A stretch of 64,000 nt of DNA from a virus. Both the position numbers and the translations under genes were made by a program. This document shows, piece by piece, positions 1 to 64,000 of this stretch. Numbering within the stretch: the first letter of the stretch is position 1; each line of letters starts with the position of its first letter. The notes under the pieces are model-generated. The model was not told the origin of the DNA and did no database searches. It saw nothing but the letters and a program-made list of their open reading frames with translations. The stretch is from the UHGV virus genome UHGV-0212524, one strand, 5' to 3'.

Positions 1-2
1 GA

Positions 3-230
3 TTGTTGTACGACCACTCGGATAGTTCAGAGTTAGCGTTTACCATTGAGACGCTCTCGGTACGTAAAGATTTGGATAACGTGGGTAAAGGGAAGTGGTC
101 TATTGAACGCGTAGAGGAGATTCTCGGCCACTTTAAAGCCAACAACAAATTTAAACGTTGGTGTACATTACCTGAGTTAGTAGAAGAGTTGAAAAAGCGG
201 GATTGCAAGCCGCTACCTTTTAACCCGTAG
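3..230 (+). CDS. hypothetical protein (5' end may lie outside the window)
   Basis: 75-aa ORF reaching the window edge; no recognisable motif. Confidence 0.35.
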   Translation: MLYDHSDSSELAFTIETLSVRKDLDNVGKGKWSIERVEEILGHFKANNKFKRWCTLPELVEELKKRDCKPLPFNP

Positions 231-276
231 TCTTTTTTACAACTGCGGCTATTTTAATGATTAGGAGAATATAGAG

Positions 277-672
277 ATGACCGCAATATTAGGTATAATG
301 TCAAGAAAAGCTGATGTCATTGAGACATTTATTGACCAATATAACAACTCACCGTATACGCGTCTTAGATTGCGTATACCCCAGAATAGCACAGAATGGG
401 TTCGTTGGTTTAGGATTTGGGATAAAACAATAAGTAAAATTGATCCGTTATTTAGAATTAGGGTTGAACCTGCTTATTGGATTGTAATGGAAATTTCGCT
501 ACTACGTATTATCGAAAAACGTCCTATTGACACCATGACGATGTTTGGGAAAGATACGTATAAAATGTTGACCAACGGTTTTGTAGGTAATGGAGAACAC
601 ACCTTGTATCAGGCAATGCTGGAAATGTGTTTGTTCGATTTAGTTACTTACGAATTGGGGATTTCAAAATGA
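277..672 (+). CDS. hypothetical protein
   Basis: 131-aa ORF; ATG preceded by AGGAG-type RBS; first of a tightly packed co-directional array. Confidence 0.55.
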   Translation: MTAILGIMSRKADVIETFIDQYNNSPYTRLRLRIPQNSTEWVRWFRIWDKTISKIDPLFRIRVEPAYWIVMEISLLRIIEKRPIDTMTMFGKDTYKMLTNGFVGNGEHTLYQAMLEMCLFDLVTYELGISK

Positions 673-1133
673 ATTGCTTCGAATCTAAAGAAATTGTTGA
701 GTTGTTTAAACAGCGTGAGAAAACCACTTTCCGTGACTTGTACGATTCCGATTACCGTCCTCTGTTTGCGGTATTGCTGAAACTGGATAAAGAACCCGAA
801 ATTGCATTAGCAGAAGTTCAACATCACCACATCAGTTTCGTATTAACTGAAAACAAGGAACGTTGGGTAGATGACATACTGGGTCGTATTGCGCTTTTGG
901 AAACACCACATCGTTGGGAAGTGGTTATTCAGAAATCGCTGTTCCCACGGGAAGATATTTTCAACAATTATCGTCCGAAACAGTATTACAACCACGACGG
1001 GTCGCCAAAACGTGCTTTCCTGGCACCGCAACACTTCGTAACCTACGTAACGTTGCGTTATAAAGACACCGTGGTGCCGTTTGACACCTACCTGGAAATG
1101 CGTGAGATAATTTTAGGGAAGAGTCCGTCATGA
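669..1133 (+). CDS. hypothetical protein
   Basis: ATG at 669 overlaps the upstream stop (ATGA) with GGGGA RBS; ORF track frame extends to 627. Confidence 0.5.
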   Translation: MNCFESKEIVELFKQREKTTFRDLYDSDYRPLFAVLLKLDKEPEIALAEVQHHHISFVLTENKERWVDDILGRIALLETPHRWEVVIQKSLFPREDIFNNYRPKQYYNHDGSPKRAFLAPQHFVTYVTLRYKDTVVPFDTYLEMREIILGKSPS

Positions 1134-1612
1134 TTCAATTTTCTGTTGGCGCAGAAAGACTGGCGTCGTTTAAAGAACGTGCTCAGTCTGCAATCAAAAA
1201 CGGTTACATTGAGAAAGGTGTTCGTGATACCTGTAAACTAATCAACGACCATCCGCACCTGGCGACAATGTGGAGCTGTGAAGGTCACGGTATGTATTCT
1301 AAGTCACCTGGAAATCTGCATATCGTTTTTGCAACAGACGCTATTGGAAGTCAGATTCCAATGCAGGTTATGACCGAACTTGCAAAATCAGATTTACCGA
1401 ATTTCTGGAATCTTAGTTTGTGTCGTCTTTATATACCAGACGCATACACGGATTTGGTATATCTTGAACCTGACTATGGATTAAATACCGATGACACGTC
1501 TTACTGGTCTTGGAAAATCGGATACATGTGCTTGATTAATCGGCCTGTATTAATTGAAGCACGTCAAGCTCTTTACAAAGCATTTCACACAGTATTAGTT
1601 GAGAATAAATAA
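1130..1612 (+). CDS. hypothetical protein
   Basis: 160-aa ORF; ATGA start/stop overlap with upstream gene. Confidence 0.55.
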   Translation: MIQFSVGAERLASFKERAQSAIKNGYIEKGVRDTCKLINDHPHLATMWSCEGHGMYSKSPGNLHIVFATDAIGSQIPMQVMTELAKSDLPNFWNLSLCRLYIPDAYTDLVYLEPDYGLNTDDTSYWSWKIGYMCLINRPVLIEARQALYKAFHTVLVENK

Positions 1613-2304
1613 TGGCTACCAAACAAAAGAAACCTCGTAACAAAAAGTATAACCCGAAAGCGGCTGCTAACCGTACTGCGCACACCATTGCTGAAAATGC
1701 GCTAAACCGTATTACTTTCGTCGGTAGCTCTATTCGTCCTATTGGTCCGTACGCAGGTCGTGGTTTCCAGTTCACAACGTCACCGCGTATGCGCATGGCA
1801 GCGACTGATATGTTAATCGGTGGTTTGTTTGACGAACCACGTAACTGGAAACTCTGGGTTGCGCATCTGTACGAAACAGATAATGGTGTACAAGCAGAAA
1901 CCGTCGTGGCCACGCTTGACGACTACACGTTAAGTGACTTCTGTCAGCACGGCGACAAAATCATCAAGTCGCTACGTGAGACAGAAGAAAACTACTTCGG
2001 CTATGCTTTCGTTGCTGCGCCTAATGAACGCTATGATTTCGACCAGGGAGAAGAACGCTTACTGGAAAACTTCATGCATTCTGGACTATTAGACAAATCC
2101 TTACACTTACCTGAAGAGGAACTGATGGTTTCGCGTAAGGATATGGTAACGTTGCTGTTAGCCGACCGTGGTCGTTTTGATATCACCGAGCCACATGTAC
2201 GTAAAGTACAGAAACTCGTGGATAAAGTAGACGAAACTGACCTGGACACTAATGAAGTCGCAACACGTATTCAAAGTGTAGTAAACCAGATTGAGGATTA
2301 CTAA
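1612..2304 (+). CDS. hypothetical protein with basic N-terminus
   Basis: 230-aa ORF; start coupled to upstream stop; N-terminal KQKKPRNKKYNPK. Confidence 0.55.
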   Translation: MATKQKKPRNKKYNPKAAANRTAHTIAENALNRITFVGSSIRPIGPYAGRGFQFTTSPRMRMAATDMLIGGLFDEPRNWKLWVAHLYETDNGVQAETVVATLDDYTLSDFCQHGDKIIKSLRETEENYFGYAFVAAPNERYDFDQGEERLLENFMHSGLLDKSLHLPEEELMVSRKDMVTLLLADRGRFDITEPHVRKVQKLVDKVDETDLDTNEVATRIQSVVNQIEDY

Positions 2305-2306
2305 AC

Positions 2307-2837
2307 GTGATAGCACGACTTGTGGGTTGGTTTAAGCAATGTCGTGCAAAGGCGGTCGAATGGCCGCCTATTACGCATGACGAGAAAGTGGCTCTTTTTT
2401 TGAGATATAACAAAGACTTGAAGAGATTAGGTGGATTAATGCGCTTAACGGAACGTCAGGTTTTTGCTAAGATTTCGAGCAGCGAGTTGCGTAAAGAAGT
2501 AATTCCACACCTATCCTTTTTAGGGCAGGTTTATGCAATGACGACAGAGGAATTTTTATCAACCCAAGGTAGCGAACGGCCACATATTCGGTTTTCCGTC
2601 GTAGGTGAACCTGATACGGTAGGTGAAATCGATTTTAAGATGCTGTATCGCAGAATAAAAGATGATGGGTTTATACATGTTAAACGATTATCAGAAACTT
2701 CTGTGGTGATTTATCATCGCACTGATCAGGATTTGTTAGGGTGTGTTATAAGGCTAACAAATTTACGTAGTTTTTACGTTGATTTACTTACAGACTTTTA
2801 TCCGGAACCTTGGTGTTTTATAGATGAAAATAAATGA
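2307..2837 (+). CDS. hypothetical protein
   Basis: 176-aa ORF; apparent GTG start 3 nt after upstream stop. Confidence 0.45.
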   Translation: MIARLVGWFKQCRAKAVEWPPITHDEKVALFLRYNKDLKRLGGLMRLTERQVFAKISSSELRKEVIPHLSFLGQVYAMTTEEFLSTQGSERPHIRFSVVGEPDTVGEIDFKMLYRRIKDDGFIHVKRLSETSVVIYHRTDQDLLGCVIRLTNLRSFYVDLLTDFYPEPWCFIDENK

Positions 2838-3036
2838 CGGATATATCATTTCAGCAATCGTTTCAACTGCGTTGATTGTAGCGATGTTGATGTTCTACGT
2901 TAAGACGTCTGACGAATCACGTAGAGACTCCCTTTATCGTGAATGTATGTCAGGCACTACTGTAGATAATCCACGCTACGCTGAATTAGTAATGGCGTGT
3001 ACGGAATACGCTAATCGAATGGGAGGAGGGAAATGA
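2824..3036 (+). CDS. small membrane protein
   Basis: 70 aa; single N-terminal hydrophobic helix; two spaced Cys; paralogous pattern with next ORF. Confidence 0.45.
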   Translation: MKINDGYIISAIVSTALIVAMLMFYVKTSDESRRDSLYRECMSGTTVDNPRYAELVMACTEYANRMGGGK

Positions 3037-3230
3037 AAATTTGGTTGCCGATTCTAGTTTTTATCGTTATTGCAGGGGCACTCGCAAGTGCTGAGTTAGA
3101 TAGCCGTACTTTAGAAACGAAACGTGAATTGTACCAGGACTGTATAAAGGATTATACACCGGGTACAGAGCTTCATGCACAAGCTGTAAAAAGTTGTGCG
3201 TTGATGGCTGAATCGCAGACTCGCTCCTAA
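3033..3230 (+). CDS. small secreted/membrane protein (paralog of 2824..3036)
   Basis: 65 aa; N-terminal signal-like hydrophobic segment; ATGA overlap with upstream gene. Confidence 0.45.
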   Translation: MKIWLPILVFIVIAGALASAELDSRTLETKRELYQDCIKDYTPGTELHAQAVKSCALMAESQTRS

Positions 3231-3604
3231 TGCGTATCTGGACGCTACAACTCGCTAAGTGGCGGTTAGCTAAGCAGAAAGGATTTCACGCGGTGGATAT
3301 CACCGTGAAGTCAGGTCGAAAGGAACTCGCCCCCGACTGGGATTTCCTAATGGCGTATAAATCTTCTGTCAAGGACGCTGCCGCTGAACGTGAGTACACG
3401 ATAAAGTATTTGTACAAACTCGAACGACTGTTAGATACTGATGCCGAAGTTTTAGTGTCGTTACTCAGACACGATGACTTGGTTTTGATGTGTTATTGTC
3501 CCGCAGGTAAGTTTTGTCATCGACACTTACTGGCGAACAAACTTCAAGAAGTGGGAATGATGTTTGGTATCGACGTTGTGTTGTGTGGAGAATTAACCGA
3601 ATAA
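3230..3604 (+). CDS. hypothetical protein with Cys/His cluster
   Basis: 124 aa; CYCPAGKFCHRH near C-terminus suggests metal binding; terminator follows. Confidence 0.5.
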   Translation: MRIWTLQLAKWRLAKQKGFHAVDITVKSGRKELAPDWDFLMAYKSSVKDAAAEREYTIKYLYKLERLLDTDAEVLVSLLRHDDLVLMCYCPAGKFCHRHLLANKLQEVGMMFGIDVVLCGELTE

Positions 3605-3670
3605 AAAATTCTATCGAAATCTTCCGGAAAAATCACTAATCATTCTTGATTTTTAACTACAGAATAGTCT

Positions 3671-3714
3671 CCTACCGCCCGATTCTATGGGCGGTAGGTG
3701 TTTTATTTTTTTTT
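3671..3714 (+). terminator. rho-independent terminator
   Basis: CCTACCGCCC..GGGCGGTAGG hairpin followed by a 14-nt T-rich run. Confidence 0.7.
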
Positions 3715-3730
3715 GATCTCGGAGGGTTAA

Positions 3731-4294
3731 GTGGCCACACCATACGTACCTGATTTGAGTCTGACCTCAGCAGAGCTAGTGGTCGCTTTAATCAATCACG
3801 ATAATGGGTTACAGCTTACGCTAAACGAAATACGTATTAGCGGGACCGTAACAAACTCATCTCCAACAACTTCGCGTCGTAACACCATTACCGAAATCAG
3901 TAAAATCAGAAAACCAGATGGTGCGTCTGTTGTGGTTTATTACGACAGACTCGACGCAGATGAAGTATTAACGTATGAACCCATTCTGATTTCGTTAGAC
4001 GGTACTGAAGACAACGTTCGTGACATTCTTAGTGTTGTAAATGAATTCTGCGGAACGAACTTACAACCCGAGGATTTACGTGCTTCAGATATCACTTTAG
4101 GTAACGATCCCATTTCCGTTAACGTTGCCGACGATTCTCCTGCGTGGATGAACGCGTTTATGGTGACGTTGTTTGATACAACCGAACGGGCATTAGCAAA
4201 CGAAGAAGATGCAATCTTCTGTATTGGTGACAATGCCGTTCTTACATTCGAGGTTACAGATGGCGACAGCACTGAAGAAGACGAGACTCCATGA
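3731..4294 (+). CDS. hypothetical protein, PDLSLTS paralog family (upstream flank of adhesin module)
   Basis: 187 aa; N-terminus ...PDLSLTSAELVVALINHD... and YYDRL / CGTNLQPEDL segments paralogous to 13858..14370. Confidence 0.6.
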   Translation: MATPYVPDLSLTSAELVVALINHDNGLQLTLNEIRISGTVTNSSPTTSRRNTITEISKIRKPDGASVVVYYDRLDADEVLTYEPILISLDGTEDNVRDILSVVNEFCGTNLQPEDLRASDITLGNDPISVNVADDSPAWMNAFMVTLFDTTERALANEEDAIFCIGDNAVLTFEVTDGDSTEEDETP

Positions 4295-4721
4295 GCTCGA
4301 AAGCTACGCAGGCACACCGCAGGGCGGGGTACTGCTGTATAGCAAAGACAATAAAGAATATAAAATTGATGTTGATAAGTTAGCCCCGGTTGCGACAGTC
4401 ACCACGGTTAACGGTTCGAATAATGCCGCCACGTTGGATTTCAATACCAGCACTGACATTATTCTGGTGTTAAACGATCCCACTACTACGGTGACGTTCG
4501 CAGCCCTTACTAACGTTGCGGAAAATACCCGTTTCGAAGTAATGCTAACGTTTAAGCAGGGAACAGGGGCGAATAAAGTAACCTGGCCTGAAAACGTTAA
4601 GTGGCCTCACGGTGCAAAACCGGTTTTATCCTACACGGCAAATGCGGAAGACACTCTGTCGCTTTATACCCTTGACGGGGGTGCCACTTGGAAAGGTTCT
4701 CTTCTTGCAGCGGGTTACTAA
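4260..4721 (+). CDS. short fibre-like protein sharing N-terminal anchor motif with the long tail fiber
   Basis: ATG at 4260 with GAGG RBS; N-terminal MATALKKTRLHELESYAGTPQGGVLLYSKDNKEYKI matches N-terminus of 7806..12272. Confidence 0.55.
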   Translation: MATALKKTRLHELESYAGTPQGGVLLYSKDNKEYKIDVDKLAPVATVTTVNGSNNAATLDFNTSTDIILVLNDPTTTVTFAALTNVAENTRFEVMLTFKQGTGANKVTWPENVKWPHGAKPVLSYTANAEDTLSLYTLDGGATWKGSLLAAGY

Positions 4722-7700
4722 ATGAGAAAACATTTTCAGCGTCACGCGATTAGCTACGCGTTATCGTTAGCTTACGGTCACCAATCCTTCGTTACCCGGA
4801 ATACGGGAACGACTAACGACGCACATATCGATCATTACATTCAAAACGAAGAAGGTGTTCTGTCGAATAACCGTCATTTCATCGCTGATACCATGGCGGA
4901 ATACCAACCGAACGGTGACGCAACGACCGAGGGTCAGTCGTTACACATTATCGGTTATTGCCACATGTATATCGCAACAAAAGACGAAAGATGGTTAGAT
5001 GCTGCGAAACACGCCTGGGATGCGTACAACACGTACTTCTACGCCGGACAGCCTATTCCGACAACACCCCAGCGTCGGATTTGTAACTGGTTAGTAAACG
5101 GGAAAGAACCGGTATTAGCACACTATCCTATTCACCCTACGGAACCTACCAACGGCGGGTATAAATGTGTTCCTGTAAGGTTTACAAATGGCCAATGTAA
5201 GATACCGCACGGTGCACCTTTCTGGGGAGAGTATTTGGATATCTGTACGTTTGCATATCGTGGCCACCCTGCCTGGGCCGCGATTAACGCAGATGTACAG
5301 ATTATCAAGGAAGACAAAGAAGGGTCGATTAATTGGGAAGACGTTTTAACTCACGTTATTACTAATCCTGATAAGCCTTACGAAAGCACAGCTTGGGTCG
5401 ATTGGCCAACACTGCTAAATAATACTACAGGTTACACCCCGCTTTGGGGCGGCTCTGCAACAAAAGCTCCTAAACACGACGTTGACTGGATAATTGCCTG
5501 GACGGGTAACAAAATCCAGGATGGTGAAATTATTGAGACGGGATTAGCAGACGCTGATAAAGGTACCGTACAGTTAAAAGACACACAGTTAAACGGTGTC
5601 TATTTAATTAACTACGCGGTAAAACTTCCTGTCGAACACGGCGGTTACGAATTTAAACGTAATGAGCCGTGGCACAACCGTCCGGTCCACACACCGTTCT
5701 TAGGGTCGAAAAACCAATACGGTAACGCCGCTGATGCTGAACTGTGGTTTATCGACGCCTGTTATTTGCTGTGGCGAATCACAGGTGAAGAGAAATACAA
5801 ACAAGCATTAGACTGTGCTTTCTACACCGCACATGAGTACACGTATATTGATGCGACAGATAAATTCTTCCGTCGTTCTACCGCTGCGGATACACCGTTT
5901 ACTGACGGTATTTCGTACGATTTCGATTACCCAGATACCGTAAGTGCCACCTACGGCCGTGATGAGAATGGAGACATTACCATCCACGTGCCTGAAGCGG
6001 CGCAGCACTTTATGGAGCAAAAAGCGGTTAGGTTCAGGATTAACAAAGACTCTAAACTACGTGTCACGTACGGTGGAGTTTGTAAGAATGGCGATCCTGT
6101 CTACTGTAAAGTGATGGTGAACATTAACCCTGCGAAAGCTGATACCGAGGAGGTAAACTGGTACGGTTTAACCTTACCTCGGTCTACGGTAAATACCGTT
6201 AAACAGTACGATGTTGACTTAGGCCAACTTTCCCGTATTACCACCCCAGAAGGGGGAGACTACCTGATAGCTGAAGCCCGTGCGTGTTCGGACTACGGTG
6301 GTTGTACGTGGGAAGAACGTTTTGAGGATAGCATTTACGATGGTCGCGCGGGTACCGTGGTAGAAGCGGAATTTCCTGATGACAGTGCCGGGTTTATTAT
6401 CGGGTTTTGGTTAACCGCTGAAGAGAAGGTAAAACCCGTTTCTATTGTTTACCGTGCAGACGCAGATTTTAACTTGCGTTTAGTCGACAGTGATAACTGG
6501 CTTTGGTGGTGGATGTTACCCAACACAAACAACGAATGGCGTCAGGTAACGTTGAATCCGGATGAAGCCACACTTTCCGGTTATCAGCCAGACCACACAG
6601 ACGCTGACCCTAAACCTTCAGCACCGAATTTCGATAAGGTGGATCAGGTCACGATTCTTCCTGACTCCACAGTTGACCATGCACACTTTGCTTACTATTG
6701 TGTTAACGATGTCCCACCGGTCTTTAATAAAGACGATGGTTATATTTTAACCTTCCGTATTGCCTTACGCGGTGGTGCAGAGTTTGATGCAAAGGTGGGT
6801 GATTGTACGATTGTAGATTACCGATTGGATTCGTTAGCGTACTGTCCGGGTACGATACCGTTCACGAACAGCTACTTAGAAGGTTCAGAACAGTTAGGTG
6901 CTTGGCACGGGATGCCTTATCCAGGTTATCAGTATCCGTTTATGTACAGTATCCACAAAGACGACCGGTATAAGTTGTGGTTAGATAACCAGATTCAATT
7001 CCTGCACGATTCGCAGTTGGCTTACCAACAGCAAATTGGGGAATTAGGACCTGGTTGCGCAGCTTATATCTGGAACCGTTGGGACAACTACAGCTACGGA
7101 GAAGCGGATACCTGGACGACGTTCCATTGGGGTGATGACCATCCTTGGGCAGGGTATCAGCCTCGCGCGTTTCATGCTGCGTGTCGGTGTTGGTACGAAC
7201 TGAAACTGCGAGGTAAAGACGTTCCCGAGGCGTTAACAACCTATATTGACAACTGGGTGAATTGGCTAGGTGGGTTTGTGGATCGGTTTAACGGCCACAC
7301 TCCTAACGAGTTCCCTACAGCACCGGATAAAGCTGTTTGGGTGGAAAACGACTTCACCGCACATATGTGTGGGTTGTGGTTAGCAGGGTGTTGCTGGGCA
7401 TTACTCGCCGGTGCAACGAATCCGAACTACGAAAAAGTGGTTAATGCGGCAATTAAGGAGTTAGGTGAAGGGTTTACGATTACCTCAATTCCGAATAAGC
7501 CGATTAATGGAGCGTGGTCTCCAGCCGCTCGAGAGTCTTCTGATAACGGAATGGCTTATGGGTTCTACACTGGAGAAGTGCTACGTGCGTTAGGTCTCTA
7601 CGTTACTTATAAAACCTACGGACCCAACGCTAATATTTATCGTGACTTAGCGATTACTGACCACAGTCAAGCGGTCTTAGACGTTACGTTAACGATAGAA

Positions 7701-7727
7701 GATGTTCCATTAAAACCGGAGCAATAA
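4722..7727 (+). CDS. large structural protein (1001 aa), function unknown
   Basis: ATG directly abuts upstream stop; Trp/Tyr-rich; sits between fibre-anchor gene and long tail fiber; terminator follows. Confidence 0.6.
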   Translation: MRKHFQRHAISYALSLAYGHQSFVTRNTGTTNDAHIDHYIQNEEGVLSNNRHFIADTMAEYQPNGDATTEGQSLHIIGYCHMYIATKDERWLDAAKHAWDAYNTYFYAGQPIPTTPQRRICNWLVNGKEPVLAHYPIHPTEPTNGGYKCVPVRFTNGQCKIPHGAPFWGEYLDICTFAYRGHPAWAAINADVQIIKEDKEGSINWEDVLTHVITNPDKPYESTAWVDWPTLLNNTTGYTPLWGGSATKAPKHDVDWIIAWTGNKIQDGEIIETGLADADKGTVQLKDTQLNGVYLINYAVKLPVEHGGYEFKRNEPWHNRPVHTPFLGSKNQYGNAADAELWFIDACYLLWRITGEEKYKQALDCAFYTAHEYTYIDATDKFFRRSTAADTPFTDGISYDFDYPDTVSATYGRDENGDITIHVPEAAQHFMEQKAVRFRINKDSKLRVTYGGVCKNGDPVYCKVMVNINPAKADTEEVNWYGLTLPRSTVNTVKQYDVDLGQLSRITTPEGGDYLIAEARACSDYGGCTWEERFEDSIYDGRAGTVVEAEFPDDSAGFIIGFWLTAEEKVKPVSIVYRADADFNLRLVDSDNWLWWWMLPNTNNEWRQVTLNPDEATLSGYQPDHTDADPKPSAPNFDKVDQVTILPDSTVDHAHFAYYCVNDVPPVFNKDDGYILTFRIALRGGAEFDAKVGDCTIVDYRLDSLAYCPGTIPFTNSYLEGSEQLGAWHGMPYPGYQYPFMYSIHKDDRYKLWLDNQIQFLHDSQLAYQQQIGELGPGCAAYIWNRWDNYSYGEADTWTTFHWGDDHPWAGYQPRAFHAACRCWYELKLRGKDVPEALTTYIDNWVNWLGGFVDRFNGHTPNEFPTAPDKAVWVENDFTAHMCGLWLAGCCWALLAGATNPNYEKVVNAAIKELGEGFTITSIPNKPINGAWSPAARESSDNGMAYGFYTGEVLRALGLYVTYKTYGPNANIYRDLAITDHSQAVLDVTLTIEDVPLKPEQ

Positions 7728-7748
7728 TAACCCGCTTATAAAAATGTT

Positions 7749-7780
7749 GGGGGAGGTGCTTTACCTCCCCCAGATCTTTT
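7749..7780 (+). terminator. hairpin terminator
   Basis: GGGGGAGGT..ACCTCCCCC hairpin after the 1001-aa gene; weak T tract. Confidence 0.55.
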
Positions 7781-7805
7781 AGCTCCCGATAGAGAATTAA
7801 ATATC

Positions 7806-10800
7806 ATGGCTAAAGCGGTAAAGAAAATTCGTTTACACGATTTACGTCCATACACCGGGGATATAGGTGAAGGTGTTTTACTTTTTTCCAAGGATGAGAA
7901 AGATTATAAGTTACCTGTCCGTGAGATCGTTGCAGATATTGACACCGTACGTAATGCGGTGTCTGATGCACAAACAGCAGCAACACAATCACAAGAAGCT
8001 GCAACTCAGGCTACACAAGCAAAGAATTTAGCAGAAACAGCAAAACAACAAACTGACACCGTTGCGGCTACAGTTGCTCAACAAGCGCAAACTGTAACCG
8101 AAAAAGCAACTGAAGTCGGTACAAAACACACTGAAGTGTTAGCCGCGAAAACGGCGGTAGATACCCAGGTTGTGTCCGTTAATGAGAAAGCGCAAGCGGT
8201 AGCGGCAAGCGAGGCCAACGTCACACAAGCGGTGACTACCGTTACGAAGAAAGCAGAAACTGTTGCCACACAAGCCGGTCAAGTCGAACAGTCGCTTACG
8301 GCAGTTAACGAAGCTGTCGCGTCGGTAGAGTCGTCAAAAGCCGCTGTAGAAGCTACAGCAACGCAAGTTACCACAGACAAAGAAACCGCAGAGAATGCGG
8401 CAACGCGTTCTGAGGCAGCGGCTAAGCGTGCAGAAGAAATCGCTGCAAAAGGTAACGTTGATGCAACAACGACCAGTAAAGGTATCGTTAGACTTAATAA
8501 TACCTTAAGCAGTGACTCTGTTACTGAAGCGGCTACGCCGTCAACGGTTAAGCAGTTAAATGAAGATTTGCAGTTAAAAGCAAACCGTCACAACCCAACT
8601 TTTACCGGTGTGGTAAAAGCACCAACACCTGCTTCGGATTCTAACGACACGAGCGTCTCAACGACCGCATGGGTACGGCAAGCGATTGCTGAATTAGTGG
8701 ACTCTTCACCCGAGACGTTAGATACGTTATCAGAAATTGCAGCTGCGTTAGGAAACGATCCTAACTTTGCGACAACGATGACGAACCAACTCGCGGGTAA
8801 ACAGCCGTTAAGTCCGTTACTGACAGCGATTGCCGCAGTCACCACCGCTGCAAACAAACTCCCTTACTTTACCGGTAGTAATCAGGTAGGGTTAGCGGAT
8901 TTCACCTCGACTGCGCGTGATTTGTTAGCGAAAGGGTCGACGGCAGATATCATTAACTTCCTGGGTTTGAAAACCACTGTTGATAAAGCTGCGGGTGCTA
9001 TGCAACGCAGTTCTAACGGTGCCGATATTCCAGATAAAGTCACCTTCGCGAAGAACATCGGGTTGTCAGCAGAGACGTATTTGAAGTTTAATGGGGAAAT
9101 GGCAGTAGATGCGGATATCAACACCTTCGGCCCAGTCGAAGCGTTTATGGGTGTCTGGTCTAAAGCCACGTCTACGAATGCAACAATTGCAAAGAACTTC
9201 CCGGAAGACGATGCAGTTGGTTACTTAGAGGTATTCAAAGCAGGTAACTACAGCGGAAGCCAACGTTTTACCATACGTAACGGTAACGTCTATACTCGTC
9301 GTTTAACAGGAACCTGGAACGGTACTAACGGCCCTTGGTCGCCCTGGAGAATGACAACTACCGCGAACCGTCCGCTCTCCACCACTATTGACCTTAACAC
9401 TTTAGGTGGTGTTGAACACATGGGTCAGTGGCGTAACTCCAGTTCTTCTCTTGCGACGTTCGATCGTCATTATCCCGAAGAAGGTGGTAATGCTCAAGGT
9501 GTATTAGAAGTAATGGAAGGTGGTCTCTACGGACGTATGCAACGTTACACCACTCGTCGTGGTACGATGTATGTCCGTGGGTTGACTGCGACTTGGGATG
9601 CGTCTAATCCACAGTGGGAAGATTGGATTCAAGTTGGGTATCAGGTAGACGGTGCCTACTATAAGGGTAGCTTTAATGACTTAACTAAACCTGGTCGTTT
9701 TAGTGTTACCGGTGAGGCTACTGACGGTCCGTTAACAGACTCTGCTGGCGCAACCTTGTTAGGTGTTTGCGAAGTTACCTTACGCTTAGACGGTTCAGGC
9801 GTTGAACAAAATTATACCACATACGGTACAGGCGCAACTACGAAAGGTCGCAAGTTCCAACGAATTCGTACAGGAAACGCCTGGAGCGAATGGCGAGAGA
9901 TTTTCACATCCTATTCACTCCCGTTGGCTTTAGGGATCGGTGGGGTTGCTGCCAAGGTCGATCCGTTAGACTGGCAAACCTTCGATTTCGTTCCTGGCCA
10001 GATGATAAGTACACCGTTGAATACCATGAAAAACATTCCTGCGGGAATGGATTGGGGTGTTATTGACGGTAACTTGGTCAGTATTCTCGTAGGGGCGTCA
10101 GAGGACACCGGTACTGGTCGGAGTATGTTGGTCTGGCGCGGTACAGTGTCTACTGCTAACTATCGCTTCTTTGCAGTACGTATCGCTGGCGAGAAGGGTA
10201 GCCGTACGATTACGCCACGACAGATGCCTGTGTTGAACGCAGCCCACACTTGGGCAGAGAAACAGACCTTTGCAAAAGGGTTAGCAGGTGAGTTAACCGG
10301 CAATGCTTCAACCGCCACTAAGCTCCAGACTGCGCGTAGAATTGGCGGGGTCGCTTTCGACGGCAGCGGCGACGTTAACCTCCCAGGTGTTAACCAACAA
10401 GGTAATCAAAACACCACAGGTAACGCCGCGACAGCCACTAAACTTCAAACCGCCAGAAATATTAACGGTGTGAAATTCGATGGCTCTGGAGACATCAATA
10501 TCAACACCTTGGTAGGTCGTGGACGGGTTACCGCTCTGACCGGGTCGAACAAGGGTACACCTGGTATCCAGATGTACGAAGTTTACAATAACGGTTATCC
10601 AACCGCCTATGGTAACTTGCTGCACTTAGGTGGTGCTAATGCGCTAGGCGAAGGTGAGTTGTTAATTGGTTGGTCGGGCACGAGTGGTGCACACGCACCC
10701 GTTTATATTCGTAGTCGACGCGATACGGCTGATGCGCCGTGGTCAGATTGGGCACAAGTTTATACTGCCCGTGACAGTATTCCTGGTGTAAATACCACCG

Positions 10801-12272
10801 GTAATCAGGATACTACTGGCAATGCCGCTACCGCGACGAAACTGAAAACCGCTCGCAGAATCGGCGGCGTTACCTTTGACGGTACTGGGGATATCAATTT
10901 ACCGGGGGTTAACCAGCAAGGCAACCAGAATACGACAGGTAATGCAGCGACCGCTACTAAGTTACAAACAGCACGTAAGATCGGCGGTGTTAACTTTGAC
11001 GGTTCGCAAGACATTAGTCTGCCCGGTGTAAACCAGACGGGTAATCAGTCGACTACCGGAAACGCAGCCACGGCAACAAAGTTGCAGACAGCGCGTACCA
11101 TTAACGGTATCGCATTTGACGGTACTAGAAATATATCGTTAGGGCCTGCCGATATAGGTTGTCCGGCTTCGCCCACTGGTTGGTTGGAGACTGGTAAAGA
11201 CGGCGGCGCAATAACTACAGCACAGCTAGTGACGTTATTGCAAAATAACGGCGCGTTTACCACAAAATCATGGGTTGCTCGCTGTGCATGGGCTTATGCT
11301 GCTAGTGCGTCCATACCGAACAGCGAGACGGGTTGTGGTGTTATTCCGTTAGCTGGGGCTGTTATAGAAGTGATTAGTAACAGCGCAAACAACTACACGA
11401 TCCGTATAACGACCCCCACAACGACGAGCGTCGGCGGCGCACTCACTAATGCGGAGTTTATCTACGTAAATAACGGTGATGCTTACTCACCAGGTTGGCG
11501 TCGCGCTTACAATACGAAAAACAAGCCAACTGCTGCGGATGTTGGGGCGTTGCCATTATCTGGCGGTCAATTGAATGGTGTGCTGACGCTGCAAAATGTG
11601 AGTCAGCCTCTCAAGACGCCGGGTGGCGGCATTCTGGCAAATGATGGAAATTTATACATCAATAAGTCAGGATTTGCAGGCTGGATTGATGCGCTGTTTT
11701 TGAAGAACAGCGGCGGTACTGTCACTGGCGATTTAACGGTTAACGGTAAACTGGTTACGAAGTATGCTGATTTCCGAATCGCTTACGGTAGCTGCGGTTT
11801 CATTTTACGTAATGATGGTGCCAATACCTATTTCTTAGTAACCGACTCCGGACAAGCCGCAACGGGTTCCTGGAACGGACTACGTCCGTTGTATTTTAAT
11901 AACTCTAACGGTCAAGTAACCTTTGGTCATAACATTTCTAGCAACGGTAACGGTTCGTTTAACGACGTACAGATTCGTTCTGACCGTCGCAACAAACGTA
12001 ATCTGGTGAAGCTGGATAAGGCTTTGGATCGGTTAGAAGCGCTTACCGGCTATCTGTACGAGGTTCAACATCCAGACGACGGTTGGAACACTTCGGTAGG
12101 TCTAATTGCTCAAGACGCATTAGAAGCGTTACCTGAACTTGTGTCTGAGGATGATGATGCCATTTCAGGCGAAAAACGTTTACGTCTAAACTACAATGGC
12201 GTTATTGCGCTGTTAGTAGAGGGTATGAAAGCGTTGCGTCAAGAGGTTAACGAAATTAAAGGAAGATCCTAA
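7806..12272 (+). CDS. long tail fiber protein with C-terminal intramolecular chaperone (peptidase S74-like) domain
   Basis: 1488 aa; A/T/Q-rich shaft; five tandem ~40-aa fibre repeats (TGNAATATKLQTAR.IGGV.FDGSGD); C-terminal SDRRNK (Ser-Lys dyad spacing) + LDKALDRLEAL. Confidence 0.85.
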   Translation: MAKAVKKIRLHDLRPYTGDIGEGVLLFSKDEKDYKLPVREIVADIDTVRNAVSDAQTAATQSQEAATQATQAKNLAETAKQQTDTVAATVAQQAQTVTEKATEVGTKHTEVLAAKTAVDTQVVSVNEKAQAVAASEANVTQAVTTVTKKAETVATQAGQVEQSLTAVNEAVASVESSKAAVEATATQVTTDKETAENAATRSEAAAKRAEEIAAKGNVDATTTSKGIVRLNNTLSSDSVTEAATPSTVKQLNEDLQLKANRHNPTFTGVVKAPTPASDSNDTSVSTTAWVRQAIAELVDSSPETLDTLSEIAAALGNDPNFATTMTNQLAGKQPLSPLLTAIAAVTTAANKLPYFTGSNQVGLADFTSTARDLLAKGSTADIINFLGLKTTVDKAAGAMQRSSNGADIPDKVTFAKNIGLSAETYLKFNGEMAVDADINTFGPVEAFMGVWSKATSTNATIAKNFPEDDAVGYLEVFKAGNYSGSQRFTIRNGNVYTRRLTGTWNGTNGPWSPWRMTTTANRPLSTTIDLNTLGGVEHMGQWRNSSSSLATFDRHYPEEGGNAQGVLEVMEGGLYGRMQRYTTRRGTMYVRGLTATWDASNPQWEDWIQVGYQVDGAYYKGSFNDLTKPGRFSVTGEATDGPLTDSAGATLLGVCEVTLRLDGSGVEQNYTTYGTGATTKGRKFQRIRTGNAWSEWREIFTSYSLPLALGIGGVAAKVDPLDWQTFDFVPGQMISTPLNTMKNIPAGMDWGVIDGNLVSILVGASEDTGTGRSMLVWRGTVSTANYRFFAVRIAGEKGSRTITPRQMPVLNAAHTWAEKQTFAKGLAGELTGNASTATKLQTARRIGGVAFDGSGDVNLPGVNQQGNQNTTGNAATATKLQTARNINGVKFDGSGDININTLVGRGRVTALTGSNKGTPGIQMYEVYNNGYPTAYGNLLHLGGANALGEGELLIGWSGTSGAHAPVYIRSRRDTADAPWSDWAQVYTARDSIPGVNTTGNQDTTGNAATATKLKTARRIGGVTFDGTGDINLPGVNQQGNQNTTGNAATATKLQTARKIGGVNFDGSQDISLPGVNQTGNQSTTGNAATATKLQTARTINGIAFDGTRNISLGPADIGCPASPTGWLETGKDGGAITTAQLVTLLQNNGAFTTKSWVARCAWAYAASASIPNSETGCGVIPLAGAVIEVISNSANNYTIRITTPTTTSVGGALTNAEFIYVNNGDAYSPGWRRAYNTKNKPTAADVGALPLSGGQLNGVLTLQNVSQPLKTPGGGILANDGNLYINKSGFAGWIDALFLKNSGGTVTGDLTVNGKLVTKYADFRIAYGSCGFILRNDGANTYFLVTDSGQAATGSWNGLRPLYFNNSNGQVTFGHNISSNGNGSFNDVQIRSDRRNKRNLVKLDKALDRLEALTGYLYEVQHPDDGWNTSVGLIAQDALEALPELVSEDDDAISGEKRLRLNYNGVIALLVEGMKALRQEVNEIKGRS
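10296..11160 (+). repeat. in-frame tandem coding repeats (phage tail-fibre repeat units) inside the long tail fiber gene
   Basis: Five degenerate ~120-nt units each encoding TGNAATATKL(Q/K)TAR.I(G/N)G(V/I).FDG(S/T)(G/Q/R)(D/N). Confidence 0.8.
11982..12269 (+). other. predicted autoproteolytic intramolecular chaperone domain (C-terminal 96 aa of tail fiber)
   Basis: Begins at D following Ser in IRS|DRRNK; Ser...Lys spacing of 5 as in S74 chaperone domains; location read from sequence. Confidence 0.6.
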
Positions 12273-13054
12273 TGGCAGTTGTCGGCGTAGGTGGTTGGAT
12301 TGGTTCTTCAGCAAAAGCTGAAACTGGTAACGATTGGATGTCTGGCGCGATGCGCACACTTGGTGTGCCGGTTCCAGGCTGGATGTCGCAATTGGCGGGA
12401 AAATCAAAAGAGGTTCAGTATTCGATCGGGGCTAATCACAATTACAATAAAGATACGCTTATTAACTATTTACGTTCTATAGGCTCTAATGCTGTCGTTG
12501 TGACCATTACAGGGGATTTAGTGTCTTATAGTAGCGGGGTTCCTTGTTTAGAATTCCCTAGCAATCTTCCAAATTCGTATATTACACTCATCATCAATCC
12601 TGGGGTTACAGTATACGGCAGAGGAGGCAACGGCGGTTCTAACTCACCAGGCGGTGCAGGTGGAACCGCAATACAGAACGGAATAGGAAACAGACTGCGT
12701 ATAACCAACCGTGGCGCTATTGCCGGAGGCGGTGGCGGCGGTGGCGGCGGTAACAGGGGTAGACTAATATTTGGTGGTGGCGGTGGTCGCCCATTCGGTG
12801 CTGGTGGGTCTTCCTCACATATGAGTTCCGGTGCAGCTGCTGGTACTATTTCCGCTCCTGGTAGAGGATCTGTTGGTGAGGGGTCTCTTAGTGCATATAC
12901 AGGCGGTTCGGGTGGTAATGTCGGTGCTGCTGGAGGAAGATGTAATACTCATGGTAACGGTACAGAATATAACGGCGGAGCCGCTGGTGCAGCCGTTAGA
13001 GGTAATGCGCCAAGATGGGACGCAGTAGGTGCAATATATGGTTCACGTGTTTAA
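12272..13054 (+). CDS. 38: tail fiber tip adhesin, gp38-like (T2/S16 type) with glycine-rich motifs
   Basis: 260 aa; N-terminus MAVVGVGGWIGSSAKAETGNDWMS and ITGDLVSYS as recalled for T2-type gp38; C-terminal half has multiple poly-Gly motifs. Confidence 0.7.
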   Translation: MAVVGVGGWIGSSAKAETGNDWMSGAMRTLGVPVPGWMSQLAGKSKEVQYSIGANHNYNKDTLINYLRSIGSNAVVVTITGDLVSYSSGVPCLEFPSNLPNSYITLIINPGVTVYGRGGNGGSNSPGGAGGTAIQNGIGNRLRITNRGAIAGGGGGGGGGNRGRLIFGGGGGRPFGAGGSSSHMSSGAAAGTISAPGRGSVGEGSLSAYTGGSGGNVGAAGGRCNTHGNGTEYNGGAAGAAVRGNAPRWDAVGAIYGSRV

Positions 13055-13114
13055 TTTGAAAAAGTATGGGGATACTCACTCCCCTCCTCACACCTTTCAA
13101 AAGGATAGGGTATA

Positions 13115-13618
13115 ATGGGGGTAGCATCTGGATGGGTCGGTTCTTCGGCCAAGAACGAAACGGGCGAACAATGGATGAGTGCTGCTGGTAGTAAATTAGG
13201 ATTGGGTAGACCTTTTATGATGAGTCAAATGGTGGGCCGATCTCTTGGCTGTAAAATCGCAACTGCTGCATATAGCGATTCAATGGCTAAATTTTGGGGT
13301 GCGGTGGGACCAAACTGGCCGTTAGCGCAGAAAAATAAAGGGACTATTCAGAATCCTGGTAGCTGCGGCGTAGGCACACTTATTGGTATCCAACTACTAT
13401 TGATCACATTGGCTGCTGATGCAAAACCAAGTTTAGCGGTCTATTTACAAGGTGGGAGAGCTTCTAACATCACCGTAAATCTAGGCGGCAACACTTGTAC
13501 GGTAGCCTATCAGCAGGTTATTAATGGTCAACATTATTACTGGACCTCTAACATTAGCACTGCTTTCCAAAACGTGATGAAATCAACCGGCACATTAAGA
13601 GATTTGAAGATTAGTTAA
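13115..13618 (+). CDS. gp38 N-domain paralog with unrelated, non-glycine-rich C-terminal domain
   Basis: 167 aa; N-terminus MGVASGWVGSSAKNETGEQWMSAAG parallels 12272..13054; C-terminal half lacks Gly-rich motifs. Confidence 0.6.
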   Translation: MGVASGWVGSSAKNETGEQWMSAAGSKLGLGRPFMMSQMVGRSLGCKIATAAYSDSMAKFWGAVGPNWPLAQKNKGTIQNPGSCGVGTLIGIQLLLITLAADAKPSLAVYLQGGRASNITVNLGGNTCTVAYQQVINGQHYYWTSNISTAFQNVMKSTGTLRDLKIS

Positions 13619-13639
13619 TAATTTTCAAGCGAATGTGCT

Positions 13640-13900
13640 TGAAAACGTAATCGGGGGGGGGGGTGAAATGTTTTTAGCCACCATTTTATGTCTCCCCAAG
13701 CATAGGAGGTAACCATACGTGGAACATTTCACGCCTGTTTGGGCGTTAACTTAAGTAAAAAACGATCACTCGAATCTGCTATAAAAAGCAATCGGGGGGT
13801 GGTGAAATGTTTATAGACAACTTTTTATGTCTCTCCAATCATAGGAGGTAACCATACGTGGAACAATTCACGCCTGATTTGTCGTTAACTTCACTTAACA
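13640..13900 (+). repeat. ~110-bp tandem duplication (two diverged copies) ahead of 13858..14370, with homopolymeric G tracts
   Basis: 13651..13757 and 13791..13897 align (ATCGGGGGG..GTGAAATGTTT..CATAGGAGGTAACCATACGTGGAAC..); first copy has G11 run and a start remnant that terminates after 11 codons. Confidence 0.8.
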
Positions 13901-14370
13901 TGGTTATTTCACTGGTTAACCATGACCTCCAGCTCGACCTGCAAGAGAACGAGGTTGAAGTCAGCGACGTAAAGACCAGTAACGAAATGGATCGTGACAC
14001 CACTGCTGTTGTAAAGATAAAACGTCCTGGTAACAGAACGTTACAAATCTATTACAACCGTTTAACCGCAGAGCGGTGGTTAAACCAGCAACCTATTCTG
14101 GTAAAGGTTTCCGGTAATGGTTTTACCGCACACGATCTAATCGACGGAATTAACGCGGCTTGCGGTTGTAATTTACAACCCGACGATCTTACCGACGAAT
14201 CATTTACCGTAGGGAAAGACGCTGTAACGTTACAGGTTTCACCCAACTCGTTAGGTTATAAAGGCCAATTCTCCGTTCTGGTTTTCGGTAACGACGAAGA
14301 AGCCGCTGTAGTAAAAGACAACGATTTAATCGTTACCGCAGATAATCGCGTCTTAACCTTTGGTGGTTAA
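13858..14370 (+). CDS. hypothetical protein, PDLSLTS paralog family (downstream flank of adhesin module)
   Basis: 170 aa; GTG start with AGGAGG RBS; N-terminus and YYNRL / CGCNLQPDDL paralogous to 3731..4294. Confidence 0.6.
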   Translation: MEQFTPDLSLTSLNMVISLVNHDLQLDLQENEVEVSDVKTSNEMDRDTTAVVKIKRPGNRTLQIYYNRLTAERWLNQQPILVKVSGNGFTAHDLIDGINAACGCNLQPDDLTDESFTVGKDAVTLQVSPNSLGYKGQFSVLVFGNDEEAAVVKDNDLIVTADNRVLTFGG

Positions 14371-14529
14371 TAGTGGCTGAACTGGTAGGAAAGGTACGCA
14401 TTCGCGAGCTACCGACACTTTCAGAAGACATCACTGGTGTGGTGGTGTTAGCGTCTATTGCCTGTTAAGATCGTTATTACGCATCTTACAGGGACAACGC
14501 TTTCTCAGAACGGAATGAAATAAATATTA

Positions 14530-14573
14530 GGTAGTAGGGGCTAAGCCCCTACTACCTTTCTTTTTTATTTTTT
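14530..14573 (+). terminator. rho-independent terminator
   Basis: GTAGTAGGGG-CTAA-GCCCCTACTAC hairpin + TTTCTTTTTTATTTTTT. Confidence 0.75.
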
Positions 14574-14574
14574 C

Positions 14575-14619
14575 TCAGATATATATTACCTAGGGGAGAG
14601 CGAAATTTACATTCGCTCT
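14575..14619 (+). promoter_or_regulatory. conserved promoter-like motif with stem-loop (copy 1 of 4)
   Basis: TCAGATATATATTACCTAGG followed by inverted repeat AGAGCGAA..TTCGCTCT; directly after a terminator. Confidence 0.5.
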
Positions 14620-14744
14620 ATTAGTTATAGCCGAAAGGAGGATTAGTTCTATCACCCGTATTATCTGTTCTGGTGAATTGGGTGAAGATAAAAAATCGTG
14701 TTTGATAAATTAGTTGAAGACTACGTTAAGAAAGAGGGACAATT

Positions 14745-15188
14745 ATGAAACCAAATACTACTAACGGCATTATGTTACTTTGTGATTCTGAAACGTTAGC
14801 AAATCGTATTCGTGGTTTGATGCAAGTACGTTGGCAGCAAAAGGTTTGCGTGGACTATGCTGCACCGTTTGTTCACGTTACCTGGCTACCAGAAGCTAAC
14901 GATTTTAAAGAGAGTATAACCACGAGAAGAATTAAAGATTGGTTAATGGCAATCATTAACAAACGGATTACCGTTATCAATTTCCAGTTGTTCGGTAGTA
15001 AAGAAGAACACGATACCTTAAAACGCTGTTTAAGGGGATTGGATCTTGCCTTTTCTGTTCGTGGAAACTGTTACACAGCGTTCTTCATCGGTTCTCTTGA
15101 GTTATTTCAGGGAACATTAAACATTCAACTAAAAGAAGATTACGGGATCGTAAATAAGATTGATTTCGAATTCCCAGCAATGATTTAA
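14745..15188 (+). CDS. hypothetical protein
   Basis: 147-aa ORF; AGAGGG RBS; first gene after terminator and promoter-like motif. Confidence 0.55.
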   Translation: MKPNTTNGIMLLCDSETLANRIRGLMQVRWQQKVCVDYAAPFVHVTWLPEANDFKESITTRRIKDWLMAIINKRITVINFQLFGSKEEHDTLKRCLRGLDLAFSVRGNCYTAFFIGSLELFQGTLNIQLKEDYGIVNKIDFEFPAMI

Positions 15189-15199
15189 GGAGGAGTAGC

Positions 15200-16042
15200 A
15201 TGTTTCAGTTCGAACTCACCGAAGAAGAAAAGGTTATCAACAAGTTTAAAATTTCCCCTATCCCTACTGAGGATCAAATTAAAGAAATCACTGAGCTACA
15301 AAACACGTACACGTTTTACTATAAAGTTAAATCAGAAGCGTTTAACATTTTCTGGGTAGAAGGCGAGGTCGATTTCCCTAACAAGCTCATTAGTGCGGTT
15401 ATGGATATTTTAGTACGGGCTGTTGAGACGCCTAAAGATCCAGAAATTCCGGATCAAATGACTTGTAGGCTAAAAGACAAGCCAACTGCGAAAGACGTCG
15501 CTTACTTCACAGACGAGATTCCACTTACCCCCAAACAGGCAGGTAAAATCGGTTCGATATTATACCTTTTTTACAACGACAAATTCACTTATCTGGTTGA
15601 AAACAACGTGCTTAAAGTGAACTATGAAGGTGCTACTTATCGCGCTTTTTTAAATAACCTATTGAATGACATAGAGAAAGAAAATATTCTGCTATTTACA
15701 GTTGAGGATATTAGCGAGGCCGATGCTGCCGAGTTTATTCGCGCAGTGAAAGATGAACACGAACACCATCTATTTATAATTTATCAAAGCAAATATCTTG
15801 AAGGTAACCTGAATCTCTTGATCCCAAACAAACCATGGGTTCTTAAAGTTCTGGAACCCCTTGCGCAGAAAATTAAGAGAGATGGTGAATATTTTAAACA
15901 CGTTCTCAAGAAATACGAAAAAGAAATCAGCGAACGACTTTCACGCCACTTTTTTGGACAGCTAGAAGCTCACGTTGGCGAATACGCCCAGCTGTTTGAT
16001 AGATTTTGTAACGAGATGAGAGAAGTTCGGAATCTTAAATAA
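15200..16042 (+). CDS. hypothetical protein (EAD..EF.R motif family)
   Basis: 280 aa; AGGAGG RBS; VEDISEADAAEFIRAVKDEHEH resembles repeats in 20001..21167. Confidence 0.55.
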   Translation: MFQFELTEEEKVINKFKISPIPTEDQIKEITELQNTYTFYYKVKSEAFNIFWVEGEVDFPNKLISAVMDILVRAVETPKDPEIPDQMTCRLKDKPTAKDVAYFTDEIPLTPKQAGKIGSILYLFYNDKFTYLVENNVLKVNYEGATYRAFLNNLLNDIEKENILLFTVEDISEADAAEFIRAVKDEHEHHLFIIYQSKYLEGNLNLLIPNKPWVLKVLEPLAQKIKRDGEYFKHVLKKYEKEISERLSRHFFGQLEAHVGEYAQLFDRFCNEMREVRNLK

Positions 16043-16084
16043 CGAAGGCTTAATTACCCCACTATTTACCTAAAGGAGCATTAA

Positions 16085-16600
16085 ATGTCTGTAACAATCA
16101 ACATGAATCTTTATACCAAACGTGAACGTCAAATCTTGGCTAATCAGCCAGGTGTTACTACGATTGACGGTAAACCTATCGACCCATTAAAAGTCGTTGT
16201 CGCACACAACTGTTTCGAGAAAGACTGGGACATCATGTATTTCCGTTGCCGTTCTGTCGCCAACGCACTTACCCAGCTCTCGAATTATCATCCTGGCCCA
16301 GTATTAAAAGACTGGGTTTGGTTAGTCCCTAAAACACCTTCAGCGATTGAGTATCCGTCGGGTATGGTCTATATTCGTCCTGTCGCTTATCCAGAACGTT
16401 TAAAAGAATATCTGGAGGTTATCTGGGACCGACCTCGTAAAGAGCTGGTGACGATTATCCGTTTACTTCAAATGTGCGATATCCCCAATGTTTCGAATCT
16501 GAAACTTACGTCTCGCGATATTAACCAGGCTTACTGGGAACTAGAGTGGACAGAACCGAAATTCGAAAACACTAACCGTATTTTCTTGCACCGGGGGTAA
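16085..16600 (+). CDS. hypothetical protein
   Basis: 171-aa ORF with AAGGAG RBS. Confidence 0.55.
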   Translation: MSVTINMNLYTKRERQILANQPGVTTIDGKPIDPLKVVVAHNCFEKDWDIMYFRCRSVANALTQLSNYHPGPVLKDWVWLVPKTPSAIEYPSGMVYIRPVAYPERLKEYLEVIWDRPRKELVTIIRLLQMCDIPNVSNLKLTSRDINQAYWELEWTEPKFENTNRIFLHRG

Positions 16601-16602
16601 AA

Positions 16603-16884
16603 ATGTTAGATTGGTTGTTGGGTTTAATTAACTCACGTCAACAGGAGCTTTATAAAGAAAACACGCGGTTACGGCAGCAGCTTAGTAACAATCGTCAAAC
16701 CAAACGACAGTTAATTCGGATGGTAAAACAACAGGCGCGCTGTATACGCGATATCGATTATCAGTATCACCGTCTGAATACCTTAGACCCAACAACAAAA
16801 GCTTTAGGCAGTACGATTGGACACGCACGGAAAGTCAGTCACGACGCGTTAGTTCGAATCGACACAATAGAAGAGAAGCTGTGA
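16603..16884 (+). CDS. small coiled-coil protein
   Basis: 93 aa; heptad-like Q/R/L-rich N-terminus; start 3 nt after upstream stop. Confidence 0.5.
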   Translation: MLDWLLGLINSRQQELYKENTRLRQQLSNNRQTKRQLIRMVKQQARCIRDIDYQYHRLNTLDPTTKALGSTIGHARKVSHDALVRIDTIEEKL

Positions 16885-16926
16885 TATAACCCCTCTCAGG
16901 AATTCCTGAGAGGGTGGAGTAACAAT

Positions 16927-17301
16927 ATGTCATTACTGTTATACAAATTCAGATGTTGGCTAGACACCTCGTTTAAAACCTGGGCTTGTGGTGAGAATGT
17001 CAGAACGATCGTTAAAGCAACAGACTGGTATACCGAAATTGTGGTACTCCCTGACGGTAAACTAATTAATGTTCAGGTACGCAATATCACCGTCAGGATA
17101 GGTCGTAAAGGCGGTGCTATTTTTCTTCCCGAACTCTATCTGGTTTCTGCATTGGAACTGAAAGCAGGACCGATGTTATTTGGTCGAACAGCGCAACACT
17201 ATTTCGATACGCTTATTAAACTTAGTAATAGTGTAAAGAAATTAGGTGAGTCGGTCCATAGATTTATTAAAGAAACTGAACGAACTACGGTGGAGATTTA
17301 A
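16927..17301 (+). CDS. hypothetical protein
   Basis: 124-aa ORF; GGAG RBS. Confidence 0.55.
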   Translation: MSLLLYKFRCWLDTSFKTWACGENVRTIVKATDWYTEIVVLPDGKLINVQVRNITVRIGRKGGAIFLPELYLVSALELKAGPMLFGRTAQHYFDTLIKLSNSVKKLGESVHRFIKETERTTVEI

Positions 17302-17304
17302 AAG

Positions 17305-17613
17305 ATGGAAAGTAAAATCACGAACACATCAGCACCTGAGAACATTGTCAACTATATTCTCAGTGGCGGATTGTTAGAAGACAATAAAGAAACGTGCGAT
17401 AAACTCGTTTCTCAACTACTGCCGATTCGTTCAGAATACTGCGAAGTCGTTATCTTGGGTTCTGAGTATTGCGTACGTTCTTACTGTCGTCGTTTCGAAG
17501 CCTTACGTGTTCCACGTACGTTAGGTGGCGTGATACTCTTAGTCTCTAACTTTCACAATGCACACGTTCGTGTTGCAACCTGGATTGCTAACGGTGGTAA
17601 CAATGGTTTTTAA
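17305..17613 (+). CDS. hypothetical Cys-containing small protein
   Basis: 102 aa; several Cys (CDK..CEVV..YCVRSYC). Confidence 0.5.
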   Translation: MESKITNTSAPENIVNYILSGGLLEDNKETCDKLVSQLLPIRSEYCEVVILGSEYCVRSYCRRFEALRVPRTLGGVILLVSNFHNAHVRVATWIANGGNNGF

Positions 17614-17911
17614 ATTGTTAGGTTTCGGAAAATGCAAAGAGTGTGCAAAGCACGAAGAATATATCAAGTTATTAGAAGAAACAGTTGAAACGCAAAAAGA
17701 ACTTATCTCTGAATACCGCGCGAAAACCGGTTCAGTGGAATATCTGACCATCCTTGTTTGTGCTATTGCTGAATTGGGTTGTGAGGGAAAATTACCTAAA
17801 GAAGAGATATTAAAATTATTAAAAGAAAAAACAGAGTTCTACCGTAAAGAAATTGATGATTATAAACGTGAAGTTATAAGAGCGAATTGGGAGGTTATTA
17901 ATGAAGCGTGA
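17603..17911 (+). CDS. hypothetical protein with N-terminal CxxC
   Basis: ATG at 17603 overlapping upstream gene end; KCKEC motif; Lys/Glu-rich. Confidence 0.45.
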   Translation: MVFKLLGFGKCKECAKHEEYIKLLEETVETQKELISEYRAKTGSVEYLTILVCAIAELGCEGKLPKEEILKLLKEKTEFYRKEIDDYKREVIRANWEVINEA

Positions 17912-18182
17912 AACGGTTGTATTTCGTAGTAATGGTGATGTGGTTTTGTATCGTGGTAAGAAACGTATTCGTACGTTAGAATACCGAGAAGCAAAACGTT
18001 TTGTTGAAGAGTGTGCATGGTTAATGCATTACGAAGGGAACTATCGTGCTATCTTAGAAGCACCGCGTTTAGAACGTGCGGTTGCACAGATGGCGATAGG
18101 TAATCCTAAGAACTGTTACCTGGCACGTAAGCCAAAATACCTACAGCGGCTTTCGTTAGGTAGCTTTATTGCGGGGTTTTAA
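17901..18182 (+). CDS. hypothetical protein
   Basis: 93-aa ORF; GGGAGG RBS. Confidence 0.5.
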   Translation: MKRETVVFRSNGDVVLYRGKKRIRTLEYREAKRFVEECAWLMHYEGNYRAILEAPRLERAVAQMAIGNPKNCYLARKPKYLQRLSLGSFIAGF

Positions 18183-18193
18183 TAAAAATAATT

Positions 18194-18255
18194 TCAGATA
18201 TATATTACCTAGGTGAGAGTTCAGCTACTCTCACTTAACTAAAACCATTTTAGGA
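18194..18255 (+). promoter_or_regulatory. conserved promoter-like motif + stem-loop + conserved 5'UTR/RBS (copy 2 of 4)
   Basis: TCAGATATATATTACCTAGG + GTGAGAGT..ACTCTCAC + CTTAACTAAAACCATTTTAGGAG immediately before ATG 18265. Confidence 0.55.
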
Positions 18256-18264
18256 GCATATACC

Positions 18265-18759
18265 ATGAACTTCACTAGACTTGATTACACTAACGAATTA
18301 GTTGACAAAGAAAAATACAAATTCACCGTTGACTTGGGTTACGGATTACTGGACGTAGAAAAAGATGTTCTGCACAAAGAATTCCGTGAGCAGTTCGGTG
18401 CTTTGTTCTGCGCAGGTTTCCGCAGAAACACTATTGATATCGGTTACAGCGCAACAGCGTATACCGATGAAGAAATGTTTAAGCTGGTAACACAGATTAT
18501 CGGAACGCGTGGAGCTAATCGTCTTAATTATTCCAACGAACTTGTTTCGAAAGAGCATTACAAGTTCACCGTTAGACTACCTGCACACCTCACAGAAGAA
18601 GATAAGAACATCCTCTACAAAGCCCTCCAAACCGAATTCGGTAAATCGCTCAAAGTAGGGTTCCGTAGTCGTAGTATCGATATCGGAATTAGTGTGGATG
18701 TGTGTAGTGACGATGACCTTTACGAATTAGTTTCGGAAGTTATCGGAAAACATCTCTAA
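18265..18759 (+). CDS. hypothetical protein made of two tandem ~80-aa repeats
   Basis: 164 aa; halves align (L.Y.NELV.KE.YKFTV.L...GFR.R.IDIG......D..L..LV...IG); preceded by conserved promoter-like motif. Confidence 0.6.
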   Translation: MNFTRLDYTNELVDKEKYKFTVDLGYGLLDVEKDVLHKEFREQFGALFCAGFRRNTIDIGYSATAYTDEEMFKLVTQIIGTRGANRLNYSNELVSKEHYKFTVRLPAHLTEEDKNILYKALQTEFGKSLKVGFRSRSIDIGISVDVCSDDDLYELVSEVIGKHL

Positions 18760-18805
18760 ACCTAAATTAACACTTCGACTTGTAAATCTAAAAGGAAAAA
18801 TAAAA

Positions 18806-19570
18806 ATGAAAACTATCGAATTCAAAAACAGCAACGTACGCGAGCAAGGACACATTATCACGAGCTTCCTGAAAAATTCTACACCGCATTTAGCTTATCA
18901 ATTCTACGGGAACGAACTTAAGATTGCCGGTTTTGATGAAGTTGAATTAAATAGGGCAAACGAATTCATTACCGACGTTATTGCCGACGAAGCTACCTGT
19001 TTAGTTCTGAACTTTGTTAAACCTGGAGAAGACATAAAGTCTGCCGAGAAGTTATTTATGGCAGTTTCTGAGAAACTATACGGTATCGTTGAGGTTGATA
19101 GCAATAACTATATTGTTTATTTTAAGCATTCTCCAAAGAAAAACCTCACTAAACTCAGAGAGTTTTTTGAACACAACCCTTCATACTGCGTAGATCTTTA
19201 CACCCTCGCTTACGACGGAAAAGTACATCCTAACAACCTTATTCGTTATGACTATATTCCGCATGTACCGGGAAGATTCGAGGCTACGGAATGGTTCTTA
19301 TTACACAAAGATCGGATTGCTTATTACAATTACGAAGAGATCAAAGGAATTGTAGACAAAATCAATGACGACTACTTACAAACTCGCGAAATGTTTTGCG
19401 TGACTGTAAGAGCTAACGGATTAACTTCGTTCACTTGTGACAACCGCGTCGGTCGTCGCGTCTACGATCTGCTAATAAAGGAACTCGACAAACTTACTCC
19501 GGTAAAAGTTGGTGTTAACTATTTAAATTGGATAAAGGCAGGATTAATTGATGAAAACCCTAAATTCTGA
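18806..19570 (+). CDS. hypothetical protein
   Basis: 254-aa ORF; AAGGAAA RBS. Confidence 0.55.
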   Translation: MKTIEFKNSNVREQGHIITSFLKNSTPHLAYQFYGNELKIAGFDEVELNRANEFITDVIADEATCLVLNFVKPGEDIKSAEKLFMAVSEKLYGIVEVDSNNYIVYFKHSPKKNLTKLREFFEHNPSYCVDLYTLAYDGKVHPNNLIRYDYIPHVPGRFEATEWFLLHKDRIAYYNYEEIKGIVDKINDDYLQTREMFCVTVRANGLTSFTCDNRVGRRVYDLLIKELDKLTPVKVGVNYLNWIKAGLIDENPKF

Positions 19571-19979
19571 TTTGCGTGATTACATTCGTAAATACCCAGC
19601 CAGTATTCCGGTACTGGCTTCACTCTCTTTATCGGGTATGGACCTTAATACCTTAACGGTAGAAAAATTCCACGAAGTGGTGAAGTCGTCGTATCAAATT
19701 GTTACCGATATGTCAGTGCGGAAACGTGCTGACTACCCAGACGGCGATTTCGGTACAGAGATGTTCACAGACTACGCAGTTGCGTATCTGATGGGACGTC
19801 ACTTTATCGATAAACTCAATACGGCTGTAGAAGGAGAAACAGTCACGGAAATTGTTAATGCTTGGCAGCAACGTATTGTGAGTGACGCTTACTGTCGTCA
19901 AGCCTTAAAGAAAATGTCGGCGGTAGCATTAACCAATGACCAACGTGCTTTAGAGTTCCTTAAGCACAACTACGAATAA
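19551..19979 (+). CDS. hypothetical protein (paralog of 21237..21668)
   Basis: ~142 aa; N-terminus L..D(L/I)R(D/N)YIR..P and overall length parallel 21237..21668. Confidence 0.55.
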   Translation: MKTLNSDLRDYIRKYPASIPVLASLSLSGMDLNTLTVEKFHEVVKSSYQIVTDMSVRKRADYPDGDFGTEMFTDYAVAYLMGRHFIDKLNTAVEGETVTEIVNAWQQRIVSDAYCRQALKKMSAVALTNDQRALEFLKHNYE

Positions 19980-20000
19980 TTTACCAAAAGGAAAAGTACC

Positions 20001-21167
20001 ATGTTTAATATTGAGATTACACCGCTCGTTAAAACTGAAATCCGTCCGGTTCCTGAAGCACAGTTACTCGATCAACTTTATCGTATATTCCTGGATAAAG
20101 GTGTGCATTTCCGTGTAGAACAAGTCAACGATGAAAGCATCGTGTTCTACTGGACTCACAGCAACGATTACCTTTGCGACACTATCGCGGTGGAAATCGG
20201 TGAGTTGCTCAACCCGGTAGAAACAACCGAGACAGAGCAACCGAAAGTCGAAGAGCAGCAGAAAGACGAACCGCACGTCCTCTGGTACGAAGGCGAAAAG
20301 ATTAAGGATATTAAAGAGGCGTTAGAGACCTTCTATCCCGATGATTTAGGCATTTACTGGGATAACAGCAAACTCGTCGTTCGATTGAAGAATGACGATC
20401 GTAACCTCATGGAAGAAGTACGTTCTGTCGCTGAGCTGATCGATAACGACACCGTTCGACTTATTTCGTTTCAAGGTATCGGAAAAGGTGAAGCGGACGA
20501 ATTCATGCGTATAGTTGTTCACGAACACAAGGAGAAAATTCGCCAGTCTAATTATGCTGGCGATACTCTAACTGTGCTTGTTGATAATGACCCTGTTGTT
20601 ATTAATCAACTGAACATCTGTATGCGTAAGTTAACAAAGAAAATTTTTCTTAACCAACTCGAAGAAGGGGAGCAACCGCGTGAAGAGTCCGATGTGTTGA
20701 AAGCCTTTACATACACTGGTCCAGATGCCGAAGCGATTAATGACACTTTGACAGCATTCTATTCTACCAAGGTAGAGACCAAACTCGAGGGCGAAAAACT
20801 CACCTTTAAATGGAAATGGTGGAACATTGCTTTTGAAGAAGAAATTCATAGTCTCATTAATGAGATTGTTGACAACCGTCTACGTCTTCTAACAATCACT
20901 ACTATTGGGAAAGAAGATGCCGATACGTTTATGCGTGATATCACTCGTTGGTTTCCTGAGAAAGTCCGTCAGTGGACTTACAAAAACGATACACTTACCA
21001 TTCTACTCAACTATGAACCCGGTATTATTGGAAAGTTAAAAACTCATCTGCGTGACTTGTGGTCAGTTCGTTTTCTTAATAATAACGAGCACTTACTCGA
21101 CGCGTACTTTAGAGAAATATCTTCTGGCGTAGGTTGCAACTGCCCTAACTGTCAGAAGCATCGCTAA
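20001..21167 (+). CDS. hypothetical protein with internal duplication and C-terminal CNCPNC
   Basis: 388 aa; two copies of ..IGKGEADEFMRIVVHEHKEKIRQ..DTLTVL.. / ..IGKEDADTFMRDITRWFPEKVRQ..DTLTIL..; ends GCNCPNCQKHR. Confidence 0.6.
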   Translation: MFNIEITPLVKTEIRPVPEAQLLDQLYRIFLDKGVHFRVEQVNDESIVFYWTHSNDYLCDTIAVEIGELLNPVETTETEQPKVEEQQKDEPHVLWYEGEKIKDIKEALETFYPDDLGIYWDNSKLVVRLKNDDRNLMEEVRSVAELIDNDTVRLISFQGIGKGEADEFMRIVVHEHKEKIRQSNYAGDTLTVLVDNDPVVINQLNICMRKLTKKIFLNQLEEGEQPREESDVLKAFTYTGPDAEAINDTLTAFYSTKVETKLEGEKLTFKWKWWNIAFEEEIHSLINEIVDNRLRLLTITTIGKEDADTFMRDITRWFPEKVRQWTYKNDTLTILLNYEPGIIGKLKTHLRDLWSVRFLNNNEHLLDAYFREISSGVGCNCPNCQKHR

Positions 21168-21184
21168 TTAACTAAAATCGTCCA

Positions 21185-21216
21185 AGGGGTGGTAAACCAC
21201 CCCTCTATTATTGTAT
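21185..21216 (+). terminator. hairpin terminator
   Basis: AGGGGTGG-TAAA-CCACCCCT followed by a T-rich stretch. Confidence 0.6.
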
Positions 21217-21236
21217 TTACCTAAAGGAGCATTAAA

Positions 21237-21668
21237 ATGTTTTTCGTATTAAAAGATGATATCCGTAACTACATTCGCAACAACCCGATTGCCCTGGGCG
21301 TTTTAGCAGGTTTCTGTCGTCCAAATACTGATTTCGATTTAGTTAAGTTAGAAGAATATCAGGAAATTGTGAATACTAACTACATGCACATCTGTAGCTG
21401 GGGTAAACGTCCTCGTGAAGAGTATCCCGCAGGTGAATTAGGCGACTCTATGCATCGTGACCAGAATCTGATGCACGAATTCGTTGAATACACACTGGAA
21501 AATCTTAACTATCCGCTTTTAGTCGACACTGTACCAGAAATGGTTGACGAGTGGTTAAGTCGTGTTTACAACGACCCTACTGCCAGCACTCTACTGAGTC
21601 AGATGTCGCAAACTTCTCGTGATATCGACACCCGGACCCTGATGTACCTAGCACACAACGTTCGCTAA
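21237..21668 (+). CDS. hypothetical protein (paralog of 19551..19979)
   Basis: 143 aa; AAGGAG RBS; terminator follows. Confidence 0.55.
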   Translation: MFFVLKDDIRNYIRNNPIALGVLAGFCRPNTDFDLVKLEEYQEIVNTNYMHICSWGKRPREEYPAGELGDSMHRDQNLMHEFVEYTLENLNYPLLVDTVPEMVDEWLSRVYNDPTASTLLSQMSQTSRDIDTRTLMYLAHNVR

Positions 21669-21675
21669 CCTCTCT

Positions 21676-21730
21676 CCGCTATAGGCTTCGGTCTATAGCG
21701 GAATTAATTTTCTTTCCCTTTTCTTTTTTG
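21676..21730 (+). terminator. rho-independent terminator
   Basis: CCGCTATAG..CTATAGCGG hairpin followed by a long T-rich tract. Confidence 0.65.
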
Positions 21731-21834
21731 TTATTTTGACGCTACTTTACTTACACCCTACCCGACTATTCCTATGCTGGCTGAGGGATGTAAAACGACC
21801 TCTTAAACCTTTTTACTTACTGTGAGTTAACGCG

Positions 21835-22683
21835 ATGTCTCTTACGTCAAAACAGAAACTGCTAAAACTCATCAACACTGAAAACAATATTAGTCCACCG
21901 TTGACTTTCAGTGATGTTGATATCGGAGAACCTACCGGTACTGGGGTTGATACCCAGGTGGTTCTGACCTCTAAACTCAAAGGCGATGAGTCTACTACTT
22001 TAACAGTGACTTACCACCGTCGTAATTTACCTGACTACTTAACCGGTGAGTTGGTATTCGGTAACGACAGTGTGGTAACCGCATCAGATTTGCTTAATGC
22101 GATCAACGCAAAATACAGCCTAAATATTTTACCCTCGGATATCGTTGACGCAAAAGTTGAAGGCGAAACCCATCAGCTTACCGCTAACGAGAAATCTTAC
22201 GAGTGGTGCGGTGTAGTAACGCTTACGCTGCATGATCCTATTGACCTGACTGAACTTTTACCAGTTACTCAATTAGAGAATCTGGTAGAGTATCCGTCCA
22301 CTAAGAAAGGTAACGCTGCGGTTTATTCACACCCGATTGATTTCACCGCAGAAAAAGATTACCTTGACCCGATTACTATCAACGACACCGTAGACTTGGT
22401 AGAGTTAGCCTCTAAACTGGATGGCGTCGTTGATGAGAAATGGGTAAGTGTACCTAAGAACGCGGCTAACAACCTGTACGGTGCTAAAGTTATTTACGAT
22501 GGTCCAACCGCAGGTTACGAAGGCGCAAATACGAAGTTCACTCGTGTGTTGGTGCTAACGCTCAGCCCGCTGTGTTCTAACCTGACCGGTAACCTGTTAA
22601 TTCACTTTAACGGTACCGATCGTCCGAAGTCGAAGATTGAATTAGCACAGACTAATCCGGTCTTACCGGGATTCTTAGATTAA
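21835..22683 (+). CDS. hypothetical protein, Y.(R/N)R family
   Basis: 282 aa; paralogous segments with 22697..23176 (DLL.(A/V)IN..YSL); weak RBS. Confidence 0.5.
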   Translation: MSLTSKQKLLKLINTENNISPPLTFSDVDIGEPTGTGVDTQVVLTSKLKGDESTTLTVTYHRRNLPDYLTGELVFGNDSVVTASDLLNAINAKYSLNILPSDIVDAKVEGETHQLTANEKSYEWCGVVTLTLHDPIDLTELLPVTQLENLVEYPSTKKGNAAVYSHPIDFTAEKDYLDPITINDTVDLVELASKLDGVVDEKWVSVPKNAANNLYGAKVIYDGPTAGYEGANTKFTRVLVLTLSPLCSNLTGNLLIHFNGTDRPKSKIELAQTNPVLPGFLD

Positions 22684-22696
22684 GAGGATTACAGTA

Positions 22697-23176
22697 ATGA
22701 CCAATCAAGAAACTATCTTCGACCTTATTAAAAAGGCTAACCCGGACGCTGAGTTCGACACCACCAAAGTCACGCTGGGCGATCCGGTTGTGACCACCGG
22801 TACTTACAATACCGAAATCACAGTTGCGTCAATTAAGAATCTCGGTTACACTAACGAACAAACGTTCCAGTATAACCGCATTGACGCAGGTTTGTATTTC
22901 CTGAACGTATTACCGAAACTGTTGGTAGAATCTGCAACGACTACCGCTGACTTACTGCCCGTCATTAACGAGCAGTACAGCCTAACCCTTACAGAAGACG
23001 ACGTGTGGGTAGAACAGGTTGGTGAGTTACCGTTGGACGGTAGCGCAATCGAACACGGTATTTTCTTCCGTCCTGAGTGTCTGACTTGGGTCGGCGGTTT
23101 TACGGTGCGTGTTGCACGTAAACCGGCTGTTGAAACACCGCCAGCTAAGCCATCACGCGCTAAGAAGAAAAAATAA
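22697..23176 (+). CDS. hypothetical protein, Y.(R/N)R family, Lys-rich C-terminus
   Basis: 159 aa; GAGG RBS; ends PAKPSRAKKKK; terminator follows. Confidence 0.55.
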   Translation: MTNQETIFDLIKKANPDAEFDTTKVTLGDPVVTTGTYNTEITVASIKNLGYTNEQTFQYNRIDAGLYFLNVLPKLLVESATTTADLLPVINEQYSLTLTEDDVWVEQVGELPLDGSAIEHGIFFRPECLTWVGGFTVRVARKPAVETPPAKPSRAKKKK

Positions 23177-23180
23177 TTAC

Positions 23181-23216
23181 AGGGTGGGGGTAATCCCCAC
23201 CCTCTTTTCTTTTTTG
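23181..23216 (+). terminator. rho-independent terminator
   Basis: AGGGTGGGG-GTAAT-CCCCACCCT + TCTTTTCTTTTTTG. Confidence 0.75.
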
Positions 23217-23239
23217 TGTAAAAGAGGAGTTAAACGAAA

Positions 23240-23830
23240 ATGGCTGAACGTTGGTCTAAAGAAGGTATCATTGAATCCAAAACCGATTTGGAAGGCGGGT
23301 ACGTCAACGACCCTGACGACTTAGGTGCAGAAACGAACCACGGTATCACGGTAACGACTGCACGTGAGTACGGTTACACAGGGAAGATGAAAGACCTTAC
23401 CCGTGCACAAGCATTCGATATCTACGATCGCGGTTGGTGGAAGAAGCTCAAACTTGATGAGATTTTCGCTATCTCACCGTTACTCGCGGACCGGATGTTT
23501 GATTTTGGTATTAACGCAGGTCGTGCCAACTGCGTGAAATCGCTACAGCGTATTCTCAACGTGTTGAACAACGAAGGTAAACTCTACGCGGACATCGATA
23601 CCGACGGCGGTATGGGGCCTAAAACGCTGGGCGCGTTGAACGCGTACCTGAAATATCGTAAAGATGAAGGGCTAAGCATTTTAATCTTTGCGTTAATCTC
23701 GCACCAAGTAACTTACTACACGGAAATCTCCGAAAAACGTAAGAGAAACGAGAAATACACCTACGGTTGGTACGGCCGCGTCTTCAGAGAAATGGCAGAT
23801 TATGCGGTAAAAGCGGGGTTAGTAAAATGA
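23240..23830 (+). CDS. endolysin candidate, GH108-type lysozyme domain with peptidoglycan-binding region
   Basis: 196 aa; EGGYVNDPDDLGAETNHGIT fits the GH108 N-terminal signature as recalled; AGAGGAG RBS. Confidence 0.65.
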   Translation: MAERWSKEGIIESKTDLEGGYVNDPDDLGAETNHGITVTTAREYGYTGKMKDLTRAQAFDIYDRGWWKKLKLDEIFAISPLLADRMFDFGINAGRANCVKSLQRILNVLNNEGKLYADIDTDGGMGPKTLGALNAYLKYRKDEGLSILIFALISHQVTYYTEISEKRKRNEKYTYGWYGRVFREMADYAVKAGLVK

Positions 23831-23931
23831 ACTGGTTTGCTAAACTCTTAGCGTTATTGTGGAAAGCGTTAACGTCTGGACGGAAACGTAAAGACGAAAA
23901 ACGTGGACAAGAGTTCTTCTGGTTTTTGTAA
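23827..23931 (+). CDS. small amphipathic peptide (34 aa), possible lysis-associated membrane peptide
   Basis: ATG overlaps endolysin stop; MNWFAKLLALLWKALTSGRKRKDEKRGQEFFWFL; below ORF-track length cut-off. Confidence 0.3.
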   Translation: MNWFAKLLALLWKALTSGRKRKDEKRGQEFFWFL

Positions 23932-23946
23932 GGAAAGGTGTGGGTA

Positions 23947-24612
23947 ATGGAAAAGCTTCAATATAAACGTTTAGATAATAAGTGGTTTGTATTAACGGAG
24001 GATTACCATTATCCGTTTACGTTACGTGAGATTTATCACGACCACGTACACTTAGACCGTGCGGTTTATTTAACCGGTGTATTACCTGACACGCAACTGT
24101 GGTTAACCGCTCCGAAAGGGTTCGTTACCGATTTAGCGTCAATTCCTGAACACTTACAGGGAATTTTCCATCCTGACGGACCGTGGGCACCTGCGGCCTG
24201 CATTCACGACTTACTCTATCAAAAATGTAACACGGAGCGTAGCTATCCCATGACACCGGGTGGTAACGTTTCGCGTATTATCGATAAAGAGTTCTCTGAC
24301 TTAACATTCCTGCGTATTATGCAGTCGTTGGAAATCTCGCCGTATATCTGCCAAACATTTTATAAAGCCGTGGCGGGGTTCGGTTGGGATGCTTACGTAG
24401 ACCCTAACGCGAAGCCGTCTTATACCACTAACGATTACCGTACGTTAGATTACAATCGAAACTATTTGTTCGTTCGTGAGTTTAAGGAGCCTGCTATTCC
24501 TGACCACGAACGTGTTGATATCACCACAGGTTGTCCCGTTAATGTCAAATACTTGAACATCAAACGGGCTTTTCTGTCTGGGAGGGAAGATGTTTCATCC
24601 AAATCCGAGTAA
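23947..24612 (+). CDS. hypothetical protein, possibly DUF1353-like
   Basis: ATG at 23947 with AGGAAAGG RBS; GFVTDLASIP resembles the DUF1353 signature as recalled. Confidence 0.45.
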   Translation: MEKLQYKRLDNKWFVLTEDYHYPFTLREIYHDHVHLDRAVYLTGVLPDTQLWLTAPKGFVTDLASIPEHLQGIFHPDGPWAPAACIHDLLYQKCNTERSYPMTPGGNVSRIIDKEFSDLTFLRIMQSLEISPYICQTFYKAVAGFGWDAYVDPNAKPSYTTNDYRTLDYNRNYLFVREFKEPAIPDHERVDITTGCPVNVKYLNIKRAFLSGREDVSSKSE

Positions 24613-25105
24613 CTTTAAACTCAAAGAGTTAGTACCACAATCGTACATCGCCAAATACGGTGATTCTGCAATTCGGTTTATGAACCCGTTGTTAATGATT
24701 TCGCTACAACAGATTCGTAACCGTTTCGGCAGAATGGTGATTAACTCGTCTGCTGCGCAACAGCGTGGCCTAAGAACCTTAGACTTTTTCATCAACCAAG
24801 AAAAGCCTAAGGGTGGTAACTATAAACAACGTGCGTTACAACTCTACTCTGATTCAGGGAGTCAGCACAAGTTCGGTAATGCATTTGACGCAACACTGTT
24901 AGACTCAACGGTAAAACAAGTCCACGACTATATCGCCGCTAATCCTGACGAATTTCCGTTCATTCACTTTATCGAATGCGACATCAGTTGGTTACATATC
25001 GACGTTCGTAACCAACCGAATATCACGTTCTGGTCACCGAATCGCGGTACTGTGAAAGTCGTGAAACAAAGCCCTATCGATTGGAGCGCCTTAGTTAAAA
25101 TCTAA
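24590..25105 (+). CDS. putative cell-wall peptidase (M15-like metallopeptidase)
   Basis: 171 aa; GGAGGG RBS; SQHKFGNAFD (H..G.A.D) and WLHIDVR resemble M15 Zn-ligand motifs. Confidence 0.45.
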   Translation: MFHPNPSNFKLKELVPQSYIAKYGDSAIRFMNPLLMISLQQIRNRFGRMVINSSAAQQRGLRTLDFFINQEKPKGGNYKQRALQLYSDSGSQHKFGNAFDATLLDSTVKQVHDYIAANPDEFPFIHFIECDISWLHIDVRNQPNITFWSPNRGTVKVVKQSPIDWSALVKI

Positions 25106-25195
25106 GCGCATAATCCTTAACTTAGGGTGATTGTACATTATTTTGTATAAACTGTCTTAGAACGCATTCTAGAGCGTTTTACGGACAAAATAAGC

Positions 25196-25222
25196 CTACC
25201 CTCCTGCTAAGCAGGAGGGTAT
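25196..25222. terminator. bidirectional hairpin between convergent genes
   Basis: TACCCTCCTGC..GCAGGAGGGTA inverted repeat between plus gene end (25105) and minus gene end (25226). Confidence 0.6.
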
Positions 25223-25225
25223 TTA

Positions 25226-25705
25226 TTATTCTACCGGGTGCAACATAGTGCCGGTATCCGGAATGCTGCCTTCGTGACATCTGAAGAACGTTACACCTTT
25301 ACCTTCACCCGTTTTGTAGTTGACGGTAGAATACGCAAACGTTGGGGTTTTCGACAGTAACCCGTTTACACGGTAATAGCGCTCACCGGTAACAACGTTT
25401 AAGTTACCGTCCACCTTGCCTAACAGGTCTTTATAAAGTTGCGGAGATTCAATTTTACCTTCGTCCCATGTAGCGACCCAATTCGCCCCTGTATCCATGA
25501 CTAACACCGAAAGGGGCATCAGTTTTAGGCTAGACGGTACCGGTTTAAAATCGTCGAATTCTTGAGAAGCAGCTGTACAGGTGTAAATGACCATATCGTG
25601 TTGGTCAACAGGTACGGTGGAGAACTGACCTTCTGCGTTCGGCTGAATAGCACAACTTGCCAATGTCATTACAAAAGCAACGACCACGAGAATGCGTTTT
25701 AGCAT
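25226..25705 (-). CDS. lipoprotein (signal peptide with lipobox LASC)
   Basis: Start at internal Met (MLKRILVVVAFVMTLASC) with AAGGGTGAG RBS; isolated on opposite strand between terminators. Confidence 0.6.
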   Translation of the reverse strand: MLKRILVVVAFVMTLASCAIQPNAEGQFSTVPVDQHDMVIYTCTAASQEFDDFKPVPSSLKLMPLSVLVMDTGANWVATWDEGKIESPQLYKDLLGKVDGNLNVVTGERYYRVNGLLSKTPTFAYSTVNYKTGEGKGVTFFRCHEGSIPDTGTMLHPVE

Positions 25706-25843
25706 AATCTCACCCTTATTAAAATTAAGAAAAATTAATTTTTTCAGGTTAGCGCCTACTGCCAACCGTCATATCTATATTTTAGGAAATGTCTAAAATA
25801 ACATTCTTATGCAATCCACCCCTACCACTTACGAGGTAAAAAG

Positions 25844-26380
25844 ATGGCTAAAACCTTCAAACTGCAGTTCGTCGAAGCTGTAATTGCTAAAAACCCAGGA
25901 ACCGCTTCTAATCTGACGGTTGATGATGTCGATTTTGGTGCTGTCGAAGCGCACAGCGGTACCGGTGGTCGTAACACCAAAATTACGCTGACCGCCAAGG
26001 CAGAAAGCCAGAACTTCAAAGGCGAGAAAGAATTCCACTACATTCGTCTGGCTTCTCAAGACCTGATCGGTGCCAAAGCTTACGAAAAAGCCGGTAGCCT
26101 CGATCTGGAAAACTCTGCCATTGTAACCAAACTGAACGAAGAAATGGTTACTAAAGGTTATGTCGATGACTATTTCGCTGAAAGCGAACTGACCATTGAG
26201 AAAACTGACGGGGATAGTGGTGCTAAAGTTTACACTGTCAAAGTAAACGATGCACACATTAAATTCCTGGCTGGTACTATTGCCACCTTCACTTATTCCA
26301 ACCCAGCTCCTGAGAAGGTAGCGCTGAGCGGTCTGGAAGGTGAACTTGATGGCTTCACTGCACCGGGTGTCGGTGGCTAA
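25844..26380 (+). CDS. hypothetical protein, LDGFTA paralog family
   Basis: 178 aa; NTKITLTA..NFKGEKEFHYIRL and C-terminal GELDGFTA shared with 26450..26980. Confidence 0.6.
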   Translation: MAKTFKLQFVEAVIAKNPGTASNLTVDDVDFGAVEAHSGTGGRNTKITLTAKAESQNFKGEKEFHYIRLASQDLIGAKAYEKAGSLDLENSAIVTKLNEEMVTKGYVDDYFAESELTIEKTDGDSGAKVYTVKVNDAHIKFLAGTIATFTYSNPAPEKVALSGLEGELDGFTAPGVGG

Positions 26381-26389
26381 GTAAGTTAA

Positions 26390-26422
26390 ATCGGGGGGGG
26401 TGACCTCCCCCGATATTTCTCT
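26390..26422 (+). terminator. hairpin terminator with G-run stem
   Basis: ATCGGGGGGGG-TGACC-TCCCCCGAT between the two LDGFTA paralogs. Confidence 0.55.
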
Positions 26423-26449
26423 AACTTGTTCTATTAAGGACCTAAGATA

Positions 26450-26980
26450 ATGGCCGCTACTAACCAGATGATGTTGGTCGCGCTTTATAATGCTGCTAAC
26501 GCTGAGCTACCGCATCAGATTACAGATAAAGAAGTGTCCTTTGGTCTCCCTACTGCGCTGGAAGGCGAAAGTAAGAATACCAAAGTTACCATGACCGCAC
26601 TACCGGGTTCTGAGAATTTCAAAGGCGAAATCGAACTGCATTACGATCGTCTGGAGCCGGGTGTTGTAGGACGGATTGAACTAACTGACGATCTGTCTCG
26701 TTGGGTTCAAGAAAATGAACTCCGCGCTTGGTTACAGCTATACATCAACAAAGTAAAACCTGACGACGCTATCGCGCCAGGTGACGTTGTGTACAGCACC
26801 GAAGACCAGAAAGACGAACATGAAAACGTCACTCTGCGTACCGTGACATGCACCGTTACTGAACAGAACCTCCGTTATAAACCGGGTGTAATGGCAACTT
26901 TCGTAATTACACCGAAGGTAGTCGATAATCGTATTGACCTGGCCACCACCGACGGTGAATTGGACGGTTTTACTGCTTAA
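26450..26980 (+). CDS. hypothetical protein, LDGFTA paralog family
   Basis: 176 aa; NTKVTMTA..NFKGEIELHYDRL and C-terminal DGELDGFTA. Confidence 0.6.
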   Translation: MAATNQMMLVALYNAANAELPHQITDKEVSFGLPTALEGESKNTKVTMTALPGSENFKGEIELHYDRLEPGVVGRIELTDDLSRWVQENELRAWLQLYINKVKPDDAIAPGDVVYSTEDQKDEHENVTLRTVTCTVTEQNLRYKPGVMATFVITPKVVDNRIDLATTDGELDGFTA

Positions 26981-27019
26981 CCGCTAAGTCAACTACTATA
27001 ACAAAAAATAATAAGTTTA

Positions 27020-27050
27020 CCTACCTCCTTTACGGAGGTAGGTATTTTTT
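27020..27050. terminator. bidirectional rho-independent terminator
   Basis: CCTACCTCC..GGAGGTAGG hairpin flanked by A-run and T-run; between convergent operons. Confidence 0.75.
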
Positions 27051-27723
27051 ATTCTAATCCCATTTCCAGCGCAAGTGCACGGATCGTGTCGTAGTCACGC
27101 TGTTCGGCGTACTGACGAATTTCACTTTTCTGGGCAGACATCGCGTTGTGTAGCTGTTGGTCACGTTTCACAATAGCCGCCATTAACGCTTTACATTGCT
27201 CCAGCGTAAACGGTTCTATACGTGTATTCGACGTGTCCAGCCAATAATCCGGTGCAGTTTCAGACTGGATATATTGACCCAGCATCTGACGAGAGGTTTC
27301 ATCCGCTTGGAAATGATGGCCGTCAACTTCGATATAACCGTGACGCTGGTCTTCGTATCGGTGTTCAATTTCCAACATGATTTTCTGGATATCTAAATAG
27401 ATATAGCGAGACGTCGAGCGCATATTCGAACGAATCTCGTCCAGGTTAATCTCCAGAACGTCAGTAATGAATTCTTTTGCTTTGTTCAGTGTAAACTTCG
27501 CCTCAATAGGAGACATTTCGTAAGTTTGCATCTGAGCTAAAGCTTCTTCATCACTCATCCCTTCAATCAACTTATAGTGCAGTAATGCACAGAACCCCGT
27601 ACGACCACGGTCTTCGTTACCTACACGTTCCATGTAGTTACCGTGGCGGTCAATTGGCAGATCGTGCGCGAAATAACGCGCCCGAATCTCTTCTTTCGTT
27701 AAGCTTTTGTTAGAAGCAGACAT
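27049..27723 (-). CDS. hypothetical protein, last gene of the radical-SAM/Cys-peptide operon
   Basis: 224 aa; overlaps upstream gene by 25 nt; bidirectional terminator follows. Confidence 0.6.
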   Translation of the reverse strand: MSASNKSLTKEEIRARYFAHDLPIDRHGNYMERVGNEDRGRTGFCALLHYKLIEGMSDEEALAQMQTYEMSPIEAKFTLNKAKEFITDVLEINLDEIRSNMRSTSRYIYLDIQKIMLEIEHRYEDQRHGYIEVDGHHFQADETSRQMLGQYIQSETAPDYWLDTSNTRIEPFTLEQCKALMAAIVKRDQQLHNAMSAQKSEIRQYAEQRDYDTIRALALEMGLE

Positions 27724-28265
27724 TCTTCTTCTCCAACCATACCTAATTCTTGCAGCAAGCCAAAATCAACCAACTGGAAGGTTTCAGAGAGATCGTTTGA
27801 CCACACCACGTTTGCAATGTCGCGTTCTTCATCCGTTAACTGTGGTAACACATTTTCGTTGAACGTCTGATGCTCTACGTAATAAGCATCGTAGATAGAC
27901 GTAGAACGCAAGCAACGGATTGGCAGACGCGGGAAAGACACCGCTAATGCAGCAATAGATGCGCTACTCGGATTCTCCGCAGAATAACGAAGCAATTCGA
28001 TCTTGTGGCGTGGGTAATCCAGTACGCGTTGTTCGAAACCCGGATTACGTTTTTCGATTTCCACAACGGACTCATGGCCTGTCTCTGTACAGTAAACGGG
28101 AATCATCACGTTTAGCCCGTACTTAATCAACAGAGGTTTAATCTCATCTGTAAAGTCTTCACCAGGGATAATGGCGTGAACGTTATAGAGTTTGTGTTTG
28201 CGCAGAAAACGCTCAACCAGGTGGAGTTTACGCTTCGTAAAATTGTGGATCAGAATTGATTTCAT
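27699..28265 (-). CDS. hypothetical protein
   Basis: Start at internal ATG 28265 (GAGG RBS); overlaps the radical SAM gene 3' end. Confidence 0.55.
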   Translation of the reverse strand: MKSILIHNFTKRKLHLVERFLRKHKLYNVHAIIPGEDFTDEIKPLLIKYGLNVMIPVYCTETGHESVVEIEKRNPGFEQRVLDYPRHKIELLRYSAENPSSASIAALAVSFPRLPIRCLRSTSIYDAYYVEHQTFNENVLPQLTDEERDIANVVWSNDLSETFQLVDFGLLQELGMVGEEECLLLTKA

Positions 28266-29562
28266 TATTTGCCTCAGTAGGTTGTGCATTTAACGCACGT
28301 TTAGCTTGCTCACGCTCACGCGTACATTTCGGACAGTAACAAACAGACGAATCGTGCAGTGACGATGCGTGGACGGTGCCTGTACGTTGACGCCAGTATT
28401 CTGCCGCCATCAGTTTTGCGGTCGTCCAACCACATTGACGTCGTTCAGCGTGGTACGCCTTACGGTCTTCCAGTGTCCCTTCACCGTTTTCGTAGGAAGC
28501 AGCTGCACAGCTCCCACAACCGTGTTTCATCGGACAACCTAAGCACGTTTCAGGATAGTTGGTGTATTGCGTCTGAATCTCTTCCAGCAGTTTCCCGCCG
28601 TCTAAGCTAACAAACTCACGACCGACTAACTCAAACACCGCAGAGCGTGACGTTACCGTTGACATGAATCGGTTACAACCATACACCTTACGGTCAAAAC
28701 CTAAACAAGTCATAAACGTCAACGTCCCACAGAACGGACGTAAACGTTCAGGGTTATAACGGTGCGTGTCGTCGTACAGCAGTTTATCACGCCAATCTGG
28801 GTCCCAAATCTGACGGAAATCCAGACCTTCAGGAATGATGTGGGACAACACGTTACGTGGATTGGTGTGCAGCCCTTTCTCAATCCAATAATCCATCACC
28901 TCGATCATCTGCAACGCAATATCCGTTGCCATGCTCCGTGGAAGGATATCTTCGTACGTCACGTTACCCGAAATCGTACCACCACCCGCAATATCGATTA
29001 ACGACTTCATACTCGCCGCGTAATGCGGGAGGGTTTCGGTTGTAAAGGTTGCCTTGATACCCAGTTCAGCAATACCCACTTCTTTTAAGTAGTTATAGCC
29101 ACGAACAGCGGCTTCGTAAGAACCCTGACGCGTCGTGGTAAAGATACGATAACGGTCATGGACTTCTGGCAGCCCGTCGATAGACACACCGATGGAGAGT
29201 TTGTCTTTCCAACGCTCGACGATCTCACGGTTTAACGGACGGTCTAACAACGTCCCGTTCGTGGAGATACTGAACATATACGGTCGATTATGCTCCTTAC
29301 ACAACTGTTCTGCGGTTTCAAACGCCGCTAACAGCAGTTTCGGTTGCATAAAAGGTTCGCCGCCGATGATATCAATAATGACGTCGATGTTCGGAATATC
29401 TTTATCACGCTCAAAACAGGCGTGTAAGAAATCCACGATATCCGCCGCTTTGTTATTACGCGGATACTTACGTTCGTAACAATACTCACAGTCTAAGTTA
29501 CAAGACAGGTTCGTTACCACCTGGTAAGTACGTTGTGAACGTGGTGCTTCATTATTGCTCAT
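28228..29562 (-). CDS. radical SAM enzyme with C-terminal SPASM-like Cys cluster
   Basis: 444 aa; CNLDCEYC (Cx3Cx2C) near N-terminus, GGEP motif, C-terminal CLGCPMKHGCGSC plus further Cys. Confidence 0.8.
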   Translation of the reverse strand: MSNNEAPRSQRTYQVVTNLSCNLDCEYCYERKYPRNNKAADIVDFLHACFERDKDIPNIDVIIDIIGGEPFMQPKLLLAAFETAEQLCKEHNRPYMFSISTNGTLLDRPLNREIVERWKDKLSIGVSIDGLPEVHDRYRIFTTTRQGSYEAAVRGYNYLKEVGIAELGIKATFTTETLPHYAASMKSLIDIAGGGTISGNVTYEDILPRSMATDIALQMIEVMDYWIEKGLHTNPRNVLSHIIPEGLDFRQIWDPDWRDKLLYDDTHRYNPERLRPFCGTLTFMTCLGFDRKVYGCNRFMSTVTSRSAVFELVGREFVSLDGGKLLEEIQTQYTNYPETCLGCPMKHGCGSCAAASYENGEGTLEDRKAYHAERRQCGWTTAKLMAAEYWRQRTGTVHASSLHDSSVCYCPKCTREREQAKRALNAQPTEANNEINSDPQFYEA

Positions 29563-30469
29563 CTTTGCTTATCCTTTTACGCTCTGCATAAATCACGCGT
29601 TTAATGTACTCGTAAGCACCTACCCCGATAGAGCAAGCAAGCTGATTGCACCCACCGTTTAAGATAGCCGGTGCATTCTGAAGCTGATGTTCTGTTCCAT
29701 CTGCGTTCAAATACAACTCTTCGCTACAGACATTACACTCGTTTTCGAAAATCTTGCTGACAGACACGCCGCACGATTCTCCGGTTTGGACGTTCAGCCG
29801 TTCCATATTCTCCTGAATCTTTAAATAACCATAAACGAAGTTCATGATGTGATCGGGAGACAACGGTTTTGGCATTTGGGCATCAAACATCAGAGAAAAC
29901 GCACGGGGACGATAGTGGTACATCGCACGATGTAAATCCACAATATCTTCATACCAGCGCTTATCGGCTAACTGGTCACGCGTAATCACAGCCCAGGTTT
30001 GGAAGTTATCGAGTTCGTATAACGCTTCCAGTGCTTCGTGGCTATCCTCTTCAATAAAGCGCATAAAAGGGCGCTCAGAACGTTTGTAGCCATCAATTGA
30101 TACAAACACATGCTCAAAGTCTTTTAGCAGCGTAAGATGCGATTTACGCAGTTTTAAGCCGTTGGTATACAAGTGATGCTCAAGGTGCGGATGAGACACT
30201 TTCAGTTCGTTAACGAAATCCTCAATCTTACGTTGGACGAGTAGCGGTTCACCACCCGTCCAATGTATTTCCTTAATAGCTGGATTCTCTTGTAGTAATT
30301 CCAGGATACGTTCGCGTTGAAAAGCACGAGACGAATCTTCACGATTCATGTAGTAGGCTCCACCGCAGAAACTACAGTCTAGGTTACACTTAGACGTCGT
30401 AACTACGGACAATATAGTGGGTTTATCGTACAACTTCGTCGAGATCCTGGATTCCACATTGTCTATCAT
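29552..30469 (-). CDS. radical SAM enzyme (second, shorter; possible twitch/partial SPASM)
   Basis: 305 aa; CNLDCSFC (Cx3Cx2C), TGGEPLL, C-terminal Cys (C..CNVC..GGCNQLAC); 11-nt overlap with next gene. Confidence 0.75.
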   Translation of the reverse strand: MIDNVESRISTKLYDKPTILSVVTTSKCNLDCSFCGGAYYMNREDSSRAFQRERILELLQENPAIKEIHWTGGEPLLVQRKIEDFVNELKVSHPHLEHHLYTNGLKLRKSHLTLLKDFEHVFVSIDGYKRSERPFMRFIEEDSHEALEALYELDNFQTWAVITRDQLADKRWYEDIVDLHRAMYHYRPRAFSLMFDAQMPKPLSPDHIMNFVYGYLKIQENMERLNVQTGESCGVSVSKIFENECNVCSEELYLNADGTEHQLQNAPAILNGGCNQLACSIGVGAYEYIKRVIYAERKRISKDEQ

Positions 30470-30489
30470 TGCAGGTTGCTCCAGTATTT

Positions 30490-31377
30490 TTAAATATAAT
30501 CGATGGCGAATAAAGGATCTTCGTCGAAGTTAACACCGGGTTTTAAAATCAGTGGCGAATTATACGCTTCCAGTAAACGGTTAAGTTCGTTGTAGCGGCT
30601 ATTCATCCGTTTGAGGTCTTCTAAGGTCACAACACGGTCAAGCATCGGCTTAACTGCTTCGGCTTCTTCGTCAGTCAGTTTAACTTTCGACAGCAAGAAG
30701 CTGACGAGTTTGGAAATGTCCGCTTCGGTAGCTGGGCTCTGACCAAAACGTACCTGAACCATATGCTGCATCCACGGTTTACGAATGCGTTTCGTAATCA
30801 CGTGTTCGTCAGTGATGGCTTTCCAAACCGAACGTTCACGAATCCATTCGAACTTATAGCTGTACGCCATTAAGTCGGCCAGATGCGTAATTCCGAGTTC
30901 TTGATAGCCTTCAATATCGATATACGGTTCCGTATCAAAATACTCTTTGGTATCTTTTTCAACCAACGCGTAATAGTTAGGGAACGCACCCAGGTAGTCT
31001 GGACTCCACCAACGACGGGCCATTGGTTTAGCATCGAGTTCTTCAAACGGTGTGAACATAAGTTCTAAGTCAACTGTATTATTTAACACACCGTCGCTAA
31101 AGAAATATTTACCGTCGATAAGTTTACCGCGTTGTGAGTTGTCACCGGTAAAGACAACGATGCTTTCGCCAACCATATCACGAATTTTGAACGTATTCTC
31201 AACCGTAAAGTTGTCACGATTAGCGATATGACGACCACGCACTTTCGGCCATTCCCCAGGAATCATGGCAATTAAGCGTACATCATCAGCAAGATGGTGA
31301 CGTACCGAATCAGGGGAAGAGATGTGAAGTGGATGATTGAACGTTGTCGTATATGCAAGATGTAGATCGTTCTTCAT
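30490..31377 (-). CDS. hypothetical protein between Cys-rich peptide genes and radical SAM enzymes
   Basis: 295 aa; GGAG RBS; no recognisable motif. Confidence 0.6.
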   Translation of the reverse strand: MKNDLHLAYTTTFNHPLHISSPDSVRHHLADDVRLIAMIPGEWPKVRGRHIANRDNFTVENTFKIRDMVGESIVVFTGDNSQRGKLIDGKYFFSDGVLNNTVDLELMFTPFEELDAKPMARRWWSPDYLGAFPNYYALVEKDTKEYFDTEPYIDIEGYQELGITHLADLMAYSYKFEWIRERSVWKAITDEHVITKRIRKPWMQHMVQVRFGQSPATEADISKLVSFLLSKVKLTDEEAEAVKPMLDRVVTLEDLKRMNSRYNELNRLLEAYNSPLILKPGVNFDEDPLFAIDYI

Positions 31378-31498
31378 TGATTACTCCAATTATTTCACGG
31401 GTAGTATCTTTAGCGTCTAGCTCAGACCCAACATAAACAGCAGCTTTGTTATCAAGGATGGTTTCGAAGGGCTTGGTATGGAACCACCACCAGAAGAC

Positions 31499-31708
31499 TT
31501 ACCTGCCTCCCCCTGCACCTTTACTACAGCTACCACTGCACGCCCAGCTACAACTCCCATTACAGTTATAGTGAGTTAACGGTAATCCTGCCAAGTTATT
31601 CGTTGAGGACACCGTACCCTGATTAGCAATATAGTTATTCGCATCTGTGGTTTTAATGTAGCCTTCAACCTGACCGATTCTGTCTCGAATATTTTTGAGG
31701 GAAATCAC
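31499..31708 (-). CDS. Cys-rich precursor-like peptide C (leader + short CxxxC core)
   Basis: 69 aa; GTG start with AGGAGGTGA RBS; leader MISLKNIRDRIGQVEG...; core YNCNGSCSWACSGSCSKGAGGGR. Confidence 0.7.
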   Translation of the reverse strand: MISLKNIRDRIGQVEGYIKTTDANNYIANQGTVSSTNNLAGLPLTHYNCNGSCSWACSGSCSKGAGGGR

Positions 31709-31718
31709 TTCTCACCTC

Positions 31719-32114
31719 CTATCGTCCTGTGCACGACGAGCAGCCACCGGTACAGCTACTGGAGCACGATGCTGTACAGCCGCCCGTACAAGTGCCCGAG
31801 CACGCATTAGCGCACCCACCCGAACAACTCCCCGAACACCCTGAACAGCTACTTGAACACCCTGACGTACAGTTTGCAGAGCATGAAGAACCGCAACCAC
31901 CAGACGCGTTCCCTGTACAGCCACCAGAGCAACTCGAGCAGGTAAAGGAACACGTGCCCGCACAGTCATAATGCGCACGATTCCGACCACCGAACAGGTC
32001 CGCGTTATTCGTGGCCTTATTGCGGATGTAGTTCTGTACACCTGTGGTGTTTTTCAGCGCGATACTATCGACGTTATTAAGACGTCTTACTAATTCAGCT
32101 AATCCAACCGCCAT
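31719..32114 (-). CDS. Cys-rich precursor-like peptide B (leader + long CxxxC-repeat core)
   Basis: 131 aa; AGGGGGA RBS; ~55-aa leader then ~75 aa of C/S/G/T/A/N with ~20 Cys mostly spaced Cx3C; ends GR. Confidence 0.7.
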   Translation of the reverse strand: MAVGLAELVRRLNNVDSIALKNTTGVQNYIRNKATNNADLFGGRNRAHYDCAGTCSFTCSSCSGGCTGNASGGCGSSCSANCTSGCSSSCSGCSGSCSGGCANACSGTCTGGCTASCSSSCTGGCSSCTGR

Positions 32115-32123
32115 TTCTTCCCC

Positions 32124-32516
32124 CTATCGACCAGAGCAACCGCCGGAGCAAGCACCCGAACAGTTATGCGAACAACGCCCAGTACAACTTCCAGTACAGG
32201 TACTTGTACAACTGCTAGAACAAGCCCCCGAGCAGCCAGAGCATCCCGAACAGTTGCCCCCACAGGACGAAGAGCAGCTACCCACGCACGACGCTGAACA
32301 GTTTCCTGAACAGCTCGAGCAACCGTGAGTACATCCGTTAGAACATGTCCACGAACACGCTCCTCCGCAGTCTAAACGCGAAGGCGTCCAACCGGAAAAC
32401 GAATCTGCCGCGTTATGCGCTTTCGATGCGACCTGCGCATTGACACGAGGGCCGGTAGCGACTGTATTTTCTACTGTGGTTAACCGATCGCGCATTTGTT
32501 TAACACTAATCGCCAT
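32124..32516 (-). CDS. Cys-rich precursor-like peptide A (leader + long CxxxC-repeat core)
   Basis: 130 aa; AAGGA RBS; leader MAISVKQMRDRLTTVEN...; core DCGGACSWTCSNGCTHGC...; ends GR. Confidence 0.7.
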   Translation of the reverse strand: MAISVKQMRDRLTTVENTVATGPRVNAQVASKAHNAADSFSGWTPSRLDCGGACSWTCSNGCTHGCSSCSGNCSASCVGSCSSSCGGNCSGCSGCSGACSSSCTSTCTGSCTGRCSHNCSGACSGGCSGR

Positions 32517-32540
32517 TACGCTTCCTTAAAATTAAAATAG

Positions 32541-32573
32541 AGGAGGAACCAGCCATAAGCATAGTTCCTCCTG
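32541..32573 (-). terminator. intra-operon hairpin (attenuator/terminator) between fibre gene and Cys-peptide genes
   Basis: AGGAGGAAC..GTTCCTCCT inverted repeat followed on the minus strand by a T-rich run, then RBS of peptide A. Confidence 0.5.
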
Positions 32574-32581
32574 TAATTAAA

Positions 32582-33787
32582 TTATTTCGTACCCGCTTCC
32601 GCCTGTACGTCATCACGAGACGTCAGGTTAGCGTTAACGTGTACTGGGGCCTGAACCACACCACCGTATCTCTTGTGGAGATAACCGGTGTGCGGGTTAT
32701 CTGCCGCGATGTGGTTTTGTAGGTTCTGGTTCGCTTGACTGATTGCGTTCGTGTTATTGTTAACTTGCTGTTTAAGCGCATCCAGGTTCTGTTGTACCTG
32801 ATCGATTTTCTGATCGGTTTCTTGACCCTGTTGCTCTAACGCGGCAACACGCTGAATAACCTGATTCAGTTTTGTGTTTAAATCGTTGATGCTCTTTTGC
32901 AGTTGTAACACTAACGAGTTCAGGTTCGCTAACGCTAAGGCCATTTTCTGGTAGTTTTGAGCAACCACGTTAAGTTGGTCGTTCCACGCTTCCAGAGAGT
33001 TGACAACAGCGTCAATACGCTTACCTAAAGCTTCGTCCGCTTTCTTCAGTGCATTGATTTCCGTAATCGTTGCGTCGATGGCAGACTGGACGTCACGAAT
33101 AAGCGCACGGATTTCAGTTTCTGTTAACCCGTTAACCTGATGAATATCAAGATGGTGAACGTTACCGGTTGCGTTGATGTGTGCATTTAAAGCGTCTAAG
33201 AAGTCATTTTTCAGGCTTTCTAAAATCGCTTTAATGTTCTCTAACTGTACCGCGTCACCGGAACTGATCGCATCTTTAATACCCGCCAATACGGTAATGA
33301 TATATTCAAAACCGTAGATGTCACCCACGTCTTTATACGTCGGTGCAGATGGGAATGTATCCGGTACGTTACGCAGGTCTTTAAACGCAATCGTACGGTT
33401 ATCGAGGTTTAATTCAGCAATCGCCTGTTCGATAGCCACAATGTTCGCAGACTGTGGACCACCAACGACCTGCGCAGATACCGTAATATCTGTTGGAATC
33501 GCTGTGTTAGTGACCACCACCGCCATAACAATCTCGCGGTTTTTAGTCAGCTTTTCATAAGTCGGGTGTGCAAAAATCAACTCATAATCGGTACCACGTT
33601 CGTAGGTTGCATCCGGTCGGTTAGCAACACGTAAACGGAACGTGTCCGCAAAGAACGGGCCGTCAGGAAAAGCAAAAGCACGGTTTACTTTACCTGTACC
33701 TAACGTAATCTGACGCTCTACAGCGTTAGACGTTAGCGAGCCCGTTAAATCTAAAGGATATTGATAAACAATGGAGGCCATGGCCAC
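32582..33787 (-). CDS. tail fibre-like protein with coiled-coil C-terminal half
   Basis: 401 aa; N-terminal FPDGPFF..RLRV....TDYEL module shared with three upstream giants; Q/N/L-rich coiled coil. Confidence 0.7.
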   Translation of the reverse strand: MAMASIVYQYPLDLTGSLTSNAVERQITLGTGKVNRAFAFPDGPFFADTFRLRVANRPDATYERGTDYELIFAHPTYEKLTKNREIVMAVVVTNTAIPTDITVSAQVVGGPQSANIVAIEQAIAELNLDNRTIAFKDLRNVPDTFPSAPTYKDVGDIYGFEYIITVLAGIKDAISSGDAVQLENIKAILESLKNDFLDALNAHINATGNVHHLDIHQVNGLTETEIRALIRDVQSAIDATITEINALKKADEALGKRIDAVVNSLEAWNDQLNVVAQNYQKMALALANLNSLVLQLQKSINDLNTKLNQVIQRVAALEQQGQETDQKIDQVQQNLDALKQQVNNNTNAISQANQNLQNHIAADNPHTGYLHKRYGGVVQAPVHVNANLTSRDDVQAEAGTK

Positions 33788-33821
33788 TCTCCTTTATTCG
33801 AGACGTCCTTGTCTCGAGTCA

Positions 33822-36800
33822 TTAAGATGTAAACATAAGATTGAACTGGAGTTTGTCGATATCGCGAGTTTCCGCCGGATTCACGGCATCGTACGCGGTC
33901 GCTACGTAAACGGTTAGCGTACCGTTAGCGTAAGACGATTTCACCGGTGGGTTAGTTCCGGTCTGACCATCTCGGACAATGAGCGTAGGTTCACTCGGGA
34001 GATTGTCAAACTGACCCTTGACCGCTTTATACACCAAACCAGATTGCGCAGCCAGTTCAGTGTCCGTAAAGACAAAGAACGGTGTGTCGATATCAGCCTG
34101 CTTGACGATGGTGTTCGATTCAACGTCAATCAACTGTACCGCCCCAAACTTCGTACGATAACTTTCATACTCGTTCTTCGGAATAACGAACGTGACATGA
34201 ACACGAACCTCCTCGGCAGGTTTAAACCCACTGTGCTCTTTTTCCAGGTACTGGTTGGCGGTTAACGTTACCGTTTGTTCAGTCATCGTACCACCGGCCT
34301 GGTTTAATGCATACCGAGCTTCAACAATACCGGTTGGTGCAGCAAGTCGTAGTTTCAGAGCACGATTCGCCGTTCCTGGATTACCTGGCACCTGAACACG
34401 CAAACTCAATGCTAAGTAAGCATTCGTTCCGGTAGTCGGTTTCGTATACGCACCAATCCATTTCATGTTCGCAGACGCTGCCTGCATGTTCTCAGAAGCA
34501 GTGGCTGTCGCAATGTTAGCAGCTACCGCTTTCTGCCAGAATTGGTCAGCGCAGTTCTCATACGCTACCCTGGCCACGCTCTTATAACCCGAATACGTTT
34601 CCTGAATTGGTAACTTAGGACGCGTCGTAATGCCGGACAGTGAACCCCATTTCTGACCGTCAACATACCCTTCACCTTTCGACGCAGACGCCGTAGGTGC
34701 TTTAACGGGCTTGTTAACCAGTGTTAATAGAGGACCCGTCTTTCTGTCAAACGCTGCTGCTACATCGTGTTGGTCGATAATTGCTGCGTGGTCTTCCAGT
34801 TCTTTCACACGACCCAAACGTTTTACTTTGTCGATACTGATACCAGTAATACGGCTGGAATCGGTGGTTACTGTCCCAACGAACAGTCTTGTTGAGGTAT
34901 CGGCTAACTGCTCCAAACCGATGCGGTATTGCGCGGTAGAACCCGACACCTCAGCGTGCACGTAGAACGTCTGGTTAGCGTGATTGGATGGGAACTCACT
35001 GCTTAAATCCACAGACCACGTTGGGAGTGTGTAACTGCTGCTACCGAAATCTAATTTGACTTCTTCTGTCAAATACAGAATCCAACCTTCCGCTGTTTCC
35101 ACACCGGCAATAATAACCGCCTGACCTCCGGTTGAGAACGTCGTGTCGTTAACGAACTCTGCGGCTGTATACGCGTTACCTGAACAGAAAACACGGTCAG
35201 CTTTAGAGTAAATCAACGCCATCTTGTCCCAATCACCGGCACCCATATAGCACCCAGATTCTGGTCTATGTTCAGGGGCCATCTGCCGTAACTGTGATTT
35301 ACCTGCAACGCGTGTCCAACCTGAACCAGGGTCGAAGGTATATTTAGCAGCGTAGCCCAGGGCGTTTAAGTCCCCGATATTTCGGGTAGTTAACGTATAA
35401 GGTAACCAGATACCGAAGTTAGTTCCATCCGCAGATGCAAAAATAGGCTGCCCCACGCGCCTCGTTTTACCTCCCGCTCCCCCATTTAGTGACTGATAAC
35501 TTAAACCATAATCGAGGTCTAAGAACCAGTCCACCAACTTAAAGGTGGCTGAGTTGAAACGTAAGTAGCCGTTCTCTTTAGATGGGCTCACCATGAAGTA
35601 ATAGATGTCAAGAATTCGACGTCCGTTACTTGAGGTTTTCATGCACGAAACTTGCAACAAGTCAAATTCGCACACGGTGTTGATACCCAACATCCAAAGA
35701 GCAAACAATGCATTACCGGTTTGATGTGCAGCACTAATACGTTCGTTCGCGTAACCATTTGCTTGACCAGATGGCGCACCGTCAACGATCATCCGAATCA
35801 TTTTCTGCCGATCGGCTTCTTCTAGCGTTAAGCGTTCGGAAGACAATGCGAAGTTACCGTAGATGTTACGATACGGGAACGTTTCTGCTTTGGTCAAATA
35901 CCAGCCGTTCAACTGTCCATGACGCTCCTCAGGGATCATGCACGCAGCCATACAGCTAAGCTGCTCGTAAAGCGTTGGATCGACTTCACGACGGTTGTTG
36001 TTCGGACCGTACCCACTATACCCAGAAACATCGTAAGGTTTGTTCGGATCAACTTCCACTTCGATCGTGTAACGGTTACGAGGGTTCGATAACCAGACCT
36101 TATTCGAACCACCAATCCCTACTGGATAAGACAAACCGATGGTGTAAATGGAGCCACGGCCTTTATCCCAGGTAAACGTTCCTTCGCCCGAGGTGTTGTT
36201 TGGGTTATCGTAACGCAGATAATCGAAAAGCTCTCTGCCTTGTGTACTCTTAATAGAAACATTAGGCATTTGGTCCGCATCGGCAATTTGCCAACAGGAA
36301 AGCATCATTCCTGTACCGTTGGGTTTAGCATACGTCGCGAAACAACGGTTGTTTGCCTGGCCACCACCCCACTTACGATTGGTTCCTACAGTTGAACCAT
36401 CTGCGAACGAGAGTGTAGTAGTAGCATCAGCCTTGATGGGGAAGCGTTCGCGGCCTTCTAACGTAACCTTGCCCGTCAACGTATCGATTGTAAAACTTGT
36501 TGCCCATTGAAGGAAATTAATCGTCGTACCGTCGGCCGCTGCAAACCACACGGTAGGCATATGGTTCACACGAATCACGCTATCGCGCACAGCACACGCG
36601 TGGTTACATTCTGGACCGTGAACAAAGTTACGCCCGATCGTCCATTTAGCACGACCCTCCGGTGTGAGATATGTAAAGAATTGACCCGTTTGCGACTCTT
36701 CGGTTTTCTGACCAATACGCAAGCAGAGGTTATCTCCGAATTGTCCCATCTCGCCGGTTAGAGTTACACGTTCAAATTCTAACGTAGTGTTAGTAGACAA

Positions 36801-39008
36801 ATCGGCCTTACGTAGACGCCAAGCTGCTACGGCGTAAGCGGAGTTATTTACCGTTGAACGGAGAAGATAAACGTAGTCCTCAACCAACACGACATCGTCA
36901 GCTTCCGGCCACGGGTTCCAGGTTTGTTCCACAGTACCACTGGGGTTGCCGTTACGGTACACGGGCATCGTAACGCGACATACCACCGTGTGCTTAGTGT
37001 GGTCCATCGAGCCATTAAACAGCACCAAATAACGGTTATTGTCAGAACCCAGGCAAATAATCGCTTCCTGGCCACCGATCAATATCGCTATTAGGGTCAC
37101 CCCAGGATATTTACTCATCCCGGCAGGGTGATATTTCACTGAGGTCTGCTGCGGATTTACAAACGCGTTTGACGTGTCAATGTCAGCATAGCCGTAATAA
37201 ATAGCTTCCGTACCCGGCACGCCGTTAGAACCGTTACGGAGCGAATAAACCTTACCCTGCTGATACCCAACAACCCCTTTCTGGTAGGACTGGTTTTTGG
37301 TATAGCCTGCGTAGTTACCTAACGCTGGGATAGGTAAGAAGTTCTTGTTACCGAATTTCGCTCCACCTACCGTCCACGCCGGTAAGATGGTATTCAGTTT
37401 ATCAGAGACCTTCTTAATCTCTTTTGCGAACAACCAGCCTTGACGCGACGTGACAGCTTTATCGTTAGTGGTGTCAATTGCATCCCAGAGCTGTAAGATA
37501 CCGTCAACCGTTGCACTACCAATCGGGACGTTATCCAAGTCAGCAGTGGTGTGGGTGTGCGTTTTCAAACTCTTGTTTTTCAACACGTTCGTTAACGCTT
37601 TTGTCACAGGCTTATCACTCGGTATGGTGTTATCCATCTTATCGATACCGAAATCGGTTTTCGTTAAGGTTAACACCATATTGTCGCCTGTTTTAACAAA
37701 CCCTTTACCGTTAACGGTATAGTCATCGTCAACGTACAAGTCCAAGCGGTCTTTTAATTCTGTTACAGCTTTCTGGGAGATAGCAGTACCTAACGCCGCA
37801 GACGTAGAGATATTCGTAATCGAGAACAACCCATAAACTGATTCGGACGCCGTGGGAATATTCGCGTTTAACGTAACCGGGTTAGTCTGTTTTGCGGTAC
37901 CGTACGGTTTTACAGTGTCTGACGCTTTGAAATACGCGTTTGCTTCAAGCAACGTTACTGACGTCAGATACATGTTCACCATTTCTGGTGTAACCAGGTA
38001 CACGGAGTTATAAACTGGCGCTAATACGTCCTGTTCCGACCCCGAGTGAACCCAAAGCGTATTCAGACCCGCACTGAATTCAACCGCTAAACCCGATTCG
38101 TTGTTGTCCTGGTCTGCTTTAATCACCAACGGTTGTGGCGAGGTAATTAACCACTTATCACCACGAATACTGATGATGTGGCCACCTGACGTTTTAAACG
38201 TTAATTCATTACCGTTCGTGGTACCCCATCGACCGTAAACGGTGCCGAGGGCTTCACCCATTAACTGGTCAACGTCCGATTGCTCAATACCCGCTGAACC
38301 CATCAGCGTAGCCAACTCGTCAATCGTCAACCCAAACGCTTTTGTAGCGTCAACAGCACGACCTAATACCGGGAGAGCAGCAATGTCATCAGTGGTATAA
38401 TGATGCGCGTTAGGGTTACGGTGATGCTGGTATAACTCTTCGTCGAAAACCTTTTTACCGTTCTCGTAAATCAAGTTAGTGACTTCACTGAACGCAGCAT
38501 CTAATTCCGTAGAACGTTTGATGATTTTCTTGCGAATGTCTTCTAACGCCTTAACAACCTCATCCCTCAGAATCGCTTCTTCTAAGTTAGCAGGCGGGTC
38601 GATAGGCTGAATAACCGGCGCATACGCCATTAGTTCAGACCAGTCCACGTTACGTGGGTCTTTCAGGTCAGTACGAACTAAGAACTTCCCGATTTCAGAT
38701 TGCGGTACACGGTATTGACGTGCTACCCCTAAAATCTCATATTCGATTTCTGTTGCAGTAAGCAACATAAACCCGCCGTAAATCTGATCTTGTTCAGCTT
38801 CTGCGAGTTCTTTAAAGTAATAGCCTAAATAGTAGTCCAACCCCTCAATCAGAGTACGACGTCCGTTAGGCGCGGTATCGTCGGCTACTGTGAGTTTTAA
38901 TCCGATACGATAAAAAGGTCCTTCAGGCGGAATGACCACGTTAAATCGGTTAGGGTACGTCGCTGTGCTTAGCGTACCGTTAAACTGCGCCGCGTCTTCT
39001 CTCGGCAT
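33822..39008 (-). CDS. giant tail fibre/spike-like structural protein (1728 aa)
   Basis: N-terminal IPPEGPFY..LKLTV....GLDYYL module; AGGAG RBS. Confidence 0.75.
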   Translation of the reverse strand: MPREDAAQFNGTLSTATYPNRFNVVIPPEGPFYRIGLKLTVADDTAPNGRRTLIEGLDYYLGYYFKELAEAEQDQIYGGFMLLTATEIEYEILGVARQYRVPQSEIGKFLVRTDLKDPRNVDWSELMAYAPVIQPIDPPANLEEAILRDEVVKALEDIRKKIIKRSTELDAAFSEVTNLIYENGKKVFDEELYQHHRNPNAHHYTTDDIAALPVLGRAVDATKAFGLTIDELATLMGSAGIEQSDVDQLMGEALGTVYGRWGTTNGNELTFKTSGGHIISIRGDKWLITSPQPLVIKADQDNNESGLAVEFSAGLNTLWVHSGSEQDVLAPVYNSVYLVTPEMVNMYLTSVTLLEANAYFKASDTVKPYGTAKQTNPVTLNANIPTASESVYGLFSITNISTSAALGTAISQKAVTELKDRLDLYVDDDYTVNGKGFVKTGDNMVLTLTKTDFGIDKMDNTIPSDKPVTKALTNVLKNKSLKTHTHTTADLDNVPIGSATVDGILQLWDAIDTTNDKAVTSRQGWLFAKEIKKVSDKLNTILPAWTVGGAKFGNKNFLPIPALGNYAGYTKNQSYQKGVVGYQQGKVYSLRNGSNGVPGTEAIYYGYADIDTSNAFVNPQQTSVKYHPAGMSKYPGVTLIAILIGGQEAIICLGSDNNRYLVLFNGSMDHTKHTVVCRVTMPVYRNGNPSGTVEQTWNPWPEADDVVLVEDYVYLLRSTVNNSAYAVAAWRLRKADLSTNTTLEFERVTLTGEMGQFGDNLCLRIGQKTEESQTGQFFTYLTPEGRAKWTIGRNFVHGPECNHACAVRDSVIRVNHMPTVWFAAADGTTINFLQWATSFTIDTLTGKVTLEGRERFPIKADATTTLSFADGSTVGTNRKWGGGQANNRCFATYAKPNGTGMMLSCWQIADADQMPNVSIKSTQGRELFDYLRYDNPNNTSGEGTFTWDKGRGSIYTIGLSYPVGIGGSNKVWLSNPRNRYTIEVEVDPNKPYDVSGYSGYGPNNNRREVDPTLYEQLSCMAACMIPEERHGQLNGWYLTKAETFPYRNIYGNFALSSERLTLEEADRQKMIRMIVDGAPSGQANGYANERISAAHQTGNALFALWMLGINTVCEFDLLQVSCMKTSSNGRRILDIYYFMVSPSKENGYLRFNSATFKLVDWFLDLDYGLSYQSLNGGAGGKTRRVGQPIFASADGTNFGIWLPYTLTTRNIGDLNALGYAAKYTFDPGSGWTRVAGKSQLRQMAPEHRPESGCYMGAGDWDKMALIYSKADRVFCSGNAYTAAEFVNDTTFSTGGQAVIIAGVETAEGWILYLTEEVKLDFGSSSYTLPTWSVDLSSEFPSNHANQTFYVHAEVSGSTAQYRIGLEQLADTSTRLFVGTVTTDSSRITGISIDKVKRLGRVKELEDHAAIIDQHDVAAAFDRKTGPLLTLVNKPVKAPTASASKGEGYVDGQKWGSLSGITTRPKLPIQETYSGYKSVARVAYENCADQFWQKAVAANIATATASENMQAASANMKWIGAYTKPTTGTNAYLALSLRVQVPGNPGTANRALKLRLAAPTGIVEARYALNQAGGTMTEQTVTLTANQYLEKEHSGFKPAEEVRVHVTFVIPKNEYESYRTKFGAVQLIDVESNTIVKQADIDTPFFVFTDTELAAQSGLVYKAVKGQFDNLPSEPTLIVRDGQTGTNPPVKSSYANGTLTVYVATAYDAVNPAETRDIDKLQFNLMFTS

Positions 39009-39042
39009 CGTAAAGACTCCTACTTTTAAATAAAATGGATAC

Positions 39043-39064
39043 CCCTCCCCATTACAGGGAGGGG
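39043..39064 (-). terminator. intra-operon hairpin between two giant structural genes
   Basis: CCCCTCCC..GGGAGGGG inverted repeat; T-rich tract follows on the minus strand before the next RBS. Confidence 0.5.
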
Positions 39065-39102
39065 TTACCTACGGACACACAACTGCCCGCAGGCAGCCTG
39101 TC

Positions 39103-42100
39103 CTAAGTACGATCCCCTAACTGCTTCCCGTTAAGTTCACGTTTCAGTACAGAAAGTATCCATTTCCACGCTTTACTCGTGATATGGTACGGATTGCGTT
39201 TCTCCATTAAGAACTGCTTTTCACCGCTACGCAGTTCGAAGCTCTGCGCATTAAGCTGATCCTGACGAGTGCTTTGCTCATCAGTCACGTCTAACGAACA
39301 GGTAAAGTTAAGCTCGTAACCTTCGGGATTATCACCCGGCGGGTCTAAGACAATATAGATGTCCTGACCTACACGTAAGTCGGTGGCCGTGATACTAATC
39401 GCTTTACCTACGTCAGCACTGGTTGACAGAGCAAACTCTGCGCTATCAGTAGACGCTAAGAATGGGTCTTTCCCTGCGTCGCCGATAATCACCTTACCTG
39501 GCCAGTTACTTTTTATCGTTCCTGACACTTTTGCAATTCGGTACTGTTGTTTATCGGCACCTTGTGCAAAACGGAGAATGAGTTTGTGACGATAACGACT
39601 TGCAGCAGCCTTAGTCGTACTCCACTCGTTGTTCCAGGAAGTATGCAGTTCGTTTTTCTTCGCCATCAGCGCACCGCGAGACAGCTTACGATCAAAGAAC
39701 TGCGCAGGTAACTGCCCATCGTGAGAAACCGCAACGTTTCCCTGACCAGTTGGCAAGGCAATGCTCTCCGTGGCACGGTATTTTTGACTAATCTCATAAG
39801 TCGCAGGGTCAATCACAGACTGACTATAATCAGCGTCTTTGTTATCAGCCAAATACCCAACGGATGAATCCAAATACGACTCAAACAACGAACGTAAGTA
39901 ATGATACTTATCAATGTCGATGTTGTTCGTAACCGGATCAATCAGTGCGTGGCTAATTGTTACTCGGCATTTCGCGCTCAGTTCTTTAAACGACAACCCT
40001 ATTCCGTCACCGGTGAAATAATCCACCAAGTCAAACGGGAATTGAATCTCCAATTGACGTTGTTTAACTGTCGTCGTCCCAAACTGCGAGAACGACAACG
40101 CTAAACGTAACACACGCGTACTTACGTTATAACGGTAACGAATCATCCCACGAGGTGCATGGTTTGCAGAGATTTTATCTCGGGTGGCACCCCAGCCAAT
40201 CAAATCGAGAATCGCGGGGTTGGTTTCTTCACCGTTGAACAACACGTCCTTAAACGTTGCATTCACCGCTGTTTCCCCAGACTCTTCCATTACCAACGGA
40301 ATGTCAGTAACGTCTGAAACTGAACGGGAACCAATCCCCAACTTACACGCTTTGTCCGTCAGGTCAATACGTACATAACGACGTTTAACACTCGCCCCTT
40401 GCGTTGACGTACATAGCACCAAATCTGGTGCGGCAGTAAGTGCTTGTGTTCCACCGACGTCGTCAACATCGAATGCAAACGAACCTTCGAACGTCGGTGC
40501 GTTGTTTTCTTTCGGGTTAAACGGTGTAAACCAGCAATACGGTGTAGCACCTTCAGGCATCACAACGTACTGAAGACTGGACTTCACGTTTTGGTTGTGT
40601 GCGTAAGTATAAAGACCGCGACTGACAAGATGGAAAACATCACCTGTTCCGGCTGTTAACGCTTTCCTAAAGATACACGCTCTTGGTTCGGCAATAGCAC
40701 GGTTTAATAACGGCAAACGTGGGTTATCCGTTAACGCCCAGTCCACAGAACTGAGTCCGTGTGCTTTACGCGTGTCGATGTGTTCACTAACCTCGGCACT
40801 TTTCCCGAAATCAAACGTGGTTTCGAACCCTACCGTTTTATTCGCGTAATTCTCACCAGCAACAATATCAACGTAACCGATATAACCACGTTCAGGATCA
40901 ACTGCGATGCTCTGAATCGGTTCAGCACGCGAATACAGAGAGCCTGTGAGCATGTTAACGTACAGATAGTGACGAATCCCTACGTGCGTGGTAACAAACT
41001 CCTGGAGAAGCTCTACGCGCGTTTCAGGGCCACTGAAGTAAACAGGGTAATCCCCATCGTAAACTTCAAACTGTACCGCTGCGGACTTAGCCGTGTCACT
41101 ACATTCAGCTTTAACCGCAATCGTGTAGTTTTCAACGTCTGCTGACGTTTCATACACTGCAACGAGTGGAGATTCGCCTGAAGCTGCTAGGTTACCGTTG
41201 ATATAAACGGTTACCGGTCCGCCCCCTGCGGCATAAACCCAGAGCTTCGATTGGTACGCCCTTACACGCGTTTTTGCCAGAACCGTAACGACTGACTGGT
41301 CACCCATCTGTGTAGCAGTTTTACCTACCGGGACAGACTGGAACCCCATCAACGGCGGTTCTTCAATACCCGTCCAGTTGATTCCCGTACCGTTACTCAC
41401 CTTACCCGTAGGCCAGGTCAGTTCAAGCTGGTTATTCGGTGAGAACCAGTTAAACATCGGGGTGGTTTGCAGGTCAATCGCACCAGTAACGGTGCTGTCG
41501 CCTTTCGTCCCGTCCAGCAAATAGAAATATTTCAAATCCTGAACGGAGATTGACGTACCCTGGCTATTAAAGCGCCAGTCTGCACCTTTCACAGCAGCAA
41601 AATCAGTTACCGTGCCTTCTTTCGCGTTTGCAATTGCAGCAGCCACCACATCTAAACGGGCTGAAAGCTCTTTTAAGATGTTCGGTACCACCGCACGGTT
41701 TTCAACTAAGCCGTTCTGGTTAGTTGCGTAACGACCGATGCCGTAAATCGACTGCGAGGCTTTATAAATGCCTAACTCTGACCAGTCGTGATGGTGTCCG
41801 ACGTCTGCTAAACCACTAACCGAAGCATTCAGTGCGGTTGACAACGGTTTGTCGAGGTCTGCGGTGTTATCCGCTTGCCCTAATCCCAGGTCAGCTTTTG
41901 TGATTGTCCTGGAACCGTCGTTCATCGGTTTACCGTTAATCATGGTCGTTTTAGTCACGTACCCTGATAAGTCGGTTGAATACGGCGTTAATGACGCAGG
42001 GGTTGCAGCAACCCCAACCGTTTCTGTGCCTTTACCGGTTTTAAGTTTAACAACACCTTTTTCAGCGGTGGTCGCTTTCGTCGGGTCGATAGTCCCCACG

Positions 42101-43287
42101 ATAGGATCGGCACGAGAACCTTTACCGGTAAAACTAATCCCGTTACGGCCTTCGATATACACTTTGGAGTCATCAGGATCGCTACCGCCACTCCCGCCAG
42201 CATCAGGGTCTTGCTGATACTCCATCAGCGCTGTGGTGGTCAACAACGGGTTACCGTTCAGAGTGAGTTTGTTCATCCCTAAAGCGTCACCGGTTGACTC
42301 GATACGTAAGGTGTTTTTACCCGCACGCCAGTTAATGTAACGTCCCGCACCTGTGCCTTCCAGATGCCCTACCGCCAATACCACAGAACCGTTGGATTTT
42401 AACGTAAAGCCATCATTCGCAAAAATGATTTCGGACTCACCATTTTTCGAACGGAACTGTGCGCGGTTTCCAGACACCGTACAGTTAAACACGCCCCGTA
42501 CTTCCGAAGAAATCCAGTGGGAGATATACGTGTCAATAACTGACTGTGGTAAACGAAACGCTTTCAGTTCTTCCGTTAACGCTTTTAATTTTAACCCGTA
42601 CGCCATAAAGGTGTCAGGTGTTTTCAGGTTAACGGGATGGGCATTAATTTGTGCGCTCGTGGTTTCGTGCGGGTTCGTCGCGGCGATATGTGCTGGGTAG
42701 TTAAACGCTTCGATTTCTTTCCCCAACGCAGCCACTAGCGCTTTAACTTCGGCTAATTTATCTTTAATTAGCTGGTTAGCATCATCGGTTTTCAGCTCGA
42801 TATCGTGAATCGCTGACGCTAAATATTTTTTGTTCAGCAAGTCCGCCCAGGACGTTGCCGCTGGCGTAGCCGGGTATAACGACGGTCTACCGTCTAACAA
42901 CAGCCAGTCTGCACTGACCGGGTTATTCAAATATTTCACCAGCTCGTCGAGCATGTCAACGAACGGGTCGTAGAACGTACCGCCGAGCATTTGCCCTTCA
43001 AAGGTTACAATGCCTTTGATGGATGGGTTGATAAGGTGTACCCCACAATACACGTTGGCTGCTACCGAGTCATCCAGTTCCGTCAGCTGATATTGCAGTT
43101 CGTAATCCACCCCACGGCTCAGTGGGGTGGTTGAACCTGGTTGTCTGACGACTAAGTCTTCAAAGAACGGGCGATGGTCTAAAATCACCACCCGGTCGTT
43201 GTTGTTTTCTGACCCGATGATACGCTCCTCTAAGAAGTGATTCTCGGTTTTCGTCCCCCGAGGATCGTAAGGATACGCTTTCATCAA
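39103..43287 (-). CDS. giant tail fibre/spike-like structural protein (1394 aa)
   Basis: N-terminal DHRPFFEDLVV......GVDYEL module. Confidence 0.75.
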   Translation of the reverse strand: MMKAYPYDPRGTKTENHFLEERIIGSENNNDRVVILDHRPFFEDLVVRQPGSTTPLSRGVDYELQYQLTELDDSVAANVYCGVHLINPSIKGIVTFEGQMLGGTFYDPFVDMLDELVKYLNNPVSADWLLLDGRPSLYPATPAATSWADLLNKKYLASAIHDIELKTDDANQLIKDKLAEVKALVAALGKEIEAFNYPAHIAATNPHETTSAQINAHPVNLKTPDTFMAYGLKLKALTEELKAFRLPQSVIDTYISHWISSEVRGVFNCTVSGNRAQFRSKNGESEIIFANDGFTLKSNGSVVLAVGHLEGTGAGRYINWRAGKNTLRIESTGDALGMNKLTLNGNPLLTTTALMEYQQDPDAGGSGGSDPDDSKVYIEGRNGISFTGKGSRADPIVGTIDPTKATTAEKGVVKLKTGKGTETVGVAATPASLTPYSTDLSGYVTKTTMINGKPMNDGSRTITKADLGLGQADNTADLDKPLSTALNASVSGLADVGHHHDWSELGIYKASQSIYGIGRYATNQNGLVENRAVVPNILKELSARLDVVAAAIANAKEGTVTDFAAVKGADWRFNSQGTSISVQDLKYFYLLDGTKGDSTVTGAIDLQTTPMFNWFSPNNQLELTWPTGKVSNGTGINWTGIEEPPLMGFQSVPVGKTATQMGDQSVVTVLAKTRVRAYQSKLWVYAAGGGPVTVYINGNLAASGESPLVAVYETSADVENYTIAVKAECSDTAKSAAVQFEVYDGDYPVYFSGPETRVELLQEFVTTHVGIRHYLYVNMLTGSLYSRAEPIQSIAVDPERGYIGYVDIVAGENYANKTVGFETTFDFGKSAEVSEHIDTRKAHGLSSVDWALTDNPRLPLLNRAIAEPRACIFRKALTAGTGDVFHLVSRGLYTYAHNQNVKSSLQYVVMPEGATPYCWFTPFNPKENNAPTFEGSFAFDVDDVGGTQALTAAPDLVLCTSTQGASVKRRYVRIDLTDKACKLGIGSRSVSDVTDIPLVMEESGETAVNATFKDVLFNGEETNPAILDLIGWGATRDKISANHAPRGMIRYRYNVSTRVLRLALSFSQFGTTTVKQRQLEIQFPFDLVDYFTGDGIGLSFKELSAKCRVTISHALIDPVTNNIDIDKYHYLRSLFESYLDSSVGYLADNKDADYSQSVIDPATYEISQKYRATESIALPTGQGNVAVSHDGQLPAQFFDRKLSRGALMAKKNELHTSWNNEWSTTKAAASRYRHKLILRFAQGADKQQYRIAKVSGTIKSNWPGKVIIGDAGKDPFLASTDSAEFALSTSADVGKAISITATDLRVGQDIYIVLDPPGDNPEGYELNFTCSLDVTDEQSTRQDQLNAQSFELRSGEKQFLMEKRNPYHITSKAWKWILSVLKRELNGKQLGDRT

Positions 43288-43297
43288 AAAATTCTCC

Positions 43298-46200
43298 TTA
43301 ATCGCGAATGATTACCGCCTGCACTTTATTGTTGGTGTCGATAAACGACATTACGCGCTCCTTGTTAAGATAAGGAGGTATCGGTAACGCAGCGTAATCC
43401 GCCAGGCTGTTATTAAACTCGGTTGCCACTAGCGCATTAAGCGTTTCAGGGTCTGAGCTTGTCCCGGCCAATTCCATGACGCGTACACGATTTAACGAGG
43501 AGTAGTTGCTGATATAATCCAACAGCGTACCGTAGAGTTTGTTCCCGGTTATGCTGTCTGTCGTAGAACGGATATTAGCACGCACTTCGTCCTCATAAAG
43601 TCCCCCTAAACCGTAGTAAATAGGGGTGTACGGATCGTTAACGATAGGCGCGAGGTTGAACCCAGTTAAACGGTCGGTCAGCGAGATTTTCTGCGTAGTA
43701 CCACCTGCCGCCGTACAGCTTACGTATTTATCTGCCGCAGACAAATACACCACAATAGTGTAAACAGTACCTGCTAAGGTCAGCGTTGCGTTAAACGTTA
43801 ATTCGTTATTCGCACCACGCGTGTGGGTAAATGATACGTCAGGATGTAACGTACTCCACGGTGCTGGGGTAACGCGTTTGGTCGGCGTGAAACCTAACAC
43901 CACGGATTTCCCGTTACCGAAGTTTAAACCAAACCCGGCGTAACAATACTCACCGTTACTGTCGGTTAAACGATAACCACGGGTGATAAGTAACGACAAC
44001 CGCATAAACTCGTCTTCGGTATTTTTCCAGCAAGCCAGGATGGTTTCTAGCACCGTTCCGGTTTTTGCGTTGCTTTCGGTTTCCCAACTGACTCGCATCC
44101 CCGCATTGTTAAATACCGGGAACAGGTTGTGGATAAACCCGTGAACGTTATCACTTACCCCTTTTGCATCAAACACCCACTTCGACGCAAGCTGGTCGTA
44201 TTTCACACCATCGAGTGCTTTATATCCACCGCCAACCACATAACGCCAGTCTGCTTCGCCACGCACAACCGCTTGAAGTCCAGAAGCCCAGCAGGGCGCA
44301 CCTACTGTTAAATTGCTTAACCCCAGCACTGCACGTGAAGCAGAACGCTGAATGTGTGCGTTATCATTGGCGACGTGGTCTTTCAGCTCACGGAAATCGC
44401 CTAACCGTGTCACGTTACGTAGTTCAGTAACGAACACTTCAGAAAGGTCGTTAATACCGATTAGACCCACGCGCGTCATGGTATCCGTTTCAGCCTGACT
44501 GTAGCTGTCGTGAATAATGTACTTCGCTTTGTTATCGACAATGTCAACAAAAATCCCTGCGTAAATTTCCTTATTCAGATTCGGGAAACGTTCAGTGACG
44601 TTAACCGACATCAACGGCACGTCGTACGTTTCGCCGCCAACGAAATACGTGGAAGCAGGAAGTGTCACTAGGATTTTGTCTTTAACCGTAACGTCAATTA
44701 GGTCGTTACCGGACTTACCAAAGCGAATAATGTCAACGCGCGCACCCGAGTCAACCCCGCCGACGGTATTCTCCAAATCTTCAATCTGGGAAGTCTGCGC
44801 CATCACCACACTACCGTCGAGCGCTAAAGTGGCATCATCCACTTCCAGACCGAATTTAATCAGGCCCCGTTTCGTGGTGTCTGCGTTCGCAACACCGAAT
44901 ACGGAAGACGGGTGTTGGTGAACCTTCGGTGAGTATTTGTCCAGCTCGGTCTGCTGTGCAACAGAAATCGGTAAGTCAACGTCCGGGGTATTCGCAACGT
45001 TACCTAAACCAAAGGTAATTTTGTCGATAGTAACCGAACTGGTAAGCTGCATGTCGTTGATGTACGACTTGGCGGCAACTAACTTACCGGTAAACTCTGC
45101 GTCCAGTTTTTCAATTAACGCAGGGGTTGCTGCGAGGTTTTCAGCCGTACCGAATTCGTCCGTTAACTGCCAACACGCTAACGTAGTAACGTCTTCGGCA
45201 ACCGGAAGAATAAACGTTGCGACAAACGGCGACGCTTTAATCCCGCTACCCGTAAGTTCCACTGTAGCTGTAGTTGCACCGTAGAATAATCCCGTACCGC
45301 CTGCGGTATTGCCCGGCAAATACGGCGCTACCGTAGTGGGGTCTAAGAGTTTCTTACCGCGCCACAGTAATCCACGGTCATCAGGATATAGCACAAGCTG
45401 GTTATCTCCCGCTTGCAACGTTACCGGGTTGTTACCCACGTTAACGTCAGTAGAACCTTGACCGATGAACTTAATGGATTTCGGATCAACGACAAACTGA
45501 GCACCTAAACGTCTCTCGTCAACAACGCCAGGTGCTTTCTTAATGGTAACCGTGTTACCTTTGTTTTGCGAACTAATATTGACGCCGTCAGCAACATTAT
45601 TGATCAGCGATTTAAAGTGGTGCTGATTCTCTAATGCTTCTAACGCAGCGTCCATGTTATTGAAGTTAATCCGACCGCTATACGTTTTACTGTTTACGGT
45701 AATAACGACGTCAAACACATTCCCTGTACGCTTCAGTTGAAAACGTAGCGTAAAATCCCCATCCGGTATTGCCGGATTAGGAGCTTGCGAAATATACCGA
45801 ACTGCCGGTACAGGACTACCGTAACCGTGCAACGCCAGTTCGATAGTAAGAGTACCGGACCAGACTTCACCGGTAATCTCTACGTACTTACCGGAGTTAC
45901 TACCGGGATTTTCGTAGAAACGAAAACCAACCCTACCGACCGCTTCATTACCAGACGCTGTTTTACGTCCGGTAACAATAAAGTCAATATCTTGCAGGTT
46001 GGCAGGTACCGCATTAAAGTTAGCACTGAAACCGCTTTTCGTTCCTGTATAACGAAGCGCACCGTGATATCTGTGGCCACTACTAACATAGCTTTCACTA
46101 AAATAAGGACTCACGTACTTCGACATCGACACTGGGTCGACTTCAGTAGTAAATGACGTAAAGCCGGGGAGCGTTGTAATCGTGCCGTTAACGTTCTTGC

Positions 46201-47620
46201 TCGCTGATTCACGAAGCAGTTTTTTCTGGGCGGTTAACGTTGCCTGCGTTGGGTACTTAGCGTTTACGTAATCGGTTAATTGCTCCTTAGTTTTCCCGTA
46301 GGCTAATGCTGCGTCGGATGCAATGCCGTTTAATTCTAACGCACGAATCGGACCCCAGGTGTCAGCGTGTGGGTTATCCTTACGGGTGACGTGTTCGTGC
46401 GCAGGCGCGTTGCGATAGAGCTGTTCTACTAACTGATGGTACTTAACGATTAACTGATAAACGTCGTTACTTACGTCTGCTTCTGGCGCACCAGGTAACG
46501 CAAGGAATTGAGCATAATCGTTCTCAGCCGCCCACCAGTTTAAGTTAACGTTGGTTTTGTACTTCAGCCACTTCGCAACATCCGTTTTGGTGTAACCTGC
46601 TGAGAATTCGTCTGGCGGTGTGTCAACGTTAAAGGTGTAGTCCATGGACTGTTTGTTAGTCGTCACCTCGATAACGTATACACCGTTACCCGGTTGACGA
46701 ACAACGCTAAACGTTAATTCGCCTTTTAATTCATCGTCGGTCAAACCGTTGATTAACGTATAATCATAATCGGTCGAACCACTGCCTAACGCAACTGTCA
46801 GTCGTAGGCTGATTTTACGTTGTTTTAATTGGAGACGAAGGATACTTGCGCCACCGTTCGCGTAGCACAACATCCAATCGATTTGTTCGTTCGGATTAAT
46901 ACTCCCCATATTCGGAAAAATAGCCGGAATACGGTATTTCATCGACAGGGAATATTCATTTAACGTGGTGGTTTTGTACGTAACGGAGAAACGGCGTTTA
47001 GCGGTATTGTAAGTATACCCACCTTTGTTGTCGTACGTTGCGTACTGTTCAGACGTGATAACCGTACCATTAGCACGATGCTCGATATCTAACGTGTTAC
47101 GTGCAATCGGGTCTACCCGATTCACCACGTTACCTAACGAATCACCTAAGCCTGCAATGGCCTGCATTAATTCCAGTTCACCTTTCCAGTTTTCCCAGTC
47201 GAACTGAATATCGACCGGTGGAAAGTAAACTTCGCCGATAACGGTATCCCATTGACACGCAGACGGGTATTTATCTTTATTGAGTTCGCGTTCTGCGGTA
47301 ATCTGTTCTTGGGTCGCTTCACCACAACCTACGGCGTGGTAATCTACCGTGAAATTCGATTTGTATTTGTCATTAACAATCCAAATCATCCCGTGCACGA
47401 GATAGGCTGTGCGCAACATACCGGTCTCGTACGGGTGTGTAATAACGTAATCGTCGCCTAAGGTCAGTATTTTGCCGCCGCTCTTGACCACCAGGGATGT
47501 GGTGAAAAAAGGGGCGTGGGCAGGTACCAACATTCGGTACTTCGTACCAATGACGGCGACCGCTTCACCGGTTATTTTATTCCCCGGTTCTTTGAAGTGT
47601 GGGTCTAGGACGACAGCCAT
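43298..47620 (-). CDS. giant tail fibre/baseplate-like structural protein (1440 aa), first gene of minus-strand operon
   Basis: N-terminal PAHAPFFTTSLVV......GDDYVI module; 10-nt gap to next gene. Confidence 0.75.
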   Translation of the reverse strand: MAVVLDPHFKEPGNKITGEAVAVIGTKYRMLVPAHAPFFTTSLVVKSGGKILTLGDDYVITHPYETGMLRTAYLVHGMIWIVNDKYKSNFTVDYHAVGCGEATQEQITAERELNKDKYPSACQWDTVIGEVYFPPVDIQFDWENWKGELELMQAIAGLGDSLGNVVNRVDPIARNTLDIEHRANGTVITSEQYATYDNKGGYTYNTAKRRFSVTYKTTTLNEYSLSMKYRIPAIFPNMGSINPNEQIDWMLCYANGGASILRLQLKQRKISLRLTVALGSGSTDYDYTLINGLTDDELKGELTFSVVRQPGNGVYVIEVTTNKQSMDYTFNVDTPPDEFSAGYTKTDVAKWLKYKTNVNLNWWAAENDYAQFLALPGAPEADVSNDVYQLIVKYHQLVEQLYRNAPAHEHVTRKDNPHADTWGPIRALELNGIASDAALAYGKTKEQLTDYVNAKYPTQATLTAQKKLLRESASKNVNGTITTLPGFTSFTTEVDPVSMSKYVSPYFSESYVSSGHRYHGALRYTGTKSGFSANFNAVPANLQDIDFIVTGRKTASGNEAVGRVGFRFYENPGSNSGKYVEITGEVWSGTLTIELALHGYGSPVPAVRYISQAPNPAIPDGDFTLRFQLKRTGNVFDVVITVNSKTYSGRINFNNMDAALEALENQHHFKSLINNVADGVNISSQNKGNTVTIKKAPGVVDERRLGAQFVVDPKSIKFIGQGSTDVNVGNNPVTLQAGDNQLVLYPDDRGLLWRGKKLLDPTTVAPYLPGNTAGGTGLFYGATTATVELTGSGIKASPFVATFILPVAEDVTTLACWQLTDEFGTAENLAATPALIEKLDAEFTGKLVAAKSYINDMQLTSSVTIDKITFGLGNVANTPDVDLPISVAQQTELDKYSPKVHQHPSSVFGVANADTTKRGLIKFGLEVDDATLALDGSVVMAQTSQIEDLENTVGGVDSGARVDIIRFGKSGNDLIDVTVKDKILVTLPASTYFVGGETYDVPLMSVNVTERFPNLNKEIYAGIFVDIVDNKAKYIIHDSYSQAETDTMTRVGLIGINDLSEVFVTELRNVTRLGDFRELKDHVANDNAHIQRSASRAVLGLSNLTVGAPCWASGLQAVVRGEADWRYVVGGGYKALDGVKYDQLASKWVFDAKGVSDNVHGFIHNLFPVFNNAGMRVSWETESNAKTGTVLETILACWKNTEDEFMRLSLLITRGYRLTDSNGEYCYAGFGLNFGNGKSVVLGFTPTKRVTPAPWSTLHPDVSFTHTRGANNELTFNATLTLAGTVYTIVVYLSAADKYVSCTAAGGTTQKISLTDRLTGFNLAPIVNDPYTPIYYGLGGLYEDEVRANIRSTTDSITGNKLYGTLLDYISNYSSLNRVRVMELAGTSSDPETLNALVATEFNNSLADYAALPIPPYLNKERVMSFIDTNNKVQAVIIRD

Positions 47621-47687
47621 TATCTACTCCTATAGTCCGTGGGCGTCGAGTTCATACTATGACTTGAATCTATTGAGGAAAAGAGCT

Positions 47688-48950
47688 GTGACTACTGCTT
47701 ATCAAGTGCGGCCTGACAGCGCTTTTGGCTTCTCTCGAGAGACCCGTACCTGGGGAGCCATCGACGTCACGCAACCCTTAGAAACCTTGTGTTCTGATTA
47801 CCATATTTTCGAAGTCGGTCTGAGTGCGCTTGGTAAAGACTATACGTTAATTAGCCAATATCACCTCGCTGACTTACAAAACCGTACCGATACGTTACAA
47901 GACTGGCTGAATGAAAAAGCCGGTGTGGTTATCTCTGCGTTGAAAGACGGTTTACCGACGTTAGAGTTTGATTGGGCACACTACCAATCGATTAATGCCG
48001 ATGTTCCAGTAGAAACCTACCTGTGTCCTCCCGGTTACCATTACAGTCAAGATTTCAGTATAGACGATGCTGACGACGTTGTGATTGTTTGCGAAGATAA
48101 ATGGAAAGACAAATACCGTAACGGGGTGTTGTACAACATCAACGGTCAATGGGTACCACATCAGTCGGATACAGTTGGTGTACGTTTACCGGGCGCGGGT
48201 AAGATAGTACGTCGTGCAGGGACACCGGATATCGGCTGCATGGTCTTTAGTAAATTGGGGAATGTTAAAACGTACCCCATTGCTAACTTGACCCTAAACA
48301 AACTCGACACCACCCGTGACTATTATTCCACGTTAATGATTTCTTTACCGGAATCTATTACGGGTAAAACCGTGGGGTTTGTTATCGGGGGTCTGATACA
48401 CTGGTTACCGGTTACTGGGTACTTCTCCGACAAAGCCATTATGGTCTCGTTACCGAACTTTGACGTTGCGCGTACTGTGTTAGAAACCCGACGTTATTAC
48501 GACTGGGATAGCATCGGTGTTGGCGATCTGTCATCCCCGACCAGCGTACAGCGTATCCGCAACCCAGAAACATTAAAGGCGCTTTTAACCCACGAGTCGT
48601 CGTTTATCTTTACGGTGGATAATCCGTATCTGGAAGAAGAAGTTGTGGGGGTTTCTCACAACGCTATCTGGGGACGTTTATACCTTAAAGATCCTAATGA
48701 CCCTGATGGGGAAAAACAGCTGGGCTATCTGTTAAACCGCTTCGGTAAAACCGTTGCTTATTGGCCGACGTGGGAAGAAGGGGAATGGGTATTTAACACC
48801 ACGGAATTCGACAGTCAAAACTACGTGTTCCGTGAGGCCCGTTGGTATAACCAGAAGAAAATTAACGATGCACAGGCAATCGTAGGACCTTTCGGTCCCT
48901 GGGAAAAAGTCTATTTGGAAATGCATCGTTTCCGTGCAAGAAAAAAATAA
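47688..48950 (+). CDS. hypothetical protein (421 aa), divergent from structural operon
   Basis: GTG at 47688 with GAGGA RBS preferred over 47472, which would overlap the minus gene by ~150 nt. Confidence 0.55.
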   Translation: MTTAYQVRPDSAFGFSRETRTWGAIDVTQPLETLCSDYHIFEVGLSALGKDYTLISQYHLADLQNRTDTLQDWLNEKAGVVISALKDGLPTLEFDWAHYQSINADVPVETYLCPPGYHYSQDFSIDDADDVVIVCEDKWKDKYRNGVLYNINGQWVPHQSDTVGVRLPGAGKIVRRAGTPDIGCMVFSKLGNVKTYPIANLTLNKLDTTRDYYSTLMISLPESITGKTVGFVIGGLIHWLPVTGYFSDKAIMVSLPNFDVARTVLETRRYYDWDSIGVGDLSSPTSVQRIRNPETLKALLTHESSFIFTVDNPYLEEEVVGVSHNAIWGRLYLKDPNDPDGEKQLGYLLNRFGKTVAYWPTWEEGEWVFNTTEFDSQNYVFREARWYNQKKINDAQAIVGPFGPWEKVYLEMHRFRARKK

Positions 48951-48955
48951 GTAAC

Positions 48956-48995
48956 CTCCTACCCTCTAAGAGGGTAGGAGTAGCACGTTTTTTTC
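48956..48995. terminator. bidirectional rho-independent terminator
   Basis: CTCCTACCCTC..GAGGGTAGGAG hairpin with flanking A and T runs between convergent genes. Confidence 0.65.
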
Positions 48996-48997
48996 AC

Positions 48998-49207
48998 TTA
49001 GTCTTTTTTGTAGACAATCGCGTTACCGTGCAGTTTGTTGTTACCGGAAATACCGATAACTTTAAACGCTTCACCGCCGATCTTTTCAGCTTCGACAGCC
49101 AGCTTAGCAGTAACGTCGTCTACGGTATCACCGAAAGCGCTTACGTTACCAATTTTCTTGAACTCTTCAGGAATGTGTTCAGCAGAAGAGAATTCTTTAA
49201 TAGCCAT
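48998..49207 (-). CDS. small DUF1471-like (YhcN/BhsA-like) protein lacking a signal peptide
   Basis: 69 aa; AFKVIGISGNNKLHGNAIVYKK resembles the conserved core of enterobacterial DUF1471 proteins as recalled. Confidence 0.45.
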   Translation of the reverse strand: MAIKEFSSAEHIPEEFKKIGNVSAFGDTVDDVTAKLAVEAEKIGGEAFKVIGISGNNKLHGNAIVYKKD

Positions 49208-49267
49208 AGCTACTCTCCAGTTAAAGAAAGGAAGGACTGTATCGTGTTACAACCAAAGCATAAGATA

Positions 49268-49289
49268 GCTCCTCCCCGAAGGGAGGAGT
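49268..49289. terminator. intergenic hairpin
   Basis: GCTCCTCCC-CGAA-GGGAGGAG stem-loop between two minus-strand genes. Confidence 0.4.
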
Positions 49290-49406
49290 GAGTGCGCGAA
49301 AAAAGTGGCCTGCTTAACTAAACGATGAGGTTTAAGAAAAGTGTTGATAAGAAGCTTACCAACGTCAGGTCACAATATATAATACCAGCGTAAGAAAAAG
49401 GGGAAA

Positions 49407-50372
49407 TCAGCGTGGGCCTGAAGTTGGGCCATGGACGCCGTCGTGGATGTGTACGCTGAAGGTAATACCGGAAATCACCGCATCCTTAACCGTAAAGATA
49501 CCCACGCCTTCGCCCGTACCACCGTATTTGAAGTTCTTAGCAACTTCCAAATTACCGGTGAACATCGCTTCGTTACCTTCTTGCTTAAAGTTCGGCGTTT
49601 TATACGTTGTTGAACCAGAAGCTTCAGTTAGCCAGGTTTCTGTTTTAAAGGTAACCGATTTCGACGCTTCGGTATTCCGAACTTCGCATTTCTCATTAAT
49701 CGTTTTCGTTTCCAGGTTAATCGAACGTTTTGCGTAAATGAACGCATCTTCTTTGTTGATGTTCACTTTCGAGAGCATCGCGTTCTCAAAACCTAAATCG
49801 TCTTCCACCGAGTTAATGTAATACTTATTCCCTTTATGGTCAACGCACTGCCACGACCCGTTAGCGTTATCGAATTGGAATAACCACGCCGCTTTCTCCC
49901 CATTCACCATACTTGTTCTTAGGGTAACGTGTTTGTCAATCGTTGAGACGTTTAACACATACGCGTTCGACAAGTCATCCGCCATCTGGTTTTCCGGGTC
50001 AGCCGACCACGCGTAAACCGCATCCTCTAATCGCTTAACGTTAGCGAAATTCAAATCAATCCAAAAATAAATATCAGTTTGCCCTAGACGTAGCAAGATA
50101 ACGTAATCTTCTCGCTTAACGTCTGGGGAATTAATTCGGTTGGAATTAAATTTCCACCACTTTGCAGTAATCGTGTTACCGGTTTTAATCGTTAGGTTGT
50201 CGATAGCACCCCCAGTATCGTGTACCTTTTCAGCGGTTGAGGAAACTGATTGTACAACGGTAGGGTTCGCAAAGTTGGTTTCAATTGGTATCACTTTTAC
50301 CCGATCTGTACCACGGGGTTTGTCTTCCGCGACGATACCAATCGAGAAAAAGTCAACGCTGGATTTCTCCAT
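49407..50372 (-). CDS. hypothetical structural protein with C-terminal HxH motif (possible central spike)
   Basis: 321 aa; C-terminus FSVHIHDGVHGPTSGP; assignment speculative. Confidence 0.5.
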   Translation of the reverse strand: MEKSSVDFFSIGIVAEDKPRGTDRVKVIPIETNFANPTVVQSVSSTAEKVHDTGGAIDNLTIKTGNTITAKWWKFNSNRINSPDVKREDYVILLRLGQTDIYFWIDLNFANVKRLEDAVYAWSADPENQMADDLSNAYVLNVSTIDKHVTLRTSMVNGEKAAWLFQFDNANGSWQCVDHKGNKYYINSVEDDLGFENAMLSKVNINKEDAFIYAKRSINLETKTINEKCEVRNTEASKSVTFKTETWLTEASGSTTYKTPNFKQEGNEAMFTGNLEVAKNFKYGGTGEGVGIFTVKDAVISGITFSVHIHDGVHGPTSGPR

Positions 50373-50400
50373 TAGGTCGTTCCTTAGATCGGAAATGAAT

Positions 50401-50453
50401 TCAGATATATTTTACTTAAGTGAATAGGGGCTGAACTCGCACTTCAGCCCCTA
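50401..50453 (+). promoter_or_regulatory. conserved promoter-like motif with downstream stem-loop (copy 3 of 4, diverged)
   Basis: TCAGATATATTTTACTTAAG + hairpin TAGGGGCTGAA..TTCAGCCCCTA; ~50 nt upstream of small ORF 50505..50582. Confidence 0.45.
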
Positions 50454-50504
50454 TGGGCACGTTTCTTTCGAAACGGAGTTACCATGTGATTAGGAGACAG
50501 ACCA

Positions 50505-50582
50505 ATGTCTACTGAGAAGAAAAGCGGATTGGACGAAGTCATCGTACTGTTCAAACGCTACAACCCGGCTATTCCTCGGTAA
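50505..50582 (+). CDS. small ORF (25 aa)
   Basis: ATG with AGGAGA RBS downstream of promoter-like motif; MSTEKKSGLDEVIVLFKRYNPAIPR. Confidence 0.25.
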   Translation: MSTEKKSGLDEVIVLFKRYNPAIPR

Positions 50583-50758
50583 TCATAGTATTACTTAAAA
50601 TTTACAGATTGTCCCTTTATTCTGCTACTCGGGATACCGGTAGGGGGTAGGGGGCAATATGTATACGGATATAAATAGCGGAGGTATACGTAGTATACCG
50701 ACATACTCTTCCCAGAGGAACGTAGTGACTCCCTTATTCCATTTTAGGAGAATATATC
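50583..50758. promoter_or_regulatory. non-coding region with direct repeat GGTAGGG x2 and palindrome GGTATAC-gta-GTATACC
   Basis: 176-bp gene-free stretch ahead of the 50759 paralog cluster; tandem GGTAGGG (50639..50652); perfect 7-bp inverted repeat (50683..50699); extra GTATAC at 50662. Confidence 0.35.
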
Positions 50759-51316
50759 ATGATTACTATCGAAATGAAACAACAAGCTATTGAGTTTGTT
50801 AAGCTGGGTGCAGGTAAACACCAACTTGATTATCCTTGCGTTATACAGTCTAACGTTATCCGGCCAGGTACAATGATTACCGGTCTTCAAGTTGAAGAAT
50901 TTGATGGAGATGCTGTGGTTTGGGAACGCCGTTTCTCACGACTTAATTATCATAGTGTCGGAGATAGTTTTACCGAAATATTCCGTCATCTGTTTTCCGG
51001 TACCGGATGGAAAGTAACGAGTGCGTTCTACGGTGGCAATGTTATTACCCTTCTAGACAGAGGAGATGCACGTTATCTCGTGAACTTTACTTTCGCAAGA
51101 CGCTACGCATATTTCCCTAACCCACTTACGTGTACGTTAAGTAACCCAGGAATACTACTAACAGATAAAGAAGCAGAGGCACTACTTACAGAACTGAAAA
51201 AGGACGGTTGTGATATTGATGACTGGGAAACATTGGTAGGGACAGCAAAAGCACACGGTTGGCATACAGTGCGCAAACTCGGTCAGCAACTGTTGTTCTT
51301 AGCTTATAACGTTTAA
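50759..51316 (+). CDS. hypothetical protein, GW..V...G.QLLF C-terminal module family
   Basis: 185 aa; AGGAG RBS; C-terminus GWHTVRKLGQQLLFLAYNV. Confidence 0.6.
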   Translation: MITIEMKQQAIEFVKLGAGKHQLDYPCVIQSNVIRPGTMITGLQVEEFDGDAVVWERRFSRLNYHSVGDSFTEIFRHLFSGTGWKVTSAFYGGNVITLLDRGDARYLVNFTFARRYAYFPNPLTCTLSNPGILLTDKEAEALLTELKKDGCDIDDWETLVGTAKAHGWHTVRKLGQQLLFLAYNV

Positions 51317-51345
51317 GTAACGAACAACCCTAAAGGAGAGTAAAA

Positions 51346-52497
51346 ATGCGAAATATTATTTCTAAACCAGGACATGTCAAGATCCTAAAAGAACTGATGG
51401 ACAGATGCTATAATCAGACTTGGCCTCTGCCAAGCTTAACCATCGAGTCTTCATTACAACGCGAGTTGTTTGGTTATAACTTGGGCTGCTGTGTACTGAG
51501 TGAATACGATGAGATTATCGCGCCTGTCGATGTCTGTACTTACGATGAAGAAATTGAAGGTTACCAGTTCGAGGTTTACACAAATTCTGGACTAAATTAC
51601 CGTAAACTCGTTGTTAGAGAAAAGAGTAGCGGCCGGAAGATTATGTTTAAGGTCTTCCCAAGCGGTAAAGTCAGTAGTTTATGTTTTCAGCTTGAGCAAG
51701 TGTCCTTTCACGGTGCAGCTATTTTAACTAAACCAGAACTCGCGTTATTAAGTGGGTTAATTGGTTTTGAAGCAAAAACCATCAAAGTTGAGCAGGAACT
51801 CACACGAAACGATTTCGGCTCGACCTGGTACGAAAGTTTCTTCCGCTACGAAATGTTAAGTGATAAAGCTATCAAGCTCACTTACCGTTCTACCGACGAT
51901 CTCGTTTACCACATTTTAATTAGCGGCGAACCCCACCTGATTATTGAAGACAAAGGAGAAAATCAAATGTCTGCCTTAAGAGACGAATTAGCCCAATTCA
52001 TTCGTGACGTCGAAGAGAAAAGCAAGAGCGAACACATTTTCTCACAACGCTATCCTGAACTTATTGACGAGACCACCGATAGTGTCGTCGACGGTATACG
52101 CATTTTCCCAAGTGGTCTTGCAATCTACCGACTGCCCAGCGTTAACCAGCTTAAAGTCATGGAAATGCTAAAAGACGTTTTAGCAGAAGCGGGTTGGGAA
52201 TATCGTTTCGATTGCAATTTCGAAGGGATGGCGTTATTCGTTACAAAGAAAAATTATACGTTGTCAATCGATCTGCCCAAAAGTCAATATTACAGTTTCT
52301 TCCCGAAAGCGGATGACCGCACTGAAAAAGAACCTGCGTTGTTACTCGATGCGGCAGAATCCAATACGCTAATGATGCGTCTGCGGATGGTTGACAAAAA
52401 GTTAAATACCGGCCATTTAACGACGATCGGTAAAGATTACGGTTGGAAATCTGTCGAACCGTACGGCAGTCAGCTGCTGTTTGTTGCTGACCTTTAA
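51346..52497 (+). CDS. hypothetical protein, GW..V...G.QLLF C-terminal module family
   Basis: 383 aa; AGGAG RBS; C-terminus GWKSVEPYGSQLLFVADL. Confidence 0.6.
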   Translation: MRNIISKPGHVKILKELMDRCYNQTWPLPSLTIESSLQRELFGYNLGCCVLSEYDEIIAPVDVCTYDEEIEGYQFEVYTNSGLNYRKLVVREKSSGRKIMFKVFPSGKVSSLCFQLEQVSFHGAAILTKPELALLSGLIGFEAKTIKVEQELTRNDFGSTWYESFFRYEMLSDKAIKLTYRSTDDLVYHILISGEPHLIIEDKGENQMSALRDELAQFIRDVEEKSKSEHIFSQRYPELIDETTDSVVDGIRIFPSGLAIYRLPSVNQLKVMEMLKDVLAEAGWEYRFDCNFEGMALFVTKKNYTLSIDLPKSQYYSFFPKADDRTEKEPALLLDAAESNTLMMRLRMVDKKLNTGHLTTIGKDYGWKSVEPYGSQLLFVADL

Positions 52498-52523
52498 TAA
52501 GTGAAAATACACTTTCTCTAACT

Positions 52524-52547
52524 GCCGCGCTTTAGTCGCGGCTTTTG
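52524..52547 (+). terminator. rho-independent terminator
   Basis: GCCGCG-CTTTAGT-CGCGGC + TTTTG. Confidence 0.6.
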
Positions 52548-52564
52548 TTAAGAAGGAAATAGAA

Positions 52565-53338
52565 ATGAAAGTCCATTTAGACGATATCTTTAAAACCGAA
52601 CCGTATATGATCGAAGGCCCGCTAACGTCGCTACTATTTGCCGATAGACTAGATCGAACGTTGCAATTACAATCGGTCGAATCTGCACCGATTAACGATG
52701 TAGAGCGCTACGAGCGCATCAACCATACGCGGGGTGAGTATCGTCGCTATAAGCCAAACTCACTAACCATCAAGCTTTGGAAAGTGAGCACAGGTAAAGT
52801 ATTAACTTATCGCGCTGTTGGTAGTTATTACATTCAACAGGCCAAAGAGTGGTTAGAAAAAGTTAAAGAACTGAACTTCGATCTACTGAGCAAAAAACTG
52901 CGCGATCATAACGCCAGTTTGCCGATACGTAATTATTTCTCCACGATTGAAAATAGTCGTTGCTTCGTTTCCAGCAAGTCTATGATATCGCCTGGGGCTG
53001 ATGTTCAAACAACACTGAAAGATGTGATTGTGAAGAAAATCTTTCATGAATCTGAACACGTTGGATTTCGTATCTATTTAACGCACAAGAGGCCATTTAC
53101 CGTGATTCATGTTGTTACCGCACCCGAAGGCTCGGCAGTCGTACGTGAACTTCCTGACGCACGTGACCGTAGCCCTAATGAGCCACTTTACTTAATGTCA
53201 GGAACAAAATCAGAATCTTTGATGTCCCGTTACAGCATGGTTGATGTTGTTGATACTGCTATGAAGTTAGGTTGGAAAGAAGTACAGCAGCACGGCAAAC
53301 AATTGCTGTTTATCGCAGATGTAAATCTCAATAACTAA
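52565..53338 (+). CDS. hypothetical protein, GW..V...G.QLLF C-terminal module family
   Basis: 257 aa; C-terminus GWKEVQQHGKQLLFIADV. Confidence 0.6.
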   Translation: MKVHLDDIFKTEPYMIEGPLTSLLFADRLDRTLQLQSVESAPINDVERYERINHTRGEYRRYKPNSLTIKLWKVSTGKVLTYRAVGSYYIQQAKEWLEKVKELNFDLLSKKLRDHNASLPIRNYFSTIENSRCFVSSKSMISPGADVQTTLKDVIVKKIFHESEHVGFRIYLTHKRPFTVIHVVTAPEGSAVVRELPDARDRSPNEPLYLMSGTKSESLMSRYSMVDVVDTAMKLGWKEVQQHGKQLLFIADVNLNN

Positions 53339-53350
53339 AGAGGTGGTACC

Positions 53351-53929
53351 GTGTACCGATTAATAGAAATGAGAAAAGACGTTTGGTTGGAAAACCTCGT
53401 CGATGGGGAGCTTGAGGGAATAGAGCTTTCCTTACCAGAGAGAGCGGACACGGTATTGGCCTTTCTGGTAAAACAGGCAGACCGTGAGCCGGTAGGAATT
53501 TTCACTGTGGACTATAAAGATCCGCGAGGAATTCATTTACGGAACATTTGCAGTGGTTTGGAAAACTTACCGGCTAATCCGTTCTTAAACTACGCAAAAC
53601 GTAAACTCCAACCGGGACAACACCTCTGGGTAACGTTATCGCCTGACGTTAGGATCATACGTGACGATTACTCGGCGTTTGTACAGGCAACGAAAGTCAG
53701 TCTGTATAACCCGAACGCAGAGCGTACCGATATGCCGTTTATAATTACCTTAGAAGACGATGGAACGCAAGAAGGTATCGAGGCAATTACGGAATTAGTA
53801 AACTCTTATCCGGTTGCCACTATCGAGATAGAAAACCCAAGCCGTTTACAATTGGGTGACCTGCTCGAATGGATCGAACTGAATACAGAATTCTTAATCA
53901 ATTCTCGTCAGTATCGATTCGACGTTTAA
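53351..53929 (+). CDS. hypothetical protein
   Basis: 192 aa; GTG start with AGAGGTGG RBS; terminator follows. Confidence 0.5.
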   Translation: MYRLIEMRKDVWLENLVDGELEGIELSLPERADTVLAFLVKQADREPVGIFTVDYKDPRGIHLRNICSGLENLPANPFLNYAKRKLQPGQHLWVTLSPDVRIIRDDYSAFVQATKVSLYNPNAERTDMPFIITLEDDGTQEGIEAITELVNSYPVATIEIENPSRLQLGDLLEWIELNTEFLINSRQYRFDV

Positions 53930-53933
53930 CAAC

Positions 53934-53962
53934 GGTGGGGTGTAAACCCCACCTTTTTTTTG
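53934..53962 (+). terminator. rho-independent terminator
   Basis: GGTGGGG-TGTAAA-CCCCACC + TTTTTTTT. Confidence 0.8.
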
Positions 53963-53984
53963 TTCTCTAACATTAAAAATAATC

Positions 53985-54046
53985 TCAGATATATATTACT
54001 TAGGTGAGAGTACAAAAGCTCTCACTTAACTAAAACCATTTTAGGA
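53985..54046 (+). promoter_or_regulatory. conserved promoter-like motif + stem-loop + conserved 5'UTR/RBS (copy 4 of 4)
   Basis: TCAGATATATATTACTTAGG + GTGAGAG..CTCTCAC + CTTAACTAAAACCATTTTAGGAG before ATG 54056; near-identical to copy 2. Confidence 0.55.
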
Positions 54047-54055
54047 GTATTAACG

Positions 54056-54427
54056 ATGAAAAGCGAATTGTTCAAAGACCCGTTTGTTGTATTACTGATC
54101 GTTACTCGCGCTGCCACTAACCCAGAAGACCTGAAACGTTTACTTGCCAACGAAGCATACCTTATCGAACAGCGTGACGCGCAGTTAGCCAAACCACACG
54201 CTGAAGGCCAGGTGAAAGACCTTATCTCTATTTTCCGTAACGAAGAATGGCGTAAAAACAACCAGCTGTCCGACAACCTGACGGTTGCAATTGCAAAACT
54301 CTTGACACTGTTCAATCTTGACAAAGACATTAACCAAAGCCTTTCTACAGAAGAACGTCTGGAGATGATAAGAGGTATCGGAGATAGCTATACGCAGATT
54401 AAAGCATTCCCCAACACAGTTATTTAA
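54056..54427 (+). CDS. hypothetical protein
   Basis: 123 aa; TAGGAG RBS within conserved promoter/5'UTR unit. Confidence 0.55.
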   Translation: MKSELFKDPFVVLLIVTRAATNPEDLKRLLANEAYLIEQRDAQLAKPHAEGQVKDLISIFRNEEWRKNNQLSDNLTVAIAKLLTLFNLDKDINQSLSTEERLEMIRGIGDSYTQIKAFPNTVI

Positions 54428-54473
54428 TTTCATGTTTTGTGGGAACTTCCCCATAACCCGAAGGAGCATTTCA

Positions 54474-54935
54474 ATGAAAACCTTTACCACATTCTTAATA
54501 ACCATTTTAACTTTCGGCCTCAATAGCGCACACGCCGCTATCAATAGCTGGGAACAAATACAAAACCCTGGCCAGGTAGTTTACGAAATCGAAGACACCG
54601 CCGGAAACGGACTGTCTATCAACTGTGACACTGAAACTGCGAATCGCAAATTTTACGGTCGGATGGTTTGGTATTACGGGGAACCCGTAGGTGCAACTAA
54701 CGCTGAAGATAACACGATGGATATTGTCGTAAACGGCAAAACCTATAACATCCCTACCGTGGACGGTAGTGACAAAGCAGAACTCGCTTGGGTTGCTTTC
54801 GTTAATGCTATCGGTAATGCCAAAACTTTCAGTGTGAGTATCAATGGTAACGATGCCGCTAACTTTACCGTAGAAGGCGATCGTTTATCTGAAACTTTCT
54901 TCCAGAACTGTGGACACACCCGTCCTAACAAATAA
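54474..54935 (+). CDS. secreted small protein (signal peptide), first of five
   Basis: Start at internal ATG with AAGGAG RBS; MKTFTTFLITILTFGLNSAHA signal-like N-terminus. Confidence 0.55.
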   Translation: MKTFTTFLITILTFGLNSAHAAINSWEQIQNPGQVVYEIEDTAGNGLSINCDTETANRKFYGRMVWYYGEPVGATNAEDNTMDIVVNGKTYNIPTVDGSDKAELAWVAFVNAIGNAKTFSVSINGNDAANFTVEGDRLSETFFQNCGHTRPNK

Positions 54936-54963
54936 CTAATAATCTTTTTTAGAGTGCGTGAAA

Positions 54964-55350
54964 ATGAATATCAGAACTATACTTTATACCATCATTATTT
55001 TCTGTGCAATCGGTATTACTGGCACTTATGCTTTCGGCGATTCGGACGTCCGCCATTACGAACCGGCTCCTGACTCACCCATTATCAACCCGGACGAGTC
55101 ACCTACGTTAATGCGCAGTTTCGGTAAACTGCAAGTTTATCGCTTAGTACGCGGTGAAACGTGTACCGGATTACTCATTGCCGACACCCGTGCACAAGTC
55201 TACCAACGTCTGACGGATATCGCCTGCGAACAACCAAAAGTCATGTCGGTCAGTATTCATCCGTTAGAGGTCGGAAACTATACTGCTGTGGACTTCTTCC
55301 ATAATGCAGAACTGATTGGCCGTATTACTTTAAATCGTAGCGCTGAATAA
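54964..55350 (+). CDS. secreted small protein (signal peptide)
   Basis: MNIRTILYTIIIFCAIGITGTYAFG hydrophobic N-terminus; 2 Cys in mature part; start uncertain (54958 GTG or 54964 ATG). Confidence 0.5.
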   Translation: MNIRTILYTIIIFCAIGITGTYAFGDSDVRHYEPAPDSPIINPDESPTLMRSFGKLQVYRLVRGETCTGLLIADTRAQVYQRLTDIACEQPKVMSVSIHPLEVGNYTAVDFFHNAELIGRITLNRSAE

Positions 55351-55368
55351 TTTAATGGAGAATTTACA

Positions 55369-55851
55369 ATGAAACGTTTACATACCCTGATGTTCTTCGT
55401 GGCTATTCTGTTCACAGGCTTTACCTTTAACGCAGAAGCGGCTACCGTAAAACAAGCACTTAGCTGTAACCCGGAAGCCTGGGCTGAACAACCTGGAGCG
55501 TGTCCTGATATCAACACACTCTATACTGACGATGCGACTTATAAAGCCGCAATCGATAAAGCGTTGAAACCGGTCGGACTAGACGGATTATTCGGTAAAG
55601 ATGGTGTAATGAATGGTCCTGGCGGCGATGTTATTCCCGTGCAAATCAACGGCAAAGTCTGGCTTGAGTCTACCGCTTGCAAAAGCAATGCTTGTGGTTG
55701 GGAATACATCACGACGCTTTATAACCCTCAGACCCATGTCGTAGTAGGTTACTATTACAACGTCGACCCAGGTTATCTGGTTTGGTTTGGCGATATCGGC
55801 GTTAATGAATTCGCCTATCTGGTTAAGAAATACGTAGCTGCGGTTAACTAA
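55369..55851 (+). CDS. secreted small protein (signal peptide)
   Basis: MKRLHTLMFFVAILFTGFTFNAEA signal peptide with AxA-like site; 4 Cys in mature part. Confidence 0.55.
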   Translation: MKRLHTLMFFVAILFTGFTFNAEAATVKQALSCNPEAWAEQPGACPDINTLYTDDATYKAAIDKALKPVGLDGLFGKDGVMNGPGGDVIPVQINGKVWLESTACKSNACGWEYITTLYNPQTHVVVGYYYNVDPGYLVWFGDIGVNEFAYLVKKYVAAVN

Positions 55852-55866
55852 TTTAAGGAGTCTGTC

Positions 55867-56277
55867 ATGAAAACGTTTATCAAAACTTTACTCGTTGCTG
55901 TAACTGTTCTGTTCTCTCTTAACGTAGCAGCAAAAACAGTAAAACTACCGGCGGGTATCAAATACGTCAACAGTACCGACGAATTCTACTGCACAGAAAT
56001 TGACGGTCTGTATTGCCAGACAAAGAATTTGTTTGAATACAAAGGTAACAGGTATGTTTTCGTTGTTGAGCAAGGCGGTGCCTGGTGCTACGACAGCCCT
56101 ATGTCGGTGCTCAATCTGGAAACTTGGAAAGCACAGAAAATTGAATACAAAGACAACCAACTGTGTTCAGGCGAAAACAAACCGTTCTTCAAAATCAAAA
56201 ATGGTGTGCCGACTGTAGGTGTTATCGACACCTCTGGAGCACCCATCGTTGTCGCTCAGGACAAACTTAAAATCTAA
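55867..56277 (+). CDS. secreted small protein (signal peptide)
   Basis: MKTFIKTLLVAVTVLFSLNVAA signal peptide; 4 Cys; AAGGAG RBS. Confidence 0.55.
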   Translation: MKTFIKTLLVAVTVLFSLNVAAKTVKLPAGIKYVNSTDEFYCTEIDGLYCQTKNLFEYKGNRYVFVVEQGGAWCYDSPMSVLNLETWKAQKIEYKDNQLCSGENKPFFKIKNGVPTVGVIDTSGAPIVVAQDKLKI

Positions 56278-56287
56278 GGAGTAAACC

Positions 56288-56677
56288 ATGCGTCTTATCT
56301 GCGCTTTGTTGGCGTTTTTCTCAATCGGAGTTATGGCTTCTACACACATCGACGATTTATTACTTACCCCGGCAACGAACACAGACTATCACTACAACCC
56401 ACCGGGTTTTGAAGTCTGCGAAGGCGATGCAGGCGAGTGCCAAGAAGTTGGCGCAGATGGACGCTATATACTCGTAAAAGCAGACGGCGGAACAACCTGC
56501 CCTGCGGGTTATTATTTCGTACTTGACGCTGTAGCAAAAGAGGTGCTTCCTGTAACGACCAAAACGTGTGACCCCACAGTTGTACTAACGCTTGCGAAAA
56601 GCAAATCACGTGACCGTCATCTTATCGTCATCGAAGAACGCGGTGAGATGCTAGGCGCTATCGAATTAGATTACTGA
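56288..56677 (+). CDS. secreted small protein (signal peptide)
   Basis: MRLICALLAFFSIGVMAS signal-like N-terminus; 4 Cys; AAGGAG RBS; terminator follows. Confidence 0.55.
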   Translation: MRLICALLAFFSIGVMASTHIDDLLLTPATNTDYHYNPPGFEVCEGDAGECQEVGADGRYILVKADGGTTCPAGYYFVLDAVAKEVLPVTTKTCDPTVVLTLAKSKSRDRHLIVIEERGEMLGAIELDY

Positions 56678-56688
56678 TGTGTAGTCTT

Positions 56689-56726
56689 GACCCCGGTTCG
56701 TTCCGATTCGTCCGGGGTCCTTTTTA
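56689..56726 (+). terminator. rho-independent terminator
   Basis: GACCCCGG..CCGGGGTC hairpin + CTTTTTAC after the secreted-protein cluster. Confidence 0.7.
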
Positions 56727-56756
56727 CGACCTGTTTTACCTAAAGGAGAATTAAAA

Positions 56757-57233
56757 ATGCGTTTATCTAATGTTTATCAAGCGGCCCAATTCCATCACGA
56801 ACTGACGGCTAAGCCTGAGTATATTCGCCACAACTTAACGGTGGCTTGGAAACTGTTATTGATTGCTGATGCAGCACGACACAACGACCAGGAAACTATT
56901 ATCAAAACCGTGCGTACTTTACGCCCTATTGATCTGGAAACAATTTGGTCGTTTGACTTAACTCGAATTTATCATCGTCGCTTTAATGCGGCGGTGGATG
57001 CGATACGTCCTTATTTCCACTATTTGCAAGCAACATCAGACTGTGGTCCATCCTTAGAGTGGGTCTTGGTACAAAGCGTATGGAGCGATTACATTTATCT
57101 CCTATCTTTAGAGACGGGTGAATGCATTATCGCTAACGAGGTATTCTCAACCAACGCTGAAATGTATCGTTCCCACGCTACTATCCAGGGTGTCTCACAG
57201 CCTATCTTATCACTCACGCACTTAGGGCTGTGA
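56757..57233 (+). CDS. hypothetical protein
   Basis: 158 aa; AAGGAG RBS; flanked by terminators. Confidence 0.55.
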   Translation: MRLSNVYQAAQFHHELTAKPEYIRHNLTVAWKLLLIADAARHNDQETIIKTVRTLRPIDLETIWSFDLTRIYHRRFNAAVDAIRPYFHYLQATSDCGPSLEWVLVQSVWSDYIYLLSLETGECIIANEVFSTNAEMYRSHATIQGVSQPILSLTHLGL

Positions 57234-57241
57234 TTAGCCCG

Positions 57242-57270
57242 GCCCCGCTGTGTACGGGGCTTCTTTTTTG
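57242..57270 (+). terminator. rho-independent terminator
   Basis: GCCCCG-CTGTGTA-CGGGGC + TTCTTTTTTG. Confidence 0.75.
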
Positions 57271-57287
57271 CCCAAGGAAACTGAAAC

Positions 57288-57896
57288 ATGAACGAAATTA
57301 CTTTGGTTCGTTTTATTGAAGCGATGCGTCAAAACGAAGCTAATCCACACTCTCCGTTATTTATTGATTTGATGGAAGAAGAAGTAGAAGGGTTCTTAGC
57401 GTACCCGCGTTTGAAAGCATATTTTGAACGTAAAACACCAACCGCTTACGAAAAGCTAATGTACGCGTTAGATAACCGTACTACGTTGAACACCACACCG
57501 TTTAAAGCGCTGGAAGCAATAGACCCTACCGGGGGTGCAGGTATCCCACAACGTGTTGTGTTCTACTACATCGACAACGGGCGTATTAAGGCCGACGTTG
57601 TAAATTGGATCTCTGAAGGGGAAATCCCAGAAACGCGTACCTTTAACCTCTGCCCAGTGGAAGAAGGTTGGGTTGCAGGAACACATTATTCCTATCCGTA
57701 CCAAAGCATCAAATCGCCATATCTGTATCCGGTGTATTTGGATGACGTTACACCAGGGAAATGTGTTCCCGTTACCAATCTGATTTGTTTACTGACGATG
57801 GAAGTTGTTGCGTCAGATGCAGGCCAGGCTTGGGTTGAGCAATCGAAAAATATCCAAAACTGGCAGGAGATGGGTTACAAACTCTACCAGCCGTAA
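57288..57896 (+). CDS. hypothetical protein
   Basis: 202 aa; AAGGAAA RBS; terminator follows. Confidence 0.55.
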   Translation: MNEITLVRFIEAMRQNEANPHSPLFIDLMEEEVEGFLAYPRLKAYFERKTPTAYEKLMYALDNRTTLNTTPFKALEAIDPTGGAGIPQRVVFYYIDNGRIKADVVNWISEGEIPETRTFNLCPVEEGWVAGTHYSYPYQSIKSPYLYPVYLDDVTPGKCVPVTNLICLLTMEVVASDAGQAWVEQSKNIQNWQEMGYKLYQP

Positions 57897-57902
57897 TACC
57901 GC

Positions 57903-57950
57903 GAGAGAACCTTCGGGTTCTCTCCCTTCTCTTTTATTTTTTTTCTTTTT
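57903..57950 (+). terminator. rho-independent terminator
   Basis: GAGAGAACC-TTCG-GGTTCTCTC + long T-rich tract. Confidence 0.8.
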
Positions 57951-57980
57951 ACACCACGCTCCGTGAATATGGAGGTGGAC

Positions 57981-60485
57981 ATGTTAAAAGTTGAACGTAT
58001 TGTACTTAAAGGATTTACCGGAATGGGGTTACACGAAATCGAAACCTTCGATTTTACTATCCATTCCCCAACCACCATTATCCTCGGTGGTAACGGCTGC
58101 GGTAAGACCAGCTTACTGTCCGTGTTTCTACCTATCGCACCTTCGAAATCCGAATTCCGTGACGGGGGTTCTTACACCAATATCTGTTTGGTTAACGACC
58201 ATCGTTACAAATTTAAGGTTGCACGTAAAGGCAACTCATTGGTTTGCGATATCGAGAACCTGACGACGGGTACCAAAATCGTCGAGCAAGGTAATGCGAA
58301 AGTGTATAACTCTCGCGTAGAAGAAATCACGGGCATTACAAAAGAGATTAAAGAGTTACTGAACGGGGAAGTGCTTTTAACGGATGCAGGAACGGAACTG
58401 CGCCGTAAGTGGTTCTACCGTTTAAGTACGTCAGACTTAACTTACGCGTTAGGTTTTTATCAACGTTTACGAAAAAACCTGACGATGCTAAACGGTGGTA
58501 TTGAAATCACCAGCCGCAAGATTGCAGAGTTGCGTACCCGCGTAATTGATAACGAAGAGGAACGTCAGCAATTAGCAACGCGGTTAAAAGCGTTAGAAGC
58601 GGATTTACGTGAACTCAACAAACAGATTGAACAACTGCCTGGTCTGAATCGTGACGTTACGGTGGCAACGATTCAATCGCTATTGCTTAAAATCGAAGCA
58701 CCGATTAATGCTATCTTGGAACACCGTGGCGGATTACCTACGGAAGAACAAGTAGAGGAAGCACGACGGATTGAAGCCACTGCCCGTGAAGCGGTGGTCT
58801 CTGCTGAAACAGAACTATCCATGCTAAACAAAGATTTGTCTTTGTTGATGGACGAGTCCACTCGCCAAGATTACCTGATGCGGAATCACGAGGGGTTAAA
58901 AAACACGGTTGCGAAACTACGCGAGTTAATAAAGCAGTGGGACACTGAGCACCTTTTCCCTGAACTGTTTGCAGAGACCGTTAACATCGACCAGCTTAAA
59001 GCAGCAACCGATGCGCGTGTCTGGGGACAACGTTTAGGAACAACACTGGATGCTATTAAGTCAACGGAGCGGTTGAACGTACTGGAAGAGAAACTGTTGA
59101 CCTTAGACCAAAACTCATCTGGGTTGCGTGACAGGTTACAGCGTGTTGAAAATGTATTGCAGAATCTCAACCACGAACGGAATCACTATTTGGAAACCGC
59201 CGAGGTTGATTGTCCGCAGTGTCAATTTAAATTCCGTCCGGGTGTCCGTCGTTCTTTGCCTGAATTGGAAGAAGCCATTCGTGGACAAATGGAGCAACGT
59301 AATACGTTACAGACTCAACTTGATTCCGTATTGCGAGACCGTACGGAATTAGAGTCGGACGTTAATTACATGCGTCAAGTACGGGAAATCGTTTTAACAT
59401 ACTCGAAAGACCCGGTATTGAGTTTGTTCTTTAAACGTCTCCAGGAGCGGAATGTCTTTACGGATAACCGCAGTCAGTTTGGCAGTCTGTGCGCAGAGTT
59501 CGATCGTGAACTTTATTCCGCAATTGAGTACCACGAAACGAAACAGCGTTTTGCTAAAGCGGAAAAAGAGTGGGAAAATGCGGTTGCAGCGGTAGGTAAC
59601 GTTGACGGTGCACTACAGCAGAAAATTGCCTTCCAGCAGGAACGTTTGGGTAAGGCAACAGAAACGCTCTCAGAGCGCCGTAGAGAGCACGCAGTTGCTA
59701 ATGATACCTTTTGTTATCTAAACGAACTTAAAGTCACTGTAGACAATTTTAATGCGGTTTTTGAGCGTTTAGAGAACGACGTTAAGGTAACATTAACCAA
59801 CACGGTGGTCGAAACGTTATTAAACGCCCGAGAAAACAAGTTGGATGCGTTCACCACAGCACGGGAAAGGTACCGTCAGATGGAAAACGAACTCAACCAA
59901 CTTACTGCGTTAGAAAAGGAGTTATCGGATTTACAAGCGCAGCAATTTAATAACAAGCTGATGATTCAAGCGTTCTCGCCCGAGAAAGGGGTATTACGCA
60001 AATACTTCTACAACGCTATCGTGAGAATCACAGAATTAATGACGCGATATATCGAACAAGTCTGGACCTACCCTATGCGGGTCATGCCGTGTGACTTAAC
60101 CGACGGTGACTTAGACTACACGTTCCCAGTGCAGTTGAAAACTCATCCTGAACCGGTACCTGACGTGCGGAAAGGGTCGAAAGCGCAGCGGGCCATCTTT
60201 AATTTGATGTTTCGTTTAACCGCTTACAAAGCCCTGAAACTTCATCAGTATCCGCTACTGTTGGATGAACCGTCAGAAGGGATGGATGAGGAACACCGAA
60301 ATAATCTTGTCGGGTTTATTAAAACCCTGGCGAATTCCGGTGAGTTCTCTCAGTTACTGGTGGTATCTCACGAAGCAGAAATTCATTCAAAACTTAACGA
60401 AGCCGCATACTGTGTTATTGAACCTGAAGGCGTAACACTGCCTGCGGTTTACAACGAAGGAGTAAAAATTGTCTACGCAAACTGA
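57981..60485 (+). CDS. Rad50/SbcC-like ATPase (Walker A/B, coiled coil, central CxxC zinc hook)
   Basis: Start at ATG 57981 (GGAGGTG RBS); GGNGCGKTS Walker A; long coiled coil; central CPQC; LLLDEPSEGMD Walker B; VVSHEAE. Confidence 0.6.
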   Translation: MLKVERIVLKGFTGMGLHEIETFDFTIHSPTTIILGGNGCGKTSLLSVFLPIAPSKSEFRDGGSYTNICLVNDHRYKFKVARKGNSLVCDIENLTTGTKIVEQGNAKVYNSRVEEITGITKEIKELLNGEVLLTDAGTELRRKWFYRLSTSDLTYALGFYQRLRKNLTMLNGGIEITSRKIAELRTRVIDNEEERQQLATRLKALEADLRELNKQIEQLPGLNRDVTVATIQSLLLKIEAPINAILEHRGGLPTEEQVEEARRIEATAREAVVSAETELSMLNKDLSLLMDESTRQDYLMRNHEGLKNTVAKLRELIKQWDTEHLFPELFAETVNIDQLKAATDARVWGQRLGTTLDAIKSTERLNVLEEKLLTLDQNSSGLRDRLQRVENVLQNLNHERNHYLETAEVDCPQCQFKFRPGVRRSLPELEEAIRGQMEQRNTLQTQLDSVLRDRTELESDVNYMRQVREIVLTYSKDPVLSLFFKRLQERNVFTDNRSQFGSLCAEFDRELYSAIEYHETKQRFAKAEKEWENAVAAVGNVDGALQQKIAFQQERLGKATETLSERRREHAVANDTFCYLNELKVTVDNFNAVFERLENDVKVTLTNTVVETLLNARENKLDAFTTARERYRQMENELNQLTALEKELSDLQAQQFNNKLMIQAFSPEKGVLRKYFYNAIVRITELMTRYIEQVWTYPMRVMPCDLTDGDLDYTFPVQLKTHPEPVPDVRKGSKAQRAIFNLMFRLTAYKALKLHQYPLLLDEPSEGMDEEHRNNLVGFIKTLANSGEFSQLLVVSHEAEIHSKLNEAAYCVIEPEGVTLPAVYNEGVKIVYAN

Positions 60486-60669
60486 TTGGTGGCGTCAGTT
60501 ACTAAGCGTTTTAGGGTTTAGCGTCATGGTGCTGGTTGCCATTCTGTACGTGCTATTTTGTATAACGGCGATTTTATGGGTGGTCTTAGCGTACGCGATT
60601 AGACTCGCCTGGGGTTCAATTTGGCACCAACGCGAATGTGAGTGGCGGTGTGTTGGAGGGAAGTCATGA
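60469..60669 (+). CDS. small membrane protein (two hydrophobic helices)
   Basis: 66 aa; TTG start with GAAGGAG RBS; overlaps ATPase gene end. Confidence 0.4.
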   Translation: MSTQTDWWRQLLSVLGFSVMVLVAILYVLFCITAILWVVLAYAIRLAWGSIWHQRECEWRCVGGKS

Positions 60670-60776
60670 TTGAGGGTATTCTGTTAACACTTGGGTCGTT
60701 GTGGGTTATTGGGAAATCTCTCAACTGGCTGATTAATAAGTACGGATGGGCTTTCAAAGGCTCTACGCACAGTTAA
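60666..60776 (+). CDS. small hydrophobic peptide (36 aa)
   Basis: ATGA overlap with upstream stop; MIEGILLTLGSLWVIGKSLNWLINKYGWAFKGSTHS. Confidence 0.3.
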   Translation: MIEGILLTLGSLWVIGKSLNWLINKYGWAFKGSTHS

Positions 60777-60784
60777 GTTAGAAC

Positions 60785-60814
60785 CCCCTCCTGGGTAACT
60801 GGGAGGGCGTTTTA
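60785..60814 (+). terminator. hairpin terminator
   Basis: CCCTCC..GGAGGG stem + GCGTTTTAC. Confidence 0.5.
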
Positions 60815-60826
60815 CGAGGGAAAACC

Positions 60827-60955
60827 ATGACTGTTGTCAATACTACCAATGCTGCAATCGGCGCTTTATATAACGCGGAACTAACATGGGGTGCGGGTTT
60901 TATTACCGTACTGCTTCTCGCCGCAGCCGCTTTTATCATTGGACGTTGGTTTTAA
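60827..60955 (+). CDS. small hydrophobic peptide (42 aa)
   Basis: ATG after hairpin; MTVVNTTNAAIGALYNAELTWGAGFITVLLLAAAAFIIGRWF. Confidence 0.3.
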   Translation: MTVVNTTNAAIGALYNAELTWGAGFITVLLLAAAAFIIGRWF

Positions 60956-60987
60956 TTTCATCTTTTTGCGTCTGTAAGGTCTGATAA

Positions 60988-61431
60988 ATGGAAATTTATT
61001 TGTTGAACGCACTTTCTAAAATCGGTGAAGAACAAGCGAAAGATTTACTCGCACTCCATTACCGTTACTTAGATCACCAAGCAACGATGCTGAAAATCAA
61101 AACCGCTGTACCGAAATTAAACGTGCGTCAACTGATCGAAGGCAACTGTGTTGTTCTGATTTATATCGACGATGTTGCGGTAGGTTATTGCAGTTACCGT
61201 AATCGCAACGGGGTACTCAAAATTCGTTCGTTATACGTGCTGCCTGATTACCGTCAGCGCGGGGTAATGAAAGAAATCTTCAAAGCGATAGCCGCTGATG
61301 AAGCATTCGGTGAAATTGCCATTGGGATGTACACGAAGTGCAAAGAAGCGAAAGAGTATTTCATTCGTCGTGGCTACAAAGCAACCTATTCTCACGATAA
61401 AGAATGGGTGGATTTCAGCAAAACTTTCTAA
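60988..61431 (+). CDS. GNAT-family acetyltransferase-like protein
   Basis: 147 aa; VLPDYRQRGVMKEIFKAI resembles the GNAT acetyl-CoA-binding motif. Confidence 0.45.
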   Translation: MEIYLLNALSKIGEEQAKDLLALHYRYLDHQATMLKIKTAVPKLNVRQLIEGNCVVLIYIDDVAVGYCSYRNRNGVLKIRSLYVLPDYRQRGVMKEIFKAIAADEAFGEIAIGMYTKCKEAKEYFIRRGYKATYSHDKEWVDFSKTF

Positions 61432-61497
61432 AACAATAAAGGCTCTCTTGACGTTCCTCACTATGAGTGTGAGATTTTTACGTCAGGAGAGCTACTT

Positions 61498-61734
61498 ATG
61501 TTAAACAGTTTCGGTGTAGGTGGAATGGATACAAGCATTTGCTGGAAAGAATACGAACGCGCAAAAGCATTTCTCCAGCATCCCAACGTGGGCAAGATCG
61601 GTCAGGTGTGTTTTGGTAAACCTGAACTGACGGCCTGTATTCAAGGCGCGTTAGGAACGCTGCCACCTGAATCACCTTTCGAGCCTAAGGAGAATCCAGA
61701 TGTTACCAGGAACCCAAACCCCGTACCTATTTAG
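61498..61734 (+). CDS. hypothetical protein
   Basis: 78 aa; AGGAGAG RBS. Confidence 0.45.
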   Translation: MLNSFGVGGMDTSICWKEYERAKAFLQHPNVGKIGQVCFGKPELTACIQGALGTLPPESPFEPKENPDVTRNPNPVPI

Positions 61735-62074
61735 TGAACCACTGGATAACAGCGACATCTTACAAATCTGTTATCAGTGTCACGAAATCGGTGGCAGTGA
61801 ACTTACGCGGGTTAATAAACTACTGTGGCTGATTCCAGAAATCGAATTACCGTTCGTTAAACCGAGTTTGTGGCGTCGTGGTGCGTGTCGTGAAGCGTAT
61901 ATGCTGTCAAGATTTAACATTAATCTGGAGAAGGTCTGGGAGAAGATGAACGACGCCCAAACCCGAGAACAGATTACGCACACGCTGGAATTGCACCTTG
62001 CCATGAAACGCCTCGGTCTCGAGCATGAAGGGCTAGAGTCCGTTATCAGTCAATGGGTGAAAAGGAATCGTTAA
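61700..62074 (+). CDS. hypothetical protein
   Basis: 124 aa; AAGGAG RBS; overlaps upstream ORF end. Confidence 0.5.
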   Translation: MLPGTQTPYLFSEPLDNSDILQICYQCHEIGGSELTRVNKLLWLIPEIELPFVKPSLWRRGACREAYMLSRFNINLEKVWEKMNDAQTREQITHTLELHLAMKRLGLEHEGLESVISQWVKRNR

Positions 62075-62147
62075 TGTCTAAAACGTATATAGCGATTTTG
62101 GTTGAGTTAGCGATTGGCGGAACGCGGTTTATCCCTGTGCATCAATT

Positions 62148-62672
62148 ATGCTTACCTCACTCGGTAAGACCGTTATGCTAACGATACTTCCAGAATCGGT
62201 TATTGACAACGACCTGTTTAACGCCCCTGAGCGCTTCAAGGTCGTTACGATAAATTGCGTAGGGGCAATGGGTCGGGGTATCGCTTTAGCGTGCAGAGAA
62301 CGCTATCCTGAGCTTTATCAGGACTACCGAGAACGTTGCTTCGCTAACGAAATACGAATAGGGAATGTGTACGTTTATCCCGAGGAAAACTGCATTCTCT
62401 TACCAACAAAAACACATTGGAAACTGAAATCCCAGGTTTCTTATGTTATCGCGGGTATCACCGCGTTGGCAGATGCCGCAGAAAACTTAGAGGGTGGGGT
62501 GGCTTTACCGCCGTTAGGGATGGCTAACGGTTGGTTGACAAAAGCTGAACGTCAACAAATCTTTTTGTTTATCGAAAAGAAACTCGTACCAAGGAGACAA
62601 CAATACTGTTTCTATTTACCCGATACGCTTTACCAAGAAGCAAAACCTTTAATTCCAAACCTTTTTAAATAG
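62148..62672 (+). CDS. macro-domain-like protein (putative ADP-ribose binding/hydrolase)
   Basis: 174 aa; VVTINCVGAMGRGIALA and GVALPPLGMANGWL resemble the two glycine-rich macro-domain loops; start uncertain. Confidence 0.45.
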   Translation: MLTSLGKTVMLTILPESVIDNDLFNAPERFKVVTINCVGAMGRGIALACRERYPELYQDYRERCFANEIRIGNVYVYPEENCILLPTKTHWKLKSQVSYVIAGITALADAAENLEGGVALPPLGMANGWLTKAERQQIFLFIEKKLVPRRQQYCFYLPDTLYQEAKPLIPNLFK

Positions 62673-62772
62673 ATATTATCATTAGGGCACACAACAAAGG
62701 AGTTCCAGCTGTCCGCGCCGTGATTTCGTTCTACGGAACACGGAAATGTATAAATCCAACTGGAGAACTAGT

Positions 62773-63459
62773 ATGTTTCGTATTTTCTTTCTTTTACTGG
62801 TAACACTTTTCGCGTTTAACGCATACGCATCCAAATCCGCGCCCAATGCCAAACACCATCGTGAATTCGAAATGATTCAAGACCGTTTCGAACGGGTAAA
62901 ACCGTTGATTGTGGAAATCTCTCGAAAGCAGGGTGTCGATCCTAATTTGATGACCACGCTAATCTATCGAGAGTCACGGTTTAATCCGAAGGCGTATAAT
63001 CGAACGTCTAAAGCGCACAGTCTGGTTCAGATGCTACCGAGCACAAAGCGCAATTTGCTAAAACTCTACGGTGCCGAAATCGGACTTAGTCGCAATGCGG
63101 ATTTGTACAATCCTCGTAATGCGGTGCTATTGGCTTCCGTCTACGTTAAACATTTAGAAAAGGGGTTGACTAAACGACTCAAACGCAAGCCCACTATTGC
63201 AGAAATTGCATTGGCTTATCACTGGGGTGAAAGTGGTGCACACGCCAGGATTAAAAGCAAGTCTCGGGCAGCACAACGAGAAATGGCGAGCTTTATGAAA
63301 GATGCAACGTTCTACAGTGCGAAAATCGACAAGCCTGTAGCATCTCGTCAGCTTGCGTTTGCGAAGAAACCAGAACGCCAGATTCAGTTAGCGGAAGTTA
63401 ACCGAATTTGGGATACGATAAACACCAGTTTTCCATTTAAACAAGGAGTCACCCTTTGA
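62773..63459 (+). CDS. secreted lytic transglycosylase (SLT domain)
   Basis: Start at internal ATG (GGAGAA RBS); signal peptide MFRIFFLLLVTLFAFNAYA; YRESRFNPKAYN...LVQMLPST fits SLT ES..NP..Q motif. Confidence 0.6.
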   Translation: MFRIFFLLLVTLFAFNAYASKSAPNAKHHREFEMIQDRFERVKPLIVEISRKQGVDPNLMTTLIYRESRFNPKAYNRTSKAHSLVQMLPSTKRNLLKLYGAEIGLSRNADLYNPRNAVLLASVYVKHLEKGLTKRLKRKPTIAEIALAYHWGESGAHARIKSKSRAAQREMASFMKDATFYSAKIDKPVASRQLAFAKKPERQIQLAEVNRIWDTINTSFPFKQGVTL

Positions 63460-63965
63460 GCATCGTTGTAACCGATTGGTATAAAGGTATCACTAAGGCT
63501 ACCCAACTTACTGCCCAGGACGTATATAGCATCGTTCGTAGCAGTAGCGAAGACCAGATAAAGTCCGACGAAGACTTTGCAACGCGTCATGAGTTTTACG
63601 ATGCCCTTAAAACGGCTTTCGGTGATGACGAAGAAGAAGGTTTAGAGTTTGACTGGAACGTCAACCTTGCCTTGTTGTGGATTTGCGGATTACGTCCGAG
63701 TGTGAAAGACACGGAGCAAGGGAAAGTTCTGTTGTGGCACTACACCGGTAAATACAATCCAAACCAGGTCTTTAAAGAAGCGTATATGGAAGCCACTGTA
63801 GAGTTACAGAATCTGCTGTTGGGTGAGAACACCTACTGCCAGCGTAGCTTCCTGACGATTCTGGAGAAACTGGCGACTACGCACAAAATCTGGCGTCAGG
63901 CAGATGCCCCTGAACACATCTTCGTTCTGGAATTTGCCGTGATTCCAAACCAGCCGTTCTTTTAA
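63456..63965 (+). CDS. hypothetical acidic protein
   Basis: 169 aa; TTG start with AAGGAG RBS overlapping upstream stop; hairpin follows. Confidence 0.45.
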   Translation: MSIVVTDWYKGITKATQLTAQDVYSIVRSSSEDQIKSDEDFATRHEFYDALKTAFGDDEEEGLEFDWNVNLALLWICGLRPSVKDTEQGKVLLWHYTGKYNPNQVFKEAYMEATVELQNLLLGENTYCQRSFLTILEKLATTHKIWRQADAPEHIFVLEFAVIPNQPFF

Positions 63966-63970
63966 TACTT

Positions 63971-63996
63971 GCCCCTAATCCGATTGGATTAGGGGT
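63971..63996 (+). terminator. hairpin at window end
   Basis: CCCCTAATCC-GATT-GGATTAGGGG perfect hairpin after last CDS. Confidence 0.5.
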
Positions 63997-64000
63997 ACTT

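Follow-up and report, generated by a model that had tools for sequence, protein, structure and literature searches.

The 64,000-nt stretch of DNA analyzed here (the window) comes from a giant Salmonella phage that carries a cassette of cysteine-repeat and radical SAM genes inside its tail-fibre genes. A co-directional gene run, headed by the gene of a 1728-aa baseplate/fibre protein (33822..39008, minus strand; SPN3US gp168 homolog by synteny), continues with the gene of a 401-aa coiled-coil tail protein (32582..33787, minus strand; phrog_2163, SPN3US gp167 homolog). The cassette lies directly downstream of the latter gene, and its eight minus-strand genes, described earlier in a sequence-only reading, were all found in the ORF list at the same coordinates. 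They encode the CXXX-repeat protein P1 (32124..32516, 130 aa), its paralog P2 (31719..32114, 131 aa), a short paralog with a GTG start, P3 (31499..31708, 69 aa), a 295-aa accessory protein (30490..31377), a small radical SAM enzyme of 305 aa with CX3CX2C and GGEP motifs (29552..30469), a 444-aa radical SAM/SPASM enzyme, the presumed maturase of the CXXX tract (28228..29562), a 196-aa protein (27699..28289) and, as the last gene product of the unit, a 224-aa DUF4376 protein (27049..27723). The three small genes are tandemly arranged, each preceded by its own purine-rich RBS 5-8 nt upstream, as had been proposed. Their placement among tail genes was also confirmed, the 401-aa neighbour being 77% identical to SPN3US gp167, a protein present in tailed particles and absent from tailless ones. 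A hairpin with an 11-bp stem separates the convergent gene sets (27018..27044, no strand assigned). Its description as a bidirectional terminator was only partly borne out, because a T-run follows the stem on the plus strand only.

P1 and P2 contain 21 and 20 Cys residues, respectively, nearly all of them four positions apart and a few three apart, while P3 contains four. The three proteins share a common plan, in which a short helix is followed by a conserved shaft-to-tract junction and then by the Cys-X3 repeats. In P1, an N-terminal region of about 49 aa, composed of a weakly predicted helix (residues 5-21) and the junction NAADSFSGWTPSRLD, precedes an 81-aa tract holding the 21 Cys. The junctions of P2 and P3 are NNADLFGGRNRAHYDCAGTCSFTC and THYNCNGSCSWAC, respectively, and the consensus is N-A-x-x-[LF]-x-G...[HY]-Y-[DN]-C-x-x-x-C-S-[WF]-[TA]-C. 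The tract lacks Asp and Glu, and the side chains between its Cys residues are small. All three proteins match phrog_6085 (E values of 1.6e-36 for P1, 1.6e-42 for P2 and 1.6e-25 for P3), and P1 and P2 score just under the 20-bit cutoff of TIGR04114 (19.5 and 17.6 bits, respectively), the NCBIfam model "Cys-rich repeat-containing protein" that describes targets of TIGR04115 enzymes. No recognisable fibre anchor or shaft domain was found in P1-P3 with Pfam. AF2 modelling of P1 (pLDDT 38, tract disordered) yielded no structure.

Several overlapping ORFs are present in other frames of this region, and the deposited annotations of related genomes use a wrong frame or the opposite strand, as would be expected if the small ORFs were unexpressed composition artefacts of a GC-rich repeat. 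In a selection test, the codons of P1 were compared among the window, SPN3US and an Erwinia phage. Synonymous changes dominate in the called frame only (54-58 changed codons are synonymous there and 13-30 non-synonymous, whereas the two alternative frames give 5-11 and 57-84, respectively), and 60-75 of the 82-119 differences fall at third codon positions. Every Cys of P1 is kept across the compared phages at about 27% DNA divergence. The genes also have RBSs and are conserved in 55 phage records. The codon-change pattern and the Cys conservation effectively refute the artefact explanation, whose probability we consider negligible: purifying selection acts on the three Cys-rich ORFs, which are real genes.

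The radical SAM identity of both enzymes was verified with the Pfam model PF04055 (55.8 bits for the 305-aa and 53.3 bits for the 444-aa protein, cutoff 29.5). The former contains the motifs CNLDCSFC and TGGEPL, and the latter CNLDCEYC, IGGEPF and a Cys cluster near the C-terminus. A SPASM domain had been postulated as well. The Pfam SPASM model gave no match in the cassette enzymes, but the SPASM cysteines of the 444-aa enzyme (C278, C286, C296, C340, C343, C349, C352 and C377) are invariant or nearly so in an alignment of 18 sequences. Among the NCBIfam models, this protein matches TIGR04115, the "CXXX-repeat target family", best (124.8 bits, curated cutoff 350), followed by PapB (110.8 bits, curated cutoff 340); both scores fall far short of the cutoffs. 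The solved structure nearest to it is CteB (5WGG, E = 4.9e-36), with an alignment that covers CteB residues 104-430. These matches place the 444-aa enzyme in the thioether-maturase branch of SPASM proteins, in agreement with the RiPP-type enzymology suggested earlier. Since its radical SAM motif begins at residue 21, the enzyme has no N-terminal RRE. The second-closest solved structure is that of anSME (E = 1.4e-17), which oxidises Cys or Ser to formylglycine, and this closeness may leave room for a modification other than cross-linking. The 305-aa enzyme lacks a full SPASM domain, although two further Cys residues (C248 and C274) are invariant, and only generic NCBIfam matches, including HxsC (47.2 bits), were obtained for it.

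A confident structure with no recognisable fold was predicted for the 295-aa accessory protein. The 196-aa protein, restricted to the jumbo-phage lineage, aligns with phrog_7988 from its residue 9 and has no match in Pfam, NCBIfam or PDB. Its start may be internal, because a gene beginning at the first ATG shares 62 nt with the upstream gene. The 224-aa protein matches PF14301 (DUF4376, 43.3 bits), a domain common to phage tail and tail-fibre protein families, and phrog_8169, with weaker matches to the tail and tail-fibre PHROGs 2837 and 1807. Profile searches of the cassette revealed no RRE, peptidase or exporter.

The cassette genes are already present in about 50 deposited jumbo-phage genomes, where they are poorly annotated. 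In 55 jumbo-phage records the N-terminal 50 aa of P2 are conserved. P2 of SPN3US is annotated in the wrong frame as gp166, and the 68-aa ortholog of P3 is unannotated in SPN3US and listed as a hypothetical protein in Erwinia phage pEa_SNUABM_29. Published proteomics of SPN3US virions could not have detected these peptides, because they are unannotated or annotated in the wrong frame. The same particles provide information on the neighbouring genes. SPN3US gp167-gp171 are tail proteins, and gp168, described as a baseplate/fibre protein, occurs in tailed particles only. The orthologs of the enzymes and accessory proteins, gp161-gp165, among them gp161 (ortholog of the 224-aa protein) and gp162 (ortholog of the 196-aa protein), were not detected in virions, as expected for maturation factors.

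A four-part module, composed of a protein with a CXXX end, an accessory protein of 250-295 aa and two radical SAM enzymes, one small and the other of the SPASM type, is conserved in unrelated phages, although its gene order varies. The complete set was found in two prophages, one lambda-like from Deferribacter (L004) and one P2-like from Campylobacter (L005), and in two viral contigs (L013 and L014), in all of which the orthologs of the two enzymes are adjacent; another locus (L011) has the set without the small enzyme. The neighbours of the module include genes for Baseplate_J, Tail_P2_I, sheath, GpJ and Sipho_Gp37 proteins, and its tail surroundings represent at least four unrelated tail types. 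The proteins that carry the CXXX tract at their C-terminus in these phages match tail-fibre profiles: the L005 protein matches Pfam Phage_tail_fib and tail-fibre PHROGs (E = 1e-55), that of L011 tail-fibre PHROGs (E = 2e-40) and that of L014 tail-fibre or minor-tail PHROGs (E of about 1e-10). Within the enzyme clade of the window, tracts are fused to fibre-type proteins of 255-482 aa.

Co-occurrence of tract and enzyme extends to the wider family. Of 80 viral loci, 76 contain a co-directional ORF with a CXXX tract a short distance upstream of the enzyme gene, and 91 such ORFs were counted in the 225 kb directly upstream of enzyme homologs, compared with five in the other 951 kb. Enzymes exceeding the TIGR04115 cutoff (386-496 bits) come from the surveyed viral contigs, and the one whose neighbours were checked (L038) is encoded beside a Sipho_Gp37-type tail gene. 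Among the best 148 representatives retrieved from 1.84 billion proteins, 23 tract proteins are at most 140 aa long and 19 exceed 700 aa, the longest in the wider family reaching 1,803 aa; in 105 of 136, the C-terminus is reached no more than 20 residues after the tract. Proteins of the L038 type consist of an N-terminal domain, the tract, a conserved linker and exchangeable C-terminal domains, an order that resembles a fibre layout. In an exhaustive search, the very long CXXX proteins showed no recognisable tail domains, and a virion role is assumed for them. By this survey, the database-listed candidate RiPP system TIGR04114/TIGR04115 is a module of the phage adsorption apparatus.

The sequence-only reading had regarded the three peptides as RiPP precursors with leaders of about 50 residues. 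In a classical RiPP pathway such leaders would be recognised by the maturases and cut off, and the cross-linked cores would be freed at lysis to serve, for instance, as bacteriocins, signals, metal binders or anti-defence factors, the tail operon providing late expression only. The size of P1-P3 (69-131 aa) falls within the range of RiPP precursors, which is a point against a fibre role, and their non-repetitive N-terminal and Cys-rich C-terminal parts, the maturase families best matching the enzyme and the NCBIfam name of related targets, "rSAM-modified Cys-rich RiPP" (TIGR04118), fit the same pattern; the peptides were also never seen in SPN3US virions, though annotation made their detection impossible. 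However, when an HMM of the window "leaders" was run against 23,467 ORF segments, its three best matches (E values of 1.1e-4, 1.7e-4 and 0.037) were shaft-to-tract junctions inside genuine fibre proteins of unrelated prophages, and phrog_6085 aligns to fibre C-termini from profile position 17-35 onward. The recurrence in diverse tail modules, the fusions of tracts to fibre-type proteins and the predominance in the family of tract proteins far longer than precursors speak against a free product, as does a cassette lacking RRE, protease and transporter. When the window is compared with SPN3US, non-synonymous differences affect 13 of the 81 core codons of P1 and 17 of the 49 leader codons, so the core is the better conserved part. 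A released RiPP is thus rather unlikely. The enzyme family, the Cys-rich targets and the tail setting of the earlier interpretation stand, while its cleavable leader and free product are probably wrong. P1-P3 seem instead to correspond to the C-terminal end of a tail fibre, made as short separate proteins.

A DUF1353 protein, annotated in RefSeq for SPN3US as a tail assembly chaperone, is encoded near the cassette, and the Campylobacter prophage has a DUF1353 gene after those of the enzyme pair. Together with the tail-related DUF4376 protein at the end of the cassette and the non-virion status of gp161-gp165, this could indicate that the matured P1-P3, or the cassette as a whole, act only as a transient scaffold or chaperone for folding or trimerising gp167/gp168 and are missing from the finished virion. 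We consider this unlikely. A permanent structural element fits better than a chaperone, because the tract is covalently part of the fibre in other phages and, in L038-type proteins, sits between N-terminal and C-terminal domains. A C-terminal tract may nevertheless be cleaved off after assembly, like an intramolecular chaperone.

The density of Cys residues in the tract (20-21, within 81 residues in P1), separated by small side chains, is also reminiscent of metallothioneins. H-x-H motifs bind metal in some phage fibre tips, and the fibre of the Deferribacter prophage has His-containing repeats (IHNHDARYY, HIHDDRYY and HTHDDRYF) upstream of its tract. Metal ions or iron-sulfur clusters might accordingly be held at the fibre tip, with the radical SAM enzymes modifying the tract in another way, e.g. 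converting Cys to formylglycine as the anSME match would allow, or not acting on it. This possibility is quite improbable, as a plain metal-binding domain would need neither dedicated radical SAM enzymes nor an accessory protein; the tract almost always co-occurs with a SPASM enzyme, and the nearest characterised relatives, CteB and PapB, use Cys as a thioether donor.

We therefore favour, as the probable explanation, a tail-fibre-associated Cys-repeat domain that acquires covalent cross-links, presumably thioethers, while still in the reducing cytoplasm. The SPASM enzyme of 444 aa would act late in infection and abstract hydrogen atoms, and Cys sulfurs would be joined to carbons of neighbouring Ser, Thr, Gly, Ala or Asn, giving thioether bridges within or between chains. 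The 305-aa enzyme and the 295-aa accessory protein would assist, the latter perhaps presenting the substrate in place of an RRE. A floppy tract would in this manner become a compact, covalently stapled element resistant to protease and reductant, with cross-links available while the phage assembles in a cytoplasm where disulfides cannot form. The matured proteins would stay full length and join or cap baseplate-peripheral fibres of gp167/gp168-like proteins, the 401-aa gp167 homolog being a candidate attachment partner. The recurrence of repeat and enzymes at the fibre ends of many unrelated phages suggests an undescribed chemical cross-linking of the viral host-binding apparatus.

TIGR04115/TIGR04114 is the known family that scores highest with both the enzyme and the peptides of the window. 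Here too a SPASM radical SAM enzyme is encoded beside a Cys-X3 repeat protein (related targets are TIGR04117 and TIGR04118), and enzymes passing the cutoff resemble that of the window in their upstream CXXX ORF and, for L038, in their tail setting. The window cassette appears to be a divergent member of the CXXX/radical SAM-SPASM system. It scores below both cutoffs, and its clade, a sister group whose scores against PapB are about as high, differs in a distinctive YY[DR]C..CSW[TS]C junction and in having a second small radical SAM enzyme and the 250-295-aa accessory protein, both missing from TIGR04115-type loci. In the literature searched, no paper describing a CXXX/radical SAM tail system, nor any on the biochemistry or biology of a member or connecting the family with phage tails, was found, so the earlier statement that no such cassette had been described in a phage structural module holds to that extent.

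PapB (freyrasin) and CteB (thermocellin), maturases of ranthipeptides/SCIFF peptides, belong to the same SPASM branch as the 444-aa enzyme and build thioethers in which a Cys sulfur is bonded to a side-chain carbon. PapB acts on a repeat substrate, into which it introduces several small local rings, and offers, by analogy, the nearest mechanistic model for a CXXX ladder. However, a PapB-type Cys-Asp link is impossible in a tract without Asp or Glu acceptors, CteB has an N-terminal RRE of about 100 residues that the 444-aa enzyme lacks, and the substrates of both are peptides of about 45 aa, whereas CXXX substrates belong to structural proteins and can reach hundreds of residues. The His-Xaa-Ser system (HxsA, HxsB and HxsC) likewise combines a short-period repeat with a SPASM and a smaller non-SPASM radical SAM enzyme, but the repeat is HXS instead of CXXX, and the cassette enzymes score low (74.4 bits for the 444-aa enzyme against HxsB, cutoff 370; the HxsC cutoff is 267.9). 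No connection between the Hxs system and phage tails is known to us.

Small separate tip adhesins are known from the long tail fibres of T-even-type phages. The gp38 proteins of phages T2 and S16 have no Cys repeats and need no radical SAM enzymes, and the likeness would be a functional analogy only, with no sequence relationship claimed. The N-terminal part of gp38 binds the distal end of the fibre, and its glycine-rich repetitive domain is shown to the host surface.

Eight co-directional ORFs were called on the minus strand of the cassette (27049-32516), in the positions claimed for them by the sequence-only reading. Three encode small cysteine-rich proteins, P1 (32124-32516, minus strand, 130 aa), P2 (31719-32114, minus, 131 aa) and P3 (31499-31708, minus, 69 aa), and each is preceded by a purine-rich RBS, as that reading had also claimed. 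The remaining minus-strand ORFs encode proteins of 295 aa (accessory protein), 305 aa (a small radical SAM enzyme with CNLDCSFC and GGEP motifs), 196 aa, 224 aa and 444 aa (a SPASM radical SAM enzyme with CNLDCEYC, GGEP and a C-terminal cysteine cluster). P1, P2 and P3 contain 21, 20 and four cysteines, respectively. The cysteines are spaced by four residues in 17 of 20 intervals of P1 and 15 of 19 of P2, forming long every-fourth-residue runs (CXXX tracts), in which the intervening residues are Ser, Gly, Thr, Ala and Asn, and acidic residues (Asp/Glu) are absent.

Such a repeat composition opens ORFs in several frames, so the selected frame was tested by comparing the P1 codons of the window, phage SPN3US and Erwinia phage pEa_SNUABM_29. 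In the called frame there were 54-58 synonymous against 13-30 non-synonymous codon changes, and in the other two frames 5-11 against 57-84. The differences are mostly located at third codon positions, and the cysteines are kept throughout. The peptide genes are real. The AF2 model of P1 (pLDDT 38) is uninformative, showing disorder except for a short N-terminal helix; this is in keeping with a domain that becomes ordered only once it is modified or joined by partner proteins.

Of the bidirectional terminator described at the end of the unit, the hairpin is present (27018-27044), with a T-run on the plus strand only. Attenuators after precursor genes are common in RiPP operons; the 121-nt spacer after P3 is no better folded than its shuffles (z 0.64). 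Counts of sigma-70 promoters and internal terminators did not exceed those in shuffled sequences, which says little, since phages of the phiKZ group use RNA polymerases of their own.

Both enzymes pass the Pfam Radical_SAM model, as had been anticipated. The proposed SPASM domain of the 444-aa protein escaped the Pfam SPASM model, and its cysteines (C278, C286, C296, C340, C343, C349, C352 and C377) are fully or almost fully conserved in 18 homologs, as are C21, C25 and C28 of the CX3CX2C motif. The best NCBIfam match of this protein is TIGR04115, the CXXX-repeat maturase model (124.8 bits, under the curated cutoff of 350), while the PapB model (NF047865) scored 110.8 bits (cutoff 340). A profile of the 18 homologs identified CteB as the closest solved structure (5WGG, E 4.9e-36), followed by anSME. 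CteB and PapB are the nearest characterised relatives of the SPASM enzyme. Its radical SAM motif begins at residue 21, and CteB aligns with the protein only from its own residue 104 onward, so the CteB-type N-terminal recognition element is missing. The 305-aa enzyme gave generic NCBIfam matches only, HxsC among the best, and has two invariant cysteines besides the CX3CX2C motif. Scores against the His-Xaa-Ser system models HxsB (74.4 bits, cutoff 370) and HxsC (47.2 bits, cutoff 267.9) remained below the cutoffs. No known fold was recognised in the predicted model of the 295-aa protein, which is itself confident (pLDDT 86.9).

TIGR04114, the model of the CXXX-repeat targets, was narrowly missed by P1 (19.5 bits) and P2 (17.6 bits; cutoff 20 bits) and did not match P3; a protein of viral contig L017 scored 24.2 bits. 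P1-P3 are encoded 1.9-3.0 kb upstream of the 444-aa enzyme gene on the same strand, so that CXXX-repeat proteins are encoded next to the enzyme, as is expected of TIGR04115 systems. PapB substrates differ in having a Cys-X3-Asp/Glu repeat with an acceptor carboxylate, which the acid-free tracts of P1 and P2 do not offer. Enzymology of this kind is known, and database models of the target family already exist.

Distant homologs of the 444-aa protein in bacterial genomes show 32-39% identity, and both that were examined lie inside prophage tail modules. The Campylobacter pinnipediorum locus runs from Baseplate_J through Tail_P2_I, a Phage_tail_fib protein and a 250-aa protein to the SPASM enzyme, followed by a small radical SAM enzyme, by DUF1353 and by sheath; the tail fibre (384 aa) ends in ...MGCNGCSGSCSGSCSSGCTACSGCSGSCSGK... 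In that of Deferribacter abyssi, the gene after a lambda-like GpJ encodes a fibre of 302 aa that has HxH-type repeats and passes (...NADQLGGQAGSYYRCSDCSWTCSSSCTGSC...) into a CXXX tract of ~100 residues; next come a 250-aa protein and the two radical SAM enzymes, the small one before the SPASM enzyme. Both 250-aa proteins are homologs of the window's 295-aa protein (E 6e-12 and 0.002), and the small radical SAM enzymes are mutually homologous (E 1e-13). Among the compared loci, the 295-aa family profile matched only in L004 (Deferribacter), L005/6/12 (L005 being the Campylobacter prophage), L011, L013 and L014, always adjoining the enzymes. These homologies define a conserved module of four parts whose gene order differs between lineages, which is good evidence that the parts work together.

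A DUF1353 protein (PF07087, 54.7 bits; 224 aa) is also encoded in the window (23938-24612, plus strand), 2.4 kb past the cassette. RefSeq gives the SPN3US ortholog the name 'tail assembly chaperone', and the Campylobacter prophage has a DUF1353 gene (L005, 8068-8433) immediately after its two radical SAM genes. The module may include this protein as an additional accessory.

The association of tract and enzyme was surveyed in the best 80 viral loci that encode a relative of the enzyme. In 76 of them a co-directional CXXX-tract ORF ends at most 3 kb upstream of the enzyme relative; 91 tract ORFs were found in the 225 kb upstream of the enzymes, compared with five in the other 951 kb. The neighbours, where checked, were Baseplate_J, Tail_P2_I, sheath, Phage_tail_fib, GpJ or Sipho_Gp37. 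A scan of bacterial genomes, which is a rough negative control and not a census, found a tract in only seven of 80 loci, the pattern having drawn mostly distant generic SPASM enzymes. Four enzymes of viral contigs exceed the TIGR04115 cutoff (L038, L016, L025 and L075; 386-496 bits), that of L038 adjoining a Sipho_Gp37-type tail gene, and the L017 enzyme, located in a P2-like baseplate module, falls just under it (307.8 bits). On this evidence, the enzymes that make up the curated TIGR04115 family are themselves phage-borne and tail-associated. The clade of the window, for which TIGR04115 and PapB scores are about equal, is a sister group and differs from TIGR04115-type loci by its extra small radical SAM enzyme and accessory protein.

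Proteins of the L038 type comprise an N-terminal domain, a tract of ~240 residues, a conserved linker (VEDPTVDLIANG) and a C-terminal domain with at least two alternatives, a fibre-like layout. In different contigs the linker VEDPTVDLIANG leads into two different types of C-terminal domain. Several gut-phage CXXX proteins stop just past the tract, and the reading resumes in another frame from this linker into the C-terminal domain (L041 850-2700, compared with L038 5961-7580); an indel of the assembly, a programmed frameshift or exchangeable tips could account for this.

A search of 1.84 billion representative proteins with the peptide profile yielded 300 matches. Among the best 148 of these, only 23 proteins have at most 140 aa, and 19 are longer than 700 aa, including some whose tracts span 565-647 residues; 136 of this set bear a tract, and in 105 of them no more than 20 residues separate its end from the C-terminus. 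The longest, P0175-P0180 (1582-1803 aa), finish in 565-647 residues of unbroken CXXX tract. A PHROG scan detected no tail domains in the very long proteins, nor any family match in the N-terminal ~1000 residues of P0175. The N-terminus of a 177-aa protein, P0172 (RREFFKKAAKGALPILSAVAMISSPIFVRAAE), resembles a twin-arginine signal peptide, and this protein is possibly a secreted, perhaps non-phage version of the tract. The Pfam family PF27846, recorded on P0167, P0169, P0170 and P0172, may be a recent curated model of the CXXX repeat.

A further fibre-like protein of the window (1488 aa; 7806-12272, plus strand) contains tandem 'GNAATATKLQTAR.IGGV.FDGSGD' repeats, which also occur in the CXXX-ended fibre of L011; we take its C-terminal end to resemble an intramolecular-chaperone domain. 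A third match to the CXXX pattern (8358-8447, minus strand) was dismissed as chance, being antisense to this gene and having no ORF of its own.

RiPP precursors are typically shorter than ~150 aa; P1-P3 have 69-131 aa, and in homologous systems the tracts are carried by proteins of 255-1,803 aa. The N-terminal regions of P1-P3 had been regarded as cleavable leaders. An HMM of these regions, built from the jumbo-phage peptides, was searched against 23,467 ORF segments of non-jumbo loci, and its three best matches were the shaft-to-tract junctions of the fibres of L014 (E 1.1e-4), L004 (1.7e-4) and L013 (0.037). PHROG 6085, the peptides' own family, aligns to the C-terminal ends of the same three proteins, starting from within the 'leader' part. 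The N-terminal regions of P1-P3 are therefore taken to be the last piece of a fibre shaft and not a leader specific to RiPPs. Two proteins from the exhaustive search (494 aa and 559 aa) end in ...NADSLNGKPQSYYDCNGTCSWTC... and ...TLGGQPADFYSCGGTCAWSC..., respectively. P1-P3 share only the junction and the tract with the L004, L013 and L014 fibres; no fibre anchor or shaft domain was found in them, Pfam being silent and phrog_6085 their sole family match.

For the short jumbo-phage proteins, a free, leader-cleaved RiPP is conceivable; we consider it unlikely. A leader-binding (PqqD-like) RRE was found in neither enzyme nor partner among the cassette proteins, and none of the eight proteins matches a peptidase or transporter family that could provide a leader peptidase or exporter (Pfam, NCBIfam and PHROGs; PDB with the 196-aa protein).

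Small ORFs starting with '...RYDCSCGCSWSC' occur several kb downstream of TIGR04115-type modules (L041 10511-10639, L052 16993-17121, L039 15607-15735, L034 16851-17012 and L036 9564-9725); their resemblance to the junction motif found in the window's clade is weak (E about 0.1).

In thioether formation by CteB and PapB the cysteine sulfur serves as the donor, and PapB closes several small local rings in its repeat substrate. By analogy, the SPASM enzyme would most likely either close a ladder of thioether rings along the CXXX tract or link chains. As the tract lacks Asp and Glu, only Ser, Thr, Gly, Ala or Asn could serve as acceptors for the sulfur, and we suggest that the 295-aa protein presents the substrate. 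Disulfides cannot form in the reducing cytoplasm in which phage particles are assembled; a covalent staple introduced by a cytoplasmic radical enzyme would supply what disulfides cannot during assembly. We propose, at slightly short of an even chance, that radical SAM enzymes cross-link virion structural proteins and that the CXXX tract is an unrecognised thioether-stapled rod or knob of the fibre or its tip, present in many unrelated tailed phages. A transient role in assembly seems improbable, and a metal-binding tract with a different modification slightly more so. Neither these two nor the free RiPP explains the repeated fusion of the tract to fibre proteins as simply as a structural role does.

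Phages of the gut, of Campylobacter and of enterobacteria (jumbo phages) would be among the carriers of such a stapled tract. TIGR04114 and TIGR04115 would then describe tail-fibre maturation systems instead of natural-product pathways, and a whole bioinformatic "RiPP" family would move to phage biology, affecting the cluster counts of genome mining. This would be the first RiPP-type radical chemistry maturing a viral structural protein, and enzymatic cross-links in the host-recognition apparatus would constitute a new principle of virion construction, one that could explain the robustness of fibres in gut and anaerobic habitats. The literature search agrees with the earlier statement that no phage structural module with such a cassette has been described: no paper was found on TIGR04114/04115, cysteine-repeat tail fibres or radical SAM maturation of virion proteins, and a 2026 jumbo-phage review mentions none of these.

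The window region shows ~73% DNA identity to SPN3US-like (Seoulvirus) jumbo phages of Salmonella, E. coli, Erwinia and Proteus, in which the cassette is syntenic; the 401-aa protein encoded upstream of it has 77% identity to SPN3US gp167. Tailed SPN3US particles contain gp167-171 and gp173, which are missing from tailless particles; gp168 is described there as a baseplate/fibre protein, and gp161-165 were not detected in virions (PMC5105663). Gp161-165 are orthologous to the two enzymes and to three accessory proteins, and their absence fits non-structural maturation factors. The place of two tandem DUF7941 paralogs of the window (25844-26380 and 26450-26980, plus strand; 178 and 176 aa) is taken in SPN3US by a single gene, gp160, whose abundant product is present in tailless particles, and in the Erwinia relative by three ORFs of similar size.

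P1-P3 could not have been detected in the published SPN3US proteomics, because the annotation used lacks the true ORFs or has them in a wrong frame. The P1 and P3 genes are unannotated (cysteine-rich genes of 130 aa and 68 aa), and 'gp166' (10456-10791) is a wrong frame of the P2 ortholog. Moreover, the start of gp164 was called at an internal Met, which truncates the 305-aa ORF and removes its CNLDCSFC radical SAM motif. In the Erwinia pEa_SNUABM_29 record the P3 ortholog is annotated and antisense ORFs are called over the P1 and P2 orthologs. The affected sites are 10238-11267 and 8392-9327 in SPN3US (L001/L003) and 9412-10434 in the Erwinia phage (L002). Such errors kept the substrates out of published proteomics; predicted tryptic peptides of the SPN3US P1 'leader' are VQIVEANMATGPR, IDAQVASK, AHNAADR and FGGWTK.

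Among 50,697 deposited phage records, the enzyme family is carried only by the SPN3US-like clade and two uncultured faecal phages. This clade, comprising the only cultured carriers, is thus the experimental entry point, and the amber-mutant genetics and virion proteomics existing for SPN3US make the hypothesis directly testable. The exact 444-aa protein of the window (P0001) also occurs in assemblies of Salmonella enterica serovar Chester, on contigs of up to 226 kb, and many Salmonella and E. coli assemblies have close relatives of it on contigs of ~240 kb, which points to jumbo-phage genomes deposited within them, through a carrier state or contamination.

Follow-up and report, generated by a model that had tools for sequence, protein, structure and literature searches.

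What do two overlapping radical SAM (rSAM) genes do beside the tail genes of a phage, and on which proteins do they act? The window, by which we mean the whole 64,000-nucleotide stretch of DNA that was analysed, belongs to a Seoulvirus-like jumbo phage related to SPN3US. A preliminary description of it had noted two adjacent rSAM genes with an 11-nt overlap, taken to imply translational coupling, and had suggested that they act as sequential or substrate-specific maturases of three substrates.

The overlapping gene pair and its operon

The pair lies in a minus-strand operon, the members of which that are relevant here are listed in order of their coordinates.

27049..27723, minus strand: DUF4376 protein, 224 aa; SPN3US gp161 orthologue; Pfam DUF4376 5.8e-11
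27699..28289, minus strand: 196-aa protein; phrog_7988; SPN3US gp162 orthologue; overlaps the large rSAM gene, directly downstream of it
28228..29562, minus strand: large rSAM enzyme, SPASM type, 444 aa; orthologue of SPN3US gp163
29552..30469, minus strand: small rSAM enzyme, 305 aa; orthologue of SPN3US gp164
30490..31377, minus strand: accessory protein, 295 aa; phrog_8030; orthologue of SPN3US gp165
31499..31708, minus strand: CXXX-repeat protein C, candidate substrate, 69 aa, GTG start, 4 Cys; phrog_6085 1.6e-25
31719..32114, minus strand: CXXX-repeat protein B, candidate substrate, 131 aa, 20 Cys; paralogue of A; phrog_6085 1.6e-42
32124..32516, minus strand: CXXX-repeat protein A, candidate substrate, 130 aa, 21 Cys; phrog_6085 1.6e-36
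32582..33787, minus strand: coiled-coil virion protein, 401 aa; gp167 orthologue; PHROG virion structural family
33822..39008, minus strand: giant tail protein, 1728 aa; gp168 orthologue; PHROG virion structural family

Both rSAM reading frames and their motifs were confirmed, as was the overlap: the 11 nt common to the two, ATGAGCAATAA, bring the stop of the small gene over the start of the large one, and an AAGGA Shine-Dalgarno sequence for the downstream (large) gene sits within the upstream (small) gene. Overlap and internal Shine-Dalgarno together support the tight coupling that had been proposed; the rSAM genes are also closely coupled or overlapping in most of the cassettes described below. 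Neither gene is a chance reading frame, since each has many orthologues. Membership of the radical SAM superfamily (PF04055) was judged from three features, namely CX3CX2C near the N-terminus, GGE, and an HMM score that exceeds the gathering threshold of 29.5 bits. With Pfam Radical_SAM the large protein scores 53.3 bits (4.7e-14) and the small one 55.8 bits (8.3e-15), and CX3CX2C and GGE are invariant in the alignments of 20 large-enzyme and 18 small-enzyme homologues. By sequence, both the 444-aa and the 305-aa protein are bona fide rSAM members, and a place in the peptide/protein-modifying SPASM/twitch branch is supported for both.

The cassette lies directly downstream of the giant tail/baseplate-fibre genes (32582..39008, minus strand), which belong to the same operon; the DUF4376 gene is the last of the operon, with a terminator at 27018..27044. 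The accessory protein combines a beta-rich N-terminal half with a helical-bundle C-terminal part; it could be assigned to no known fold or family, and no RRE-like fold was recognized in it. The 196-aa protein is a clade-specific fifth component, with a homologue after the large rSAM gene in one other locus (L168 below; BLASTP 4e-11). DUF4376 occurs in tail and tail-fibre PHROGs and is found again near the cassette of a 170-kb phage (L171). Proteins with DUF1353, a domain labelled 'tail assembly chaperone' in the SPN3US RefSeq record, recur near cassettes as do those with DUF4376.

Auxiliary cluster signatures of the two enzymes

The large enzyme carries CNLDCEYC at residue 21 (C21, C25 and C28), GGE at 67-69, CLGCPMKHGCGSC at 340 and CYCPKC at 408. 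A SPASM domain is recognized by a C-terminal seven-Cys motif, CX9-15GX4C ... CX2CX5CX3C ... C, binding two auxiliary [4Fe-4S] clusters. Eight auxiliary cysteines are kept family-wide in the alignment of the large enzyme (C278, C286, C296, C340, C343, C349, C352 and C377); their spacing, C278-x12-(G/R291)-x4-C296, then C340-x2-C343-x5-C349-x2-C352, then C377, with C286 as an extra, is invariant or nearly so, and follows the SPASM motif with CX2CX5CX2C one residue short of the canonical form. CYCPKC, which had been counted in the SPASM-like cluster, falls outside the motif: this terminal CxCxxC (C408, C410 and C413) is kept only in the jumbo-phage clade.

Domain annotation had been named as the check on this assignment, and a lack of SPASM hits as evidence against it. 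The Radical_SAM match was obtained but the Pfam SPASM match was not: only Radical_SAM and Fer4_12 were reported for the large enzyme, with no match to PF13186 at E <= 0.1. The precomputed Pfam annotations of its homologues likewise lack SPASM, and JGI labels some of these proteins 'radical SAM protein with 4Fe4S-binding SPASM domain'. The missing PF13186 match is a problem of HMM sensitivity, not absence of the domain. Comparison of the large-enzyme profile with the PDB retrieved CteB (4.4e-34) and anSME (3.8e-17), both alignments running through the SPASM domain, and the AF2 model (pLDDT 86.9) was matched by Foldseek to CteB, ChlB, anSME and TigE, with ~400 columns aligned to CteB and anSME. 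The eight cysteines, the end-to-end profile alignment with CteB and anSME and the confident AlphaFold match show that the large enzyme has a divergent but full SPASM domain, predicted to bind two clusters, which bears out the earlier suggestion that its C-terminal cysteines fit auxiliary Fe-S clusters. In the profile alignment the sequence begins at CteB residue ~105, and no N-terminal RRE is present. Among NCBIfam models the best match is TIGR04115 (124.8 bits; cutoff 350), followed by PapB NF047865 (110.8 bits; cutoff 340); HxsB (74.4 bits; cutoff 370) and QhpD (quino_hemo_SAM) are also matched.

For the small enzyme the motifs originally listed hold (CNLDCSFC at 28, with C28, C32 and C35, and GGE at 72-74), but of the shorter C-terminal set of cysteines (233, 245, 248, 274 and 279) only C245, C248 and C274 are invariant in the alignment. 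The first two form CxxC in the jumbo clade and CxC in distant members, and the third is part of G273-C274; they may constitute a single twitch/MoaA-like auxiliary site. Matches of the small-enzyme profile to the PDB (TigE 1e-16, CteB 2.5e-15, MoaA 2.5e-13, SkfB 1e-12) cover the core only, the C-terminus being aligned to no solved structure; the YydG epimerase is also among the matches. The NCBIfam matches are weak, comprising W-cofactor maturase, MoaA and, third best, HxsC (47.2 bits; cutoff 268), with QueE and viperin at low scores.

Cysteine-repeat proteins and the recurrence of the cassette

The three CXXX reading frames lie 0.9-2 kb upstream of the large rSAM gene, on the same strand. Residues 1-49 of protein A comprise an N-terminal helix and a tail-fibre-like 'NAAD.F.G' junction, after which a cysteine occupies every third or fourth position among C/S/G/T/A/N; Asp and Glu are absent from the composition of the window's CXXX tracts. 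Protein C is a short paralogue that keeps the N-terminal helix and the junction motif 'HYNCNGSCSWAC', and a third paralogue of similarly short length is also present in L168. The junction of the three paralogues, ..NA.D.L.G.....Y[DNR]C..CS[WF][TA]C.., is of the tail-fibre type. Matches of the window's CXXX proteins to the TIGR04114 repeat model are weak (protein A, 19.5 bits; cutoff 20). The earlier count of three substrates is matched by three real genes: in comparisons with SPN3US and pEa_SNUABM_29 substitutions pile up at codon position 3 (e.g. 27/17/74), synonymous codon changes exceed non-synonymous ones and every Cys is kept, and a strong Shine-Dalgarno sequence precedes each of the three.

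Four parts make up the cassette (CXXX protein, accessory protein, small rSAM and large rSAM), and they recur in independent tail contexts, which include siphovirus-like, P2-like, T7-fibre-like and Peptidase_S74-fibre settings.

L003: GpJ/Phage-tail_3 prophage of Deferribacter
L004, L005 and L010: P2-like Campylobacter prophage
L006 and L007: T7-type fibre context
L011 and L012: further four-part cassettes
L168: Peptidase_S74 fibre context
L171: 170-kb phage

In all the four-part (tier-1) cassettes the accessory protein accompanies the rSAM pair and the CXXX linkage is kept. A reading frame with a CXXX tract was found near related rSAMs in 53 of 80 viral loci with a strict pattern and in 78 with a loose one; all these frames are on the same strand as the rSAMs and at most 3.3 kb away (median gap 786 bp), and throughout 1.19 Mb of related viral loci no CXXX tract occurred more than 4 kb from the rSAMs. 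The rSAM-CXXX linkage is near-obligate across unrelated phages. Adjacency on this scale supports the idea, already voiced in the preliminary description, that the Cys-rich proteins encoded upstream are the substrates, and we regard them as the likely substrates of the rSAM pair.

In several loci the tract itself is part of a tail protein. It stands at the end of a 248-410-aa tail-module protein in L003, L004, L011 and L012; in L004 (PF12571, tail-fibre PHROGs at 1e-55) and L012 (tail-fibre PHROGs) it is fused to recognizable tail fibres, and in L003 and L011 it terminates larger tail-module reading frames whose C-termini match phrog_6085, the family of the window's small proteins. The cassettes of L007 and L168 adjoin tail fibres, and that of the P2-like prophage directly follows the tail-fibre gene, the position normally held in P2 by gpG, the gene of a fibre-assembly chaperone. 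By its tail-gene setting, and by a substrate that is fused or homologous to tail fibres, the cassette is a component of phage tail-fibre modules. The three small proteins of the window correspond to the C-terminal end, here detached, of the tract-bearing tail fibres of other phages. L003, L004, L011, L012 and L171 have a single CXXX substrate and both rSAMs. Since single-substrate cassettes keep the two enzymes, it is more likely that these take two steps, different or cooperative, on one substrate; one maturase per substrate, and with it the substrate-specific half of the suggestion quoted at the outset, is contradicted.

Virion data are available for SPN3US. Its gp168, a tail protein, resembles phiKZ gp131 of the baseplate periphery or fibres (PMC5105663), and virion mass spectrometry lists gp160 and gp167-171 without gp161-165 (PMC5694885, supplement), an omission that matches non-structural maturation factors.

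For the most part, the genes of the CXXX proteins have been overlooked in the public annotation of related phages. SPN3US lacks annotation for two of the three, and its gp166, the counterpart of protein B, is the third gene read in the wrong frame; pEa_SNUABM_29 has opposite-strand reading frames in place of two. The published proteomics could not have detected the CXXX proteins of SPN3US, because the gene models lacked two of them and misframed the third.

Proposed maturation pathway and alternative readings

In the reading that we favour with reasonable, though far from full, confidence, the rSAM pair supplies the catalytic core of a conserved cassette that matures tail-fibre cysteine repeats, probably by thioether cross-links; we infer that the CXXX tract is the substrate, that thioethers are formed, what the small rSAM and the accessory protein do, and that the small proteins enter the virion. 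In the cytoplasm of the infected cell the accessory protein would present the unstructured Cys tract, on which the large SPASM enzyme would act by means of 5'-deoxyadenosyl radicals from SAM and its two auxiliary [4Fe-4S] clusters. Many Cys thiols would thereby be turned into covalent C-S (thioether-type) cross-links, as they are by its relatives CteB and PapB. The small rSAM, its production coupled in stoichiometry to that of the large one, would carry out a further, distinct reaction on this tract or else be a partner subunit. What results would be a rigid rod or knot, stapled covalently and built into the baseplate or tail-fibre apparatus, with the enzymes and the accessory protein left out of the virion.

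CteB (the SCIFF maturase; PDB 5WGG/5WHY) is the best solved-structure match of the large enzyme by sequence, profile and fold, and both CteB and PapB, the maturase of the ranthipeptide freyrasin, engage several cysteines per substrate in C-S cross-links (PMC12373016). The large enzyme differs from them in having no RRE, eight rather than seven auxiliary cysteines and the CX2CX5CX2C spacing, and the window's substrates differ in that they lack acidic acceptors, are apparently structural proteins rather than peptides, and would require a second rSAM. The acceptor chemistry of PapB needs carboxylate side chains, in Cys-X3-Asp/Glu motifs (PMC12373016), and cannot apply literally to tracts that contain neither Asp nor Glu. 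Other points also count against the proposal, among them scores of the large enzyme far under the TIGR04115 and PapB cutoffs and the silence of Pfam SPASM. The eight auxiliary cysteines form a fully ligated, anSME-like pattern, unlike the open-site auxiliary-cluster pattern of CteB. The large enzyme has no RRE and the accessory protein no RRE-like fold to account for substrate recognition, and the Cys/Ser/Gly-rich tracts also look like metallothionein-like metal binders.

The CXXX tails could be metal- or Fe-S-binding (metallothionein-like) fibre elements, on which the rSAMs do something other than C-S cross-linking, such as conversion of Cys/Ser to formylglycine (anSME-like), D-residue epimerisation (YydG/PoyD-like) or a different C-H functionalisation by which the tract is hardened. 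We consider this unlikely, if well worth keeping in mind: the C-x2/3-C spacing is typical for metal ligands, PapB-type acidic acceptors are missing, YydG and MoaA are among the small-enzyme profile matches, and anSME, whose eight-Cys pattern the large enzyme shares, is among its best sequence and fold matches, with a full-length alignment that includes the SPASM domain and a fold E of 7e-11. Both anSME and QhpD act on folded-protein precursors, and QhpD forms intra-protein Cys thioethers. Yet the anSME recognition motif C/S-x-P/A-x-R is absent from the tract, which is a repeat with tens of cysteines, phage-encoded and linked to tail fibres; TIGR04115 and PapB, the closest of the named families, consist of Cys-directed maturases; and Cys is the sole invariant residue of the substrate, which points to Cys as the reactive partner.

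A classical RiPP pathway, in which the three reading frames would encode leader and core precursors of a sactipeptide/ranthipeptide-like toxin or signal that is modified, cleaved and released, was implied by the preliminary description; we find it improbable. The nearest characterised relatives, PapB and the SCIFF/CteB family, are indeed RiPP maturases, the conserved ~49-aa N-terminal part of the small proteins could serve as a leader, and phage rSAM maturases tend to be labelled 'antibiotic synthesis' genes (PMC12801897). However, the marks of a RiPP cluster, namely a short precursor whose leader can be cleaved off, a PqqD-like RRE and a leader peptidase or exporter, were not found: genes for a leader peptidase, an ABC exporter or immunity are missing from the operon and its flanks, and neither the enzyme nor the accessory protein provides an RRE. 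The cassette always lies within tail modules, and the tract ends tail-module proteins of 248-410 aa, tail fibres among them, in the four loci named above. That the pair is instead an auxiliary metabolic or nucleotide/cofactor module (MoaA/QueE/viperin-like), placed in the tail operon by chance, is very improbable, for although the low-score matches of the small enzyme include W-cofactor maturase, MoaA, QueE and viperin, and albA and moaA are the automatic names of the pair in one public record, all such scores are far under the family cutoffs, both enzymes group with peptide-modifying rSAMs by profile, and in unrelated phages both are found, near-obligately, together with the accessory protein and CXXX tracts.

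The cassette is best read as a variant of the uncharacterised TIGR04115 CXXX-repeat system, on which no biochemical study was found in the literature searched, and not as a secreted RiPP. Like TIGR04115/TIGR04114, it sets a SPASM-type rSAM beside proteins with a Cys at every fourth residue. With ~25% identity and 124.8 bits (cutoff 350), its large enzyme falls in a sister lineage, whereas the bona fide TIGR04115 members that served as control (tier-2 viral enzymes) score 446-634 bits; these are abundant on viral contigs with CXXX proteins, and in the one locus examined they directly follow baseplate genes. The tier-2 loci have neither the second, small rSAM nor the 250-320-aa accessory protein, both present in the window type, and their proteins contain 30-126 Cys, whereas the window type has short tracts of 4-30 Cys at the ends of tail fibres, with a conserved aromatic junction motif.

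The His-Xaa-Ser system offers a similar layout, in which a short-period repeat (HxsA) is accompanied by two rSAMs (the SPASM-type HxsB and the smaller HxsC) and HxsD; the window's scores are far under the Hxs cutoffs, the repeats are of His/Ser rather than Cys, and Hxs is cellular and not linked to phage tails. With tail-fibre chaperones (P2 gpG/Tfa, T4 gp38/gp57A, the intramolecular Peptidase_S74) the cassette shares its position in the P2-like prophage, and the cassette products are off the SPN3US virion list; the maturation proposed here is radical-based and covalent rather than non-covalent folding help, and no sequence or fold similarity between cassette proteins and such chaperones was found.

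A broader claim, which we advance only tentatively, is that unrelated tail types use the rSAM pair and the accessory protein to lay a ladder of C-S cross-links, TIGR04115 being largely a phage tail-fibre system. In the HK97 capsid the isopeptide chainmail is a covalent virion cross-link formed autocatalytically. If the maturation proposed here is true, radical SAM chemistry would join the means by which virus particles are built, with dedicated enzymes stapling a receptor-side structure, and a virion structural protein would for the first time be described as the target of an enzymatic radical post-translational modification; no paper found in the literature searched describes such a modification. 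The end of the tail fibre would carry a stapled element proof against reductants and proteases. The orphan 'CXXX-repeat target' rSAM system, so far a matter of curated HMMs, would gain a biological role, TIGR04115 serving at least in large part phage tail-fibre maturation and not a bacteriocin-type RiPP pathway. SPN3US can be cultured, amber mutants of it have been collected and its virion proteomes are published, which makes it a tractable phage in this respect. The accessory protein may represent a new type of substrate-presenting partner for SPASM enzymes without an RRE, and the Cys-ladder tracts, with their maturases, are possible ultra-stable peptide scaffolds.

The radical SAM gene pair and its operon

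The two radical SAM (rSAM) ORFs of the preliminary description are present exactly as it described them, and its claim of an 11-nt overlap between the two genes was confirmed (shared sequence ATGAGCAATAA); the AAGGA ribosome-binding site of the downstream, large gene lies inside the upstream, small gene. Their identity as rSAM enzymes is borne out by the Pfam Radical_SAM scores of 53.3 (large) and 55.8 (small) bits versus a cutoff of 29.5, and the motifs quoted for them map to residues 21, 67, 340 and 408 (large protein) and to residues 28 and 72 (small protein). The window comes from a jumbo phage of SPN3US (Seoulvirus) type, sharing ~74% nucleotide identity with the nearest named phages; in it, the pair occupies the distal end of a long operon on the minus strand.

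Operon of the window, in order (minus strand), and its end
Three giant proteins of 1440, 1394 and 1728 aa
401-aa coiled-coil protein
32124..32516, minus strand, CXXX (Cys-repeat) protein, 130 aa, 21 Cys
31719..32114, minus strand, CXXX protein, 131 aa, 20 Cys
31499..31708, minus strand, CXXX protein, 69 aa, 4 Cys
30490..31377, minus strand, accessory protein, 295 aa
29552..30469, minus strand, small rSAM enzyme, 305 aa
28228..29562, minus strand, large rSAM enzyme, 444 aa
196-aa ORF
DUF4376 protein
27018..27044, hairpin with a perfect 11-bp stem and flanking T-runs on either side, between convergent operons

Judged from its sequence, the hairpin looks like a bidirectional intrinsic terminator. 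The operon orthologues in SPN3US are gp170 to gp161; among them, gp168 is a tail protein that resembles gp131 of phiKZ, a protein of the baseplate periphery or fibres (PMC5105663). The SPN3US virion proteome contains gp160 and gp167-171, while gp161-165 are not listed (PMC5694885 supplement); the non-detection in virions of the orthologues of the large rSAM, small rSAM and accessory protein (gp163, gp164 and gp165) fits a role of the enzymes and accessory protein as non-structural factors.

Other genes of this neighborhood are on the plus strand. Four paralogous DUF7941 genes (21835..22683, 22697..23176, 25844..26380, 26450..26980) flank the convergent end of the operon; SPN3US gp160, which by its position corresponds to the 25844..26980 copies, is a well-detected virion protein (184-264 spectra). 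A GH108 + PG_binding_3 endolysin gene (23240..23830) is found among tail-associated genes, and a DUF1353 gene (23938..24612), labeled 'tail assembly chaperone' in the SPN3US RefSeq record, lies near the rSAM genes. As a DUF1353 gene (L004 8068..8433) is also directly 3' of the rSAM pair of a Campylobacter P2-like prophage, this family may be a further recurrent partner.

Domains of the two enzymes and the accessory protein

The SPASM-like C-terminal Cys cluster attributed to the large enzyme stands in part, as a divergent SPASM domain. The Pfam SPASM model does not match the large enzyme; taken as proof that the domain is absent, this result is overruled by profile and fold tests. In an alignment of 20 sequences, with identity down to 26%, eight auxiliary Cys are conserved besides CX3CX2C (C278, C286, C296, C340-x2-C343-x5-C349-x2-C352 and C377), and the profile of this alignment matches CteB (5WGG; 4.4e-34, profile positions 17-351) and anSME (3.8e-17), in both cases through the SPASM region. 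The AlphaFold model is confident (pLDDT 86.9, pTM 0.84), its best PDB fold matches being CteB, ChlB, anSME and TigE over ~400 columns. On the strength of the conserved Cys, the profile alignments and the fold matches, the SPASM domain is real yet divergent, with a central CX2CX5CX2C and an extra eighth Cys. The rSAM motif begins at residue 21, equivalent to residue ~105 of CteB, and therefore the large enzyme has no N-terminal RRE. The part of the claim that does not extend to the family is the terminal CYCPKC (residues 408-413, 28324..28341): this additional CxCxxC, not part of the SPASM motif and conserved in the jumbo-phage clade alone, may form a further metal site.

Among named families the best match of the large enzyme is TIGR04115, 'CXXX-repeat target' (124.8 bits versus a cutoff of 350), followed by PapB (110.8 bits versus 340). 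A 100%-identical copy occurs in contigs (up to 226 kb) that were deposited under the name Salmonella enterica, and in an IMG/VR contig (L008). Scanning genome contigs with a degenerate pattern from the large-rSAM alignment was discarded as a measure of host range: the pattern proved too generic, the matches listed were mostly unrelated SPASM enzymes, and the known Deferribacter and Campylobacter prophages were missed among them.

CX3CX2C and GGE are invariant in 18 homologues of the small enzyme, in which the only invariant residues of the C-terminus are C245, C248 and G273-C274; profile matches (TigE, CteB, MoaA, SkfB, YydG) cover only the core. These features would fit an rSAM enzyme with a single putative auxiliary site of three Cys, resembling twitch or MoaA. 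The accessory protein has no Pfam or NCBIfam match, no fusions were recovered in an exhaustive profile search, and BFVD returned only its own orthologue; its assignment as an RRE or a known chaperone was rejected.

Cysteine-repeat proteins and their linkage to the enzymes

The three CXXX ORFs of the window are genuine genes. Each is preceded by a strong SD; in comparisons with SPN3US and pEa_SNUABM_29, differences pile up at codon position 3 (27/17/74, 32/28/76, 16/8/30), synonymous codon changes exceed non-synonymous ones, and all Cys are kept. This codon-position pattern rules out the other frames and strands that public records place over the Cys-rich region. In SPN3US the corresponding ORFs (L001 10875..11267, 10460..10864 and 10238..10444, all minus strand) are affected as follows: gp166 (RefSeq tag gp100) runs in the wrong frame across the real 134-aa CXXX gene, and no annotation is given for the 130-aa and 68-aa genes (record L001 10238..11267); in pEa_SNUABM_29 (L002 9412..10434) two opposite-strand ORFs are annotated over both long CXXX genes. 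Published virion proteomics could therefore not detect the CXXX proteins.

Cys residues in the window tracts are spaced by 2 or 3 residues, with the exception of a single gap of seven residues in the 131-aa protein; the composition is C/S/G/T/A/N plus few other residues, and a composition count returned no Asp or Glu in these tracts. An origin from DNA-level tandem repeats was rejected: only weak period-12 and period-21 traces are present in the genes, and thus the periodicity is kept up at the protein level. The proteins belong to phrog_6085, which has no function assigned in PHROG.

We studied linkage in 80 viral loci (1.19 Mb in total) retrieved with the large-enzyme alignment. A strict tract, (C[GSTANV]{2,3}){5,}C, occurs in 53 of the 80, and 78 qualify with a looser pattern. 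All 58 strict-pattern ORFs are on the rSAM strand and ≤3.3 kb from the rSAM gene (median gap 786 bp); none lies >4 kb away in the 1.19 Mb.

Cassettes in other phages and the proposed maturation

The loci fall into two tiers, the first of which is a four-part cassette of CXXX substrate, accessory protein, small rSAM and large rSAM. Distant large-enzyme homologues (28-40% identity) are all in tail modules with the same neighbors, and an accessory HMM made from jumbo-phage sequences only retrieves the partners in other cassettes at 1e-12 to 5.5e-6.

Cassettes at related loci (context; CXXX substrate; partners)
L003: prophage of Deferribacter with GpJ/Phage-tail_3; 302-aa tail-module protein with the tract at its end; accessory of 250 aa, small rSAM, large rSAM
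L004: P2-like prophage of Campylobacter; PF12571 tail fibre with the tract at its end; accessory, large rSAM, small rSAM, DUF1353
L007: T7-type fibre; free-standing CXXX peptide of 76 aa; accessory, small rSAM, large rSAM
L011, L012: L012 substrate matches tail-fibre PHROGs; ORF of 248-410 aa with the tract at its end; accessory, both rSAMs
L168: Peptidase_S74 fibre; three CXXX paralogues (long, long, short); accessory, both rSAMs
L171: 170-kb phage; one 116-aa CXXX ORF; accessory, both rSAMs, DUF4376

PHROG scans confirmed that the substrate proteins of L004 and L012 are tail fibres and placed the C-termini of the L003, L011 and L012 proteins in the family of the small CXXX proteins of the window; most tracts are preceded by a junction motif, ..A[DN].L.G.....Y[RDN]C..C[ST][WFY][TAN]C...

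Best supported is a role of the cassette in maturing the cysteine repeats of tail fibres. The substrates would be fibre ends or detached fibre-end proteins, and the product a ladder of C-S cross-links in the Cys tract. By analogy this product appears most likely, because the closest characterized relatives of the large enzyme turn Cys thiols into thioether cross-links (PMC12373016). PapB uses acidic acceptors, and the window tracts are without them. Less likely rivals are other chemistries or a metal-binding tract, a secreted RiPP, and an unrelated metabolic function.

It had been suggested that the two enzymes are sequential or substrate-specific maturases. The model of one rSAM per paralogue was dropped, since cassettes with a single substrate retain both enzymes; together with the adjacent or overlapping position of the two genes in most cassettes, this argues for both acting on one tract, as two steps or as a complex, and disfavors paralogue-specific maturases.

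The pairing of rSAM/SPASM enzymes with CXXX repeats is already known as curated HMMs (TIGR04115, TIGR04114); our literature search found no paper characterizing it or linking it to phage tails. The window system is a distinct variant by virtue of its second rSAM, an accessory protein without recognizable fold, and tail-fibre-end substrates. The cassette is directly testable in SPN3US, where the predicted N-terminal tryptic peptides of the 130-aa CXXX protein include VQIVEANMATGPR and IDAQVASK.

Tier-2 loci encode just one enzyme, of ~440-460 aa, which scores as a bona fide TIGR04115 member (446-634 bits); its partners are very Cys-rich proteins (30-126 Cys), and accessory protein and small rSAM are missing; in the one such locus examined the CXXX gene comes after baseplate genes. 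The family boundary is the P0118/P0120 branch (L169, L170), whose large-type rSAMs are without CXXX tract or accessory protein. In L169 (2398..7251) two of them lie on either side of a 674-aa ORF; the substrate of this branch is probably different.

Some individual loci deserve mention. Two S-AdoMet lyase (SAMase) genes lie 2-5 kb upstream of the tier-1 cassette of the 170-kb phage (L171 1234..3502), a phage that thus breaks down SAM while also relying on it. Extreme tier-2 CXXX proteins (L023 5859..7547; L056 4606..7101) include one with 126 Cys in 563 aa and another with a CXXX N-terminus fused to two Gly-rich domains. Finally, in one tail module a bona fide TIGR04115 rSAM/CXXX pair is followed, 3.6 kb downstream, by a reverse transcriptase (phrog_1423; L024 12830..13855), which may represent a diversity-generating retroelement of that receptor-binding region.

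What the first reader, a model, noticed from the sequence alone, without database searches (positions are those of the whole stretch)
31499..32516. Three paralogous peptides with conserved ~45-55 aa leader and iterated C-x3-C core ending in Gly-Arg
Leaders align across the three peptides (M.(I/V)...(I/L)R(D/R)R(L/I)..VE/D ... NNAD/NLAG ... Y(D/N)C.G.CS(W/F).CS). The cores are almost pure C/S/G/T/A/N with Cys every fourth residue, about 20 Cys in the two long ones, and all end in G-R. The leader-core split and tandem diversified copies are what is expected of RiPP precursors. The extreme Cx3C periodicity is unusual and could equally fit a metal-binding or ladder-like cross-linked rod.
Basis: seen in the sequence. 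Interest (0 to 1): 0.85.

Follow-up and report, generated by a model that had tools for sequence, protein, structure and literature searches.

The report
Radical-SAM-matured cysteine-ladder tail-fibre module
Three small cysteine-ladder proteins of a SPN3US-like giant phage are real genes, and they are most likely tail-fibre parts that two neighbouring radical SAM enzymes cross-link, rather than precursors of a secreted peptide; such a virion component has not been described in the literature I could search.

Summary
Window 32124-32516, 31719-32114 and 31499-31708 (minus strand) encode paralogous proteins of 130, 131 and 69 aa. They carry 21, 20 and 4 Cys, mostly spaced C-x3-C. Each has a Shine-Dalgarno site, and pN/pS is 0.18-0.28 against three related phages.

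The window is a Seoulvirus-like (SPN3US-like) jumbo phage. The genes lie in the tail-fibre/baseplate operon, followed by a 295-aa accessory protein, a radical SAM enzyme and a radical SAM/SPASM enzyme. The SPASM enzyme's best family match is NCBIfam TIGR04115 (CXXX-repeat-target maturase), but below the cut-off.

The leader-core RiPP reading is only partly supported. The same module (PHROG 6085) is fused to the C-terminus of recognisable tail-fibre proteins in P2-like, T7-like, lambda-J-like and other phages. In each case the same accessory and radical SAM cassette sits beside it. In 77 of 80 viral loci holding a homologous SPASM enzyme, a CxxxC-repeat protein is adjacent. There is no protease, exporter or RRE, and the core is at least as constrained as the "leader".

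Best reading (about 0.6): a stand-alone fibre module, covalently cross-linked (probably by thioethers) in the cytoplasm. The chemistry and virion incorporation are inferred, not shown. Public records mis-annotate these genes, so published virion proteomics could not detect them.

The parts
32124..32516 (-). pepA: 130-aa Cys-ladder protein. N-terminal helix, linker ending NAADSFSGWTPSRLD, then 21 Cys.
   Evidence: ORF. Cys count and SD site. PHROG 6085 at E 1.6e-36, and TIGR04114 at 19.5 bits against a cut-off of 20. pN/pS 0.18-0.23. In the AF2 model only helices 5-20 and 23-33 are ordered.
31719..32114 (-). pepB: 131-aa Cys-ladder paralogue with 20 Cys and the junction NNADLFGGRNRAHYDCAGTCSFTCS.
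   Evidence: PHROG 6085, E 1.6e-42; pN/pS 0.27-0.28. The SPN3US orthologue is annotated in the wrong frame as gp166.
31499..31708 (-). pepC: 69-aa short paralogue. Same helix, linker and junction, but only 4 Cys.
   Evidence: PHROG 6085, E 1.6e-25, profile positions 2-66; pN/pS 0.20-0.26. This is the only one of the three that gene callers usually find.
30490..31377 (-). 295-aa accessory protein (SPN3US gp165 homologue) of unknown fold. It has a conserved C-terminal helical motif, ADISKLVSFLLSKVKLTDEEAEAVKPML.
29552..30469 (-). rSAM1: 305-aa radical SAM enzyme with CNLDCSFC and GGE motifs and no clear SPASM domain.
   Evidence: Pfam Radical_SAM E 8e-15. Homologues sit in the same cassette in L028, L033, L096 and L007, and the enzyme is fused to rSAM2 in L004. 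Its stop overlaps the rSAM2 start by 11 nt.
28228..29562 (-). rSAM2: 444-aa radical SAM/SPASM enzyme with CNLDCEYC and seven conserved C-terminal Cys (C278, C296, C340, C343, C349, C352, C377).
   Evidence: Best NCBIfam match TIGR04115 at 124.8 bits (cut-off 350), then PapB at 110.8 bits. Conserved Cys. Nearest solved structure CteB 5WGG, E 1.3e-12. 35% identical over 399 aa to the C-terminal half of the T7-like fusion protein.
32582..33787 (-). 401-aa coiled-coil virion structural protein (SPN3US gp167 homologue), immediately upstream.
   Evidence: PHROG 2163 at E 7e-103. gp167 was found by mass spectrometry in SPN3US virions and is not flagged as a head protein.
33822..39008 (-). 1728-aa virion protein (SPN3US gp168 homologue), a baseplate/tail-fibre candidate.
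   Evidence: PHROG 7449/2163. PMC5694885 lists gp168-170 as baseplate/tail-fibre candidates.
32540..32572 (-). Stem-loop followed by a U-rich tract, between the 401-aa gene and pepA. Possibly an attenuator or terminator.
   Evidence: RNA fold -21.8 kcal/mol, z -2.96.
27049..28289 (-). Last two genes of the operon: 196 aa (PHROG 7988) and 224 aa (DUF4376). They are followed by a bidirectional terminator at 27018-27044.
   Evidence: The SPN3US homologues gp162 and gp161 were not detected in virions.

Best explanation
pepA, pepB and pepC are stand-alone copies of a cysteine-ladder fibre module. In other phages this module is the C-terminal part of tail-fibre proteins, and occasionally an internal part.

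Each protein has three sections. The first is a short N-terminal helix with a 3-4-3-4 hydrophobic pattern, like a coiled coil. The second is a linker ending in N-x-A-D-x-(F/L)-x-G...(H/Y)-Y-D. The third is a run of C-x3-C units, with a few C-x2-C, made otherwise of Ser, Gly, Thr, Ala and Asn.

Proposed mechanism:
1. The proteins are made late, from the tail-fibre operon.
2. In the reducing cytoplasm they are modified by the radical SAM/SPASM enzyme (444 aa) and the second radical SAM enzyme (305 aa), with help from the 295-aa accessory protein.
3. The most likely chemistry is Cys-derived thioether cross-links, as made by the nearest characterised enzymes (PapB, CteB). This would turn the repeat into a covalently stapled rod that is insensitive to redox state and to proteases.
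4. The rod joins the baseplate or tail-fibre apparatus, probably by docking its N-terminal helix onto the coiled-coil gp167-like or gp168-like proteins encoded just upstream.

Shown here: the genes are real and under purifying selection; the module is homologous to the C-termini of tail-fibre proteins; the four-part cassette is conserved and sits in tail modules of several unrelated phage lineages; the enzyme has a complete radical SAM motif and a seven-Cys SPASM signature.

Inferred, not shown: the substrate relationship, the thioether chemistry, oligomerisation and incorporation into the virion.
For: 1. Real genes: SD sites, and pN/pS 0.18-0.28 with synonymous sites near saturation.

2. Operon context. 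The upstream genes are homologues of SPN3US gp167 and gp168. PMC5694885 finds both in virions by mass spectrometry, does not flag them as head proteins, and calls gp168-170 baseplate/tail-fibre candidates. The operon ends with a DUF4376 protein and a terminator.

3. Fusion evidence.
- L028 is a P2-like tail module in the order baseplate V, W, J, I, then a 384-aa protein, then the cassette, then a tail assembly chaperone, sheath and tube. The first ~300 residues of the 384-aa protein hit tail-fibre PHROGs (E 1e-55 to 1e-46), and it ends in a CxxxC tail. The cassette (accessory, rSAM/SPASM, rSAM) follows it.
- The L033 401-aa, L027 568-aa and L004 206-aa proteins combine an N-terminal domain with a C-terminal PHROG 6085 module. 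That N-terminal domain hits tail-fibre-type PHROGs in L033 and L004, but only a weak virion-structural-protein PHROG in L027.
- L096: a large 1066-aa protein that I read as a lambda-J-like tail-tip protein (my reading of its sequence, no family search), then a 475-aa coiled-coil fibre ending ...YFRCSNACSWTC..., then the cassette, then lysis genes.
- T7-like contigs: a short Phage_T7_tail gene, then a small fibre protein, then the Cys-rich protein, then the accessory protein, then a fused rSAM1-rSAM2.

4. Co-occurrence. In 77 of 80 viral loci with a homologous SPASM enzyme, a CxxxC-repeat ORF is adjacent. L060, whose enzyme is a true TIGR04115 member (581 bits), also lies between baseplate J and a tail-fibre gene.

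5. Enzyme class. The best matches are TIGR04115 and PapB, the nearest solved structure is CteB, and the SPASM Cys are conserved.

6. The core is at least as constrained as the 'leader'. This fits a structural element better than a diversifying RiPP core.

7. No protease, exporter or immunity gene lies in the operon.
Against: - There is no direct evidence that the three proteins are in the virion. SPN3US virion proteomics did not list them. That result is uninformative, because the ORFs were missing or mis-framed in the search database, and the cores have almost no tryptic sites.
- In this phage the module is not fused to a fibre domain, so attachment is inferred from fusions seen elsewhere.
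- The AF2 model of the core has low confidence (pLDDT below 50), so no rod structure is shown.
- The SPASM enzyme scores far below the TIGR04115 and PapB cut-offs, so the chemistry cannot be transferred with confidence.
- The roles of rSAM1 and of the accessory protein, whose fold has no relative, are unknown.
- Radical SAM enzymes are oxygen-sensitive, yet these phages are propagated aerobically. This point is from general knowledge and was not tested.
Confidence: 0.6

Rival explanations
1. Classical RiPP. The ~50-aa N-terminal part is a leader that guides the radical SAM enzymes and is then removed. The cross-linked Cys-rich core is released at lysis as a free bioactive peptide, for example an antimicrobial, a signal or an anti-defence factor.
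For: The precursors are short and sit beside two radical SAM genes. There are three diversified tandem copies. The enzyme belongs to the peptide-maturase SPASM class. Bacterial relatives with signal-like N-termini sit next to a radical SAM gene (P0021, P0022, P0025; L092).
Against: No protease, exporter, immunity gene or RRE domain lies in the operon. The 'leader' is homologous to the end of long fibre domains in other phages. The core is not hypervariable. The cassette lies inside tail modules in at least five lineages.
Confidence: 0.15
2. Non-virion assembly factor. The modified Cys-rich proteins act only inside the cell, as a scaffold, template or chaperone for folding or trimerising the large fibre proteins, and are not part of the finished particle.
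For: The cassette occupies the slot of the fibre chaperone (P2 gpG) in L028. The SPN3US homologues of the other cassette genes (gp161-165) are absent from virions.
Against: In other phages the module is covalently part of the fibre polypeptide, and no cleavage site or protease is evident. An expensive radical SAM modification of a transient helper would be unusual; this last point is inference.
Confidence: 0.12
3. Metal-binding Cys ladder. The repeats coordinate Zn, Fe or Fe-S along the rod, as metallothioneins do, or as His-x-His sites do in T4 fibre needles. On this reading the radical SAM enzymes serve another purpose or only assist.
For: Extreme Cys density with regular spacing. Known fibre tips use axial metal sites; this is from my own knowledge and was not tested.
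Against: The tight co-occurrence with a peptide-maturase-type SPASM enzyme (77 of 80 loci) is not explained by simple metal binding. There is no similarity to any metal-binding family.
Confidence: 0.08

Closest known systems
NCBIfam TIGR04114/TIGR04115 and Pfam PF27846 (tSAM_targ_Cxxx_rpt): the 'CXXX-repeat target' radical SAM peptide-modification system. It is defined by bioinformatics, and I found no experimental study of it.
   Same: Tandem C-x3 repeats rich in small residues lie next to a radical SAM/SPASM maturase. TIGR04115 is the best match of the 444-aa enzyme, and TIGR04114 is the only NCBIfam match of pepA and pepB. True TIGR04115 members (434-581 bits) occur in viral contigs beside Cys-rich proteins, at least one of them inside a tail module.
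   Different: All scores are below the curated cut-offs: 124.8 against 350, and 19.5 and 17.6 against 20. This clade has a second radical SAM enzyme and a 240-300-aa accessory protein of unknown fold, where the TIGR04115-type loci have a ~105-118-aa protein. It also has a distinct junction motif, (H/Y)YDC-G-x-CS(W/F)-x-CS. I found no description of a link to phage tail fibres.
Ranthipeptide and SCIFF systems: PapA/PapB (freyrasin; Cys-X3-Asp thioethers) and CteA/CteB.
   Same: The enzymes are SPASM radical SAMs acting on Cys-containing repeats. PapB is the second-best family match (110.8 bits) and CteB (5WGG) is the nearest solved structure. The i to i+4 register resembles the CX3D motif of PapA (my own knowledge; PMC12373016 covers PapB chemistry).
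   Different: There is no acidic acceptor, because position i+4 is another Cys. There are 20 or more repeats instead of 6. The maturase starts directly at the radical SAM core, with no N-terminal RRE: alignments begin at profile positions ~85-106 of the RRE-bearing families. The targets are domains of structural proteins up to 1.8 kaa long. The score is below the PapB cut-off of 340.
Phage tail-fibre maturation helpers (P2 gpG, T4 gp38 and gp57A, Mu-type tail-fibre assembly proteins).
   Same: The genomic slot is the same, directly after the fibre gene and before the sheath and tube genes in L028. The presumed purpose is also the same: producing a correctly folded distal fibre.
   Different: Those helpers are non-enzymatic chaperones (my own knowledge). 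Here the slot holds two radical SAM enzymes and a protein of novel fold.
Cys- or metal-stabilised rods: the Tenebrio beta-helical antifreeze protein (disulfide ladder) and the T4 gp37/gp12 needles (His-x-His metal sites).
   Same: Regular spacing of a cross-linking or ligating residue along an elongated repeat made of small residues. This resemblance is from memory only.
   Different: The period differs (4 against 12 for the antifreeze protein). There is no sequence or fold match. Disulfides cannot form during cytoplasmic assembly, which is the rationale for enzymatic cross-links here (inference).

Membership tests
NCBIfam CXXX-repeat radical SAM target system (TIGR04114/TIGR04115; Pfam PF27846) | The target protein reaches the TIGR04114 repeat-model cut-off (20 bits). 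| tested here: not met
   pepA 19.5 bits, pepB 17.6 bits, pepC no hit. The Pfam copy used gave no hit. The two longer proteins are borderline, just under the cut-off.
NCBIfam CXXX-repeat radical SAM target system (TIGR04114/TIGR04115; Pfam PF27846) | The maturase reaches the TIGR04115 equivalog cut-off (350 bits). | tested here: not met
   124.8 bits. It is the top hit but far below the cut-off. The viral enzymes in L059, L060 and L037 reach 498, 581 and 434 bits, so the window enzyme belongs to a divergent sister clade.
NCBIfam CXXX-repeat radical SAM target system (TIGR04114/TIGR04115; Pfam PF27846) | The Cys-repeat target gene is adjacent to the SPASM maturase gene. | tested here: met
   Both lie in the same operon in the window. 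Adjacency holds in 77 of 80 related viral loci.
RiPP (ribosomally synthesised and post-translationally modified peptide) in the strict sense | A leader peptide is recognised by an RRE/PqqD-like domain and removed by a dedicated protease, and the product is exported. | tested here: not met
   No PqqD/RRE, peptidase or transporter family appeared in any operon protein. The maturase starts at the radical SAM core. The accessory protein has no known fold, so a novel recognition protein cannot be excluded.
RiPP (ribosomally synthesised and post-translationally modified peptide) in the strict sense | The leader is conserved and the core is variable among family members. | tested here: not met
   Core pN/pS is 0.13-0.28 against 0.24-0.40 for the leader. 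N-terminal parts vary from 2 to 456 aa between homologues, while the junction and the Cys register are conserved.
Sactipeptide/ranthipeptide maturase class (SPASM radical SAM thioether synthases) | A CX3CX2C radical SAM motif plus a C-terminal seven-Cys SPASM signature for two auxiliary clusters. | tested here: met
   CNLDCEYC at residues 21-28. C278, C296, C340, C343, C349, C352 and C377 are invariant across five divergent homologues.
Sactipeptide/ranthipeptide maturase class (SPASM radical SAM thioether synthases) | Formation of Cys-S-to-carbon thioether bridges in the substrate. | not testable with these tools
   This needs high-resolution MS or NMR of co-expressed peptide. The only support is homology to PapB (110.8 bits, cut-off 340) and CteB (E 1e-12).
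Phage tail-fibre proteins | The gene lies in the tail-fibre/baseplate gene module. | tested here: met
   Window: it lies directly after the gp167 and gp168 homologues. Homologues lie in tail modules of P2-like, T7-like, lambda-J-like and other phages.
Phage tail-fibre proteins | Homology to, or fusion with, recognised tail-fibre domains. | tested here: met
   The PHROG 6085 module is fused C-terminally to tail-fibre PHROG domains in L028 (E 1e-55), L033 and L004. The window proteins themselves carry only the module plus a short helix.
Phage tail-fibre proteins | Physical presence in the virion. | not testable with these tools
   The published SPN3US virion MS lists gp167-173 but could not list these ORFs, because they were absent or mis-framed in the annotation.

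The most novel reading that the evidence does not exclude
A widespread class of phage tail fibres carries a cysteine-ladder rod that dedicated phage-encoded radical SAM enzymes must covalently cross-link before or during assembly. The module forms at least 282 protein clusters at 50% identity, and at least 447 IMG/VR stretches encode a homologue of the SPASM enzyme. The class is seen in jumbo myophages and in T7-like, P2-like and lambda-J-like phages. If true, it would be the first RiPP-type radical chemistry used to build a virion structural or receptor-binding component. It would also mean that the orphan 'CXXX-repeat target' radical SAM families in the databases are largely phage fibre-maturation systems.
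Probability: 0.5. Interest if true: 0.9.

Novelty: new variant of a known kind. Interest (0 to 1): 0.8.

Why it matters
- It would give a biological role to an orphan, database-only radical SAM/target family (TIGR04114/TIGR04115, PF27846).
- It would add enzymatic radical cross-linking to the ways phages stabilise fibres. Known ways include chaperones, intramolecular chaperone domains and metal sites.
- It offers a rationale: covalent cross-links that can be made in the reducing cytoplasm, where disulfides cannot form.
- It exposes a systematic annotation gap. These genes are missed or called in the wrong frame in SPN3US-type genomes, so existing proteomic maps of a model jumbo phage are blind to them.
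- SPN3US has genetic tools (amber mutants), so the hypothesis can be tested directly.
- The stapled rods could be useful as hyperstable display scaffolds or as determinants in host-range engineering.

Tried and rejected
- Structure prediction of pepA with a 19-sequence alignment gave an unusable model for the Cys core (pLDDT below 50), so no fold search was run on it.
- PDB sequence search with pepA returned only chance hits, with E at least 0.1.
- Nine literature searches found no description of these peptides or of radical-SAM-modified tail fibres. They covered SPN3US with radical SAM, CXXX repeat, TIGR04115, phage-encoded RiPP, tail fibre with thioether, receptor-binding protein with radical SAM, and SPASM/ranthipeptide with phage. 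One search did lead to the SPN3US virion proteomics paper. The SPFM paper only says that the rSAM genes 'enhance host metabolism'.
- The Haft and Basu 2011 paper could not be retrieved.
- SPN3US virion proteomics was checked and is uninformative for the peptides.
- The scan of 185,579 species genomes with the junction motif gave a single locus, so a prophage or bacterial origin of this clade was not supported.
- The N-terminal domains of several long homologues (P0078, P0097, P0118, P0142, P0071, P0076) had no PHROG match beyond the module itself.
- DNA-level tandem repeats were considered as an origin by slippage and rejected. Only two short arrays of about 2 copies at period 12 and one 2.4-copy array at period 21 were found.
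- Alternative reading frames, including the annotated SPN3US gp166 frame and the antisense ORFs annotated in pEa_SNUABM_29, were rejected on pN/pS.
Full report
**1. What is in the sequence**

pepA has 21 Cys, pepB 20 and pepC 4. The Cys-to-Cys spacing is 4 in 17 of 20 intervals for pepA, 15 of 19 for pepB and 3 of 3 for pepC. The remaining intervals are 3, with one of 8. The first Cys is at residue 49-51. After that point the sequence is about 90% Cys, Ser, Gly, Thr, Ala and Asn.

Each ORF is preceded by a strong Shine-Dalgarno sequence. The three proteins align with each other and with their orthologues, and all three hit PHROG 6085 at E 1e-25 to 1e-42. The 'G-R' ending holds in this window but not in pepB orthologues.

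**2. Are they genes?**

The region is open in several frames, and public annotations disagree about it. I therefore compared the window with three related phages.

In the proposed frame pN/pS is 0.18-0.28, pS is 0.64-0.85, and third-position differences dominate. All other frames give ratios above 1, apart from the antisense frame that shares the wobble position. The Cys register is invariant.

At DNA level there is almost no tandem repetition, so the periodicity is maintained by selection on the protein. The Cys-ladder pattern occurs nowhere else in the window in a plausible frame.

**3. Context**

The window is a jumbo phage of the Seoulvirus (SPN3US) type, about 74% identical in nucleotides to SPN3US, STsAS and Erwinia phage pEa_SNUABM_29. 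It is identical in the tested gene to IMG/VR UViG 3300045988_095954.

The minus-strand operon runs in this order:
- three very large virion proteins, homologues of SPN3US gp170-168;
- a 401-aa coiled-coil protein, the gp167 homologue (PHROG 2163);
- a stem-loop with a U-rich tail;
- pepA, pepB and pepC;
- a 295-aa protein (PHROG 8030);
- a 305-aa radical SAM enzyme;
- a 444-aa radical SAM/SPASM enzyme;
- two small proteins, one carrying DUF4376;
- a bidirectional terminator at 27018-27044.

In SPN3US, mass spectrometry found gp167 and gp168-173 in virions and did not flag them as head proteins, and the paper's Table 1 calls gp168-170 baseplate/tail-fibre candidates (PMC5694885). gp161-166 were not detected.

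That negative result says nothing about the Cys-rich proteins. In the SPN3US record one of them is annotated in the wrong frame (gp166), and the others are not annotated at all. pEa_SNUABM_29 carries antisense ORFs in their place, and STsAS has no annotation there. The exact pepA and pepB sequences are absent from a 15-billion-protein collection, whereas the short pepC is present in hundreds of assemblies.

**4. The enzymes**

The 444-aa enzyme has CX3CX2C at residues 21-28 and seven C-terminal Cys that are invariant across divergent homologues, which is a SPASM signature. Its best family match is NCBIfam TIGR04115, 'radical SAM peptide maturase, CXXX-repeat target family', at 124.8 bits against a cut-off of 350. 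Next is the PapB ranthipeptide maturase at 110.8 bits against a cut-off of 340. The nearest solved structure is the thioether synthase CteB (5WGG, E 1.3e-12).

The enzyme begins at the radical SAM core and has no N-terminal RRE. pepA and pepB score 19.5 and 17.6 bits on TIGR04114 (cut-off 20), the matching 'Cys-rich repeat' target model. The system is therefore a divergent sister of a database-defined radical SAM/target pair, not a member by the curated thresholds.

**5. Related loci change the interpretation**

Homologues of pepB are few because gene callers miss them. Those that were found (~210 aa) have the same junction, HYDC-G-G-CSWTC, and the same Cys ladder, but ~130-aa N-terminal domains.

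Their contigs are T7-like. The order is tube, nozzle and further genes, then a short gene with the T7 tail-fibre N-terminal domain, then a small fibre protein, then the Cys-rich protein, then a 238-aa protein, then a 668-aa radical SAM protein. The 668-aa protein is a fusion of an rSAM1-like half and an rSAM2-like half. The latter is 35% identical over 399 aa to the window enzyme, E 1e-58. The 238-aa protein shares the C-terminal motif of the window's 295-aa protein.

Scanning IMG/VR with an alignment of the SPASM enzyme gave at least 447 viral stretches. In the best 80 loci, 77 have a CxxxC-repeat ORF next to the enzyme. These ORFs are 39-574 aa long with 6-92 Cys, and their non-Cys N-terminal parts are 1-456 aa.

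L028 is decisive. It is a P2-like tail module that reads baseplate V, W, J, I, then a 384-aa protein, then the cassette, then a tail assembly chaperone, sheath and tube. The first ~300 residues of the 384-aa protein match tail-fibre PHROGs (E 1e-55 to 1e-46), and its last ~40 residues are a CxxxC tail. The cassette is a 250-aa accessory protein, an rSAM/SPASM and an rSAM.

Other loci agree:
- The Cys-rich proteins of L033, L027 and L004 combine an N-terminal domain with a C-terminal PHROG 6085 module. That domain hits tail-fibre-type PHROGs in L033 and L004. In L027 the only other hit is a weak virion-structural-protein PHROG.
- L096 is the single hit among 185,579 species genomes. It has a large 1066-aa protein that I read as a lambda-J-like tip protein (my reading of the sequence, no family search), then a 475-aa coiled-coil fibre ending in the module, then the full cassette with two accessory paralogues, then lysis genes.
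- The enzymes of L059, L060 and L037 pass the TIGR04115 cut-off at 498, 581 and 434 bits. L060 lies between baseplate J and a tail-fibre gene.
- A profile search of 1.84 billion representatives found 282 clusters, 50-1803 aa long, including proteins with ~550 aa of repeats and one with the module in an internal position.

The four-part cassette of this clade is conserved across these lineages: Cys-ladder module, accessory protein, rSAM1 and rSAM2/SPASM.

**6. Interpretation**

The ~50-aa 'leader' of the window proteins corresponds to the last part of the fibre shaft in the fused homologues. That part is a coiled-coil segment followed by the N-x-A-x-x-L-x-G...(Y/F)-x-C junction. AF2 predicts only an N-terminal helix with confidence, and that helix has a 3-4-3-4 hydrophobic pattern in all three paralogues (read directly from the sequence).

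The core is at least as constrained as the leader. No protease, exporter, immunity gene or RRE is present.

The best-supported reading is therefore that pepA, pepB and pepC are stand-alone fibre modules. They would be cross-linked by the two radical SAM enzymes and mounted on the fibre or baseplate proteins encoded upstream.

Thioether chemistry is inferred only from the nearest characterised enzymes. An attractive rationale, which is inference, is that enzymatic cross-links can be installed in the reducing cytoplasm where virions assemble and disulfides cannot form.

The rivals are a true released RiPP (0.15), an intracellular assembly factor (0.12) and a metal-binding ladder (0.08). None is excluded.

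**7. Dead ends**

The accessory protein gives a confident model (pLDDT 87) but has no fold relative. The role of rSAM1 is unknown. The literature searches found nothing on these proteins or on radical-SAM-modified fibres.

**8. Novelty and score**

The pairing of an rSAM/SPASM enzyme with a CXXX-repeat target exists in NCBIfam and Pfam as an uncharacterised predicted system, so the kind is known. Four things are new:
- this divergent clade with two enzymes and an accessory protein;
- its stand-alone triple-paralogue form in Seoulvirus-type jumbo phages;
- the consistent placement of the module in, or fused to, tail fibres across unrelated phages;
- the finding that the genes are systematically mis-annotated.

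I rate it a new variant of a known kind, with interest 0.8. The main claim rests on comparative genomics and needs mass spectrometry and genetics.

Noticed in passing
L002 8614-8949 (SPN3US gp166/ACQ60_gp100); L001 7573-7845 and 8080-8292; L003 6990-8105: Public records mis-annotate the Cys-ladder genes. SPN3US gp166 is a wrong frame of the pepB orthologue. pEa_SNUABM_29 annotates antisense ORFs. STsAS annotates nothing there. The exact pepA and pepB sequences are absent from the 15-billion-protein collection.
   Followed up: yes
window 32540-32572 (-): A stable stem-loop (-21.8 kcal/mol, z -2.96) followed by a U-rich tract lies between the 401-aa structural gene and pepA. It may attenuate transcription into the peptide and rSAM genes.
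   Followed up: partly
window 31499-31708 (pepC) and its clusters: pepC-type proteins occur on ~220-244-kb contigs in hundreds of Salmonella and E. coli isolate assemblies deposited as bacterial genomes. This suggests that SPN3US-like jumbo phages travel with isolates, as a carrier state or as contamination.
   Followed up: no
window 28228-29562 (-), residues ~408-413 of the 444-aa enzyme: The Seoulvirus-clade SPASM enzymes carry an extra C-terminal tail with a conserved CYCxxC motif. It is absent from the T7-like and other homologues.
   Followed up: no
L095 1299-1976 and 5988-7022: A phage locus has a PF27846-type Cys-rich protein a few kb from a reverse-transcriptase gene (RVT_1) and Phage_XkdX. 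It may be a diversity-generating retroelement in the same fibre region. No rSAM is visible in the stretch held.
   Followed up: no
P0071-P0077, P0118: Giant proteins of 1.5-1.8 kaa carry about 550 residues of uninterrupted CxxxC repeats. P0118 has the module internally, followed by a 290-aa C-terminal domain, so the ladder is not always the distal tip.
   Followed up: partly
L092 1416-1724 and 1864-3078; P0021, P0022, P0025: Cys-repeat proteins from non-viral metagenome contigs have an N-terminus that looks like a twin-arginine signal (SRREFFKKAAK; my reading of the sequence, not tested). In L092 such a protein is followed by a 404-aa radical SAM gene. This looks like a cellular counterpart of the phage system.
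   Followed up: partly
[not shown]
   Followed up: yes
one search hits H27-H30 (Salmonella phages SPFM20, SPFM8, SPFM1, SPFM12); P0066-P0070: Some SPFM phages match only 40-60 nt of the cassette, and their gp165-like proteins (228-284 aa) align over only 8-21% of the query. The cassette seems to have been replaced or to have diverged strongly within otherwise near-identical Seoulvirus genomes.
   Followed up: no
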